Positions 1 through 64,000 of a stretch of 64,000 nt of DNA are shown one piece after another (the stretch's first letter is position 1; each line of letters starts with the position of its first letter). Location: contig CM074817.1 of NCBI GenBank assembly GCA_037447605.1, positions 1,488,001 through 1,552,000 on the forward strand. The letters run 5' to 3'. The position numbers were made by a program, and so were the translations under genes. Source of the DNA: Zygnema circumcarinatum SAG 698-1b. Its lineage: Eukaryota > Plantae > Zygnematophyceae. The notes beneath the pieces are model-generated. The model was given only the letters and a program-made list of their open reading frames with translations. It had not been told where the DNA came from and did not search any database.

Positions 1-3000
1 CATCAAGAGCTGACTTGAGGCGTTCTACCATAGCTAAAGCGCGACATTCTGCTTGCTTGACCTCCATAATATCTCTGCCAACACAAACGATTGATGTGGT
101 GAGATAATTAACTATGCCTAAGAGGGTCGTCATGAGAAGATAAAACCTCCACGAAACCCTGAACGCACTCTCTCAAACAACCCAACGTAGAAATTCTTGT
201 GTAGACAGTAGCCATGATAATGAAGTAAAGGGCCGGCCGGCTCGGCCGCAGCACTTTCCCAGCCAGACACATACTCTGCCATTTCTATGGCTTCCTTCCT
301 TGGATGGGAATTCAAATGTCAAGCAAACACAATATGTGCAACAAGACGTGTGAATCCGATGGCTCTCTGGGTTTCTGGCTAATAAGAAGGGAAAAGGCGG
401 AGACGGAGTGAAAGCCAAAAATTACAATAACTACCAAAACTTCTAGATTAATTATCTTGCAGCAAAGTTCCTAAAAACGAAGGGGAGGGAGAAAAGGAAA
501 GGGGAAGCGTCAAGTCCATGCTAGACACGTTCTGAGGATGGCAGGCTGTATGCCTGTCAAACAGCATCGCTTGTTCTCGGCTCAGCCCTCACAGGCCCTC
601 ACGCTGGTTTCCTTACACAGGCATGGGCTGGTAAGCAGACCAGCATACAGGTTAAGGAATGATTTACCTAGAATCAGATGATTCTTGCTCAAACATCTCA
701 AGGAAAAGTTTCAGTTCCTGCTCACTCTCTCGCAAAGACTTCACCTGCCACATCAGACCAAGAAAATGGATCAGCCTCGTGCATGCAAACAGTAGTGAAA
801 GAATCCTTATGCTGGAACAACGAATCAACAATCCATAATCAAACAGAAAACAACAACGGCTAGGGTGAGAAGCCCGCTCCAATGGCTAGAAGCGAAAACA
901 TTACCTCTTCTTCTAAAGATTTCATTTCTGCATCCTGAGCACACCGCCTTTTCTGCAGATCCTCATATTCCCGCGCCTGAATGCCAAATGCACGACAATA
1001 GAGTTAACCCTCCACTCTTATCCAATGCGGGAAATTAACGGACCATAGAGAGGGCATAACTTAACTAGACTAAGGGAGACAGAAATCTCCAAGGCGATAA
1101 ACAGAGCACCTACTCTCAGGAGTGTTTAAACTCAAGTGGTAGGAAAAAAAACAAAGTCACATAAGCGTAAGTATGATAAGCGCTATAACTAATACGTCTC
1201 AAAGGCATACCCTGCTAAAAACTAATACCCGACAAGTGAAACGGACTCGTTAAGCATCTAAACGGCTAGGCGGGCTTGAGGTTGCCAAAGAGCAAGTACA
1301 TAGTGTTCTCATACCTTTCGCTCAAGGATTGAAGCAAGAGACTGTGCGTCTGCCCTAAGTCCATGCACTTCCTGTGCTGCCTCCTTGTACTTGCTCAGCG
1401 AGGTGGACATCATGTTCATCTCTTTATGAAGTGTGCTGACCATGACCTTCAGCTCAGCTACAGTTTCTTTCCTACCTGCATCTCGATGGGAATAGAAAAA
1501 ATGCTTTAGTCTCCTAAGCGAGTTCAACCTCTGTCTTTACTTTAGTGACAAGCATGCACAGAAGTACACACAAAAACTACAGATAAAATTATACGAGCAA
1601 GAGCCACCGTGTCCTACGACTCGGGGGGTTGAAGAATGGAGTGCTGCTACCACGTTTCCAGCTGGACTCTACTGAAATAAATGTGCAGAGACGCTGTTGG
1701 TCATGACATCTAATCCTTTCACCCTCGTTTCTTTCAAAACTGGGCTGTAGATTGAAACCAATATCAAGCACTGTAATAGAATTGAAAATACCATCAGCGC
1801 AGCCGAAAAACAGCAACTGAAGTCGGTGAGCATACAGTGGTGCAGAACTACAGCAAACAATTCCACTGAAGGTTGATGTTTTGCGGGATACCAAGAACTA
1901 TATAGACTGTTGCACAAAACTTAACATTCCCAAATTTGCATATTGAGCATTCCCTTGGCCAGTCCAGGCGTACCTGTAGCCTGATGAGCCTCTTCTAACC
2001 TCCTCTGGAGGCTATCTCTTTCAACCATACACTGCTGCAACTTTGCCTCAAATTCTTGGGCCCTGGCCTCAGCAATTTGACAAGCCCTTCCCGCAGCATC
2101 ACCAGCTTCCGCCTTAAATAACATCTCCTTCTCGCGCAGTGCAATTAGATCTCTTTCCCGCTGGAAGAACAGAGCATGGTGTCAGTTAGGAGCCATAACT
2201 TGCCTACGTTTTGACAAAATCTCCCAGACGTGCAGACAAAGCGGAGAGTCTCGTGTATGCAGACGCCTTCATAGTGCTCGGATGTTGAACCACAGAACAA
2301 CTTTCAATGTTGTTCGTTTTGCTCAATGAAAAAAAAAAAACCCACCGGCTATCGAAATATACCTGAACTTGTTCAACAATAAGCCGATACCTTTCCACCT
2401 CGCCTCTCAAAAACAGCATCTGCTCATTTAACACAATGTACAACCGAGAGGACTGTACACGCTGCTCCTCATGTCCTTCCGCCTGCAACAAGGGAAAAGC
2501 TCTGGTTTTCCTTAGCACAAGAAGACAAGCAACCCCCAAGATCATAAAGATACAAAGAATTTGGAGAATGAATGAAAAGCAACAGCGACATCACAAGGAG
2601 TGCCTCCACTCCTGGAAACGTCATCAGACGAAACCCTAACCCACTAGAAACCTAATTGTTGCAAATTTAGGTCACCCTGTTCACATAGCCGTAAGACAAG
2701 TACCCTGGTCCCTATTTGGACACATTACAGAAACCCTAATTGCCATCAGGATTTGCTCCAGCACCACGAATACTAACACAATAAGCAAATCGACAAGAGC
2801 ATCCATAAGCTCACCTGCACCAGGCGCAATTGCTGGGTAAGGTTCAACTGAGTCTGATGCGCTTCGTCCAACTCGGCCAACCTTCGAGCAGCCAATCTCT
2901 GCAAGAGATCATTCAGCATCAGCAGCCCCCCCGCCCCCATTAGACCTACAGGCCTGCTCACCTGCTGCAACCAAGCATATGCAAATACACAAGGAAGATA

Positions 3001-4771
3001 AATTACCTGAGAGTCTTCCAGAGCAGCTTGAAGATCTTTCACTTCCCGGCTTGCATCCTTTTCAGAAACGCCATTCAAGCCGGGTTCCAACTTTACGGGT
3101 GTACTTGGATTGCCTGGTACAGGTCCTGGAGCAGCACTTTCCTTTTGTTTTAAGGCAACAAGTTTTCTCCGGCTCGCCTCTAGCTCAGCTGTAAGGTCTT
3201 CCACCTGGTCTGTACACATGAAAGCAAAAGACAACTAAGCGAAACGCAAACAGCTTCTTTCCAGTAGCACAAATGGAATCATACTGAACTCCCATCTATC
3301 AATTCATGCAAATACTGCTACTATGAAAGCCAGATCCGTCATTAGCTCCCATACAAAAGTAACCCTACCTTGCAATTTCCTCATGCCACACTGGTAAGCT
3401 GCTCTCGCATCCTTCAGTTCTGCATTCTCAGCCATGATATTCCGATGACGAACATGCAAAGCATCCATAGCGCCCCTTGTTGATGCAAGCTCCGCACGAA
3501 TGTCTTCTTCTTCCAGACGCATCATCTTTACCTCATCTGCATTCCAAGACATATCCTTCAAAACACAAACTTGTTCACTCTCTTTTGAGACAAAATTATC
3601 ATGTAGAATGCAGCTTTCGACAAAGCAGACTTCTGCAACGATCATTGGACAAAAATTCTGTGAACGACCATCAAGGGTCATAGAGAGAATCTTTCAAAAG
3701 GTTTTGCAAAGTTCGCACAACAGTTAGCGAAATCTAGATCAGCGAAGAGAATTTAAGACAGCCTCTGAAGCCGGATGCCACCATATACCTGTATTGGGAA
3801 GAACCTTCTTCAAAGCAACTGCCAATTCATCATTCCTTTCCCGTTGATAATCAATAGCTTGTATAACGCGAATTAAAATCTTGGCTGTCGCACTTCTACG
3901 GGCTGCAAGAGCTTCCTCAATATGCGCTTCGGACGAGTCGAAATTCTCCGTGTCATCACTACTATCCGTTGCACCAGCTTGCAACAGACGATGAAGGAAC
4001 GTTTGCTCTGGAGGAACAGATTTAGGGCAACCAGCTGGCCATCACAAAAACAAGATGCAAAGTCAAGAAAAGAAACAGGGGGCTCAGATAACGTATTAAC
4101 AGCGAAGCAAGAACATAATTTGCCACGACCCGTGGAGAACTGCCAGAAAAAGCATCCAGAGAGAACCCGCCCCTGCCAAGCGCAAGGAGTTCACACCTTC
4201 TGCATAACTTGGTGGGTCCTGAATTCGAACTCCATTTGCTCCCAAAGGCGAGCGACTTGACAAGAGCTCCAGGTCTTCTAGTAACTGGAGCACGCAATCC
4301 CGACATTTGCAAGGTTAACATGTGCGCTTGCTAAACCTACCAACTGATGTACACAGACTCAACCCTAGCATGAGGAAGCATTCTTTCACAGCCTCACCTC
4401 ATTCCAAGCTCTATTGACCGTCATCAGAGTTTCATCATATTGAGCTTGCTTGTGCCGAAGTTGTGAGAACTTTTCTTCCAACTCGTGAATCTCCACCTTC
4501 TGCACTTCCAGCTGCTGTGCCAGCTTCTGGTTCTGATACTGCAACATGCCGATATCGACCTGCGCAAGGAACGCCATCATACAAAACACGGCATTAGCAA
4601 GCCAGGTGGCAAAATCAACTCACGCAACTCAAATTTATAAAAATAACCACATCGTCCTACCTTCTTTTCATCGCTCGATGTGGCCACAGTCTGCTTCTTA
4701 GCAGGCGGGGACGCGTTTGGATTGCTGATTGCAGGTCGCTTCTTCCTTTCTGGTTCCTCCGTGCTCCCCAT
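1..4771 (-). CDS. HUB1: E3 ubiquitin ligase BRE1/HUB1-like (H2B monoubiquitination); multi-exon, 3' end with the RING domain lies left of the window
   Basis: Exon 1 (4661-4771) MGSTEEPERKKRPAIS..PPAKKQ and exon 2 (4398-4559) VDIGMLQYQNQKLAQQLEVQ resemble the plant HUB1 N-terminus. Later exons HRDAGRKETVAELKVMVSTLHKEMNMMSTSLSKYKEAAQEVHGLRADAQSL, VKSLRESEQELKLFLEMFEQESSDSR and RDIMEVKQAECRALAMVERLKSALD (1-74) follow the HUB1 coiled-coil order. GT-AG junctions are in frame where checked. Confidence 0.88.
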
Positions 4772-6095
4772 CTTCTTCCCTCGGATGGGGGCCGGAGCAT
4801 TGCCAGCCAGGTGCGACGCAGGCGCGCCGCGTGCTACCTCCAGCTCGCCTGTTTGTCCTTCCTTTCCTCCCCTCCCCTCCCCTCCCCTCCCTTTCCCTTC
4901 CCTCCCAGCCCTCCTCTCGCTCTCTCTGAGCCGCAGCTTCCAGGGGAGAAGACGCTAGAGAGAGAGAGGGAGCGCTGCCCTTGACACTCTGCCGCCAAAA
5001 GAACATGGCGCTGAGGCCCTCAAGGCCAGGGCCCTTCCCGCCCCTGCGACGCTTTGCGACAATTTCCGACGGTCGTAGCCAATCACACGGCCGGAAAGGA
5101 AAATCTCTGCTCATTGGCGACGCAGCAACGGGCAGAAAAATTCGTCGTCGGCCAATCGTAGAAGTCGCTGACGCGTGTCTGCGACCGGGTGGGCGACCAA
5201 GAGGTTTTTTTAATTTCTGAAGTTACCCGCTTTATTCGGTTAGGAAAAAACGTTTTTTCGTTGCAGGCGTCGGGCAATCTGGACTCGTTTCCGACTGCGA
5301 ACCGTCGGAAAACTTTTTGCAGAAAATGTTTTTTGTGCGAACCGAGTTTGCGTGCGAATGCCGAGTTGTGTGCGATAGATTGCGACAATATGCGACAGTG
5401 TGCGACCATAATGCGATAAAATACGACTAAATGCGACAAAATGCGACGCGTTCGATGATCGCATGGACCCGTGTCTCCGTGACTCCGTGGGAGCTCGTCC
5501 GCATCCTGCAGGGCACTAGCCCTGTTCACACTGGGACAGCTTTTCCAGATTTCCGCACTTGCAGGTCATGTCACTGACATACATCACCGAAAATCCTCGA
5601 AAACTTGAAACCCTAAAACTGATGAAGTGAGTGTAACTGGCATTTTGAAAGTTCAAAGGTGGAATAAAAGTGAGGTGCACCAACATGGCAGAAACCAAGC
5701 AACATTGCTGAAACATTTACACTGTCAATAGAACAAAAAGGGTGCAAGTAAAATGCGTTTCAAAGGGTTGATACATACACCACGGAACATCCCTCTTCAG
5801 TTCACCCCCTGTGCCTGCAACCCCTCTCCCAATTCTCCTTTAACACTCGTCGAAACTGTAAAGCTGCCAAGCGGCCTAATCCTACTATAACAGCAGCCCA
5901 CCTAAAACGAACTAACCATTTTTGACAGAAAGCGCTCGAGCAAAAAGATCGGTCAGAACTTGATAAGACAATAGACCAAAACGAATAATAATTTGGGTGT
6001 CAACAGTCCTCTTGAAGAACAGCGCAAGCCACCTAACTGCGCTTTTTCTGAACTGATTCACACATAAAAACCGCTCATCACTGGTCGCCTCTCAC

Positions 6096-6303
6096 TCATC
6101 TGTAAGAGCCTCCAAACTGCCCGGGCGGAGCAACTCCACTTTGCCCATACCCAGTTCCCGGTGTTCCAAATCCACCTCCAAGTGGGCTTGCTCCATAGCC
6201 CATGTTCATTGGCATAGGAGAAGCCATCCCCATACCACCCGCAGGATACATGCCAGGTCCCCCCATACCCATGCCAGTCCCCATGGGGCTTGAGGCACTG
6301 GCA

Positions 6304-6335
<32 letters not shown>

Positions 6336-7543
6336 ACCCATACCCATACCCATGCCAGGAGCTGGAGGAGGGGCGAGAGTTGCTGCTCCTGCCTTTCCTA
6401 GCCCTGTCCCTGAACCCATGGCCTTCCCCATTGAGAAGGAGTTGTTTCCCTTTGCAGCCTCCGCTGCTCTCCTTTCTGCAGCCTGCTGTGAGGTAGAGAG
6501 TGTGGTTGGGAGTTCGATTCCCAGATCCTTCAAAGGATTGTCCTTCGCTGCACCCATACATTCAGACACCCCCGATCTCGTCACTGCAGTTCAAGCACAG
6601 AGGCGGGCTGTGGCAGAACAAATGGCAAACAAACATCTATAAGAAGTCAACAAAAGAAACACGATCAGGATATCAGGATAACAGGATATCTGCTGCTTAT
6701 AGGGTCAGGACTACTCAACGAGGACGAATCCAAGACCAGCTTAGAGCTGATAAAGACGAGAAAAGTAGAGAAATCGGAAAGCAGGAAGCAAAGGTTGGAC
6801 AGGCAGAATAAGTGGCACTCACGTTTGCTAATGTTGAGGTCCACCAATCCTTTGCTCAGAGCATCTGCCCAGAGACCTGACTTGGATTCAAAGCTCTTTG
6901 TTGCACTGCTTGCAGTCGCTGCTGTTCGCGGTTGCTGAGTGCCAATAGCAGAAGGGGAGTCAAACAATGCAGGCCCTCCAGGTGGTGGAGAGAGAAGGGA
7001 AGTTGTGCCCGGCATTTGCCACGAGGTTGACACTGCGGGTGGCTGAGACATAGGTGGAGGGTTTGATGGAAGAGGAGTAGAAGGGAGACCGAATGGGTCG
7101 AAAGATGAGGCAGCCGAAGCTGCTGGGGTTGCAGAAGGTATTTGCGGGAGGGGTGTAGGGAAAGCATTGAATGTGTTAGAAGAAGGGAAAGGGGTTGCCA
7201 CAGCAGGAGTTGGGAAGGGTTGTGCCGCTGGAGAAGCAGCAGTGACATTAACAGAGCCGAAAAAGTCGACAGGAGCCTGCAAAGGGAAATGTGGTAGCCA
7301 TGGTAAAGAGATCAGACTGAAGCATCAACACAGCTGAATTACAGTGGCAGCATGGGGCTTTCTGAAACTCAGTTGCTTGAAACCTTGGAAAGGTAAGTGT
7401 GTGCCAAGTTGTGTGAATGCAACAACGAACAAAAATCCAGAAAATTTAAAGATCTTATAAAGTATACAGACTTCTCGTGTGTAAGCAACGGCGAGCAAAA
7501 CTAAACTTTCAAAGCAAAGCTTGTCCTAATTGCTCTCTCTCTC

Positions 7544-7587
<44 letters not shown>

Positions 7588-10500
7588 TCTCTCTCTCACT
7601 CTCTCTTTCTCTCAGTACGTACCGCCGGCTGTGGAGCACTCTGGAAAGGTGCGTCATCAAAAAAGTCAGTGCTTGTAAGTGGTGCTGGAGGAGGTGGAGC
7701 CTTTGCATTTGGGGCCGAAGAGAAGAAGTTCTCCTGCTTTGGTAGGGGAGCTGGTACAGCTGCTGCTGGAGGTGGTTGTGCTGAAAATGCTGCTTGCAAA
7801 TGGGGAGAAACAAACACGTTACTTTTTTAGCCAGTAGTCATCTGCCAAAAGCACTTACATGATCAACTACACTTCCAAACGACTCGCGGATTTAAGCCCA
7901 GCGGCTATAGCCAAGGGAGTCACATTTGAAGCTCAGTCTTGTGGTCTCAATCGTTTGCAAATCGCAGAGCAATATTGAACCTACGAAAACACACATCATT
8001 CTAGACGATTGAAGACTAGAAAAATTCCATGAACACACTATTTGACATCTCCTGGTATGTCTTATACATTCTTTTAATGAATAACACTGGCCATTAGAGA
8101 GCGGTCTCATCAAGGTTAATAATAACGCGAGGCTTATAATCATACAGGAGGATGCCGCTCCACGAGGATCGAAGTCATCAAAATCGTCATCAGCTTGTAC
8201 GGCCTGCTTCCTCTCTGTCCAAGCTTGTTGCTTACGTCCCACAGCAGCCGAGATGCCTCCTGCCTCCACTCTGCGTTAGAAGCAATATCACAGGTATATC
8301 TTAATTTTATTCGTATTTTAATCGCATGAGTCAGGTCCCAGAACCAATAACATTTTCAATTGGACAAGGTTATCGTCGATATGACACTCCAGTCTCAATT
8401 GAGTAAATTATAAAGATGGCAAAATCGTTGTATCTCATGTATGTAGTCACAACAAAACATAGATTCACTACTTCCTTCAAGTTTGTTTGAATCATGGCAA
8501 AAGTGGATGCATTTGAAGCTCAACAAACCTGTCATAGTCTCCGGAATTATCCTTTGGCTCATCGTCCCTGAAAAGCATCAAGCAGTCCAAACCCCTCTGT
8601 CAATTACGCCAAAACTATTTATGATGTTGCAATGAGAACAAACTTATGGAGAATCAGACGCATCCACAAAATGGGCTATTGCCAGAGGCAAACGATAGGT
8701 ATAAAATAAGTAGTCAGAAAAGAAAAATTAGCCATAAAACTGCAGGCGTTCAGTATGGACCAAAGATAATCTAAGACTAGATGAATTCAGCAGACCTGAC
8801 TGACTGGCCAATGAAGATTCTCCAATCAAAACAAACATTCCAATTCGACCGAAAGAAGTTTTCAATCTCAAGCTTCACACAACTGGTTGTAGATTCAAAA
8901 AGTTTGACCCCTCTACGATGACAAATCTCCAAGACAAAGGGGAAAGAAGAAGAATGGTTTTGCTTAGAAATTTCAAGTACCTGGTAGACGAGAAGCCTTC
9001 CTGTTCATAACGATCCCTTCTAGAGTAAGGGCTGCTTCCGTTGTAGTCATTGCCACCTTTGCTACGAGCCCCATCATAGCCGTCACCCATGCCATCGTCG
9101 TATCGGTCATACTTGTCCCTTCCACTATTTCGTTCAGCTCCTGAATCACTGTACTTGTCCCCATAACCGCTTCCCCCATATGGGTCCTGTCTGTTACTTC
9201 CATAATTGTCCAAACCATCCTTGCTTCCTCCGTACTTGTCGTCATCATATCGATCAGATCCATGAGAACCGAATGATGATGAAGACTTGTAACCGCTTGA
9301 AGAAATTCCCCGATACCTGCGTTATTCCCAAATTACAGAAAATGCTTTCATACAAGGGTAAAGAAACCCTTGGAGGCCAACATAACCTGCATCTGTAGAC
9401 TATTCTGAGGACTCCCAGACCTCCATGCTAACTGGCTAACATTGACGTCAGCAAATGCTTCATGAGGCTGCTAGACTGAGCTATCACAACCAAACTCACC
9501 CGTCAACCGACACAAAGAATGAAAATGAGTGGGCGAATTTCATGATTTGAAAGGGGGTATGGTTCTGAGTTTGCATTTCTAGCCGCATTTTACGTTTTGC
9601 CTTTTTCTACTTTTTTCTATAACTGCACTCATGAGGGTGAGAGAAGATGTTCCAATCTCGTGCACAGAACTTACTTATCCTTGTTGCTTTGGGCTTTCTG
9701 CCGAACTTCTTTGATCTTGTCACTGTCCTTGATCAGACCCAGAAGGGTTTCTGCCTTTTTTCGAACGTTAATGCCCGAATCCTTGCCATTGGGTTCAATG
9801 AACTGGAAGTTCAAGAGAGCCTGTGTACAACACAAAAGGCCATGTAGCTTTAACATTTAATGGCTACCTACCCATGAGACCAACTGCTCCGAATGCATTG
9901 GATATGAGGCAAAGGAATGATGCTGACTTGGGATGTGGCCATTACTCACCTTGATCTGGAAAGAATGCTCACGCAATTCATCTATCACTCGCTCAGATCC
10001 ATGAGCGACCAGAAATTCCATCACCGTCAAGGACTGGATATGACAGTAAGAAAATGTTAGAACTGGGACAAGACAACATGGAATAAATGAAGAGGCAGCC
10101 TAACATTCATTCAATCGAGCACATGATGCACCCTATCTAGAAATCAGTTTCAACATAAGAAAAAAAGCCTTTAAAACAGCATCCTCACTTGAAGGACTTG
10201 CAATGGTCCCTTTAGGGAACTGCCTTCTAGAATTCACCTTATACACATGACGCCAGTTCTTGCCGGAGTCTTGGAGACGTTTCCACAAAACGGCCATGAT
10301 CATCTGAAATTCCGTGCTGTTGCAACAGAACAGAAACCAGAAACAAAAGAACCAAGTTTACTACGGATCATCAATATAAAGCGTTTTAATCGCTCCACAT
10401 TCGAAGGTTGATCCATTCCATCATGGATAGGGAAGCGGATGAAAAATCAAAACCTTTGACAGAGGCCGTTGGATTCACACAACATATTTGGAGAAAAAAT

Positions 10501-11832
10501 GCAGCGATAATAACCTGACTCTAAGCACTTGCAACTATAAGGATCAAAATCACTCCAGAAAGCATAGTTTCGGGGGAAAACGCCTACTAAGTGCGAGTGG
10601 ACTGGGCCAGTTCGGTCATTAAGCTGCCGTGGGGACCCCACGGCTCGTTGCTTGTGGCATCAAGAGTCTGTGAAAAGGCAGCCACCCAAGTCCCTTTGTC
10701 AAAAGAAAGGCATGCGGGGTGGACCAACCACTGAACCTCAACAATCGTCTGAAATTATTCAAAAAAACAACTGTAATGTACATCAGAAACAACTCGAAAT
10801 GATATGGGGAAAAGCTAGTACCTTTTGCTCAATCTCTGGTACCTTCAAAATAGTCTTATTAACTTCCCTTTTTCTGCACAGAAAAAGCGAGAGAGCGCCT
10901 TCAGTGTGACAAAGAAGGAGAACTGTTAGATTGCCCTAAAAGAACTCAATGTTAGCAATGCTGAAAGACTTACCATCAATTTTAATCTCTAACCAAGAGA
11001 TCAGCAAAAAAAAACTACATCCCCTTGAAAAAGTTGGTTGATTTAAAACATTTGAAAAGGGTTAAGGGCGGTAAACTTCGTGACAGAAATAACAGGGGAA
11101 GAAAAGGGCGGTGGCCAAGACTGATGCAGTAGGAGCGATCTAGCATAAAGAGAAAAGTTGTTGAACCTGCCACTTCAGCACTTTTTAAGTTTTGCTTTCT
11201 AAGAAAAGAGACCTACTACAGGAGGGCATCTGCCTCTTCAGCATCTTACGGTTTGCTTTCTGTAAAAGAGACCTACGAAAGAAAGAAAAACCTCTAAAAA
11301 GAGGTGCTCGGAACGATATTTGCAATTGTCAAAATCATCACGGAGCAAAAATGCAGCGAAATAGATCCCCACATTGAAGCGAGCGTCAAACAGACAATCT
11401 TTATGATCCCATGCTGTGAGTCCAATCCAAAGCGTCACAGCATCACCTCGACGACCAGATGAAAAACAGCATTCGTGGTCGTCCAGGCCAATAGCTACAA
11501 TAGCAGCTGCTGCCGAACCGAAAATCAAACGGTCTCAGGTCTTTGCACTTAGCATCAAGAGACCCTTTTGAACATACCTCTAATCTCAAGGTGTTCCTGG
11601 AACACTTGTAACTCGATGGATCCGACTGTGGAGTAGACTTCTATAAGCATGAGACTTTCCAGAATAAAAAATGATAGTTTACCTTTCAAATGATCCGCCT
11701 TTATTCGAACCAAAAGAAGCAGAATCAAAAGAAAAAGAAAAGAACCAGGAAATAAAGAGCTCCCGGCGAGAAAAAAACTCACATGTCTCGCACAGTCTGC
11801 GAAAGAACTTTAGTGAAATCCGCCATCGACAT
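6096..11832 (-). CDS. EPSIN2: Clathrin interactor EPSIN2/3-like ENTH-domain protein (multi-exon)
   Basis: Spliced N-terminus [17 protein letters not shown]|[17 protein letters not shown]|[27 protein letters not shown]|[26 protein letters not shown]|[28 protein letters not shown] is a classic ENTH domain. Later [28 protein letters not shown] and [21 protein letters not shown] match plant EPSIN2/3 motifs. Stop at 6096. Confidence 0.9.
7533..7613. repeat. (CT)n microsatellite in an EPSIN intron
   Basis: Directly visible dinucleotide run just beyond the donor of the exon ending ..QSAPQPAVR. Confidence 0.95.
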
Positions 11833-12299
11833 GGTGACGAGCTCCAAATGCCGCCTAACTGCCTGGTCTGGCAAGCCCTCCTACCTCCCTCCCCACTCGT
11901 CCGCTTCCTCCTATCCTCCAGCCGAGACCTCTCCTCTCTCCTCCCCTTTCTCCTCCTCTCTCTCCTCCTCTCTCTCTCTCCTCCCCTCCTCTTCTCCCTC
12001 CCTCCCGCTCTCCCGCCCTCCCCCAGCTGTCAGCGCGCCCCTGTAGGAGCCCTGGCAGCCATAGCAGGCGGGGGCGGAACGGCCTCCCTCGCTCGCACGT
12101 GCGAGCTGGCGCCCGACCGGTCCACTGCGGGCCAAACGTTTCAAGGTGCGGGCAGCGCTCTTGGGACATTTTGAGGTCTGCCCGCAATGTGCGGTCAGAG
12201 GGCGAACCATTTGATACCGCTTGTGGATGGGGGTGCCATGAAACGTGGCATGGACAACAACAACATTGAGAATCACGAGTGGTTTATGAGAGAGGGCAA

Positions 12300-12300
<1 letters not shown>

Positions 12301-12345
<45 letters not shown>

Positions 12346-12346
12346 G
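12301..12346. repeat. (ATGGGC)7 hexanucleotide microsatellite upstream of EPSIN
   Basis: Visible tandem ATGGGC units. Confidence 0.9.
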
Positions 12347-13196
12347 CGATGGCGAGGGCATCAAAGGGCTTGTGCAAGGACTCTATGAGACTGCGAGTTG
12401 AGGAGAGAACCATCTGGTAGGGGCTGCTGCAAGTCGACGCTTTTTCTAGATTGTAAATCGACAGCTGGCCTGCAAAAGAGACATACGACCCTCAACATTT
12501 TTCATGTTCATCATGCGGACGTAATCTGAACTATTGCATGAAGGTAGAGACCAGCCCGCCACATAACTCTCTTCCGAGCACAACTGTCTTGAACAGAGTA
12601 AGCTGAGAAGGGTTCGTGTTAATCTAACTTGAGTTTGCGCTTGCAACTCCCAACACCCTGCCACCCTTATTTCAAAATGATTCACATAGCGGAAAATGGC
12701 GTTGATCTCATGATGGTCTTGTGCATGAATTGTCCATTATGTGCCTCGTTTGGAATTGATGGGGAGCCCGAGTCAGAAGTTATAGTAAAGTATGTCCGAT
12801 GGAATGTTGAGCGTAGAAGGCTTGAGGATCTCGGGATTTGGGACCGCAATCAGGATGATGCCATGTTTGTACCTTGAAATTCGTAATTGTTTGTTTACTC
12901 TAGCGAAGGTGGAAAAAAGGTTGTGTTGGGAAAAGCCCAAGTCGCAGCATGCATTGGAATGCGAGCCATAAAGAACGGCCCGCGGCGAGCGCAGCGCTGG
13001 GCAGTGCCCGCCCGCCCGTGGGCCCGTGGGCGCGTGGGAGGGGGACGCGTGCGAGCGCGAGTGGAAATGTTTCATCGTCCGAAGAGCCAAGCCGTTCATT
13101 TCTAGGGGTACGTTTCTGCCCGTTTTTCAAAATTCAAAAAAAAATTGATATGAATTTAAAGTTATATAGTATTTAGACGAATACACCACCCATCAT

Positions 13197-13280
13197 CCGA
13201 CCATAGCTCAGTTGGTAGAGCGGAGGACTGTAGTGTAAACCGCCATCCTTAGGTCACTGGTTCGAATCCGGTTGGTCGGA
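13197..13280 (+). tRNA. tRNA-Tyr(GUA) with an 11-nt intron (13234-13244)
   Basis: CCGACCATAGCTCAGTTGGTAGAGCGGAGGACTGTAG|TGTAAACCGCC|ATCCTTAGGTCACTGGTTCGAATCCGGTTGGTCGGA gives a 73-nt mature body matching the plant cytosolic tRNA-Tyr pattern. The intron sits at the canonical 37/38 position, A and B boxes are intact, and a T-run terminator follows about 12 nt downstream. Confidence 0.97.
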
Positions 13281-13977
13281 CACCGTCACTGCTTTTGTTT
13301 TGTAACGGGTGGTAGGCTGCTCAGAGCACGGTTTAGCAATTATAACCTATGCTTCCGGCGAGACTCCCTTTGTTGAGTTTCAGAACGCATACGGTAGTAG
13401 CGAAGTCGATTTCAACCAGGATATGAGAAATCAATTTGCCGACATGTAGCTCAGCGGACATTCTATAGTGCAAAGTGGGCTTCTACGGAAATGTTACGAT
13501 TGGTGAGAGCTTTTTTTTGTTTTTTTCTTCTGATTGGCCGTAGATTAGGTTGAAAAGCATGAGTTATTTCTCCAATGATCTGCTAGGCAACTATGTGGTT
13601 CAGAAGGAGCCGAGCCAAACAAAGCACTGAACACTGGTACACTCGAAGACAAGAAATCTAATGCGGGATTGGCATAGTCATATTCAAAGTTTACTCAAAT
13701 TTCTTTAGCCTTAGTCTTGTTTGTCATTATTGAAGTTCCAAATCTGAGTCTGTCCATCTCTTGAAATTGCTCTACTCGCAGTCAACCCATACACGGAGGC
13801 AACACTCCGACTTGTTTTGTTACTTCTCACATGCAGCTATCAGGGACATGAGACACATCAGCACTAGGATGAGCTTTGCCACAACCATAGACTCAAATGT
13901 ATCCCTCTGATTGTGAGATACAATCCAAAGTCAGAACACCACCGGCACAGGTTGTGCCACTTTCTGCACAGCTCTGT

Positions 13978-16900
13978 CTACCGCTCCTCTCCAGTTTGGA
14001 AGCCTTCAGCTCTCAATAGAGCCAAAGTTGGACCCATGGCTGCTGCTCGAATCGCCCTTGATGAGCTCCCCATAGGCCCTGTTCTGGTCTTCCTGCCGCT
14101 GCCACTCGCCACTGACTTAACATTCGATGGAGAATTGTGATTGTCAGAGACACCTTTGCCGGAATCTGCAGGACTTCCATTCATACTTAGGATACCTGCC
14201 TTCCCTGCTGCAAGCTCTGCACGTTTCCTTTCCAGATCGCGAGAGAGATCAGCCCACAGTTGCCACGGGGAGGCCACCTTTTCTCCGTTTGCTTCATTAC
14301 CGGCACCTACTTTTTTCACCTTTTCCAGAGTATCTCCATTCGGCGTAGTCTCTGAAGCTGTTTCCCTACCCTTGCTTATATGGTGGACTCCATTATCAAG
14401 TTCATTATTGCCGACATCTGCCTTTGCTCCAGATTCAGCGAGCGATGGAGTTTTCACTGATGCATCCATAGTAAGCTCGTCCATGATCCCCCCTTCCTTC
14501 ACTGCTAATTGTATTCCCAATGGAGTGTTGGGAGGTGTCTGAGTTGGACGTGCTAGCAAAGAGAAATTTGGCGGGCAGGGTAAACCCGAAACATCCAAAC
14601 TCAAGCGTCTATCAGGGTCCTGCTCTGATTGGACAGGGCTTTGGGAGTCACCGTCTAGGGGTGCTACACCTTCGGTCTCTCCCTCTCCTACTCTCTCGAC
14701 CTCGGGGAAAGCTTTCTCTCCTTCTAAAAGCAGATCGACTGCCTCTTGAGCACAATTCTCCGGCACATAGTCTACAGCAGATACGACACGGGCATCAACC
14801 AACGAGGAAAGTTCAATCTGCAAAGAAAAGAAACCAGTAAACAAGCCATTGGCTGTGATTAGCGTCTCGTAGTGGCCAATAATCTGCAACTCGCTTAGAC
14901 CTCTCAGCAGGAAGACAAAGCTTTACCTCCAGGAAACTGATCGGGGTCCTCTTGCTTCTTCACTAAAGTAGGGAAAGTTAAGGGGAAACGATCCAAAGGA
15001 GAATCGACTCTCATATCACGGCAACAATATTCGCAGTTTTTTTTTTTCACACGCAACCTCAATAACTTGCTTATAACTGCTAGTTCTCAAGCTGAAGTCG
15101 ACTGTTAAAATTCCTAACGCTGATTGTAAACCTCTGCACACTTCAAGTTAAAGAGCTGGCCCATATCCGACTGCAAACCAAAAAAGCGCACCTCAAGAGT
15201 GCCATCCTCTTGGTAAGGTGTCGGGTAAGCCGACGCTCCTACTTCCTCGTCCATTTCCCTATCGATATGACTTGCAATCTTCACTCCATCCTTGGAACTT
15301 AAGGGTGCCCCAAGTCCTCCCGTTGGAATGATTGTCACGTATCCGGAAGAGGAGTCATAGGTGACCACACGTCCTTCCTGTGCAGGCCAAACAGAGAGAA
15401 GAGAGAGAGGAGGAGAGGAGAGGAGGAGAGGAGTTTCTGTAAGAACATCAACCCAGTCCGGAAAGAGGCTGAGTTGCAAGTACTTATGCTAGCAAACAGT
15501 ATGTGTCCCATTCATGATCTCTTAGAATCTCACTATCTACCACAGTCACACGAAAAGGAGGCGGATGACTTCCAGCACGTAAAGGTGAATTGTACCCGGA
15601 AGGAGGACAACTCCGGCTCCCACGATGGGGTGAGCTCAACCAGTCGATATGCCAGCACCTCGTTTTCCTGCTCTCCCAGCACCATCCATTCAAGCACGTT
15701 ATGCTTTACAGGCAAGCAGACAATATCATAAGACAGAATAAGCCGGCAAAGGTCTATGCCAGCTACATTGCATGTCACATACATGAACAAAGCCTGCATG
15801 CTCAAGCAAGGAGGTTCAAATTCGAGGAGTTCTTTATTGCCAGTTCTCCTAACCCTGCTACAAGCCTCACCATGGTAAGGTTTCAGAGGATCAGCAATGC
15901 ACCTTTGGAGGGCCTGAAAGTGCCGGCAAAGAGTCGTAATCCTGCTCCACCTCCACTTGCTTTGTTGAATCCATCTCTTCTTGCTCTTGCCTCCTGTCAG
16001 CCATCGGCCACCTCTGATTGTAACTGCCCCCATCGGCTTCTTGCCTTCGCTGGAAACCATTCCTGTCCTTTTGTTGACCCCACGACTGGCCATGTCGCTT
16101 GCTGGCAATTGAGCCGAGGTTCAGAACAGGCTGCAAGAACATGGAGATGGTCCAAGTCTAACTATCAATAATTCTAAATCTCTGTAACATGTATATATCT
16201 TTTGGCATTGGAGTGCAAAAAGGAGTTGAAGCAGACAGCTATTCACGAGCAAGAGACTCCTTTCTTTGTCATTTGCTCACCGTGACAGCTGTCACCACCA
16301 CAGGTTCCTCATCTGTCCAGCCACACCATTGGCACATGCCCGATCATCATTATTTCCCTACCATTCTACAATTAGGCCCATATGAAGTACAAAAACTTCC
16401 AAAGCAATCTCTCCAAAAGTAGGAACGGACAGATCAACGAAGGAACAATATTTGCCAGGTAATGTTATCAAAGAAGTCCGACAGCTGCCTTCAAAAAAAA
16501 AAAGATCAAAGTGTTGGAAGAAAACCACTCACTCACCTCCTTCCCCAAACCTAATGTGGCCCTTCGCCATCGCATGGATAGCGGTTGTTTCACTCGAAGG
16601 GGATGGCTTTTCTTTCTTGGGAACCTCTTGGTTGTCCTCTACCTGCAGTTTCCATCGTCTCCCAATCGTAAGCTTAAACAATCACTTAAAGAGTCTTCAA
16701 TGGAAGCCCAAGCAAATTCGCTGCACTGATCAATGACGGACAAAACAAAACATGAGTCACCTAACGTATCCCTCCCTCCCTACCTTAGGAGGGTATCCCT
16801 TTCCTGATGAAGACTTTCTGATGCAACTTACTGCCTCAATCTGACATTTCTTGGCCCAAAATTTGACTTTAACTGCTGAACTGCATGCTGCAACGTGTAA

Positions 16901-19727
16901 ATCAACGTTGAAAAGGGGATGACTGATAAGAATTCCGAATACATGGGGCATTGAGCTTTTGCTCAGGTTGGTTAGGAGTGTCCTTTTTAAGCCCTCTACA
17001 TAAAAGGAAAGAATAAGAGCACGAGAGGAGAAGAAGCAATCCTGCCACTCCGTGTGCTCACCTCTACAGCCATTTCTTGGGTTTTTAGCCAGAGCTTTTT
17101 CGCCTTCTTTCGTCGAGCACTTCTACTTGGCCCCTACAATCCCTCCCCCATTCGTCACGTTCAATATCAGTGGCCTCACACAGAAGCCACCAAACGGCAA
17201 TCCTAGTCGTAAAAAACCCCTCAAAAGAGGTGCATTTGAGTCAGTCCTGTGTGTCAGGGCCTACCACACAGGCTGATGACTATTTCACGGTGATAAAAAA
17301 AACTGTCAATTTGAGAGCCTCCAGGGTGAGTGTGAGGTGTTCCAATTAAATTGACACTGCGAGACATGAGATTGGTGACTTAATTCGATTCATGAGAGGT
17401 ACAAGTGCTTGGTTCACACATACCTCTTTTTGCAGTTTCTCGGCGGTGTCCTTAGAGATTCGGTTACTGCCTTCAGGAGTCAACATATTCTCCTTCCTGT
17501 TGCCCAGTACAAAAGGTACATGTTGACTGTGGTAAGTAATAAGAAGTCGAAAAGTGGTGAAGACATAAGTCCTATATAGATCGGTGCCAGTTTCAAGCTC
17601 CCAACATGATCTCCTATGCCAGCATCAGAGACTCAGCGACTTAATGCAAGTGCACGCTTCCAATTCTGAGAAAATCGTTCCAATATTATAGTACTCGTAT
17701 CTTGACCAGACAACAAAACTTAAGCCGGTGCTAAAGCCATGCTCTCACCCTCACCTCTTTGGTGCAGAGCTCTCCTTCACCATGGCCACGTCCTCTTCGC
17801 TAGATTCCACCTCCAAAGGCATCCCTGACTCGCCCTCAATTCCTTCCTTCAAATCCCTCTTTGAAACTAATACAGCTGCAGTCTCTTTCAACTCCTCCCT
17901 CCCATTCGAACATTCACCCGACATTGGCCAATCAATTTCCACATGTTCGCCATCTCCTGCATCTCCGGAATTATTTTCCTTTCCAAACGATGCAGTCAAT
18001 CTTGTACGGTTCTTTTGCTTCTGCACATGGCTTTCTTCAGGAGTTCGCTGCGTTTTGATCTTCTTCGGTTCCTTTGGAGTCATTTTCTTGCCGGTTCCTT
18101 GTTTTTTTTGACATAAACCATCGCCATCTTGAGGATTTTCAAGAGTAGAAGCATGAACAATCTTTTGTGCTTTCTTTTTTCCTCTAACTGCTGAGCCACT
18201 CACATCCTGTTTCACAAATTTCCGCTTTTTTCCTTGAACTTGCTCACCTTTCGCCACTTCAAGTGCCCTATGGTCTAACTTCCCCTCGTCTCTAACGGCA
18301 TCGTTCATATTCGCATTCTCCTCACGACGAAGGGCAAGGCTCCTTCTCTCAGCTGGTTTCCTATTCTCAGTTTCTTGACCTTGTCCTTCACTATGACTCC
18401 TTCGCAATAAATCACTCTCTCGTCTCCATTCTAGTAACCCACCCATACCATCCGCTTTTTCTTTAATACCATCAGCATCAAGCTCGCTGTCCTCTTCTTC
18501 CTCCTCAATTGGGGGAGGCAGAGGGACGGCTAATGGGGAATCTTCGCCTGCAGGCCATCCATTCTCCAATGCTCTGCTTCTTGCATTGTCGCTTGGCTCC
18601 AAATATCTAGGCACCTCTCCGCCCGTAAGTTCTTCAAATGGCCCTTCTTTTATTGACCGTTTAAAGATCCTGCCATGTCTCAAGGGAGTTGATGCCAATT
18701 AGCTATTGACATGCGAAAGTGCTTGAAGTTAAGATAATTTGCACTTGATTGCCTTTCAAGGCGCCCAGCCTGTAGCTACGACAAGTATTCCTCTCCCACA
18801 AGCTTCGTGCTGCGACTCAAGAGTTCAAGGATATAAACTTGGATCACTGGTAGACGGAGAACAAGAACAAGAACAAGTTCTGGTGGGGGACATGTTGCAT
18901 CTCTTATTGCACCTTAGATTCAGGAAGAGCTCCCTGCCAGAAGTCTGACAAGAAGTATGGACAAGAAAAATGCCAGAATGTGCTTCAGGAATGTTTTTCA
19001 TCTCAAAGGCCTTTTCTTTACCTGATGGTGTCATCCTCGCGAACGAGCGAAAGTGGCTGGGATGGAGGAAGCGAAAAACCGCCTACCTGGAATTCAACCA
19101 ACGAAAAGCCGTACTAAAACTGAGGCTATCAATAAAGACATTCTTGAAACGGTATAGCAGACATCATAACAAAGTCGATTCTCAACAAAAGTTGATGAGT
19201 TCGGCAGTTCTGAGTACCCATTTCAGCTCTGCTGAACACTGCCGTTATCATACGTCCAATAATTACTTAGAATTCGCTTTCAAACAGAAAGCATATTCAA
19301 AAAGCAATTGACAAGTAGTGGTGTACGTTTTTAAACGATACATACTTGGATTAGATTAAAAGCAAGCTCTAAGGTGAGCGAACCCATTGGAAAGCTGGTA
19401 GGTCATTAGGTTGGAGGAAATAAAAAAAGGGTGCTAAAAACAATCCGCAAATGCCTACACTTTTGATTCACTACACAGGGAAAACAAAATAGCCGTCAAA
19501 GGAGAGGAGAGTCCAGCACGAAATTCTACCTGCAAAAGTATACCATCAGGGCATGAATGATGCAGGTGGAAAGATGATATCAAGTGTGCTTCAAAGTCGG
19601 AGATACTAGGCTCGTTTATGGGCAACTGAAACCAGCATTTGGAAAGGCCCTGTTTCCGGAGCTCTGAAGGAAGAATTCCAGGTGGGTGAAACACTAGCTT
19701 CACTCGGATTGCCAGTTGGTCGGTCAT
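13978..19727 (-). CDS. COIL: Coilin (Cajal body scaffold), multi-exon
   Basis: N-terminal domain MTDQLAIRVKLVFHPPGIL..KQGLSKCWF..SISDFEAHLISSFHLHHSCPDGILLQ|VGGFSLPPSQPLSLVREDDTIR|IFKR; plant coilin motif GPSRSARRKKAKK (about 17100); Tudor-like EVLAYRLVELTPSWEPELSSFR..YQEDGTLEV; C-terminal WADLSRDLERKRAEL..AIRAAAMGPTLALLR. Stop at 13978. Confidence 0.9.
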
Positions 19728-20056
19728 GCCTGAAGCTGTGCCAGATACTTTCCGGAAGGTCGGAAGCAACCCTAATCGGCAAGCGCAGGCGAGCAATATG
19801 TGCAGTGTTTCTGGATGAGCCGAACGAACGAGGCGCAAAAAAGAGACGGCGGGGGAAGGACGTTTTAATCTGCTTCGCTTCGCTTTGAAGGTGATCTCTC
19901 GGAAGCAGAGAGGCTTTGACAACTTTTGCACTGTTTTATATTTTCTATGAGCAGCTCTTGAATAGAGCCCGGAGAAGAGCAGCTTTCCGATTAAGCAGGA
20001 GCAGTAGTGCTGCTGGAAGTGCCGGGCGTCCCTTCCATGGATGAGAGCTTCATTCC

Positions 20057-23000
20057 ATGGATGACGGTGAAGATTGGGATTTGGAGCTCTTGGACCGGAT
20101 CATTCTTCATGCAGAGCAGGAAAATAAGGCCAGGCGTGCAGCAGCTGCTCAGCCAGCCTTGCGGAAGAGCCATACAGACGCCTCATCTCGAGCGGGAAAT
20201 GAGTTCCAAGGATTACAGCAGCAGCATAGGTCAACAAACTTGCAGGAACACAAGGCTGGAACGCAGTTAGCTGACAAGTCCCTTACACTTGTGCAGCAAT
20301 TGACTCCACATGTCCTACAAAGAAAACAAGAGTTGCGCTCTTTGCATGAGAGAAATGGCCAAGAAGGAGCAGCACATAATCATGTTCAGGGACTGCAGCA
20401 ACCAGGGGAGCCTGCTCGAGGGAGCTCCATTACTGGTTTGGTCAGGCATACCTTGCATCCCCCTGCACCACTCCAACAGGATCCTTTCGAAAGGCAGGCA
20501 GTCGAGCCTATGCCTTCTCTCAATGGCCATAAGGGTTCAGCTACTGCATTGCAGGCACCACGAGTCGTTTCAAGTAGACTAGCTCATCAGCAAGGCATAC
20601 AGCACCATGCAGTTCCCTTTTCTCAGCAATCTACAAATGCTGGAAAGCTTAATCAGCGGCAGCATGGCTCATTCGAATCCACCGTCTCTGTTGCTATGAA
20701 GCACCAGCCTAAACTTACAGCTGACCAACCAATTCGTTATCTTGGTGAAAGGACAGTAGAGCGAGGAGGGCTGCATTATGAAAGGGGAGCTGGGCAAAGA
20801 GCAGCAGCAGCTGTTCCTAGCAGTGATGCAAGGTCGCTGCCAGTTCGAGGAGAACAGGGCACTGGGTACAAGGTGCAGCAGCATGAAGCTGGCGTTCCTG
20901 TGTGGAATAATGAAATGAGCTTAAGTGGGCTGCAACCAAGTATTGCAGCCAAGAGCAGTACTTTTATCAGGGAAGAATTTAATGACACTGCCATTGCTGA
21001 TGTGGACTTGATAAGAAGCGAGTTGCAATTCCTGAAAAAAACCTTGGCAGAGAAAGATGGAGCCGTTTCCATCTTGCGAGCGCGCCTATCTCAGGTAGAT
21101 GGAGGCGTTGCATAAACACAAACTGATTGTAGTTTGCAAGTATGTATCTCGTGTAAACGAAACACTTAAAAGGGGAGGGGCTGGAGCTTCAACTGGAGCT
21201 TTCTCAAAAAAGTGTAATCCAATAACGATAACACGGTCCTGCAAATGAGAATGCTTATTCAGGCTTGTTTTATTCTAATAACAGATTTATGTTATCCTGC
21301 GGCATACGGCCATTGAATTCAATTATATTGGGCTTGTTTTCTACATATCGCTTAGAAAGTTGCTCAGTACATCATTTGAGTTTTGAAAATTTCTCCGCTA
21401 TGTACTCACAATTTGCTATGGCATCCATAAGGCGTAATTCTGATGCGAGTTATGCCTAACACGTGGTGCCTTGTCGGAACAGGCTGATTTGGAGCTTTCT
21501 GAACTGCGAAAAACAGTTCGTGAAGGTTTATCCACGGAGGATCTCAAACGGCAGGTAGATGCACAGAATATCAATGATTAAACCAGGAATTTTTGACAGT
21601 CTTATTTAATACTCGGCATTAGTGCAATACTTGTCCATGCAACGTAAGGCATTTGATAATTGCGAGATTTCTTTTTTAAAAGGAAAAGAAAAAGAAAGTT
21701 TTCTGTAAGGGTTTGCATGCGCGTGCGCAGGCAGCCGACTTGCAAAGGGAGGTGGAGCGTTTAAACGCACAGCTCGCATTCAAGGTGAGGCATTACTGGT
21801 TGTTCCGAGGGTGTTTCTGTGTTTCTGATCCTCTGCTGTTTCTATTGAAAACTTCGGGTCTGCTTAAGATTTTCCTTGTTATTTCTTTGGCAGGAAGAGG
21901 AGTTATCTCAGAGCAAAAAACTTCGGAGTGAAAAGGAGGCCGAGCTTGGTGATCTCATGACATCCAGGGCGACCATCCAGAAGCAGCTCAACGATCTTCA
22001 ACAACAACGGTCAGAAAGTTCACTTTCTGTTTTGTTTCTATGGTACAACCTTGTCATCTCAGTTAGCAGAACAAAGCTCATACGGGATGTTCCTGACTCG
22101 AGCTTTATCTTAGTTGCAGGGGTGATATAGCTGGTCCACATTCCCACGGCCACGAAGGGAGGACTGACACAGAGGTTCCACCTGCGATTGCTTTGAATGG
22201 TCATTCGCTCAACAATTTATCAGCTCAATTCCAAAGAACAACAAAAAATTGTGCTAGCCAAGGTGAAATTTACCAGCTTACTTCTGTCAGGGGCAGCCAG
22301 TTAGCATCTAAACAGGTGCAGACAGGTGTCACTTCACAGAGAGAGGATGTCTGGTCACCTCCCTTTCTGCCTGAATTATGGAGCGCAAACGGCGTTGAAT
22401 CAGAAAAGTTTGGCAGGCCCAATGAAGCCCTTCAAGGACAGCCGAAATCTTCTTCCAGGGAGGACGTCAGGAGAGAGGAGTTTGTTTCTGAAGGGAAAGT
22501 GAGGATTGAAGTTGACAGGGGAGTTGCCGAGGCACCAAGCGGTGAGAATCGTCTCAGCTGTTTGACGTTTGTGTGTTGGAGTGGTGGCGAAAACTAGATT
22601 GGGGCAAATGCATTTCCAAAATTGATGGTTTAGTATTTAGGAGGATTTGGAGTAGAAGCGATGGTCCGATTTCATATTCAGTAGATTTGCAGCTCTGGTA
22701 GGGGGGAGAGAGGTAGTGAAAAAGATAATATACTGATTGCGGGTGAAACGGTGCGCTATATCCCTCCCTCGTTGGGCCATTTATTGCGATTCTTTTTCTG
22801 AGTCTACATGGGTGAGGGGTGGCAGAATCTCCAATTGCAAATGGGGACTTGCCAAGTCAGCGGATAGTCACAGACACGGTAGGTCAAGCCTTTCCCTTGC
22901 GGGATTTATGAATCCGTACTCTTATTATGTCCCGCGTGGTCATAGCAGTTCATCACCATGAACTGAGGTTTTTGGACTCCCCTGAGAGGAAAGAGTTGAA

Positions 23001-26000
23001 ATAACAGTCTAGATAGGGAGTAAAAGAATCAAGTTCGCCTGCCTGGAAAAGGGAAAGAAAGCTCAGAAAGCTTTATTCTGCAAGGGTTGCTTGTTGCTCG
23101 GATGCATTGCTTGCCATGGAGTTTTCCTATAGAGTGGTTGTCGCATCCTTACCATTTCATGAAGCTCGAAGGTTCATTCCATGGTCGATACGACATATTG
23201 CTCGAAACTTAATGATGGTGTGAATACTAGTGCTTAAAGTCAAGCGAAAGGATGATGAGAAAGGAAAGGAATTTTATTGTTTAGGCCCTTTCATTGCCGC
23301 ACTCGTTGTTGACTTTACCACATTCTCGTACAGGCCCATGTGTTATCTCCCCCAAACTTCAAGCCGGAGATTCCAGTTTGGGTGGAACATGCATCTGCAA
23401 TAACCCAAGCCATGGAGCAAACTTCACGTCAGACCGATATAAGATTTCTGGAAGTTCAGAGGGCCTTGCAACGTATCTGGAAGCCTGAGGGTCGAAAGGC
23501 TGAGGGTGCTGTTCTGATAGAAAAGCTTTTTGCTTTCTGCCAAAGGGAGATGTCGACTCTTTTGGCAGGCTCTACTGAGTGGGTGGTTGGTGGAGAAGGT
23601 TTGAACATTGGGAGGAGAAGCAGGAAAGGACGAGAGGGGGGCAGAGAGAGAGAGGAGGTTGGAGGTCAAGAAAGAAGATCCCAGACTGCTGGGAATATCA
23701 ACAGTTCGAGGGGAAGTGGCGGGGATGTTCAAATGGGAACATCTCTTAGGCTAAGTGAAGTGCTAGCTAGTGTGAGTTTGCCCAGTCAACCCTTTTGACG
23801 GGTGCATCGTGCATGGAACTTTTTGTTTTGTTTGAGCTAAAAGTATGGTGAGCCTAGTTATGTGAAGTGGCTGAGAAACGGCTTTGTCTCTTTGCAGGTG
23901 ATCAACGGCTTATTGCCATCCACGGCTTTCTTGGAGCCTCTATTGGATGTCTGTGAGGTGAGTCACACAATGGAGGTGGAGGAGTGAGTGCCCTACAGCG
24001 CATGCACGAACACAGTGTGGGACGAGAGACCGTGAAGAACTGCTCTACCTGCTCTCCTTCATATCTCTCACTTTCTTTCAACTCTCCATCCTTTGGTCGT
24101 AATTACGTTGTCCTGGGAGGTCTCGGGTGACAGTGTGAAGAGAGAGCTGACTGTGCAGCCATAGCTCTGCGTGCCATCCTTCAACTAAGCGCCACTTGTC
24201 GTCAGGCAATTTTGCAGGAGTGAGCCATTCTTGCCCTATCCTTTCGGTTCATTAGCAGAGAGGCAAGTTTAATGTTGTGCTAATGGAAGAGCAAGTCTTA
24301 GTTTCATACGTCACAGTATGTTTACAGAAGTCTATTCTGGATCAGGCAACCTGATGCCTTAGGAAGGAAATATGTCTGGATATGCTTAAACAAATCTAGT
24401 TAGCAATCGGCAGATAAGTAAGGAGAAGAGGGAGACGTTTGCCGTAACTCCAAAGCTTGCGTAAGGTCGTAAGCTACTGCCTTCCTTAAGCTTTTCAGAC
24501 GAGAAGAGAAAAGGAGGACTTGCAGGTTCCTTATGTATTTGACTTGCTCTGCTTTCCTTGGCAAATACAGGAAAGAAATTCGATCATCTGGGCAAGCTCA
24601 GGTTGAGCGAGGCCCTCATGGAAATGGGTGGGTGGTAGAGCAGCCATATGGGGCAGCAAGTAACGAAAGGTCAGTGAGAGAGGGAGAGGCATGTCCAGGG
24701 CAGAGCAATGCTACATTACCAAAATTCTTCTCAAGTACAATCCATTGCGTGCGTTCAACACAGCACGAAGGTTCTTCTCTAAGGGACCATGGCATTAATG
24801 AAGATGGAGGAGCAAAAAGCAGTGAGGAAAGGGGGTTCACAATTGGAGCTGAAGAAGATAGGGCAGGTTGTGAAGCCATTATGAAACGCAAGAGAAGGCC
24901 CGCGATGGAAATGGCAGTGCATGAAATTGAAATGGCTGATGTAAATGAGAACAAGGAAGATGTTTGTTCAAGGTTTGAGGAAAGTGGTGAGGGAGACGAA
25001 TTAATGGGTCGGCGGAGAAAAGAAAGTGGCCAAGTAGCTTCAAGTAGCCTTGAAGGGCAGGGTGCTGTTCAGACCACAGGAGATATGGGGGGGCTGCTTG
25101 AGAGAGTCGTGAAATTAGCCATGGGGCCTGGGAAAAGGAAGAATGTCCAGGAAGAAGCAGCAGCCATGTTAGTACTATTGGTGGCGCATGGGGAGCCTAT
25201 TCGAGCAGGCCGGTTGTGCGTTTCTTTCCTTTCTTTTCCTCAATAAGCTTCTGCCTCTGCTCTGCCTCTGTACTTGCTCGGTCGGTTTGACCTCCAAATA
25301 GCCTCCTCTTGCAACCTCTCCTTTCAAAAAGGTTTAAAAAATGCTTCTCTTGACTTGCGGAGTACGGTATGCAGATTGAGGAACCTTTTGTCAAGAGGCG
25401 TTGTGAATTGTCTTCTAAAGACTGCCCAAGCAACGGGTGTTCGCTTGCAAGCAATTCGGCTGCTTCAGCTTCTCGTCCGCTTTAATTTGAATGGTAAGAG
25501 ATTGAGCAGAGCAATGCTCTCGTTTTTTAGAGCAGCCGGCACTCACTTTTGGCCCTCATAGTGGCAGTTTTGCTATACTTCAGCCGGAGTGTCTCTCTCT
25601 ATGGCTTCTGAAATCCACTGACTTTGCATTGGTTAGAGAACTTATCTCTGCTGAAGGACAAGGGAGCATCAGATGGTGAGAGAGAGTGGAAGGTGATGAA
25701 AAAGGATGTGGACGGATTGGGGAGGAAAATGGGAGGCTGACTAAAGAAGAGTGTTTGACTGCTTACTGATATGGTGACGGGATGTGGAGATTTCAGGCCC
25801 ACTATCACTTACTGAGAAAATGGACTATTGGACCAGTAGGCCAAATGCTAGTGAGACCGGAAGTGGGGGCGATAAGGATGACTTGACATTGCTGAATTCT
25901 GTTGCAGAGTGTCTAGTCCACCCTGGCAGCAATGACGAGGTGAGTTAGCTCTGTCTGACATACTCGTTCTGACCTTTCTTGTGAAGGAAACAATGGTGCT

Positions 26001-26951
26001 GGTATTACTGTGTGCTTCTAGATTGCCTTAAATTGCAAGTAGCTTTGCATCTGCTAGTCTTTTCTTTCCCATCCGCTGTTGTCCATCATGTTTGACTTTC
26101 AGTTTCGGGATGCTTGGTAAGGGGCTGTTATGCAGGACAGACAGCTGCGGCTGGGAGCTGTTCGACTGTTTGCTGTTCTGATGGATGGACTTGGCGAGGG
26201 AGACGTGAAGTGGGAGGCCCTTGTGGGAGTTGCAGGAGAGAATGAGGCGAATCTTGAGCTTCAAGGGAAAGAGAATGGCACCTCCCATCTCTCCTCCGAG
26301 GATCAGAAAGGCTCAGGAGAAGCCAACTTGCAGGAAAACTCTGCTAGAGAGGGAAAGGTCAAGGGGAGGGAGGCGGTAGCAGTGAAGCTCTTGAAGTTGA
26401 TCGAAATCGAACTGAACATGAAGTCGAGGAGAGTTCCTGAGAGCAGCAATACAGACAGGTAAGAGGCTTTCTCAAGGTTTCTTTTGAACTTTGCTAATAA
26501 GAAATGAGAAGTAAATAAAAACGAGTTAGCTAATCAACAGGTAAAAGGAAATTGGTAAGTTAATCCATAAAGTTTCCATTCAAGCAAGTTTTCTTTGCGT
26601 GGCCTCTGAATCCTAGGCCTCTACCTATTCCATAATATGATGACCTTCTTGTTACAATCGAACCACTGACATTAGAAAAGCCCACTTGTTTCTGGTGCGA
26701 ACAGAGAGCTTTTCCTGCGGGACGCCATGTCTTTGTTGTGCCAACTTGCTTCCCATGCGAAGCACGGATCGACGTTTTGGTCTTCCCTTGCAAACAACCG
26801 CAGCATGTTACTGCTGTGCCTCGAAATTTCAAGCAATTTTGTTAGCCAGGCAAAAGGTAGTTCGTCCCAGCTCAAGGCCAGTAGTCTTTTTACCATGTTA
26901 CAGAGGTTCAGGCAGTCGGCTCTACGGTACTGGCAGGAGAAGCATAGTTAG
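20057..26951 (+). CDS. SUV2: ATRIP / SENSITIVE TO UV 2-like protein (ATR partner), multi-exon
   Basis: Acidic N-terminus MDDGEDWDLELLDRI and a coiled coil (ELQFLKKTLAEKDGAVSILRARL..DLQREVERLNAQLAFK..EEELSQSKKLRSEKE). C-terminal helical region VQEEAAAMLVLLV..GVVNCLLKTAQATGVRLQAIRLLQLL; last exon 26705-26951 RELFLRDAMSLLCQLAS..LQRFRQSALRYW resembles the plant SUV2 C-terminus as recalled. Internal exon boundaries only partly resolved. Confidence 0.72.
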
Positions 26952-27429
26952 GTTTGCTTTTTACGAAGCCCTTTTTGTTTGATTAGTTAGGCGAATTTTG
27001 GACTCAACCGCAGGTTGTAGTCGGTCAGGCAGTCGGTCAGGGAAGCTAACTTTACGATCACAGAGGTTTGCAGTTAATGAATGTATAGGTCTTTCTATTT
27101 GGTTGTCCTGAATAGCCTGTGTAAACGCAAGAATAGGGTGTACCAGACCTAACAAAATTTGACGGAAAATGAAAGTCACGAAAGTACTCCTCCGTAGGGG
27201 GATCGCGATGTCACCGGAGTACTCGTTCTGGTGTTAAACATACTGACATTTTATTAAGTTTGATACCCCCTAATCACTTACGCCCTAAACGCCTGGCACG
27301 TAAATGTGAAGAGTATGGTAACGGCCCAATGTCTCCCGATATCCGCAAACAAACGAATGGTGTTTGCATGCGTGAGGCATCACATCGACGATGAACATTT
27401 TGTTGTTGCCCAAACAAAGGGGAAGATGT

Positions 27430-27595
27430 GGCATTGATCTCACAAAGGCGATGCCATCAAATGTACATGGACAAAATTATCAGAGGGAACCACGAGGAAA
27501 TGGTCGCAAAGGAACTAAGGACAAAAGAAAAAAGCCAAGAGCTGAAAGCTATGCCTAGGCTCAACAATGCAGCCCTCCATAGGAGCAGCCACGAA
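27430..27595 (+). repeat. Dispersed repeat, copy 1 (inverted copy at about 54280-54445)
   Basis: GATCTCACAAAGGCGATGCCATCAAATGTACATGGACAAAAT..GCCTAGGCTCAACAA aligns with the reverse complement of 54280-54445; 15 differences across a 108-nt core. Confidence 0.85.
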
Positions 27596-28385
27596 GGTCG
27601 CCGATGTGTGGCACATTGCGCGGAGGCGACGGCAGCAGCCGCAACGGTCGAAAAGGGGGTGTGCGCTACATGTTGCATAGATTTACGGAACCGCAACTGC
27701 AACCGCAAACGCAACTGGGACGCCCGACGATGTCATGATTGCTCGATGACATCATTACTACCACGTGGCACTTGGTTGTACACGTTCGTACATTTTTGTA
27801 CTTTTGTGCTTTTGTACGTTCGTACACGTCCGTACTGTCCGTACTGTTCGTACATCCTAGGTTTCGGCGGGCTTGCGGACCTCATGTGTTTCATTTGTCG
27901 TGTTCTCCAAGTTGGCCGCCGGGCGGGCGGGCTGGCCGCGGCTGCCAACCCGTACCTCCTTAGGTTTGACTTTTGCCAAGTCAGTTATCCTCGACCAAAG
28001 AAATCAACGAAATACACGAAAGAAATACAATATAGGTCCAAAACATCGCCGAAATCGACGAGAAAAGAGTAGAGGCTGTTATTGGAGTGATAGAAGCTAC
28101 CAAGCGATAAAGCCTCTCTAAGCAAACCTTCCAAACTACTCATATAGAGGCTGAACCCCAAGCAGCTGGCTGTCTGGAGAAGCAAGGGTCGTCTGCCCCA
28201 AGCAGGACACTCTTAGCTTCATCGTCTACATCGAGGTAAGTCTATTCAATTCTGGCGAGGACTGAGCCTCTGCAATGAGTCCCCCACCTTAGACGGAGCC
28301 CCCCGTTTTGTAACCGCCCAGTAACCCTAAATTCAAGAAACTCGATGCACAAACCCTAAAATCTCCAAATGTAGGCTCTGACTCT

Positions 28386-31115
28386 TCAGCTGCACAATGT
28401 ACTCGTGAGGGGAACACAGATCTTTAGCCCCACCGTCAAGGCTCTCTTTGTGCATGGGAAACGGTTCAGCTTCCGGAAACTGACCGTTTTGGTGAAGCAT
28501 TTAGACAAACTGGAACATGAATCGCCTTTTTTCACGGTGTAAGATTTGCTCGCCTTGCATTCTGCAGCGGCTCCAAGATCGCCGGCTTCCAGACACACCT
28601 GCAGCAAGGCGAGGGCAGACGCAATTCCTGGTCACAGTCTAGAACACAATTGTTTCTTTCTGCGTCCTCCTCCGCCGCAAAGGCCGACACTTAATCACTT
28701 AATCTACGCCAAACAAATGCAAAGAAACGAAATTTGTTCAAAAAATGCAAACAAACATGGAGTCATGCCCTCCTACGTCCCTACTTTGACCATTGACAAA
28801 GTACCTGCTGGCCAATGGCAGAGCTGCCGCTAGTGGAGAGCATGAGCTTGCCGCAGTACACCCCGGGATTGAGCGTGTAAAACTTCCAAATGCTTCCCGC
28901 AAGATAGTTGCTTATGATAGAGAAGCAAGTTTCGTCCGGCTGGACATCATAAGGCTTCGTGCAGGGGCCCGGATAGACAGGGGAGCCCCTCTGAATGCAG
29001 ACCTGCAGAAACATCCAAACTCACACTTCAGATTCGACGCTTTTCAAAACATGCACCACGTTTGGGACTGTACATGAGTTTACGTGAATAATTTCCGTTA
29101 TTCCTTATCGTGTCCCCTTGGTTACGTAGTCAACAAAGTTTACGCAATTCCATTTTTCAGCGTAGGTAGTACAACTGAACAAATGGTCAATCACAAGAAG
29201 TAGTCGTCCAGGTCATTGTGCAGATCACCTGTACTATACATTTCTATAACATAGGGCTCATGTAGATTAGAGTTTTGTAGTGTTCTTTTCTTCTCATAAG
29301 GATTGATTCTTGTGGTAGTAGGGGTTTGACCCCTTCCAAGTTCACTAACTGTACCTGCTGGAACGGCTGAAGCCGCGAGCAGTCAAAGTCTGGATTGGGA
29401 GACCCGGGGCCATATATAGAGGGAACTTTGAAATGTGTTGCGATTGACTCACACGTATCATCCTGAAGAAAGAAAAAGGTAGGAAAGTCGAATTTCGACT
29501 GCGACGTCAAAAGTTTGCCAGCAGCTGACTCGGAGGACATTTGCAGGGAGGACCTTGAACAGTTAAAAATGGGGTCCCAAGGCACAGAGGCTGACCTCAT
29601 TGACAGCGTAAACCAAAGAGCAATTTTTGAAATTGGTGACATTCACCACCGTATCTCCCGGCAAGGGCAAACCGCAATTCAGATTCTGTGAAGTGGATCA
29701 AAGATTGTGGCACGAATGCAGAAAACGTGAGTTCAATGGCCTCATAGGAGGGGAGCAAAAGACCACCACAGCTTACTCCATTCCGCAAACATGACTACAT
29801 GAGTTACAGAAATTGAGATAAAACTAAGGGAAGTCACCGTTCGCCAGAATTGAGTAGTATCTTGCTGACCTGGTTTTGGGCTTGGAATTCTGTCTTGCTG
29901 ACGCCATACATGTTGTAGATGTCGTAGCAACTCATGTTGGTGCCGGTCGGCACCGAAAAGGTTTTTGGCCCATTTGCCAATGTAGCTGGAAAAACGATAA
30001 TTGCAGCCTTAGAAATGAGCTAGAGAAGAAGTGCAGATTTCACCTCGTTCGAGTATATCCCTATCATTGATGTATTCAAAGCGAAGGCCAAGTATGATTT
30101 GCATAGCTTCTAATAGCAAGTCATCACAGAATAAGGTCATGTTTGACTCGAAACCGTATTTGGAGCACTCAGATATCTCCTTTAATACTTAGAACCCCTG
30201 CTGACACTAGTATGAACAAAACTCCTCATATGCAGCTACTTCATACTACTTCTTTTTCTTACTTATTTTTCTTCTTCTTACTTCTACTTTCTTTTTTTTC
30301 TACTTCATTCAGGTTTTCGCTGCCTGCTTTGTGCCCCCACCTGGCACGCAGGTGAGCGAGCCATCAGGAGAGTCCGGGGCATAGCCGAAGGGGCAAGCGC
30401 ACACGTATGTGCCCATAGGCGAGGCCGCATTCAGGCATGTGCCCACACCGCAGGGGTTGCGGGCAGCAAAGGTGCAGGGGGAGACTGCCCCGAAAAAAAA
30501 AAACAAAAAAACGAAAAAAATCGTTCGTTAAAAAGTATTCAAAGACTTTGTAATGAGTTTAAGAAGTGCAGGGGGAGACTGCCCAGAAATAAATTTAAAA
30601 AAAATATCGTTCGATGAAAAGTATTCAAAGAGTTTGTAATGAGTTCAGGAATTGCAAGATTTCAGGTCGAAGCATTGAACAATGTTTGGCTTTTTACTTA
30701 GATTTGAAAAGTTCTTGTGTGTTGAAAAATCATGGTTGAAAAAATAGTTATCAGAGTGCGCATACAAAGCGGTGGAACAGTTGGCAAACTAAAGGAGGGG
30801 ATAACGCAAACAAGAGAAGCCATTGTTTGCTTCTCATCCGCTAGCAGTCTTTGGCTTTCCATCTCACATTACAAATCGTAAAGATCTGCTCGATGAAGCA
30901 AAAGATCAGATTAGTCAAACGGCAAACTAACTTACTGGGTGCGCATGTTTGGGAGTTGTCAGTGTTGTTCACAGCCACGAATCCTGTGCGACATCGACAC
31001 AAATTTGTGTTTCCGGAAGGAATGCATAGACCATTTCCGCAGGGGTTCATGGCTCCAGGGCCACTCCCACTCAGAACAACAGTTGCATAGCTGCTATAGA
31101 AGCAAGGATCATTGC
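28386..31115 (-). CDS. Mosaic gene: two EGF-like domains and four Cys-rich LysM domains
   Basis: EGF: [23 protein letters not shown] and [26 protein letters not shown]. LysM: [74 protein letters not shown], and a divergent first copy. Confidence 0.85.
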
Positions 31116-34100
31116 CTGCATCCGACCGACCACAAAAAGACACACATAACATTCTCGCTTGCTATCGTGAGCTCATTGAATATGACCTTAAACTTGTTAT
31201 CATCACTAGCCGAGAAGTTAGAGGAGCTCGTCTTCTGCGATTTGAGGATGCGTGACAAGGAAGAACACGTGTAAACGTTTGTTTCGTCGTCTCTATTTTT
31301 AATTAAAAAAGTCAAAACTTGTGAGAGGATATTCACTCACTTAAAGGCTTCACTACCGGCATGAGAGCCGGAAGACTGTTAATTCCGCATATCCCATAAC
31401 CGGCGGATATTTTGAGCCGCATGTAGCCCTGTTCGCCCCAATTTCGACCCCACGAGTTGCGGATGATCCAAAAGGGTGGATCCGCGCTCAAGTCGTATCC
31501 GACCACCACCACGCTGTGATCCACTCCGTTGGAAAAGCACTCGTCATCGTCAAACACTCCCTGCAGCACATCGTATCTCAATTCTGAAAGCAATGAGTGA
31601 TAGAAGGAAAATGACTCAAATTTTTCGTATGTAACATGCAGCATAAGTTATAGTGGCGCCAAATCCTGAGTGCTGAGTGGCTGTGGGAAGGAGGAAATGG
31701 GGCTAAAGCTCTTATCATGATCCAAATAAACGCATATACAGAAAGTCTTCACGTGAGTGCTTACATAAAACCTCCTTCCTGAAGAGGCACGCTATGCAGA
31801 AAATGTCCAACGATTACAAGATTGCAAGGCTATAAATTTGTTTATGGCTTTACTCCGTTGTAATTGATGAAGTTGGGACTGCTCGCTTCAATATTCACAA
31901 TGGCCGGTTGCTGCTGCAGAATGAGCAATAACCCCAACCAGCCGTTGAAGGCTACTTGCTCAAACGATGTGATTTTGAACGTGTTATCACCCTGTAAGCG
32001 ACCCACTCATATTGAATCTGAGATCTCTAAGATAATCAGTTTTAACCATAAAAATGTGCCTTGAAGATAAAATGTTCTTTACAACATTTGAAACAAAGCC
32101 AGTTCTCAATAAAACACACCAAACCCTAATCATCTCTGAAACCTTTTCAGGAAACTTGGAAACAAACTCGGCTCTTTTCTGATTAGCATCAGAGGCACGC
32201 CAAAAATCCCGGACCAAACTTCTATGATGATCTCTGAGTCAAAAACCTATCCGACAATTCAATGGCATCATTTGCTATCTACTTGCCTGCACACAGCTCC
32301 CTTGTCCTGTGAAGTTCGAGTATAAAATAAGGCTTTTGTTGGCGGCATAGTCAAGAGCTTCTTGGGGCCATCCCCCCCCCTCGCAGGTCTTGCCGGAGGG
32401 AGAGCAGGTCAGGACCTGCTGCTCTGCCAGCTGCGGGAGAGGAATCGATCCACCATTGGCAATGAAAATTGCGCTTTCAATGGCAGATATTGGAGCAAAA
32501 ATCCAACAGGTTCCTGCACATAATCCACGTCAGAATAAGACTTCTGATCATTGCAGATGCGGTAAGACCTAAGGTTTGCGTGCAGGTTTACAGAGTGCGT
32601 TTTGTATGGCGAAACGGTTCACGAATGTTTGCTTATTCGTTCGTTTGTTCGTTTTCCAGCTTTCCCAATCGTCTTCTGCCATGCCATCTTCAATGGAAGC
32701 AGCTAAAATAAAAAGAGAGAAAATATTAGAAGCAAAGGAACGAACGAACGAACGAACGAACGCTTGACTTTCAAGTGGTCAAGAAGGAGGGGGGTAATTA
32801 CTGCAGAGAGTCTGATCCTTGATTCCTTGCACGGCTCCCTCTTCAGTCCAGTTCCAAGAAATTGCGACCTGCCAGGATGACTTGCCGCTCTTCCTCCTCA
32901 AATATCCCGTCGTCGCGTATCGGAAGAAACGGTTCAAATATGAGGACTTTTGGATTGGTAGACTCGAGTTTAGGCCAAACCCTCGTCCCCCTACACTTTA
33001 CATAGAAATGTTGTTAACTGAGATCATGATGCACAATATGCATAACGTGATCATGTTGGGTTTTTCTCACTGTGACTATCTCTCCAGCAAAAGAGACAAA
33101 CGTAGATGCTCAACATTGCGGGCAACTTCAGTCACAAACCTGATTCAGCTCCTTCAGACCACAGGATACTAAAAAAAAGCCACAAGCCATGTCCAGAGCA
33201 GAACTAATAATAACAAGAAGAGATTTGAGAATCTCACCAAAAGTGCAAGTGTATGCATCTGCAGAGTTGTCATAGCCTGCATCACAAGCGCAAGTTGGCC
33301 GGCTTCCATTGAAAAAACAGGCCCCATTGCCCCCACATGCACCCTGAGGCTGGCTCGCATTGCAGAAGAAATTGCATGTGGCCGCATCTCTTTGGTCGCT
33401 GCAGGTATCGTTTGAAAAGCAGTTCGTTTCAATGCCAGTGCAGTCCCTTTCCTGGCCGTTCACGGTGATGGAGAATTCTTCCGAAAAGTAGTTGTTGTCG
33501 AAGTAGAAAGCGACGTCTTCAAGTAATCCAAAGTCAAACACCAGTGGTCCTGCGAGAAGGTTGTCTGCTAGCGACCTGCAGAAAGTAGGGTATCTGCTTG
33601 CTTCAGATCACAATGATTCTTTGGGGAGGAGCTACTTAGAGAATATTGGCCGTCTCTTTGTTGTGGTGGGGTTTTTTTTTTTTCTGGTCTGCTAGCTGCT
33701 GTTTGCGAAGGTATGTGAAAGTTGAAGAGTGAAAGACAAGTATCTGCTTCAAAACTGATGGTTTCTTCTTGCTTCCGCCTTGGCCAACACACTAATCCGT
33801 TATCCATGGATTTGCATTCAGAAAAGCACAAAGTTCAGTTCGCCCACATCTGTGTTATGGACTGGAGCCCTCCAAAGGTCGATGGAATATTGCCGGTCAG
33901 TTGATTGTTGCTCAAAATCCTGCCACACGAGAGATACCCATCTCAATTTGGGGTCTCTAGTTGGCCTTTCATTAAATGGTCGAGGTATCCAAGCACATAC
34001 AGATTCAGAACGAAGCTGTTTTCAAGTTCAAGGGAAGTGGTTTTTATTAATATGAATCGTTTCATTTCCGCCACATTTCATTTTCCTTCCGCATCTTTAT

Positions 34101-37100
34101 GTTTGCTGTCGTAGAGCCGTTAGGGAGTTTGGAACGTGATAGGGTCACATACAATTGGCTTCGTACACAATGACTCACAGAATTTGAAGGGCTCTGAGGT
34201 AGCCAATTGACGCAGGAATTGGACCGCTTAGCATGTTGTCGGCAACATTTCTGTACGACCGACAAGCAGCAACTTCAAGCATGAACCATATTCCAAGCGG
34301 ACCACTGCTCAAGTGTAAGATTTTTATAACAAAGAAAACTACAAACCAGGATTTTTTTCTAGCTGATATAGGTCCATTTTTTATTAGGAGAAATGTTTAC
34401 ATATTTTAGCTCTGACACTTCCACAAGCTTAAAAAATGTTTATCAACTATCCCGTGCCTATGTAAGAATTAAAAGATCATTTGGGTGCTATGACCGAGAT
34501 TCTGATTGCTCGGAAACATAGTTGAATCAGCAGTCAGAAGAACTTTTGCTATCGTCCTTCTTCTAATGCAGTCGGTCCGAAAGCCGCTTGAACACACTTC
34601 ACAAATGCTGCTTATAAGGATTTTCATTTTCCAACTACTAAAATATCCTTCCCACAAACCGATTGCTGCAACTAAGACGCAAGTGACTTAGATTGTACCA
34701 TTTGGAGACACGTACTGTCTGTCTCCGTTTTCCCGCAACGTGCACGAAGTATTTCTACAGTGTTGAACTTCTTTACGCATATGTCTACGATGACAGATTA
34801 CAAGTGGATCACAAGTCGGACCAGTGGATCGGCAACCATTGGACAACCACTGGATGGCAATGGGTGTCCCATGGTTCGCAACCATTCAACCAATGGTTGC
34901 CAATCATTTGCACCCACTGGTTCGCAACCAGTCGAGTGGTTGGTCTATTGGTCCGACCTGTTGAGTGGAAGTGTTTTAGCAAGCGTCGATCTGAACTTGT
35001 ATGCTTTCCCGTTTATACAGAATCCAGCGATCAGGAATCACTGGCACTTACAGTTCTTGAAGAGAGGTCAGGTTGCGAAAGGCTGAGGGGAGTCCACCCG
35101 TCAGCTTATTATCTGACAAAATTCTGCGCATCATCCAATGTTAGCAAACCAATTATTTTCAAAAGTTCCTAGAAGTATCTGACAAAATTCTGCGCATCAT
35201 CCAATGTTAGCAAACCAATCATTTTAAAAAGTTTCTAGAAGTATCTGAAAAAATTCAGCGCATCATCCATTGTAAGCAAACCAATCATTTTAAAAAGTTT
35301 CTAGAAGTATCTGACAAAATTCTGCGCATCATCCATTGTAAGCAGACTAATCATTTTCAAAAGTTTCTAGGATTATCTGACAAAATTCTGCGCATCATCC
35401 AATGTTAGCTAGCCAATCATTTTAAGACGTTTCTACAAGTATCTGACAAAATTCTGCGCATCATCCATTGTAAGTAAACCAATCATTTTAAAACGTTTCT
35501 AGAAGTATCTGACAAAATTCTGCGCATCATCCAATGTTAGCAAACCAATCATTTTAAAAAGTTTCTACAAGTATCTGACAAAATTCTGCGCATCATCCAT
35601 TGTAAGCAAACCAATCATTTTGAAAAGTTTCTGAACGAAAGCGAATATACGACTGCAATTTATACTATCAGCACAGGGGAAAAAAAGGTGGTCGAACTAG
35701 CAAAGCCATGGCTTTCTCCAAGTGCAGGTTAGGAGTATTTAGGATCTTTAGGGTTTTTAGTACTTAGGGTTTCCTTCGGCTTTTAGGGTTTTAGAGGCAT
35801 AGCAGATGATCCTAAGAGAGAGGGAAGGAACCATACAGTCTCTTTAACTTTTGAAGTCGACCAATGCTGTCAGGAATGATGCCCATAAAATTGTTGTTCG
35901 ACAAATCCCTGAATCATTTCAAACAACGGAGTATGTGACCTAAGAAACGAATATTCGACATAGAACAAAATAGAAACATCACAAAGACTTTAGATCTCCC
36001 GACAATAATAGGTGTTACAGATGCAATGATCTGCCTGTACGGGTTTCGCATTTCTGGGTTGTACATTGTTCAGAAGTGAGTGCAGGGTCTGATCGAAGTG
36101 GGGCTCCATTGACTGGTGATAGGATTCGTCAAGATTTAATTAACCCGTCATTCTTTTCCATTTATCAACGGAAGTCAAACTCACAATTCCTCCAACGTTG
36201 CTAGGCTGCCAATGGAGGGCGAAATGCTGCCATTCAGTTGGCTTCCACTCAACTTTCTGCCAACACAGCCACTTGCCCTTCAGTTCGCCAAATTGGTGAT
36301 CTTCAACTAGAAGGCAATGCACATTAGTTATTTACATTCAACCACAGGTATTCATTCTCCGTTGAGTATAGATTGATGATTACAAAAATAGCAAATTATA
36401 ATTAGAAAGTGACTCTATTGAGAAAGAGGCTGTCACGGTCTACAACGACTACAAGGATAAAGAGCGATCCGCAACCAATCCTCCGTGGTGCCACGACCGG
36501 AAAACCACTAAATGGAAACTAAGGAAGCAGCTGCATCTGACCTAAAAAATATTTTGATGCAAAAAACGTTATAACTATTTCAATCATAGGACTGCGAGAG
36601 CAAGTGATTCAAGACATCCATCACAGAAAAATGTGAAAGGGGAAATGCAAGATGCTCACATTTTGGTTATTACTTTGGGTGAACCTGTGCAGAATACGCC
36701 CCACCAGCTGCATACGGGATCTTTAGAAGGGTCCCAATTCTTGAGATACTTTTGAGGATTCGTGATGGCCATCTTGAACGCCAAAAGAATGACGGCTGCA
36801 TCATGGCGTTCTCCCAACAATTCAACAGAAAATATGTCTCATCGTCAATTACTTGAGCTTGCTCTCACCATGATCCCACCCGTGCTGCTCGAAAATTCAC
36901 GGAATTGTAAAATCGGCAGGCCGGCGTTTGCAAAGCAGATTCCAGCACCTTCCAACGATTATGGAAAGACTCTTTCAGAGCTGGACTCCACTCACTAAAA
37001 AGAGGTAAAATGGGTTCAGTTACAGTATTTGCCCACAGTCCCAAATACAAGTCAAAAATATGCAATCAGAGTGAAACTACTCCGTGTCCCCATTGCGAGT

Positions 37101-40100
37101 GTCGTTTAGGTCAGCCACGAGAAAAATGAATATTCATGCGGCGATCACCAAAACTCATGCACTCTCACTTGCACCTTGAGCAGCAAAGTATACAAAGAGC
37201 TGACTTTGCCCGTACTATTGCCATGTCTCAACAATGCCTGGAAGCCCCACGGCACATGCGGCTTGTGCTCAGAAGACTTGTTTCTTCATGCGCACCGCAG
37301 CTATTTTCAAAGTTAAAATGTTAGAATCGGGCAAGGTTCTCAGCTGTACTTGACAATATCATTCGCTATAAAACTGACACTTCTATGGACAGATCAATAA
37401 AATCTGAAAGAGACGGAGAAGTGTATCTTCCCTATCTAGTCCTAAATTGAAACACTTCGTTTTGTATGGTGATTCATTATTCGTTATCGTTAGCGTGCAA
37501 TGTTACTATTACTTTTAGCGTGCAATGTAAGCCTTTCAAATAAAAAGATCGAAAGGTAAAGGTGAGGAGGAATGAAGCATAGAAACTTTGTTGATGAGTC
37601 TTATAATAGGGGTAGTCAGACATTGACCATCGCCAAATCAATTAAGCAAGCCTGTCGGGCGAATTAAGCATTGGCTAGATACGCATTTCGGTACGGCTGT
37701 TTACGGCGGAGCCGCGGATCCCGACCCGGAATTACTTTGACTTTTAGTACAGTACTGTATACTGTACTGAATTCGGGAATTTAGTACGGCCATGGTCAAT
37801 GTCTGACTCCCCCTGATAGTGTATCGAAAGCAAGAAAGGGTTTTGGTTGAAATCATGAGACCAGCCGCGACATGCATATATGTGTCCATTACCTTCTGGA
37901 GAAAGTGGCGGCGGCGGTGGCCGTCGTGGAGGGGGTCGTGGTGGCGGGGGTCGAGGCCGCGGCGGAGGGGGGCGAGGAAGGCGAGGGGGGGGTGGAGAAG
38001 ACTCTGCGAGAGAGCACAAGGAGCACACAAAATAGCTCACAACAATCGCCAATTTCTGAGAAAAGCACACTAACTTTCTTGTCTCAGAATTGACAAGCGT
38101 TTTCTTGCAACAGCAACTCCAATCGGAACCGTTTGTTTCCCTGAATTGGACCATTAGACATGTTAAGAAAACATGAGGCTTATTTTTTTCCGTTTAAAAT
38201 GGGGAATGTAGAGCTAAGAAAATAGTTAAGTAACTAAGTTGAAAGAAGCGTTCAGAATCCTCAATCATTGCAGCCACTACCTCCTCAAGCAAAAATGGAC
38301 ACTCAAACTAAAGAAGCTGTGGTGACTTACTTCTGCGTATGTATGTGTGAGCAGAGCTACTCTCTGTGGGAGACATTATTGAAGATTTCAGCCAACATTG
38401 GAACTGGCCTCCGTCTCCGTAACCGTTTCCTTGGGTTATAGAAAAACCGACGCATTGGCACAAGCTTGTACAAAGCTGAATGCATCCGTCCGCAGAAAGA
38501 ACAAAAGCGCTGCCAATGTCATTCAAAATAGCAACTTTATTTGGAACATAGTCGTAAGTCGCAGCTGGACCTCCAACACATGTTCCTGCGCAACCGAACA
38601 TAGTGAAGGAGCGACGCACGTCCGCATATCAGAACATTGGTAAAATAAAAAAAAAATCAAATCATCAATCAATCAATTCATCATCAATCAAAATCAATCA
38701 AATCAATCAATCAATCAATAATCTTGTTCACTTTTTACCTCCCTTGCGACATACAATCTGATCAACTCCTTTTGACAAAGAGAGGAGATGAAGCACTGTT
38801 TCTACCGCCTCTAACAGGATTGGGTTGAAGTAGAGTGGACTACTTGCGGAGAATTCAAAACGTACCTTCGGAGCTTCTAAAAACTTTCACCTCAGTTGAA
38901 GTGAGGGGTTCGCCGCTGCTGAGGTACACCCAGACGAATTTTCCGCGTAGAGCCGAGCACGTCTTGACGAAGGGAAAGCCGATGCTCGTGTTTGAGTACT
39001 TGAAGACGTTACCGGGGTCGCACTCCTGGTTTCCCCCCCCATTGAATGTGGAGTTGCTATCTCCCACCCACACAGCCACTCCGTTCATCCGCTCTTGACA
39101 ACAATCTGTCCGGCCGTACAGCATGACCTTTCCCACAGCCACGGTCGCGAGCAGGTCCACTTTCCACCACTGCGGTGGACCGTTAAGCGTATGCGAGCAT
39201 GTAAATCCTTCCGTAGAGCAGCCGCCATCACCTAAGGAGCCGTCCACCGCTTTCAGTGCTGAAAATTTTAGGAGAGTGCTGGACTGAAAAGCGGGTCTGT
39301 TGAAAGCCAAATCGCCTGCCATTCCCATTACCCCACATTTGATTCCAATGGTGTAAGTGCAGATTACACTAAAGCATATAAACCAGTAGGTTTAAGCCTG
39401 GCGGAATATGGACATGTTCGCAATAGCCACAGGACCAAACAGCAAAGTATGTCGGAGTTTCGTATACTTCACGAGCCAGTCTTGTCATTGTTTTTTTTGT
39501 GCTGACTGTATCGTTGGCCTATTCCTTTTCCTTTCTTCACCTCCTTATAATCATCTGTGTTGTCTACGAGAGCCAATCCTCTGATAACTAGACCAGCTTT
39601 TCTGCATCGTTTTTGGTTCCCGAATGCGACTATGGGGTTCCAGACGTACCTTCGACCGCTCCTAAAACCGCTCCAAAAACCTTCACTTCGCATAAAACGA
39701 GCGGCCAGCCGCTGAGAACCACCCAAACGAATCGTCCAGCCAACAGGGAGCACTTCTTGACGAAGGGAAAGCCTCTGCTTGTGTCGGAGTAGAAAAAGAC
39801 GTTACTGGGGTCGCACTCCTCGTTCCCGTCGGCGTTCCATGTGGAGTCGTTGTTGCCGATCCACACCGTCACTCCGTTCATCCACTCTGAACAGCAGTCT
39901 GTACGGCCCCACAGCTCGACCGAGTCCACCCTCGCACGCGCCAGCAGGTCCACCCTCCACCAATTGGAGGGAGCACCGAGCGTGTGTGAGCATGTAAACG
40001 TGAAGTAGTCGCCGCCTCCATCAGAGCCGTCCACCGCCCTCCCAGCGACACCACCCCACGCCTCGCTGGACTGCAAGGCAGGTTTCTGCAGAGCCAAATT

Positions 40101-43100
40101 TTCTGCAATGCGGATTCGTGCAAAAAGAGAGATGCAAAAGAAACTTGGCATCGGTAAACCATTGTTGCCTCGTTTGGAAAGAGAAATAGTCATACAATCA
40201 CACGCATCCTATTCATGGGAATACTAAGTCCAAGACGCTCACGGCCTAACCTTTTCTTAGATACTTTTTTGTACCAGTCGGCTAAGCATGATGTTTGACG
40301 ACCAACAGCACTACAAACCGAATTACTGTTTCGTAAGGAACGATGGTTGCATTAGCTCACATTCTCTTGCAAACCGAGATGCAGGTAGGAGTGGGAAAAA
40401 GAGCGGAAGGCGTACCTCTAGGGCCTCCAAAGACCTTCACTTCACACAAAGTGAGGTAGTCGCCGCTGCTGAGGTACACCCAGACGAATTTTCCGCTTAT
40501 AGACGAGCACTTCTTGACGAAGGGAAAGCCGATGCTCGTGTTTGAGTACTTGAAGACGTTACCGGGGTCGCACTCCTGGTTTCCCCCCCCATTGAATGTG
40601 GAGTTGCTATCTCCCACCCACACAGCCACTCCGTTCATCTCCTCTTGGTTAGCAACTGTCTGGCCGTACAGCATGACCGAGTCCACAGTCGTGGTGGTGA
40701 GCAGGTCCACTTTCCACCACTGCGGTTCACCGTTAAGCGTTTGTGAGCATGTACGAGTGTCTGCCGTGTAGTAATATCCATCACCATAGTAGTTGTCCAC
40801 AGCGTTTTGTGCCACAAGAATAGTGCTGGACTGAAAAGCTGGCTTCTTGAGAGCCAAATTGCCTGCAATACCCATTATGCCAAAATTGATTCCAATAAAT
40901 GTAAAATGCCTATTGGGCTTGGCTTGGCGGAAAGGAAAAATGCTCTGGTAACAAAGCTAGAGAACCGAATAAAAACGATCTCGGAGTCTGGTGTACTTCA
41001 CGATTCAGTCTTTGCATAACTTTCTGTGCTGACTGTATTGTATACGTATTTGTTCATGATTCATGTTCATGTGAGCAGCTTTATTATCTGGCTGAATCAA
41101 TCCTTTGATGGTTGGACCAGCTTTTCTGCACCTGTAGTAAATAGAAACCTTGAGCTAGCTTGGAGCACATACCCATGTCTCGTCGAATGTACAATATTCT
41201 GTTCGTTGTAGTCCTCCATTCTGAGACAGGACGAGTGTTGAGCTTTTTCCAGCACGAAAAGCTGCCATCACTTCTTGGAGGATATTCGATCACAAAAGCG
41301 ATGCAGCTGCAAGCGCTGTTGCAGGAAGCTTCGCACTCCGTCGCTGACGTTACAGTCAAGTTGGACAGATCAAAATCTGCTGACTCCAGATTATCATATC
41401 GGTCATATTCGTTCAAGAGTCCGGCACAATGGTAAGAATCACGCTCTACAAAACATAGCAGAAAGGTAATTGGTTAGAGGGTGGAAATGGTCGCAATCTC
41501 AGTCAGTCCAAAAAGATCATCAAATCACCAATCTCAACTTAAGAATCTCAAGCTTTTCAAAAGGCACACTTTTTCAATCCAGCGAAAAATCTTGCGGTTC
41601 GTTTTCTTTTCACCCTCGTCGTCTCTCCCTCACTCGACCCCCGCCTTCCCGTGTTTTCTATAACTATGTTCTTTAACAGTTTCTTGCAATGCCCACTCAG
41701 ATTAAACGGTTCATTTCCCTTGATTGACCAGCTTATGCTGTGAAAATAGTGAGGCTCCATTTTGGTTTTTTGTTCCAAACTGAAAGCAAAGGTTTCTTCG
41801 TGAGTCTATTTCTCAATCTGGAGCTAAGATTGACCCGAACTTAGAAGATGTTGATGACTTACTTTCGCGTACATACATGTCACCAAATGCAACGCTCTCT
41901 AAGTTGGCAATATCATACTTTAGCCAACAATTGAGTCCGCCATCCCCATCACTCGTACGAACTCCGAGGCATTCGCAATAGCTGGTGCACTGAGCAATGC
42001 AATCTTCAACGGATGACACAAGGACATATTTGAAGTCGTACCCCCAATTTTCACTGTTAGCCAAATAGCGGAACGTATCTTTTAGGCCTGCACATTCTCC
42101 TGCACAGCCAGGATCGCGTGTACAAATCAGTATCTCAGGTTAAACCGTTCGGGATCGTAATTCTTGGAAGAGGTGGAGATGCAATTGGTGAGGAAGGCAG
42201 CAAGACTACACAAGCCGACACGTCAGCTCATAAAAAGTCTCACAAGTTTTCTTGTTTTCACTATGAACCATCAGGAATAGCCGTGGCTACGTTCAACCAC
42301 CGTAGCAACTTACAAAATTGAAAGAAGAGAAATATTAGATTGGACTGTTTGCTTTCTTCAGTTGGAGTCTCTATACATGTGAATCTTAAGGCATCATGAT
42401 ACTTCTATCCAGCAGCAAATGTTTAAAACACTTCAACATGGCAGACACTCTCTTCGCGCAGCAATACTAACTCAAAAGATGTGGGGACTTACTTGTCCGT
42501 ATGTATGTGTGAACAACGGTACTAGTCGTGAGAGGAGCTATTGCATATTTCGAAAAACAGGTGAACTGGCTCCCGTTTCCGTAACCTGCCCCTTGGCTTA
42601 CGACGAATCCAACACACTGGCAAAGCCCTGCGCAGAACTGAGCGCATTCCGCCACAGATGAGACATAGGAGAGACCGATGTCATTCCCCAAAGCATCTGT
42701 ACCTGCTGCATAGTCAAACGTATCTCCAAGGCCTGGACATTCTCCTGCAGAGGCAAAAAACGAGGAAGGAGCGAGTGCAAGTATGCAGATCAGTATCTCG
42801 GACACATCTCAATTGACTTTAATAGTGGCTTATGTCTCCCACTGCACTTTAAAGGCGGAGTTGGACGGTGCAGAATGGAATAGGACTACAAGCAGAATAG
42901 CCAGCTTATGAAAAAGCAGGCAATTTTTTTCTGCTGTGAAAGAACACAGCAGTAATAATGTGAAATCAACGCAGATTGAAGTGGTTATATTTCCTTAGTT
43001 GAATCGTGGGGTACAAGTTGAACTCGAGTTACTCTTCCAACTTCAACCTATCCCGCACATTCGTCATGACTCCCTCCTCACGCAGTCACAGTCTTCTGCC

Positions 43101-43476
43101 CTTCCACTCTCCATTCTCTCTTTTTTTCAATTCAAGATTTATCCCTGCTTCCCCTCTCCCATTTTCCTTCTCCACTCCCCCTCTCTCCTCCTTATCTTCC
43201 CGCATTTCCTCACGACCTCCCACTCCTACCACTTTCTCAATTCTTCCTGAACCACACTCTCTTTCTCCTCGACTCTCCTTTCTAGCAATAAGGCACAGGC
43301 TACCGCCCCCACTCTCAGCGTCCATGTCCGCGAAGCCCCCCTATTTTCCTCTCCTCGTCCCATCCCCCTCTCCCTCCTCTCTCTTTCTCACACTCCTGCC
43401 CTACCGACCCACCTTGCGCCCGTCCACAAGTCACAGCGAGGATGACCAGAGCTGCAAAAGCGAACCACTGCGCCAT
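28386..43476 (-). CDS. Secreted mosaic protein, 1708 aa, 26 exons: SP-PAN x3-F-type lectin x3-PAN-Pro-rich-LRRNT-LRR x5-EGF-papain C1A-EGF x2-LysM x4
   Basis: Exons, 5' to 3' on minus: 43413-43476, 42493-42744, 41863-42099, 41173-41445, 40416-40862, 39650-40102, 38866-39315, 38331-38585, 37893-38003, 36660-36795, 36185-36256, 35837-35908, 34179-34250, 33848-33919, 33238-33575, 32802-32990, 32287-32513, 31854-31991, 31341-31560, 30936-31115, 30341-30484, 29870-29985, 29596-29685, 29355-29462, 28805-29002, 28386-28598. Sum is 5127 nt, all phases are compatible and there is no internal stop. The start context is GCCGCCATGG. All introns are GT-AG except one GC-AG. Confidence 0.8.
31341..32990 (-). 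CDS. Mosaic gene: papain-family (C1A) cysteine protease domain
   Basis: [32 protein letters not shown] (oxyanion Gln, catalytic Cys), [32 protein letters not shown] (His), [20 protein letters not shown] (Asn), GICGIN. Confidence 0.92.
33238..36795 (-). CDS. Mosaic gene: plant-type LRR N-cap, LRR repeats and EGF-like domain
   Basis: [37 protein letters not shown] is an LRRNT_2-type cap. Four 72-nt phase-2 exons read [72 protein letters not shown] and [24 protein letters not shown]. Then [11 protein letters not shown] and the [25 protein letters not shown]. Confidence 0.88.
34811..34961. mobile_element. Putative MITE with 13-bp terminal inverted repeats, in an intron of the mosaic gene
   Basis: ACAAGTCGGACCA...TGGTCCGACCTGT (1 mismatch) with internal AACCA/TGGTT/CCAATGG palindromic units. 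Same family as 45471-45706, in opposite orientation. No target-site duplication found. Confidence 0.6.
35110..35633. repeat. 66-bp minisatellite, 8 copies, intronic
   Basis: TATCTGACAAAATTCTGCGCATCATCC.. units start at 35110, 35176, 35242, 35308, 35374, 35440, 35506 and 35572. Confidence 0.95.
37893..38585 (-). CDS. Mosaic gene: fourth PAN domain and Pro/Arg-rich (SPPPP) linker exon
   Basis: [32 protein letters not shown] followed by [36 protein letters not shown]. Confidence 0.8.
38866..40862 (-). CDS. Mosaic gene: three F-type lectin (fucolectin, F5/8-C fold) domains
   Basis: NLAL.KPA.QSS..AVDG..CSHT..WW.VDL..V..V.L.GR.DCC.E..EVKVF. The copy at 38866-39315 has the exact H-x26-R-x-D-x4-R F-type motif ([35 protein letters not shown]). 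Confidence 0.88.
41173..42744 (-). CDS. Mosaic gene: three PAN/Apple-like domains, one per exon
   Basis: Pattern D(I/F/L)....(V/T)SS..EC...C...C.C..F......C..K in all three, e.g. [33 protein letters not shown]. Confidence 0.78.
43413..43476 (-). CDS. Mosaic gene exon 1: signal peptide [21 protein letters not shown]
   Basis: Strong start context, a hydrophobic core, small residues near the likely cleavage site, and a phase-1 GT donor. Not present in the ORF track. Confidence 0.8.
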
Positions 43477-43811
43477 GGCGGCAGGATCCTGCAAAACCTA
43501 AAAACGCCAAACCGAGCACCACAAGAGTCAATGCTACCGTACTTCAACTTTACGACAAAACCTTTTTTAAGTGCATTGCTCTTGGCCTCCCCACTTGGTT
43601 TACATACAGAATGAAGGGCACTAAACTTAACACATATCACCCCCTACCAGACTTCGCTTCCCACACTCCATTCCCCCCTTCAACAGCCTCCTCTCTCTCC
43701 CTCCGTCTTCCGCCGCTCGTCCATTTGCCTTCCCCTCGACGGCCCGCCCTTCATCTCTCCCCGCCTTCATGAATTCCGCGAGTTCCAAAATCCGCACAAC
43801 ATTCAGCGGCC

Positions 43812-43813
<2 letters not shown>

Positions 43814-43870
<57 letters not shown>
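43814..43870. repeat. (GA)n microsatellite upstream of the mosaic gene start
   Basis: Visible dinucleotide run. Confidence 0.95.
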
Positions 43871-43874
<4 letters not shown>

Positions 43875-45316
43875 CACTGCTCCTTTGTAGCAGAGGCAGG
43901 GCTTCTCCCACACACTAACTCACATATTGGACAACGATCCTCAGTACCTTCGACTCCCTCCTTTGATCGCGCAACGCCGCCATGCCTCAGCCGCCTCTAG
44001 CTTCGTGCCTCCCCTCCCCACGCTCTGTTTTCCTTCTGCCACACTCTCTCTCCTCCTACCTCCCCTCTCTCTTCCCTATCGCTCTCTCTCGTCCACTCCC
44101 ACTTCACCCTCCCTCCTTCCCATCCTCCCGCCCTCCCACCCTCTTTCCCTCCCTTTCTTCCTTTCTTTCCTTTCTTCTTCCCTCCCTCCCTCCCACCCAC
44201 CCTCCCGTCCTCTCCCTCTCCCCGCGCCCCTTTTTCTGCTCCTTGCGCCGCCCCGCCCCTGACTCGACAGCCGCCACGTCAGGAATTGTGCCATCGTGGC
44301 AGGCTCTGATTGGCCCGCGCTTGTCGCTATGTGACGCCTCTCAGTCGAGCGCGCTCGCAAGTGCGAAAGGTGAAGCTCTCGCATACGTACAACGGAAACG
44401 ATGATGTCAGCACGCGCGGGCTGCCCCCGTCCGGCCAAGAAAAGTTTTGTCGGTCCCCACAACGGACGATCTCAGAATCGACAAGACCGCACGGCACACT
44501 TTGAAGGTCCCCGCGCCGTCCAATAGGGCCAAACTCTGCACAAAGCGACGACGAAAGGCAAGCAAAGGAGCCAAAAAAGCAAACACGTGATCATGGTTCC
44601 CAATCGCGCGCCGCCACGTAACAACTAGGACCAATCGCTGCCCCGCGCGGTGCCGCGCTGGCTCGCGGCTGACGACGCGCGGTGACCGCCGGTCGAGGTC
44701 GCTGCTCGCAGACAATTTGGCGGCGGCACCGGAAAGAAAAAAAGAAATCCGTACGGTAGCAGCTGGCCACGTCGGACAACTTAAATTCGGACACGTGGTA
44801 ATAGATGATTGAATGTTGGCCGATCGGAATCTGGGTCACAGATTCGATCTGAAATCACGCTCGTTCTTGAGATATTCGGCGGATCTGCGTGCGTCAGTAC
44901 AGGCTGGCGGAAGGAAATCTACAGAAAACGATAACGCAATCTTCTCGCTAGATTTCCCTCAAACCCCAAACACGACCTTAACGGATCATTCCACGTCGGC
45001 TGGATTCTCCCATTGGTCGATCCACTCGCGGACCGGGGACGATCCGGGTCGCAATCGCAGGAGTGCGCAGGTTTCGTCCGTACAATGGCCCGCCTCAGGG
45101 CGTCTCTGTCCACGTCAGCACTCTGCATCCACGTGGCAGGAGTTCGCGGCAATCCGTTCTATGCCCGTGCGATGAAACAGTCACATGTCGCAGTCAAAAA
45201 TGTTGAACGCTAATGACCGTCACATGGACAGTGCACATGTCGAAAATTTCCACAGAGAACATGTGGCCATGTTTGTCGTAGAACTGAGGAAGGGGAGCCC
45301 GGCCCGCCACAGAGAG

Positions 45317-45423
45317 AGGGAGGGAGGGAGCGAGGGAGGGAGGGAGGGAGGGAGGGAGCGAGGGAGGGAGGGAGGGAGCGAGGGAGGGAGGGAGGGAGCG
45401 AGGGAGGGAGGGAGGGAGGGAGG
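45317..45423. repeat. (GAGG)n tetranucleotide array with periodic GAGC interruptions
   Basis: Visible tandem array. Confidence 0.9.
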
Positions 45424-45470
45424 GAATGGTGCAGAGCGAGTGGGGGCGCGCGGTGGAGGTGGCTGCCTTC

Positions 45471-45706
45471 ACAGGTCGGACCATTAGACGAACCATTTGA
45501 CTGGTTGCCAACCATTGGCGCCGGATCGCAACAACCATTCGAATGGTTCGGAACCAGTGGGTGCCAATGATTGGCAAACATTCGACTGGTTTGGAACCAT
45601 CGGAGCCAATGCTTGGCAACCATTCGACTGGTTGCCAACCAGTAGACGTCCAACCATTGCCATCCAATGGTTATCCAATGGTTGCCGATCCACTGGTCCG
45701 ACCTGT
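45471..45706. mobile_element. Putative MITE with perfect 13-bp terminal inverted repeats
   Basis: ACAGGTCGGACCA (45471-45483) / TGGTCCGACCTGT (45694-45706) with an internal palindromic CAACCA..TGGTTG array; homologous to 34811-34961. Confidence 0.65.
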
Positions 45707-45847
45707 GGCGGCCTTACAGGGAGACCGCTCACCGGTTTCGGATCGGCGAGTGTGAAATCTGAGGCCTTCCTTTGCCCGCCGTGCTGTGAAATATCGGACG
45801 TTGTTGGTACTGTACAAAGTTGGTAGTGAACGCTTCACACACGCAGG

Positions 45848-46105
45848 ACGGGTCAAGGTTTTGGTCTTCCCTTGCAAACAACATGCTGTGCCTCAAAATC
45901 AAGTCATTTTGTGTGCCAGGCAAAAGGTAGTTCGTCCCAGCTCAAGGCCAGAGGTCGTTTTACCATGTTACAGAGGTTCAGGCAGACGGCTTTTCTACCG
46001 CAGGTTGTGGTCGGTCAGGAGAGCTAGCTTTACGATCACAGGGGTTTGCAGTTACTCTATGTATGCACAGATCTTCCCTTCTGATGGTCCCCAATAGCCT
46101 GTGTA
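45848..46105 (+). pseudogene. Duplicated, internally deleted fragment of the ATRIP/SUV2-like last exon and 3' UTR
   Basis: Shares TTTTGGTCTTCCCTTGCAAACAAC, GCCAGGCAAAAGGTAGTTCGTCCCAGCTCAAGGCCAG, TTTACCATGTTACAGAGGTTCAGGCAG, CTTTACGATCACAG and AATAGCCTGTGTA with 26764-27123. Two internal deletions; no start of the gene. Confidence 0.8.
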
Positions 46106-46417
46106 GCGCTTGCAGGAATCATTGTAACGGCCATGCGTGCAAACGTGAAAGGAAGGGGTAAGCTTTGCAGTACAAACTAGGAATGCCACAGAAAACGTAC
46201 AATAGGAAGGTAAGTAAGAAAAAAATACACAAATGTACATGACTAAAAATTCACAAAAGAACTGCTACAAATAATGCGCTCGTAATGACAGCGACCCGCA
46301 CACGAACTATCTATCCTTCCTTCGTTCCTAATCTCTCCCCGGTTTACATGTAGGCCTGCAGTGAGTGCCAACCCTACAAACCCTAACCCCCTCCAAGCAG
46401 AGAGTGAGGTGCTGACG

Positions 46418-49400
46418 TCACTCCTTGAGCTCAATGGCCACCTTGTGGATGCTCTTCAGCCAAATTAGGGTTTCCCGGAGCCCCTCTTTGAGACTCCTTG
46501 GACGGTAGCCAAGCTCAGCGCAGGTGGAGGGGCTGCTGTACGCCCAGTCGTGTTGGAACACTCTCACTGTCTGCATCCAACGGAGGAGGAGAAGCCAATC
46601 ATAATCATCCCTTCATCATAAACCAGCATGAGATAGCATACAGCGGGAAAAAGGAGAGGCTCATCGACTTGCTTTAAGATCAGATTTGCAACGGTACCAT
46701 TATCACACAATTACGAATTAGTGATTGACTAAATTTGATAAAGTAAGCAAATAGTGACGGATTTTTCGGTCATCGCAGGTGGTGATTAAGTGGCTGTTTA
46801 TGCACGACTGCAGGTTTTTCAAATCCATGAAAGCCTTAAAAAGTTCAGAAAGGAGGTTCAAATTCCTTCCCCATCTACTCCTGCCAACGGCAATCACACC
46901 AAACCTAGCATCCTCTTGGGATTCGAGACGAATAAAGAGCCATAGCTTGTAGATACATTACATTACAAATAAAGAGCGGTGACTGAATGTTTTGAAAGAT
47001 AGGATTTTGCGCACCTCATGCGTTATGGTGGGTTGTGGTCCCCCCAAATAAGCAATCAGCACAGACAGAAACCCTATAGAGCGAGCCACAACAAAGGGAA
47101 TATGAATGCTTGGAGGTGAAACTCCGGTCAATTCCTCCAAAGCCTTGAAGAAGTCCACAAAGGACCCGTTCTCTCCCACCAGCAAGTAGCGCTGCCCCGG
47201 TTTCCCCTTTTCCAATGCTGCTATGATGCCATCACATACGTCATCTACATAGACAAATGATGTCAACGATGTTCCTGCTCCGATGTATCCTGGGAAACGC
47301 CCCTTCAAGTGATCGCATATCTGGCAGAAGAAAACATACATTAGTAAATAATTAGTTTTAGCATTCTATACGTGGGAAGGGGATGGGGAGGGGGAAGAGG
47401 AGGGGGAAGGGGAGGGGGAGAGGGAGTGGGGGAAAGGGAAGGGGAGAGGGGGAGAAAGGGGAGGAGGGAGTTTGGAGGGGGGAGGGGGGGAGGGAGGAAG
47501 GGGGGAAGGGGGAAAGGGGGGGAGGAGAGGCTTTCATTTTTGCGTACTCAAGATAGTCACAGCCTCACGGAGAATAGTGTACGCCTGCTATGACTTTAAG
47601 GTCCATAGTGACGAGCTCCAAATGAGAAAAAAAAACTCACTATTTGGGGCAAGAGATTTCCAGAGGTAAGCTCTCCTGCTCCGTATATCACTCCCGGATA
47701 TACGGCCACAACGGGGAGGCCATCTTTGGCTGCGCGCTGAGCGATCCCATCACTCAACCACTTGGTGCGTTCATACTCTGTGCAGAAGTCCTTTCCTGCA
47801 TGGACCTAATCTCAATTCACAGTATATATCAGTCAGGCAAACATCAGACAATTACAAGGGATTCGCAACAATGCACATTCATAACCGAAGCGATAAATGG
47901 AGATCGGAATCCAGAAATGGAGATATTCTCATATGGTCATAGGTCATAGGGTTCCATGGAGGTGTGTCTGAAATGACAAGTATAGAGGGTTAGGGTTTAA
48001 CGAACCAGTATGCAGGAAGTCCCTGAGTGACGAACATTTTTACTTTAAAAATGAACACAAAAGCAAAAACGCACTCTAAACTAGTCGTAATCATCATCAT
48101 CAACAACCTTTACCTGCTCTTCATTCGCAACATAGCCGTCAGTAGGACCCAATGCAAAAAAGCTCGAAACGTGCACAAGACGCTTGAGGGAGGCCGTCCG
48201 GCGAAGAGCTTCAATCATGTTCTTCAGCCCTCCAACGTTCACCTTCCTCCCCGAATTGCATGCTGCCACGTGTCAAAAATGACAAACCCATGCGAACCCA
48301 TGCGAGCCTCTCTCTCCTCTCTCATATCTACTAGTCGCCAAAAATGGGTCTCCTTCCTTTTCCCTTATCTTGATGAATCTGCAATGCCTGCTCTTTACAA
48401 CTGGCATACAGTGCCAAGGAATATTTCCTGCATAGATAATGCCTAAAGGAAGGATGTGTTCTTAGGGGAGCTACAAACATACTCTTTCGAAGTCTTGAAC
48501 CTTTCGGGTCCATGCTTGCACTAAAGCTGCAGAGTGGATAGCCGCTTCGCAGTCAGCGCAAGCAGCCAAAACCTCTTCCATGTTGCAAACATCTCCCCAG
48601 ACCACCTCTACATTTGGAGGGAGCGCTCTCTTCTTGCGACTCTTCCGCACAAGCACTCTCACCTGAGCCCAAGCAATAATAATAATAATAAATACATAAA
48701 CGTAGGTATAGCAGCGGAGCAGGTTAAAGGGGTAGGGCTTGTACAATTGATACATCCATTATGAAATTACTCCTTCTCAAAAGTTGTGCTGGAACAGGGA
48801 AAGTGGTGAGTTTAGTGGTTGTGCCACAAAGCCTACGTCAACAACTTGATCGCTCTATTTCATAGAAAAATGTTTAAGCCTCACCTAGTTCTTCCTCCAA
48901 ACCAGACAGAATCCTTTTTAACTCAAACTCTATTTAACTGCATTTAAATATGTGCTTCATAATGCTATCCCTTGATGCGCAGTATTGGGATCCATGCTCA
49001 TTTGGGAGCAACTGCATTCTATAGGAAACGAAAGTCATAGACTGGCTGTGTGGAATTTTTGGAGTAAAAAACCGAAAGACCGTGTGTGATGTGCTTCTGT
49101 CATCGTTGAAAAGATTAGGGACCCAATTTTATCGGTACAACAATAAGAAACTTATTTAAGAAGAGAATCAATATGCTCATTCCGAACAAGTCCAGAAAAT
49201 GATGATTGGCTGAGAAAACAGAGTTGAGATTTGCTCTTGTTGGGGTCATACATTGAAAGACCAAGTTACAGAGTTGTGCTTATGATATCTGTGCTCGTTT
49301 TATTTTTATATCCTAGCCCAGCCTAAATAATCCTAATCCAATTTATTACATTTGTTCGCATAGAGATTTGTTGAAGACTTTCTGGGTCTCATTACGTTTT

Positions 49401-49550
49401 TTCCAAGGTATTGAAATCATATCCTCAAGCATCCTATCTTAAAATTAACATTAAAATCAATCCAAATTTCACCTGATGCCCCTCCTTTACGAGCAACTCC
49501 AATAAACGCCCTCCTAGGAAGCCAGTGGCACCCGTCAGAAGGAGCTTCAT
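46418..49550 (-). CDS. FLDH: NAD(P)-dependent SDR, farnesol dehydrogenase-like (epimerase/DFR superfamily)
   Basis: MKLLLTGATGFLGGRLLELLVKEGHQ|VRVLVR..GDV..HSAALVQAW..|VNVGGLKNMIEA..VHVSSFFALGPTDGYVANEEQ|..FCTEYERTK (YxxxK)..VYPGVIYGAG..GRFPGYIGAG..VYVDDV..ELGYRPRSLKEGL, closely following Arabidopsis FLDH as recalled. Confidence 0.88.
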
Positions 49551-50163
49551 TCCCTGAAAGGAAGAAATGACGATCTGCCACGTGTCGTTCAGTTAAGGGG
49601 CATGATGATCTCGAACATATGCGATACATTCGTCCAAACCCTAACAATGCAGCCCTGTCCCTTTTCATTGGTTTTTTAGTTAGGGTTTCGTGCTGGATTG
49701 GTCATCAGACTCAATAAACTTGAGTCGCTTGCAAAGGAGATGGAGATAGGGCTATCTTCCTCTCCCGACATGCGCCGAGCGCTTTCAAGAAACGCAATTT
49801 ATCCAAACAAACGGGACAAGCGGCTTAAAGCAAGTTCCTGGGTCAAGTCAACTTGCAACTTTTCCCGCACGCCGGCATGCGGCATTCAAACCCAAAGGCC
49901 CAAGTGCCTCATGCCATAAACCACAAGCCAATATCCGACTCTTTCGTAGTCTTCGAGCGCCCTTAGCCCTGACACCCCCCTGCCCTCCTCCACCATCTAC
50001 ACTCTCCAGCAAGGTCAATGCCCTACCAGAAATTAGGCCTTCTAGGTCCAAAAGCTTCAAGCCCTCTCAGACAACTGCACAGCTGGCGGGCCCTGTGCAG
50101 CCGTCAGGCGAGCTACGGAAGCCCCTCTCCCTCTCTCCCTCACCCTTTCTCTCTCTCTCTCTC

Positions 50164-53759
<3,596 letters not shown>

Positions 53760-53861
53760 GTTCTCCCTGGTGAGAGTTTAGGCTGCCCCTCGCACTGAGA
53801 GCAGGCCGTTGGCTATCGACAAATACACTCGACCACCGTCCAATGGCGATTCGTACATTTC

Positions 53862-54081
53862 GTACACGTGGCTTATCGCCATTGGATCGACTCTAGAGCC
53901 CCCGCCCCGCCCCGACCTGTACACGTGGCTTATCGCCACTGGATCGACTCTAGAGCCCCGCCCTGGTCGGGGCGGGGCGGTTAGAGGGCTGGCACGTGTG
54001 ACGTGACGTGACGTGGCGTGACGTGATATAATGTGACGCGGTGTGACGGGACATGATGTGACATGAATCGCGTGACGTGAC
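53862..54081. promoter_or_regulatory. Candidate cis-regulatory cluster: duplicated 45-bp unit with G-box (CACGTG) plus a (GTGAC)n/TGACG array
   Basis: GTACACGTGGCTTATCGCCA(T/C)TGGATCGACTCTAGAGCCCC occurs at 53862 and 53919, followed by GC boxes and about 10 GTGAC units (53997-54081). Function is inferred only. Confidence 0.4.
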
Positions 54082-54279
54082 CGGTGGTGCGGCTGACAGG
54101 ATACATGTGCATGCGCTTGCATGTTGCCGCGCTAGCTGGCTGCCTGAGGGTCGTCGTGCGCACTGCGGCATATGGCAGAAAGCACACAGCGCACACGGAA
54201 TGCCGTCAAACCGCAGTCGTGAAGCAGCTACCAACAATAACACAATGATGGTTCTCCACGAAAAACTATCATTTTCGCG

Positions 54280-54445
54280 GCTGCTTCTAGGGATGGCTGT
54301 GTTGTTGAGCCTAGGCGTAGCTATCCGCTCCTACCTTTTTTCTTTCGTCCTTAGGTCCTTTGCAAGCAGTTCCTCGTGGTTCCCCATGCTGATTTTGTCC
54401 ATGTACATTTGATGGCATCGCCATCGTGAGTTCAATGACGCCTCT
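54280..54445 (-). repeat. Dispersed repeat, copy 2 (see 27430-27595)
   Basis: Reverse-complement alignment visible by eye. Confidence 0.85.
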
Positions 54446-54715
54446 TCTTTTCCTCTAATGTTTTCAATGGATCACAAAGAAGACACATGGTTTGTTTCAT
54501 CGCACAATAGAGGTGCCCAGCACACGAGTAACAACAGGGGGAGGCGACTACTATTGTGATGCAAGCGTAGATTTTGAATTCTGGTAATCGCTCGAAACCA
54601 GTAGGGGGCGACCGTGTGAAAAAGCGACCCATTTCAAATGGTGGCGATGTTCTTGTTCGTTGTGACAGAGTGCAACTGCCCCCCTGCAGTTGTCGCTTGT
54701 TTTTTAAACACTGAA

Positions 54716-54817
54716 AATCCCTTAAACCCTAGAACCCACATTCCTAAAACCCCACAACCCTGAAACCCACACCCCAAAAACCCTAAAACCCAGAACCCTA
54801 AACCCCACAACCCTAAA
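54716..54817 (+). repeat. Degenerate telomere-like (AAACCCT)n / telo-box array
   Basis: About 12 imperfect units including TAAACCCTA, AAACCCTAAA and AACCCTAAACCCC. Confidence 0.65.
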
Positions 54818-55033
54818 AGAAAAAAGAAAGCTATGTTGCGCACAACTCGAGCTTGCGATGGCTTTACTTCTCCACCATTGCTATTGCTATGTAGTCAACC
54901 GGCGTAAAAGCAGAAAGCGAACGAAGTAAAATCCTATGTCACTCTTGACCGCGGTTGAAAGCGTCCGAGGTTTAAAAACAAACGTGGAAACAATCGAAGC
55001 TCATGAAACTGAGGTGCCGTACAGGCACCGGCC

Positions 55034-58000
55034 ATGCGCCGCTCCGCGCACACCGGGACCCGCTCCCGCTCGCTCTCCACGTCGCTGTCGGCACCTCCCT
55101 CGGCGCGCGCTGATTGGCCCTCGGGGGGTACGTCGCCCTCCGAAGCATGCGCCCACAAAACGGAAGCCGCCTCGGCATGGCCCACCATGGCATGTGACGG
55201 CCCGCCCATGTCCCATGCCATGCCATGCCATGCCATGCCAGCCATGAGGCGGCGTCCCCACGACCGTGCCATGCCGGGCCGTACGGACGGCGTCAGGAGG
55301 ACACGGAGCGTGCGGCGAACGGTCAGAAAGCGGCGCCCTCTGCCAACGGAATATTTGAGCAGTGTCGGCGCACGTGCGGCAGTTAGCGCGCCGTTAGCAA
55401 ATTTGGCGGGCCGTTCCGCGGGACGGCGGGGAATCTGCGGCGATACAGGGACTCCCTGGCACTTGGCAGAGGCAGATGCTCTGCTGCAGGAGCAGGGGCG
55501 GGAGGGGGTGGGAGAGAGAGGGAGAGGGAGAGGGAGAGAGAGTGAGGAGGGAGAGATACAGAGCTTCATGTCGGGACGGTTAAGGAAAGGCGGGGGTAGA
55601 GCTGCAGCTGATCTGAAGGGGCAAGGAAGTGAAGCGTTGCTTAGGGGCGTGAAGGGGAAGAAAGCGGCTTCAAGTAGCTTGAGTGTGGGATTCATGGCGT
55701 TACCGTCAGGCTTGGCCTGCTTGCCGGCTATGGAAGCTGGCTCGCTTGCGGCTTGTATCATGCGATCGTTGGATTGTTCACTTGGCGAAATGCAGCAGGA
55801 GGCAGGTGGCCGTTGTTTGCAAGGAGCTTCATGTGGAGCAATGGATCCCCCTCGGCAATGTAGCATTGCGGAGTTTGAACTGCCGTCATTTGGCAGAGAT
55901 CCTGCCGGTGCTATTAGACACTCTGGAGTGATTCTTTCTGCATTAGGTGGGAAAAGTCAACAGGGTGCATGTGACTTGGATGAGGAAGCAGATGAAGCGA
56001 CGTTGGATTATTCGTCTCCGCTTACTTCACCATCTCCTCCTTCATCGCCTGTCTCTCCTCTACCGGCTCAGCACATTCCGTACATGTCGCCTGAGCGTGC
56101 AGCAGCCATACTACGGAGTATCGCTCTTGCAGGGTCTGCGAAAGGGGGACCTAGGGCCTTGACTGGGCTTCATAATCTCGGAAACACCTGTTACATTAAC
56201 GCGTGTGTACAATGCTTAAGTAACTCGGCTCCTTTAGCGCTCTATTTTCTTAAGGAAGCTGCAAAAGGTTCCATCACGAAAGGAACTGGCATCCTACCAG
56301 TTGATTCTCGAGTGACAGGAGTGCATCAGCGGCTATATGCGTCACAGAGCAGTTTTGATCTTGGATGCAAGGATGATGGTAGGCGTCGGAGCAACTGGGA
56401 CGATTTGCAACTTCCGAGAATTGGCCTGGCGGGAGGTGGTCGAGAGTCACCTTGCAACGCAGTTGCTCATGCAGAAGAATCACCCCGTTCAGGAGCCCTA
56501 TCTGAGAGTTGCTTATCCTCAAGTTTTGGCCAATTATTAAACGAAATGTGGTCGGCTAAGCCAATGTCAGCCCTCTCCCCGTGTGATCTTCTCAAAAGTG
56601 TACAGAGCCACGTCTCGCAGTTTGCCGGATATAGACAACATGATTCTCAGGAGTTTCTACGCTCATTTATGGAAAAGCTGGATGAAGAATGCAGTCAAGT
56701 GAAGGTGCATTTCTACACCTTTGAGGAATGCAGCTAACCTGATCAGTTTCAATATAGTGCCACTGATCGTGTTGGTCTTTGCTGTTTCACTTGTTTTGCT
56801 GCATCGTTTTACTGTGAACCCTTGTGTCAGGATTAGTTAGTTTCTGCTCGAGTTCTCTTGTGTGGCATTGGGGACTTCGCTGTGAGCATCCTCGCCATCT
56901 TTCCTGCAGATTCATGCTGAAGTCTTTACCTTTATGTTCTTTTTAAGGCTTAGGTCTATCCTCTGTTGACGTCGGACAGCTGAATTGAAGAGATTTGGAC
57001 TGCCTTAACGATTCTTCTGCATGACTCGATGGTTGAACAGACAACTGTGGGGAGCGTTTCATCGGACGAATTGGACAAGCTGTCAGAAGCAGACCAAGCC
57101 AGGGCATATTGGGATATGCATATGGCAAGATATAAGAGTCCAATCCAAGATATTTTTTGTGGTAGGTTTTAATCTTCTCTGTGTTGCATCCCTTTTGCTC
57201 GCTGGCATCCTGTTAGCATAGGAGGAAAGGACGGCTTTCTATTTTTGTGTGGGTGCCATGTAATCGTGATCACTTCTGGTCTGAGGGTTTCTGTAAGTTC
57301 TAAAGTTGTGCGTTTCAGTGATTGACAAAACATCTGGCTGTGTCACATAGAATGTAAGCTGGTTTTGTACGGTGCCCGCAAAGATTGGACAGTTGATGAA
57401 GTGTAGGGGTTGCTTTTAATCTGGGTGCTTCTTTTTCCACCGATCTGGCCATGTTCATCTCCATTAATTGTGACCAATTTACTGAACAGCTCTCATCGCC
57501 CTGTTGCAGGCCAACTGCAGAGCACTATTGAATGTAGGTCGTGCAGGCGAAGGTCACACTGCTTCGATCCCTTTCTTGATCTATCTCTCCCAATTCCAAA
57601 GCAGAGTGGTTCAAAGAACGTCACTTTAATGGACTGCGTTGCTGCTTTCATGAGCGAGGAACGGCTGGAAAATGACAATGCTGTAAGTGAAACCTTGATG
57701 ACGGGTTAGGACCCGACATAAACCTTGATATCTGCTTAAACTTCGTTTAACATGGCTACTCCACTAAATGAAGGATATACTAGAATCAGTCTGGAGTTTG
57801 ATGTGACTGTCAGTTTCAGACCATTTGGACAAGCCTCTGATTCATGGTTGTGTAAGCCAGTGCTCTGACCCTTGCAAACATGATCTGTGCATGTCTGCAG
57901 TATCACTGCAGCAACTGCAAGTCCCCACAGCCTGCAGTCAAAAAGTTCAATATTTCGAAATTCCCACCACTACTGGTGTTGCATGTGAAGGTATTCTTGC

Positions 58001-58950
58001 GTTAAGCCCTTCCAGCTCGACCTCATCTAGCGAACAATTGTTTTGAATAACATTCGTCTCTGGATTGGACTGTTTTGAACTTCCAAGAGTTTTGTTTGTA
58101 TCCTGAAGCAAATCAACTTTTTCAGTGCATGTATGTTTAGAGTGGAATCATAGAGGAGCAGCATAAGTGATACTGACATAATGGTGGTGTCTGCAGAGAA
58201 TTTCAACATTGGGATATCACTCTTTTCAAAAAGTCTCATCATTTGTACACTTCGATCTAGAGGGGCTGGACTTCGAGAAATTTATCAGGTGAGTGTTGTT
58301 GCTTCACCGTTGAAGACAATTCTGAAAGTCTGTTCATTTACAGCATTCACTTTTTGGGCTTTGCAAATGGAACTAAGGCGTTTTTCTAGAGTTCTGCTGG
58401 AGGGACTGATTTGTTGAACTGCTGAGTGAACTTCTCAGTTAGGACGAGCATGTAAACCAGAATATCCATGTACATTCAAGGTCTCATACTTCACCAGAGC
58501 TCGAGAAATGCATGAGCAGAACACCTGAAACCCTAAAGGTTGTGATCAAACTGCACAGCACGGTACCTGGCTGCATTCAATGACAGATTACATGATGTCA
58601 ATGCTAATTTGCAGTCGAAACATCAAGCCGATTTTTGATGATTTCTTCATTTTCACTCTTCGTCTCCTCCTGTTGGAAATCTACTGTCCAGAGGTTGTTT
58701 TTACCGATACTCTTTTGTTTTTTCGTGCTGCAGTCCTGCTGTGAACACTGACCAGAGGCCCATATACGACCTTTACGCTGTATGCAATCACACCGGATCG
58801 ATCTCATCCGGGCACTACACTGCATACTGCAAAAACGTTGACAATGGTCTTTGGTATTGCTACAACGACTCCAAAGTATCTCAAGTTGCATCGTCGGCTG
58901 TCTGCAGTTCAGCGGCGTATGTTCTCTTCTACCAGTTACGAGACATCTAG
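55034..58950 (+). CDS. Ubiquitin-specific protease (C19, USP2/8/21-like catalytic domain) with a long low-complexity N-terminus
   Basis: Cys box GLHNLGNTCYINACVQCLSN; QHDSQEFL; IQDIFCG|QLQSTIECRSC..FDPFLDLSLPIP; YHCSNCK..KFPPLLVLHVK|R; His box YDLYAVCNHTGSISSGHYTAYCK..WYCYNDSKV..AYVLFY. The start codon is uncertain (55034 or a later ATG). Confidence 0.9.
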
Positions 58951-60576
58951 TTTGAACTATCCCTTCAGAACCCATGCCAAGTCCACGAATAAGACAAGCA
59001 ACAGGAGGGATGGCAGCTTCTGGAGAAACACAGTTCGTGTCCATTTGCTGGCGGCTGGACATGGGTGCAGTCTTTTTTCTCTGCCAGCGATTTTTTGAAG
59101 GTATTTTTTCTATTTTAATTCAAGAACGGTAGAGGTGAATTATGTCACACTGGAGGCTATTTTTTTCTTGTTTGATTTGAACCGGAAGGCGCAGCAGCGA
59201 CCAAGAGAAGGGGCTGCAGTGGGCTTCAAATTGCTTTGAATAAGGGGTGGTACAGAAAGCTGGAGGGCCCAAGTAGAGTAGCAGTTCCATTGAATCGATG
59301 AACTTTTCCTTAGCAGGGTGACAGAGAAGACTCAAATCTCATCAAATAATGGGAGTTGTGTAGCCTTTAGACTGGTAGAGGTAGGTCTGGAATCCGGGCA
59401 ACAGGAGGGTTTTGAAGGAACAGGGGGAGGGAGTCTTGAAGTTTCTTTTTCACCTCTAGGTGCGGGAGCTGGATAAACTCTGCAAATCAGTTTGCAGGAA
59501 CGGAACTAAAAAGTAAAAGATAGGAAGAGGTGAAGGTTTTGCGTCTGGATTGAAGGAGATTTAAATTCCACGTGAAGGCTTGTTAATTATGAGCAATGTT
59601 GGAGCGTTTATGTATGGGGTATCAAATTGGGTGTGCCATTGTTTCGTTAGGCGTCGAGTGCATTTTACAATGGCACCTTTTGTGCTGAGTGCTTTTGAAA
59701 GCAAAGAAGGGAATTCCGCCATGCGCGCGCAAAGATAGAAACAATGACACATGGCGACATGCACACCTCAGAATCGGAGTTTGTGGGAGCGCAGTTTTTA
59801 CCGGCCAATATTCAGAGCTGCTTTCAAAGTGCTTCCCCTTCTCTATTTCTGGTAATCCGTGCCATGCGAATTCAGCAGGAAGCTAGTCGTGCGAATTGGC
59901 ATCAATTCCACGATGGCGATGCAAGCTGCCAACTCTTCAAAAAAATTCAAGCTTTCTATGCATGATACCGTTCTGTACACCAGTACGCTTGCCGTACCGT
60001 CACCGTACACTCTTTGTACCATTGCCGTGCATCGTCCGTTCGGTCCCTCGCCGCCCGCCCTCCCGCCGGTAGCAGTCCCCTCCATAATTATTCCCAGCGC
60101 CCGCGGTGCGGCCGCGGCCAATCAGGAGCCGCCGACGGCCGCGCGGGAGATAGCCGACAAAACGGATACTTCGTCGTCTAGGATAGAGTGCAATATCGTA
60201 TCTAGATATTGTCAGTGACCGACAGATTGTGCCGGCGCCGGTAGAGTCGAGTGTCTTAGCAGCGGCAGGCCGCCGGCGAGTTCTGGCGGTCACAGACGAT
60301 ACTCTGGCGATACCACGATATTTTTTATGACTCTTCCCAAACGACAAAATGGCCACCTATTTGTCGGCTATCGCCCAAGAGCCAGCCGTACGAGGGCGTG
60401 GTGATCGGTGGCTCCTGATTGGCGGAAGAGCTCCAGTTTACGACTCGCCGCGTGGCAGTACATGTGAAGGCGACGGTTACAGTAGAACTGTTCCACTTCG
60501 AAATCTGAACGCGAATCTAGGACCATGGAGACGGACTAGGACCGTCCGTACAACTGCCGAGAAGACCTGTCGAGAC

Positions 60577-60971
60577 TAGGGATGGCTTAATTACGACTAT
60601 ATAATATATATTATATTATATAACTGTGACGACTAAATAACGGCTGTTATATAATACTTTACAACGCCTTTACAACATGTACGGTCGTACGGTCGTACGG
60701 TCGAATGACTGTACGGTATTATGCGGTACGGATGCACGAGCAGACAGAGTGAACCAGACGGACGCATTTCGCAACGCCAACGCCAAAACGACCTAATTTT
60801 GGTATGGTACGATCGTATGACCGTACGAGTACGGCCGTACGGTCGTTAATTGTTCAAAACGAGTGGGTATAATATATGTAATAAAGTGTTTTACTTTGTA
60901 CTATATTACTACTTTTAAACCCGTTGTAAAGTATATAATATAGTCGGACTTTATAACGCGGGCCATCCCTA
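60577..60971. mobile_element. Non-autonomous hAT-superfamily element (395 bp) with 8-bp target-site duplication
   Basis: Terminal repeats TAGGGATGGC / GCCATCCCTA, resembling the Ac/Ds TAGGGATG end. Perfect flanking GTCGAGAC at 60569-60576 and 60972-60979. Internal repeated CGTACGG/CCGTAC motifs and AT-rich subterminal arms. Confidence 0.9.
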
Positions 60972-61061
60972 GTCGAGACTCGAGAGTCAGTTCTTAGTCA
61001 ATTAGTCAAGCACTAGACAGTCAGTTAGTCAGTCAGTCCGACAAAGACAAAATGATTAAGT

Positions 61062-61250
61062 CCGACCAAATGGCTCGATCATTGGGATGGTTGCCAACCA
61101 TTGGCAATACTTGCAGACATTGGCTGGTTATTGGTCGCAGTCGTGGTTGCCAATGGCTTGAACCATGGCTGGCGGACCCATCAAGCGTGGCCAATTATTC
61201 CACCATTGCACCACTGGTTGCGAACCACCGCCAATGGCTGGAAAACAAAT
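61062..61250. repeat. Degenerate CAACCA/TGGTTG palindromic array, possibly related to the 34811/45471 family
   Basis: Starts GTCCGACCA and contains GGTTGCCAACCATTGGC-type units; no right-hand terminal repeat. Confidence 0.4.
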
Positions 61251-62249
61251 ACAGTAGAACCAAACCAAAGCAAACCAAGCAGGAGCGTGGAGGCGAGGCC
61301 ATGGCCTTGGCCGCCCTATCATAGTCGTAGCCTTAGCCATGGCCATGGCCATGGCCATCCCGCAGCTCCGTCAGAGGCTATTGGAGGGAGCCTCCAGGAA
61401 ACCGAAAGAGACAAAAAACAAACCAAAAACTTGCACACGCGGCAGCAATTGAGGCCGCCACGTGGCAACGGCGGAGGCGGCGGACGCAACCGTTGGCGCG
61501 GTCAGCGAGTGTGTTTCACTTTGGGCTTTTGGCTTCTGAATTATGTCCGTACATTGCCGTACAGTGGCGTACGTCAATCCGTGGACCTCGCGGAGGAACG
61601 TGGCGTCGAAGTCATGTGCGGAGCTGTGAGAGAGGGAGGGAGAGGGAGAGAGAGAGAGAGAGAGGGAGAGGTGGGGGAGGGAGAGGGAGTCTAGAGAGAG
61701 GGAGAAGGGGGGAGAAAGGGAGATGGAGACGCGGTGGTAGGGGCGCTGGACTGTCTGCCGGCGACATATCCACTGGTGCTGCAGAGAGCGAGAGAGGTGA
61801 GAGTGTGTGAGAGGGAGAGGGAGATGCAAAAGTGCGCGTACATTCCGTATCTATACTGCTTTTTTTTGTAGGTACAGGATGAGGTTGAGGTAGAGAGACA
61901 AGCAGAGGAAGAGAGAGAAAATATTGGCATTTTTAAGTAAATGCCGTTCGCTTTTCTGTTTTTGAAAAGGGGGGCGCGCGCGAGAGAGAGAGAGAGAGAG
62001 AGCGAGAGAGGGAGAGCACAATTGCTCTATTTTCTGCCCCTATTGCACCTTTTTGACCCCCCCTTGTTCTATCTTCGTCCCTTTTTCTATGTCATTTCCT
62101 TGTGGAGTTTTCGGTTTATTCTCGACAGAAGTCTTCAAAATCGGTTGAAATCGAGCAATTAAGCTGAGCTTCAGAGGTCGAGTCTGATATTCAACGCCCT
62201 GCAGCAGCCATGTTTTAACGATCTGAATTTGTTTGTGTTCTGGCTGCAG

Positions 62250-62619
62250 ATGGTTGAGAATATGAGCATTGATCGTCAGAAAGACGGTCAAGTTTCTGTG
62301 CTCGTTGATGTGAAAGAGAGAGAGGAGGTAGATGATGACGCTTTGGATGACTTAATTGAAAGGCTGAATTCGAGGGGCACCACATTGCTCGTGAAGGTGC
62401 TCAAACCTCCCATGCTTTGTCTTCTGCACAACTATTAGCTTACGCTAATATCTTTTAAATCAACCTTCAGTAGCATGGAGTTAGACTTTCAGTTAAGCTT
62501 TTCATAATTGATTTAGTTTATTCATTTCATTGTCAAACAACAAATTCATTATATAGCCCTCTCTCTCTGTTACTTTCCCTCTACCCCCCCTTCCCTCTCT
62601 CCCTCTCCCTCCCTCCCTC

Positions 62620-62650
<31 letters not shown>

Positions 62651-63575
62651 CTCTCTCTCTTCCCCCCTCTATCTATTATTAAACCTCTGCCAATTCAATA
62701 ATATTCGTGAAAAAAAATGTTTAGGACGTGACAGGTGAGAATTCATGTCCAACAACATTCATGTTCATGTTGAACAGTCTAACTGACAACATGAAGTTGG
62801 TTTGACGGATTCGATTCTTCATGGAAAAGCTGAAATTAGTCGTATGTGATGCGTTCAAGAACATCACAATGAGCCAGGTCAAAAAATGCCAATTTTATTC
62901 CATATTCATTTGTTTCTCATTAAATTTCTCATGTCCTTTGTCCTTGGTTCTACTTTGTAGTCCTTAAGGCCTCAAGCAGAATCCATTTTCAAGAGACAGT
63001 CTTGCAAGCTCTTATGTCAGCCATTGCTGTGACTGCAGCTGCCTTGGCATGGAGAAGAGGACGCGATTCCCCTCCCCCAAGGCTGCGGAAAAGTAGTGAG
63101 CGCCGCTCTCCTTGCAACTCTCCTGCTTTGAGCACCCTCTGACCTACGGCAGTGAAATTTGTTCAATAGATGGATAACTGCACTTCCCCTTTGTCACTTT
63201 TACATTCTCCATTCCTTGCCAGCTTTCAGAAATGCTCTTTACCTGTTCTTCTCCATCTCTGGCAAATGGAATGCTTTCAACAGTACAGGCACATCTTAAT
63301 GGAACCATGGAACTTTGCAGGTATTGACTCTTGGAGAGGCTGGATACGGAGTTGGCAGCAACAATGCGAGCAGGGTGGATGTTGAAGCGAGCGCCATGTG
63401 GACGCCTATCTCTCAGAGAGTGGCAAATCTGCTCATCCATATTATTTTGGTGCTCGTATTTTGCGTTTTTATAACTTTATTTTGGCTGAACTACCAGAGG
63501 TTCAAGCTGGGACACGTCGACATAAGGAGCTTCCTGGATGTGCCGCCCGCAGAGCAGGACATGCCCTTGCTTTGA
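62250..63575 (+). CDS. Hypothetical small single-pass membrane protein (about 133 aa, tentatively 2 coding exons)
   Basis: Exon 62250-62396 (CAG|ATG..GTGAAG|GT) joins in phase 0 to 63321-63575 (TTGCAG|GTA). Hydrophobic stretch VANLLIHIILVLVFCVFITLFWLNY; purine-rich leader upstream. No family recognised. Confidence 0.4.
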
Positions 63576-64000
63576 GAGTTCTGCAAGATGGTTTGGTGCC
63601 TTTAGGGGGGGGGGGAGACAGGGAGATTGTACATAACTAGCCTGAAAGTCTTGGGCTAACAGTGAAGTAGTTTGATTATTATTATTATTAGGGAGGTTGC
63701 CTTTTCGAATAAAGTGATAAGGAATGCATTGCTGTGCCTTGTTGCCTTCTTAAATATCTATTGGAGAGGCTGACTAGCATTGGTCCATGACGTGTCAACT
63801 CATGCCATGCCAGACATATACCCCTTAGGGTTGCGTGTTTTTGGTTCATTACCGAATTTGATTCTAGCTGTCCTTGACAGCGGGAATGCAGAAGTGAAGC
63901 AGCAAATTTGCGTTGGAGGAATCCCAAGCCCTTAGGGCGGATTGATGGGAACAAGGCTGCCCAGTCAGTGGCAATCTTTAGTAATGTCCGCTCTATTTAC

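Follow-up and report, generated by a model that had tools for sequence, protein, structure and literature searches.

A Zygnema gene whose predicted product joins F-type lectin, leucine-rich repeat and LysM modules to a papain-type protease

Apoplastic papain-like proteases of the RD21 type, in which a secreted C1A domain is followed by a C-terminal granulin module, have a role in plant immunity. Binding modules precede the protease on one chain in plasma kallikrein, factor XI, factor C and the MASPs, all S1 zymogens that are activated by cleavage in cascades. In bacterial LysM-NlpC/P60 wall hydrolases (LytE/LytF type) and in metagenomic fusions of a protease with tandem F-type lectin domains (FTLs), the repeated modules direct a secreted peptidase to a glycan surface. 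Among green algae, the VcPap-11 cysteine protease of Volvox carteri is said to carry chitin-binding repeats. VcPap-11 is reported to be pheromone- and wound-induced (Amon, Haas and Sumper 1998, cited in PMC2474614), and the pheromone-induced C1A protease of Volvox falls outside the cathepsin B/F/H/L groups (PMC2474614). Green algae and moss also have proteins that combine a peptidase with LysM (PMC2728734).

The stretch of Zygnema DNA analyzed here (64,000 nucleotides, hereafter the window) encodes a protein with the predicted domain order signal peptide, three PAN, three FTL, PAN, polyproline stalk, LRRNT, six LRR, EGF, C1A, two EGF and four LysM. It shares with VcPap-11 a green-algal C1A domain, Volvox being a chlorophyte and Zygnema a streptophyte alga, whereas PAN, FTL, LRR, EGF and polyproline-stalk parts go unreported for VcPap-11 and the peptidase-LysM proteins in those sources. 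As in the RD21 type, a C1A domain of a presumably secreted protein is followed by a Cys-rich noncatalytic module; RD21-type enzymes carry an I29 prodomain but lack lectin, LRR and LysM modules, whereas the I29 prodomain is absent from the Zygnema protein. The arrangement of binding modules ahead of a protease recalls the kallikrein, factor XI, factor C and MASP chains, but the enzyme class is C1A and no zymogen device is recognizable. The LytE/LytF-type hydrolases and FTL fusions belong to families C40, M12 and S8, are of prokaryote type and lack LRR, EGF and PAN. An LRRNT_2 cap and 24-residue LRRs encoded one per 72-nt exon are common to SERK/BAK1-type ectodomains (cap plus five LRRs), and the several predicted LysMs with Cys-containing linkers recall the CEBiP/LYK type, although the Zygnema protein would have four LysMs, not three. 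Unlike plant receptor ectodomains, it lacks a kinase, a GPI signal and any membrane helix, and its modules sit on a protease. The initial annotation knew of no described protein with such an architecture; we found none in the literature searched either, the green-algal peptidase-LysM proteins notwithstanding, and the domain combination is unusual. Land plants have no closer relatives than the zygnematophyte-type algae. In this gene, it is a papain protease and not a kinase that is joined to parts of plant receptors (SERK-like LRR cap and repeats, LysM, PAN) and to a fucose lectin of animal or bacterial style.

Gene structure and transcript evidence

Rebuilt from scratch, the exon chain describes a single transcribed gene on the minus strand that runs from an ATG at 43476 to a stop codon ending at 28386, with 27 exons, 1738 amino acids and an open frame of 5217 nt free of internal stops (Table 1). 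All 26 introns have GT..AG borders, and GC content is 51.9% in exons versus 41.4% in introns. RNA evidence came from spliced contigs of two runs (X1 and X2) from two studies, 100% identical to the window, and confirms 11 of the 26 introns. Nine splice joints within 32750-38700 are seen in these contigs with zero differing letters, and two further joints follow from contig loose ends placed in the window at 38868-38897 (3' end of FTL3) and 32483-32512 (5' end of C1A exon 2). A 1440-nt contig with zero mismatches is spliced over PAN4, the stalk, LRRNT, five LRR exons, EGF1 and C1A exons 1-2, a second contig links FTL3 to PAN4, and the same joints recur in the second study. The joints of LRR exons 11-15 are all present in X1 spliced contigs and most of them in X2 as well. 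Transcription was seen in ordinary culture-type runs of both studies, at modest depth. The other 15 introns, which include all those of the part from signal peptide to FTL2 and of the part from the third C1A exon to LysM4, are predicted from phase-compatible junctions with canonical sites and no stop.

The initial annotation had proposed the same ends, strand and domain order, and its boundaries at 37893 and 36795 were reproduced exactly by the rebuilt chain. That stalk-LRRNT junction was also the place where, by its own account, transcripts ending there would have split the locus in two; a spliced contig spans it, and the locus is one gene. The exons do join without stops as had been claimed, but the count of 26 exons and 1708 residues lacked the exon at 29685-29596 (1738-30=1708). 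Likewise, the earlier domain list was right except in counting five LRRs where six are found, the sixth lying within the EGF1 exon. Nearly every domain occupies its own symmetric exon.

Table 1. Exons and encoded domains of the Zygnema gene, with positions in the window
Exon	Encoded feature	Position	Strand	Evidence
1	Signal peptide, 22 residues	43413..43476	-	Start codon in GCCGCCATGG context; donor phase 1; splice predicted
2	PAN1	42493..42744	-	Phase 1-1; Pfam PAN_4/PAN_1 subthreshold
3	PAN2	41863..42099	-	Phase 1-1; alignment and profile of four PAN exons
4	PAN3	41173..41445	-	Phase 1-1; PAN_2 21.4 bits, cut-off 21.1
5	F-type lectin 1	40416..40862	-	F5_F8_type_C_2 39.9 bits
6	F-type lectin 2	39650..40102	-	F5_F8_type_C_2 49.8 bits
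7	F-type lectin 3	38866..39315	-	51.4 bits; joint to PAN4 is loose end of X1 contig
8	PAN4	38331..38585	-	Spliced contigs; Pfam PAN_4 21.8 bits, subthreshold
9	Basic polyproline stalk	37893..38003	-	Joints 38331/38003 and 37893/36795 in spliced contig
10	Plant-type LRR N-terminal cap	36660..36795	-	LRRNT_2 39.2 bits, cut-off 20.7; spliced contig
11-15	Five plant-type LRRs of 24 residues, each from its own 72-nt exon	33848..36256	-	Phase 2-2; spliced contigs; exons 36256-36185, 35908-35837, 35123-35052, 34250-34179, 33919-33848
16	Sixth LRR, cap and EGF1	33238..33575	-	Spliced contigs; weak Pfam EGF match; Cys pattern visible
17-20	47-residue linker, then papain (C1A)	31341..32990	-	Peptidase_C1 37.4 and 67.3 bits; exons 32990-32802, 32513-32283, 32005-31854, 31560-31341; joint 32802/32513 in X1 contig, following two predicted
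21	EGF2	30936..31115	-	Phase 1-1; Pfam EGF-type matches subthreshold; splice predicted
22	EGF3	30341..30484	-	Phase 1-1; EGF 20.7 bits, cut-off 21.5
23	First half of LysM1	29870..29985	-	Splice predicted; half-domain alone has no Pfam match
24	End of LysM1 and first strand of LysM2, 30 aa	29596..29685	-	Predicted; canonical AG/GT, phase 0-0
25	Remainder of LysM2	29355..29462	-	Pfam LysM E 0.036, subthreshold
26	LysM3, divergent with insertion	28805..29002	-	No Pfam match
27	LysM4 and stop codon	28386..28598	-	Pfam LysM (PF01476) 32 bits, cut-off 20.9

Secretion signal and binding modules

The signal peptide has a hydrophobic core and an A-x-G ahead of the junction. Outside it and the lectin strands, a hydropathy scan returned no 19-residue window with a mean above 1.8; the C-terminus carries neither a hydrophobic nor a GPI-type tail, and no membrane helix or kinase was found in the spliced protein. 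The signal peptide and the hydropathy scan support the earlier description of a soluble protein devoid of kinase and membrane helix, and the 1738-aa product is probably secreted. Six Cys are invariant across the four aligned PAN exons, whose joint profile matches the apple domains of kallikrein and factor XI (E 1.5e-6 to 3e-4); Cys framework and profile place them in the PAN/Apple family, with single-exon Pfam scores at or slightly below the cut-offs. For PAN4, ESM Atlas features additionally point to PAN clusters (0.95).

All three FTLs score between 40 and 51 bits against F5_F8_type_C_2 (cut-off 27.8), and FTL3 matches solved lectins, namely striped-bass FBP32 (E 7e-25), eel agglutinin 1K12 (1.5e-11) and the fucolectin-related protein of S. 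pneumoniae (1.3e-10), which places it in the F-type lectin family. The fucose-binding motif consists of a His and an Arg-x-Asp-Cys-Cys-x-x-Arg segment that together supply the sugar triad. FTL3 alone retains the full His/Arg/Arg set (His617/Arg644/Arg651) and is predicted to hold one intact fucose site. The triad is partial in FTL2 (His464/Arg491/Trp498), with Trp498 as third residue, and lost in FTL1 (Gln316/Gln343/Glu350), which in the alignment has also lost the Cys-Cys pair. With fucose-binding residues lost in two of the three lectin domains, the three recognition chemistries read from this locus at first were an overstatement. In an open search with FTL3 as the query, no returned protein bore a C1A or LysM part. 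FTL1 and FTL3 share 99-100% identity over some 150 nt.

The stalk comprises one SPPPP followed by PPPPR-type repeats. Best PDB matches of the LRRNT cap are HSL1, BAK1 and SERK1 (E 0.004-0.008), and the spliced translation reads as six repeats of the LxxLxLxxNxLxGxIP pattern; the LRRNT_2 cap and the 24-residue repeats identify a plant-type extracellular LRR domain. The putative EGF modules fall slightly below Pfam cut-offs in the exon-by-exon scan (EGF 20.7 versus 21.5, cEGF 22.2 versus 26.6), and EGF3 matches fibrillin cbEGF (E 3.4e-5).

LysM4 has the chitin-binding fungal LysM effector Ecp6 as its best PDB match (1.4e-4), and its matches include the LysMs of LytE and LytN. The divergent LysM1-3 stay under the Pfam thresholds in a scan that went exon by exon and took the intron-split LysM1 and LysM2 in pieces. 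A profile seeded with LysM4 recovers the Y-x-V-x3-D-x-C-x2-I motif across the exon 24/25 junction only when exon 24 is included; this exon is needed because it completes LysM1 and LysM2. Language-model features from the ESM Atlas assign LysM3 to LysM clusters only (0.89), and its AlphaFold model, with a pLDDT of 44, is unusable.

The papain-type protease domain

PF00112 (Peptidase_C1) matches two of the C1A exons above its cut-off of 20.7, and PDB matches include ficin, ervatamin, actinidin and cathepsins K, S and H. Once joined, the domain is collinear with intronless papains over about 215 residues. Gln1185, Cys1191, His1331 and Asn1351 (papain Gln19, Cys25, His159 and Asn175) lie within conserved motifs, in line with the earlier description of an active protease; Cys1191 aligns with residue 25 of mature ficin. 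The agreement with ficin, papain and the intronless homologues extends to the GG motif, Trp1353 and every one of the three papain disulfide pairs. The peptidase-unit match and these residues together place the domain in family C1A, and the protease looks competent and is apparently active.

C1A proteases normally require an I29 prodomain for folding and latency. This inhibitory prodomain is typical of cathepsin L-like members and no requirement for C1A membership. On the 62-aa exon upstream of the C1A domain, no Pfam family matched at E<=0.1, and the last EGF1 Cys is separated from the mature C1A N-terminus by just 47 residues. Folding or regulation of the domain may be unusual, since only this short linker precedes it.

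Candidate functions

We consider it somewhat probable that the product is a soluble secreted protease held on glycan surfaces by its lectin and LysM modules, which is our best reading of the gene. The protein would be a glycoprotein of about 1738 aa with many disulfide bonds and two halves, a head (three PAN, three FTL, one PAN) and a body that extends from LRRNT to LysM, kept apart by the basic polyproline stalk acting as a rigid rod. Four LysMs and the FTL3 fucose site, aided by the protein-binding PAN and LRR modules, would make many weak contacts with a glycan-rich surface whose proteins the C1A domain would cut. Binding modules would provide an address and local concentration, much as carbohydrate-binding modules do for microbial hydrolases, and no allosteric trigger. 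Independent fusions of a protease with tandem FTLs are present among metagenomic proteins (3-4 FTLs on an M12-type metalloprotease or a subtilase; P0034, P0124, P0073), which fits a targeting role for the FTLs. The likeliest surfaces would be microbes bearing chitin or peptidoglycan, e.g., chytrid parasites of desmids, and by analogy we prefer a microbial over a self target. The structure of the gene's middle third, its transcription, the domain identities and the intact catalytic residues are established, and activity, secretion, ligands, target and localization are inferred. If microbial targeting is true, the gene would represent an extracellular defense older than land plants, with recognition and cutting in one molecule, and would illustrate exon shuffling in the green lineage by a concrete example. 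The gene also offers testable material in one lectin domain with an intact fucose site beside two decayed ones and in a protease lacking the usual prodomain.

A less likely alternative is a self-directed matrix enzyme that would attach to the wall or mucilage of the alga itself, through fucose-containing polysaccharides or arabinogalactan- or extensin-type glycoproteins, and process wall proteins when cells grow, release mucilage or open their walls at conjugation. LysM modules are known as binders of GlcNAc polymers, and we know of no such polymers from streptophyte walls, which speaks against a self target even though the basic polyproline rod with its SPPPP motif resembles wall-protein spacers and transcripts occur in ordinary culture-type runs. 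The self-directed reading also draws support from the Volvox protease induced by sex pheromone, the one algal C1A enzyme for which a physiological link has been reported (PMC2474614).

Distinctly unlikely, in our view, is an innate-immune effector repertoire in which swapped heads would serve as microbial addresses and glycan binding would free an active site blocked by the linker, uniting recognition and attack in one molecule. Under such a reading, LRR, LysM, PAN and lectin modules that were later wired to kinases in land plants would be wired directly to a protease in their closest algal relatives. The initial annotation had likewise envisaged a soluble sensor, a pattern-recognition-triggered protease resembling factor C or the MASPs that would remain latent, its papain domain being switched on when lectin, LRR or LysM modules bind glycans. 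Recognition modules do lie on both sides of the protease, and the 47-residue segment could in principle fill the active-site cleft as a mini-propeptide. However, neither an I29-type zymogen prodomain nor an activation site was recognized, we know of no cascade partner downstream, the factor C and MASP cascades rely on S1 proteases with an activation cleavage site rather than on C1A enzymes, and no datum couples binding to activity. We regard this sensor as about as doubtful as the immune repertoire and prefer tethering to a trigger, because simple anchoring of a protease to its target by carbohydrate modules accounts for the anatomy with fewer assumptions.

It is more improbable still that the protein is a noncatalytic adhesin or decoy, a multivalent lectin- or receptor-like binder whose papain domain is dead for want of a prodomain. 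The missing I29 region and the central placement of the catalytic domain within a long chain would suit such a binder, but retention of all four catalytic residues, including the oxyanion-hole Gln, together with the GG motif and three disulfide pairs is unexpected for a dead enzyme. Finally, chance joining of neighboring genes (lectin head, LRR-protease and LysM protein) into an annotation artifact is scarcely credible, despite 15 introns outside the RNA-confirmed set and unspliced pieces of a 1.1-kb intron in X2, given that single spliced contigs from two studies carry the head-stalk-LRR-EGF-protease part, the remaining junctions keep phase, canonical sites and an open frame, and the four protease exons line up with intronless papains.

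One gene across the stalk

The minus-strand gene is real and expressed. Stop-free segments of that strand between 28386 and 43497 already display the complete series of modules listed in the initial annotation, and the exon chain was rebuilt by following the reading phase and the continuity of domains between canonical GT/AG sites. The rebuilt model has 27 exons, a coding sequence of 5217 nt and a product of 1738 aa, with GC contents of 51.9% in exons versus 41.4% in introns; the start codon lies in the context GCCGCCATGG. This independent reconstruction exactly recovered the gene ends and the boundaries 37893 and 36795 of the initial annotation and confirmed its observed chain, but the annotated 26 exons and 1708 aa appear to be one exon short. 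The 30-aa gap corresponds to a single phase 0-0 exon predicted to belong in the gene model: it completes LysM1 and supplies the first strand of LysM2, and the Y-x-V-x3-D-x-C-x2-I motif of a LysM4-seeded profile spans that junction only with this exon included. Exons 2-9 are all in phase 1-1, with exactly one domain per exon; the phases are 2-2 for the LRR exons, 1-1 for EGF2 and EGF3, and 0-0 for the LysM exons beginning with exon 24. Exon shuffling would be expected to leave such a symmetric-phase, domain-per-exon layout. The preferred junction between the second and third exons of the papain domain (C1A) was chosen on the collinear alignment of the four joined papain exons with metagenomic papains that lack introns; an alternative at 32293/31991 (1730 aa) was rejected because, against three of the four intronless papains that match best, it introduces gaps and makes a loop shorter.

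Coordinates of the gene, its exons and neighboring features
Feature	Position	Strand	Remark
Start ATG	43476	-	
End of stop codon	28386	-	
FTL1 exon	40416-40862	-	
FTL3 exon	38866-39315	-	
PAN4 exon	to 38331	-	spliced X1 contig
Stalk exon	38003-37893	-	spliced X1 contig
LRRNT exon	36795-36660	-	spliced X1 contig
Five 72-nt LRR exons		-	spliced X1 contig
LRR6/EGF1 exon	33575-33238	-	spliced X1 contig
C1A exon 1	32990-32802	-	spliced X1 contig
Start of C1A exon 2	32483-32512	-	loose end, X1 contig
C1A-2/C1A-3 junction	32283/32005	-	preferred
Exon missing from initial annotation	29685-29596	-	predicted
Stalk-LRRNT intron	36796-37892	-	1097 nt
Unspliced X2 contigs	36791-36986, 37238-37396, 37411-37569		
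Segment of high contig depth	37526-37724		
(CT)n	~43806-43870		~30 units
Dinucleotide microsatellite	50018-53773		~3.7 kb
UCH/USP exon	55034-56737	+	74.8 bits

Contigs from X1 and X2, sequencing runs of two studies, were placed specifically on 32750-38700, where the initial annotation saw the highest risk of a gene boundary. The RNA label of these runs is a guess; the contigs are taken as transcripts for practical purposes because they are intron-free and identical to exons. A 1440-nt X1 contig runs with zero mismatches, spliced in order, from PAN4 to C1A exon 1; its loose end of 184 nt was traced to the beginning of C1A exon 2, the exon with the catalytic Cys. A second contig links the F-type lectin domain FTL3 with PAN4 and has a loose end mapping to 38868-38897. 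The same joints recur in X2, for the LRR exons most of them, and every joint shows CT..AC in plus-strand reading, the equivalent of GT..AG on the minus strand. Spliced contigs thus confirm 11 of the 26 introns, including the stalk-LRRNT junction at which the initial annotation had allowed for two separate genes: the X1 contig crosses it. We infer the other 15 introns (SP to FTL3; C1A-2 to LysM4).

The stalk-LRRNT intron holds a segment with a contig depth of 87-193 versus about 10 on exons, and several contigs break at 37648-37651 into unrelated sequence. The segment probably belongs to a repeat or transposon fragment that is transcribed and has genomic copies elsewhere; no second copy was found within the window. 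Three short unspliced X2 contigs in the same intron could be pre-mRNA, a retained intron or DNA traces.

Lectin head, stalk and protease body

The head comprises PAN/apple domains and F-type lectin domains (FTLs). Six cysteines are invariant in the alignment of the four PAN copies, and a profile built from the four recognizes apple domains in plasma kallikrein and factor XI (best E value, 1.5e-6); single-exon Pfam scores of these copies are at or below cut-offs. All three FTL exons pass the Pfam model F5_F8_type_C_2. FTL3 matches the fucolectins FBP32 (7e-25), eel agglutinin and pneumococcal fucolectin-related protein, and its sugar triad His617/Arg644/Arg651 is intact, which predicts fucose binding; FTL2 carries Trp at the third position, and in FTL1 the triad is gone. 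The three FTLs are mutual nearest relatives, with 57-73% identity versus at most 42% outside. In an FTL3-exon search of 1.84 billion protein representatives, the matches listed include 150 multi-lectin proteins, mostly animal and metagenomic, none exceeding 47% identity, and none of these 150 matches the C1A, PAN or LysM parts of the gene model. Of these, only the 2456-aa metagenomic protein P0130 matches the LRR part as well; it carries an LRRNT_2 cap, many plant-type LRRs, three FTLs, fibronectin type III and DUF6443.

DNA identity between the FTL1 and FTL3 exons is 70-86%, with a block of ~150 nt at 99-100% that falls on the domain's C-terminal half, outside the decayed sugar triad. This near-identity relative to the rest of the exons suggests recent gene conversion between the two tandem exons. 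The polyproline stalk that follows the head reads as a single SPPPP and then PPPPR-type repeats.

The body opens with an LRRNT_2 cap (39 bits; best solved matches HSL1, BAK1 and SERK1) and six plant-type 24-residue LRRs, five of them encoded one per 72-nt exon. Three EGF modules score slightly below Pfam cut-offs, and EGF3 matches a fibrillin cbEGF at 3.4e-5. A protein homology search with the LRR6/EGF1 exon gave no match among proteins of the lengths covered. Peptidase_C1 was matched on two exons; among solved structures its relatives are ficin, ervatamin and cathepsins. The papain catalytic residues Gln1185, Cys1191, His1331 and Asn1351 are kept, so the enzyme is predicted to be active. A Pfam scan of the upstream exon yielded no recognizable I29 prodomain, and just a 47-residue linker precedes the papain domain. 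The absent prodomain, the main oddity of the protein, might point to an enzyme that is constitutively active, folds by an unusual route or is blocked by a short linker. When the last papain exon was used to scan metagenomes, 12 loci came up, all ordinary intronless papains lacking LysM, EGF and LRR. A second profile, in which two papain-exon cores were aligned to a 603-aa metagenomic papain ORF as scaffold, returned scaffold relatives and kinetoplastid-type cathepsins among the 120 matches listed, none with LysM, a result uninformative on absence of the family.

At the C-terminal end, LysM4 scores 32 Pfam bits, and its nearest solved relative is Ecp6, a chitin-binding effector. LysM1-3 are divergent; language-model features place LysM3 in LysM clusters only, an AlphaFold prediction of its exon alone (single sequence) was unusable (pLDDT, 44), and self-comparison of the four units picked up no more than the initial ~20 residues per unit. 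Neither a membrane helix nor a hydrophobic C-terminus was found in the 1738-aa product.

A proposed surface-held protease and its relatives

Judging from the domain families, the simplest reading would be a secreted protease held on a glycan-rich surface by its binding modules. LysM units bind GlcNAc polymers and would hold the protein there; the one fucose site, in FTL3, would give a sugar contact, PAN and LRR modules may contribute protein contacts, and the polyproline rod would keep head and body apart. We know of no LysM ligands in streptophyte walls, and microbial surfaces are therefore the favored, putative target. A serious rival is that the protein serves in conjugation or acts upon matrix made by the alga itself: of the algal C1A proteases only one, from Volvox, has been reported in connection with a physiological process, and it is induced by a pheromone (PMC2474614). 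The interpretation first proposed holds for a single gene across the stalk-LRRNT junction; its glycan-triggered mechanism is unsupported, as factor C and MASPs belong to a protease class other than C1A and no zymogen device was seen.

In its broad type, the predicted protein belongs to a known kind: secreted, modular proteases that carry carbohydrate-binding modules. The metagenomic proteins P0034, P0124 and P0073 combine a metalloprotease (M12/astacin-like) or subtilase with three to four tandem FTLs. They are of secreted type and, at 42-47% identity to the algal FTLs, among the closest of the matches listed. Such independent fusions fit an addressing role for binding modules, as do the peptidase-LysM proteins on record in green algae and moss (PMC2728734). 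F-type lectin domains are known from green algae, without report in higher plants (PMC5712786), and chlorophyte receptor kinases bear composite LRR/LysM/F-lectin ectodomains (PMC12757656). The initial annotation knew of no described protein with this architecture, and our literature search likewise found no paper on it. As an example the gene is clean and in part proven by RNA; its lectin series is informative, and its papain lacks a prodomain.

Surroundings of the gene

The (CT)n tract precedes the start codon by 330-400 bp and falls within the region of the promoter or 5' UTR. Farther off, the microsatellite consists of (TA)n followed by (TC)n; a 1251-aa ORF within it was dismissed as spurious, being made of Ser-Leu/Tyr-Ile repeats with a Pfam match that is a composition artifact. 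The long open UCH/USP exon encodes the N-terminal part of a ubiquitin carboxyl-terminal hydrolase domain, has no close relative in the protein collection searched, and marks a neighboring gene on the opposite strand.

Follow-up and report, generated by a model that had tools for sequence, protein, structure and literature searches.

The lectin exons and the gene around them

Three tandem F-type lectin domains (FTL1, FTL2 and FTL3) are encoded on the minus strand at positions 38866-40862 of the window, which is the whole 64-kb stretch of DNA analysed here. A frame scan identified three open exon-sized frames in this interval, and their exon limits were set by sequence reading and by script. Each of them encodes a single domain, whose identity is given by sequence and, for FTL1 and FTL3, also by predicted fold. 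The tandem array proposed in the initial annotation was thus recovered, and its limits proved exact: FTL3 ends on base 38866 and FTL1 starts on base 40862. The three exons are each flanked by AG and GT borders, have lengths that are multiples of three and are in phase 1 at both ends. A tblastn search revealed no fourth copy elsewhere in the 64-kb window. The exons identified in and around the array are listed below in the direction of transcription.

43413-43476, minus strand: probable first exon with its ATG at 43476, resembling a signal peptide by eye, donor in phase 1
42493-42744, minus strand: PAN/apple exon 1, 252 nt, phase 1-1, Pfam PAN_4 under the cut-off, 50% identity to PAN4
41863-42099, minus strand: PAN/apple exon 2, 237 nt, phase 1-1, found by Pfam, sequence reading and tblastn
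41173-41445, minus strand: PAN/apple exon 3, 273 nt, phase 1-1, Pfam PAN_2 score of 21.9 bits (cut-off 21.1)
40416-40862, minus strand: FTL1 exon, 447 nt, phase 1-1, an F-type lectin fold whose pocket has been remodelled
39650-40102, minus strand: FTL2 exon, 453 nt, phase 1-1, with the framework that is nearest to canonical
38866-39315, minus strand: FTL3 exon, 450 nt, phase 1-1, full H-x26-RxDx4R motif and Cys-Cys pair
38331-38585, minus strand: PAN/apple exon 4, 255 nt, phase 1-1, immediately following FTL3, found by Pfam, sequence reading and tblastn
37893-38003, minus strand: proline-rich linker exon, 111 nt, phase 1-1
36659-36838, minus strand: downstream open frame with a plant-type LRR N-terminal domain, Pfam LRRNT_2, E 1.2e-9
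31336-32529, minus strand: papain-family (C1) protease exons, Pfam Peptidase_C1, E 4.5e-10 and 1.4e-18
28389-28631, minus strand: LysM exon, Pfam LysM, E 1.7e-7

As read from the exons, the head of the gene would comprise a predicted signal peptide, three PAN/apple domains, the three FTL domains, one further PAN domain and the proline-rich linker. Downstream of the head, the same strand carries exons of the LRR, papain, EGF and LysM types. Strand and phase continuity are the two grounds on which the FTL exons are placed, by inference, in one transcript with the LRR-papain-LysM exons. The putative mosaic protein would be about 1,700 residues long.

Fold and binding motifs of the three domains

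F-type lectin modules are best known from fish and invertebrates. The database searches were run exon by exon rather than with a joined, spliced protein. In Pfam, FTL1, FTL2 and FTL3 all hit PF22633 with E values between 2e-13 and 9e-10, and two of them, FTL2 and FTL3, pass the PF00754 cut-off as well. When searched against the PDB with phmmer, they matched FBP32 (3cqo) with E values of 1.1e-23, 7e-33 and 3.5e-25, respectively. The corresponding values for the eel agglutinin 1k12 in the PDB sequence search are 1.1e-8, 8e-14 and 1.3e-11. The pneumococcal SpX fucose modules are also among the PDB matches and rank behind FBP32, at about E 1e-10 for FTL3. The similarity of the three domains to solved F-type lectins is far above chance. 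The AF2 model of FTL1 has a pLDDT of 84 and a TM of 0.80 to 1k12 in Foldseek, and that of FTL3 has a pLDDT of 75, with residues 19-37 of CDR1 uncertain. With these two models as queries, ranks 1-11 of the Foldseek search are all F-type lectins (TM up to 0.80). It might be argued that the exons encode generic galactose-binding modules of the discoidin/CBM32 type, since the Pfam matches carry the names F5_F8_type_C and NedA-like galactose-binding and CBM32 structures appear from rank 12 onward in the fold searches. However, every significant PDB sequence match and all 11 best structural matches are F-type lectins, and the family-specific H-x26-RxDCCxxR and h2DGx motifs are present in FTL2 and FTL3. 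We regard the CBM32 reading as very improbable; the three exons encode genuine F-type lectin domains with the FTP/fucolectin fold, a family that SMART lists as SM00607. We take these domains to be CBM47-like, the label which CAZy presumably gives to the bacterial fucose modules as well.

For comparison of the binding sites, the residues were mapped to the numbering of the Anguilla anguilla agglutinin (AAA) via alignments to 1k12. The roles of His52, Arg79, Arg86, Cys82-Cys83, Phe45/Tyr46 and the calcium motif h2DGx are taken from PMC5712786. The fucose motif H-x26-R-x-D-x4-(R/K) is complete in FTL3. FTL2 has all of it except the last residue, which is Trp, and FTL1 carries Q, Q, V and E at these positions. 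The initial annotation had described a graded loss of the His/Arg/Arg triad and the Cys-Cys pair across the array, and this loss is real in the alignment. The motif H-x26-RxD-x4-R given for FTL3 is found letter for letter. The strings given for FTL2 (H..RTDCCSEW, with the terminal Arg replaced by Trp) and for FTL1 (Q..QTVANQEE, with the Tyr-rich loop NYYGDGYYY) agree exactly. The pocket of FTL1 has thus changed from H to Q, R to Q, D to V, CC to AN and R to E, and its CDR1 loop is rich in Tyr. The calcium motif reads AVDGS in FTL2 and FTL3 and AVDNY in FTL1. In all three domains the Ser49 position is occupied by Thr and the Glu147 position by Glu. Members that deviate from the fucose motif are still accepted in the F-type lectin family (PMC5712786).

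The cysteines also differ among the domains. FTL2 has the equivalents of all six residues of the Cys50-Cys146, Cys82-Cys83 and Cys108-Cys124 pairs. FTL1 lacks the Cys82-Cys83 pair and appears to have kept the two other structural disulfide pairs. FTL3 lacks the Cys146 equivalent, with LTSTEV in place of LxLCEV, and carries an additional Cys in CDR1, seven residues ahead of the Cys50 equivalent. [quoted passage not shown] The proposal that FTL3 is the one canonical fucose binder is too simple: its triad is complete, but it departs from the canonical pattern in the Cys146 equivalent, the aromatic pair and the extra cysteine in CDR1. Judged by sequence, none of the three domains is fully canonical, and FTL2 comes closest apart from the replacement of Arg86 by Trp. 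The fucose specificity of FTL3 is uncertain because the disulfide partner is lost, the 45/46 aromatic pair is missing and CDR1 is modelled with low confidence. By analogy with eel isoforms that are discussed in PMC5712786, a 6-OH sugar such as galactose is conceivable as a ligand of FTL3.

Proposed duplication, host and possible origin of the array

The three domains share 60-72% identity. In a tree with 164 database domains they form one clade (SH-aLRT 100), within which FTL1 and FTL3 group together (SH-aLRT 96). The single clade points to duplication within the lineage, with FTL1 and FTL3 as the youngest pair of the array. This pair shares a conversion-like tract at the following positions.

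40512-40639, minus strand: tract in FTL1, 128 nt, MNGV...FVK, perfectly identical to 38962-39089 in FTL3
38962-39089, minus strand: partner tract in FTL3, 128 nt, with the same letters as 40512-40639 in FTL1

The probability of an identical run of 128 nt is 1.4e-8 at the overall identity of the pair (0.83) and 1.6e-14 at the identity of the N-terminal half. The tract is best read as a product of gene conversion. Seven of the 13 replacements specific to FTL1 fall on the 11 motif positions (hypergeometric p 2.2e-6). In total, 13 replacements in FTL1 stand against 11 in FTL3 (relative-rate test, p 0.68), which indicates equal rates. The idea that FTL1 is a fast-decaying copy was dropped, since this test shows no overall acceleration. 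The dN/dS ratio between FTL1 and FTL3 is about 0.85, a value compatible with relaxed constraint on both domains.

The initial annotation referred to a plant-lineage gene. This holds in the broad sense, as judged from the introns, the LRRNT_2 domain downstream and a neighbouring USP exon nearest to Closterium, but the host is a streptophyte alga and not a land plant. The best matches of the USP exon come from three Closterium species, the top two with 58% identity over the conserved box. The host of the array is probably a zygnematophycean green alga of the genus Zygnema. The GC content of the FTL region is like that of its surroundings. Contamination was ruled out on three grounds: the gene has introns, its GC content is like that of the host, and a plant-type LRRNT_2 domain lies on the same strand.

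In the literature, F-type lectins are described from animals, bacteria, viruses, some protists and chlorophyte algae, with none in higher plants. Their green-algal occurrence includes domains in Volvox and Chlorella (PMC5712786), a Chlamydomonas protein with LysM plus FTP (PMC6362431) and receptor kinases of chlorophytes that have F-lectin ectodomains (PMC12757656). The claim that the family is absent from land plants is unchallenged by an algal host, and F-type lectin domains of green algae had already been published. F-type lectins in the algae sister to land plants are not discussed in the searchable papers on the family. In the Zygnema genome preprint and its supplements (PMC9915684), F5_F8_type_C appears in orthogroup tables only and F-type lectins are not discussed. 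A large representative protein search yielded 4733 relatives, none above 47% identity and none near-identical; the 30 named ones are animal or unlabelled metagenome proteins, in a library that carries no taxonomy. An exact look-up returned no record of the two ORFs. A word search with the FTL3 exon gave one weak match, over a length range that leaves out multi-domain relatives. Among the 120 matches listed in a profile word search with P0064 and the three FTLs, a list swamped by bacterial relatives of P0064, none is from Viridiplantae.

Horizontal transfer of the FTL exons from bacteria or a giant virus, as opposed to an ancestral presence in the green lineage, appears unlikely to us. P0064, the database protein most nearly identical to FTL3 (47%), is a metagenomic three-domain protein with myxobacterial and acidobacterial relatives, the Cys-less LTSTEV of FTL3 resembles the bacterial LSLTEV/LSLAEV, and lateral transfer has been proposed for the family (PMC5712786). 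However, the per-domain top scores and the shortest tree paths of the FTLs lead to amphioxus and vertebrate domains and not to bacteria, and FTL1 and FTL2 have the eukaryote-type Cys50-Cys146 pair. A scan of viral contigs with the three-domain alignment found no relative, which counts against a giant-virus source; a scan of metagenome contigs with this alignment found none either. The exons are accompanied by spliceosomal introns and have a host-like GC content, so that any transfer would be ancient. The tree itself cannot decide between transfer and ancestral origin because the stem from the FTL clade to every database domain is long, with roughly 1.7 or more changes per column.

Nothing is overturned by the present array: the F-type domain was already known, as were its presence in green algae and the existence of degenerate copies within tandem arrays. 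With its introns and internal duplication, the F-lectin array of this zygnematophyte extends the known family to this algal group and fills a gap. If it was inherited vertically, F-type lectins were lost on the way to land plants. With a full triad, a triad ending in Trp and no triad on one scaffold, the array further provides a ready-made set of variants for tracing the residues that determine sugar specificity in this fold.

Proposed role and comparison with known systems

We propose, as the probable reading, that the three tandem F-type lectin domains belong to a lectin head at the N-terminus of a large, secreted zygnematophycean protein of mosaic build and act there as follows. The array would have grown by duplication of symmetric phase-1 exons. 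The His-Arg-Arg pocket of FTL3 and, less surely, the His-Arg-Trp pocket of FTL2 may hold a terminal sugar whose 4-OH is axial. A candidate ligand would be alpha-L-fucose or a similar sugar, for example in zygnematophyte extracellular polysaccharide, which is fucose-rich (PMC10762512), or in microbial glycans. FTL1 would have kept the scaffold and lost canonical fucose binding; it may have gained a new ligand via its Tyr-rich loop or serve as a structural spacer. In this way the array could lend the LRR-protease-LysM body multivalent glycan attachment or recognition.

A less probable, though not negligible, explanation is that FTL1 and perhaps FTL2 are decayed, non-binding spacers between the PAN head and FTL3, with neutral drift of the motif after inactivation. 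In FTL1 all sugar-contacting residues are replaced and the calcium motif is broken, and with binding gone the pocket sites would drift under a still-constrained fold. Its motif sites changed 7-8 times against 3.5 of 11 expected at the neutral dS rate, a modest excess (p 0.03 to 0.007), and non-binding F-lectin domains exist in animals (PMC5712786). Against decay, the model of FTL1 is more confident than that of FTL3, both structural disulfides appear to be kept and the overall replacement rate is not above that of FTL3. The loop is also strikingly rich in Tyr, as many sugar-stacking surfaces may be. A further scenario, which we regard as unlikely and offer as speculation, places F-type lectins in the toolkit of the ancestor of Zygnematophyceae and land plants. 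They would have been shuffled as phase-1 exons into secreted lectin-LRR-protease-LysM surveillance proteins and lost on the land-plant stem, and the FTL1 pocket would have been remodelled, either under selection or through micro-conversion with a diverged paralogue as donor, for a non-fucose ligand held by the Tyr loop. If this were true, one protein would read several glycans at once.

The preferred reading, a lectin head on a mosaic protein, can be compared with several known systems. The bacterial fucose modules of S. pneumoniae SpX and lectinolysin share the fold and the triad, with E 1e-10 to FTL3, and are also targeting modules on an effector domain, but they lack the Cys50-Cys146 disulfide, and their fusion partners are cytolysins or glycosidases. 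The Anguilla anguilla agglutinin (1K12) has a common fold with the FTLs (TM 0.66 to 0.80). It shares the spacing of His52, Arg79 and Arg86 and the Cys82-Cys83 pair with FTL3, and h2DGx with FTL2 and FTL3. 1K12 is a single-domain trimeric lectin, and FTL1 has none of its contact residues. Loss of the triad in tandem F-lectins has a known precedent in animals: in the F-lectin repeats of Drosophila CG9095 and the oyster bindins the basic triad is replaced in some domains and the pocket loops are variable (PMC5712786). These animal proteins act in development and sperm-egg recognition, and orthology to the FTLs is not implied. The green-algal FTP proteins (Chlamydomonas, Volvox, Chlorella and the chlorophyte receptor kinases) combine F-type lectin with LysM or other glycan-binding modules (PMC6362431, PMC5712786, PMC12757656). 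The likeness to them is drawn from these published descriptions, in which a PAN-FTL-PAN head is not described. The top PDB match of all three domains is MsaFBP32 of striped bass (3CQO; E 1e-23 to 7e-33, about 30% identity). It has tandem FTLDs, one without Cys82-Cys83, so that non-equivalent sites in one chain are already known. MsaFBP32 is a vertebrate two-domain serum lectin with the basic triad in both domains, whereas here three domains lie in a mosaic and the triad is progressively lost.

Exons and fold of the F-type lectin domains

The minus strand of the window contains three open frames of exon size at 38.8-40.9 kb. Each of them is preceded by a pyrimidine-rich tract with AG and followed by GTACG. 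Sequence reading and a script check delimited them as follows:

40416-40862, minus strand: FTL1, first F-type lectin exon, 447 nt
39650-40102, minus strand: FTL2, second F-type lectin exon, 453 nt
38866-39315, minus strand: FTL3, third F-type lectin exon, 450 nt

All three lengths are divisible by three, both ends of each exon are in phase 1, and the separating introns are 313 and 334 nt long. The limits of the initial annotation, 38866 and 40862, coincide exactly with the outer exon boundaries. No fourth copy was found within the window by tblastn.

The three domains match PF22633 in the Pfam search; for FTL2 and FTL3 the PF00754 score is above its cut-off as well. Against all PDB sequences, the striped-bass tandem F-type lectin FBP32 (3CQO) was matched by FTL3, FTL2 and FTL1 with E values of 3.5e-25, 7e-33 and 1.1e-23, respectively. 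Significant matches were confined to F-type lectins, namely FBP32, eel agglutinin, pneumococcal SpX modules and lectinolysin. AlphaFold2 models of FTL3 (pLDDT 75, CDR1 residues 19-37 uncertain) and FTL1 (pLDDT 84) were built from a 21-row alignment. In Foldseek, F-type lectins fill ranks 1 to 11 for both models (TM up to 0.80 for FTL1), and CBM32 and discoidin folds rank only below them. Identification as generic discoidin modules was rejected, since the PDB sequence matches and Foldseek ranks 1 to 11 are F-type lectins. On the Pfam, PDB and Foldseek matches, FTL1, FTL2 and FTL3 are F-type lectin domains, in tandem as initially annotated.

Pocket states and history of the copies

In F-type lectins (numbering of Anguilla anguilla agglutinin, 1K12), His52, Arg79 and Arg86 contact the axial 4-OH, the Cys82-Cys83 pair sits under C1-C2 of the sugar, and Phe45/Tyr46 serve the methyl pocket. 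The h2DGx motif is the calcium motif, and Cys50-Cys146 is the disulfide (PMC5712786). The alignment bore out the motif strings quoted earlier for each domain.

Motif states of the three domains (alignment; positions 45/46 from residue alignments to solved structures)
FTL3: triad H, 26 residues, RTDCCQER; calcium motif AVDGS; Cys82-Cys83 present; Cys50-Cys146 without partner (LTSTEV); 45/46 Thr/Glu
FTL2: triad H and R retained, RTDCCSEW (Trp in place of Arg86); calcium motif AVDGS; Cys82-Cys83 present; Cys50-Cys146 present; 45/46 Tyr-Phe
FTL1: triad region Q..QTVANQEE; calcium motif AVDNY; Cys82-Cys83 lost; Cys50-Cys146 present; 45/46 non-aromatic; CDR1 NYYGDGYYY

FTL3 had been suggested as the one canonical fucose binder. 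Its triad is indeed complete, but it lacks the Cys50-Cys146 partner and the aromatic residues at 45/46, and it carries a new Cys seven residues N-terminal of the Cys50 equivalent. By alignment, none of the domains is fully canonical; the framework is closest in FTL2 and the triad in FTL3. The initial observation is confirmed and its interpretation partly supported.

In a tree that includes 164 database proteins, each represented by its best domain, FTL1-3 form a single clade (SH-aLRT 100) with FTL1 and FTL3 as sisters (SH-aLRT 96). The stem is long: every other domain lies at a distance of about 1.7 changes per column or more. FTL1 and FTL3 share 72% protein identity. Positions 40512-40639 of FTL1 and 38962-39089 of FTL3 form a 128-nt run without differences; outside it, identity is 74% in the 5′ half. 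Such a run would arise by chance with a probability of at most about 1e-8, whether the overall or the N-half identity of the pair is used, and we read it as a putative gene-conversion tract. Homology between FTL1 and FTL3 also covers the last ~35 nt of the upstream introns, which fits an exon duplicated along with its flanks.

The dN/dS ratio (Nei-Gojobori) is ~0.85 between FTL1 and FTL3 and ~0.4 between either and FTL2. Polarised by FTL2, the two branches do not differ in rate, with 13 replacements for FTL1 and 11 for FTL3 (p 0.68). Of the 13 FTL1 changes, seven lie at the 11 motif positions defined from the literature (one expected, p 2.2e-6). Against a neutral expectation of ~3.5 motif-site changes after binding loss, 7-8 are observed (p 0.03 to 0.007), a modest excess. 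As far as sequence goes, these counts show an FTL1 pocket altered in a targeted manner with the scaffold retained. This may reflect selection for a new ligand or release of constraint, which the data cannot separate.

Gene context and host lineage

All searches were run exon by exon. On the same strand, the lectin exons are preceded by a short exon from ATG 43476 with a signal-peptide-like sequence and, after it, by three PAN/apple exons. On the downstream side are a fourth PAN exon and a linker exon rich in proline; the further modules there are LRRNT_2 of plant type, papain C1, EGF-like and LysM exons. Every delimited exon (first exon, four PAN, three FTL, linker) is in phase 1. Strand and phase suggest that the FTL and downstream LRR/papain/EGF/LysM exons may form one transcript.

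PAN exons 1 (42493-42744) and 4 (38331-38585) share 50% protein identity, and their likeness runs a few codons past the donor into the following introns (SKSPHLLS versus SKSPQLL). PAN exons 1 and 2 have the last ~30 nt of their upstream introns in common. Because these likenesses extend into introns, it appears that the PAN exons were duplicated along with their flanks, as were the FTL exons.

Further features of the window are:

13197-13280, plus strand: one tRNA gene (Rfam RF00005, 60.9 bits)
43000-45700, between the lectin gene start and the next gene: GC-rich (up to 58%), densely filled with short (CT)n runs and with low-complexity frames (Pro/Ser/Leu and Gly/Arg/Glu); probably remnants of repeats or transposons
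46961-47365, minus strand: exon resembling an NAD-dependent epimerase/dehydratase-type protein (GxxYLLVGENGSF...), by eye apparently of the adjoining upstream gene
50164-53756: 3.6-kb pure dinucleotide microsatellite, 355 bp of (TA)n directly joined to 3.2 kb of (TC)n at 99% purity, which accounts for the extreme GC and AT skew at 50-54 kb
55034-56737, plus strand: long open frame with a ubiquitin-specific protease (UCH) Cys box in its last ~230 residues

The best database matches of the UCH exon, 15 kb from the lectin array, are three Closterium species, with 58% identity to the top two in the conserved box; the window is therefore assigned to Zygnematophyceae. The designation as a plant-lineage gene holds in that the host belongs to the algae that are sister to land plants, but not in the sense of a land plant.

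Proposed function and known relatives

We propose that the FTL domains would form a secreted, multivalent glycan-binding head positioning the LRR, protease and LysM body. FTL3, and perhaps FTL2, would attach to fucose-like terminal sugars, either in the mucilage of the alga itself or on microbes; a re-specified or silent role is proposed for FTL1. Zygnematophyte extracellular polysaccharides are fucose-rich (PMC10762512), which makes the alga's own polysaccharide a plausible ligand.

An exhaustive search (E up to 1e-3) returned 4733 related cluster representatives, whose identity to FTL3 does not exceed 47%. The highest-identity match, a metagenomic three-domain protein, falls in a bacterial group rich in myxobacteria. 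Among 30 relatives looked up, the named ones are from amphioxus, molluscs, fish, amphibians and reptiles; the others are unlabelled metagenome proteins. Neither the window's own protein nor close paralogues occur in this collection, so this lectin lineage is unrepresented there. Contig scans found no relatives in viral and metagenome contigs. A literature search found no published discussion of F-type lectins of Zygnematophyceae, and the Zygnema genome preprint has F5_F8_type_C in orthogroup tables only.

According to a review that summarises the survey by Bishnoi et al., F-type lectin domains are present in the green algae Volvox and Chlorella as well as in diatoms, cryptomonads, brown algae and algal viruses, but absent from higher plants (PMC5712786). 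Chlamydomonas has a LysM plus FTP protein, and peptidase C1A plus lectin combinations are not retained by vascular plants (PMC6362431). Chlorophyte receptor kinases contain F-lectin modules (PMC12757656). To this known domain family, the present array adds a set of three pockets in different states within one array, along with a putative conversion tract.
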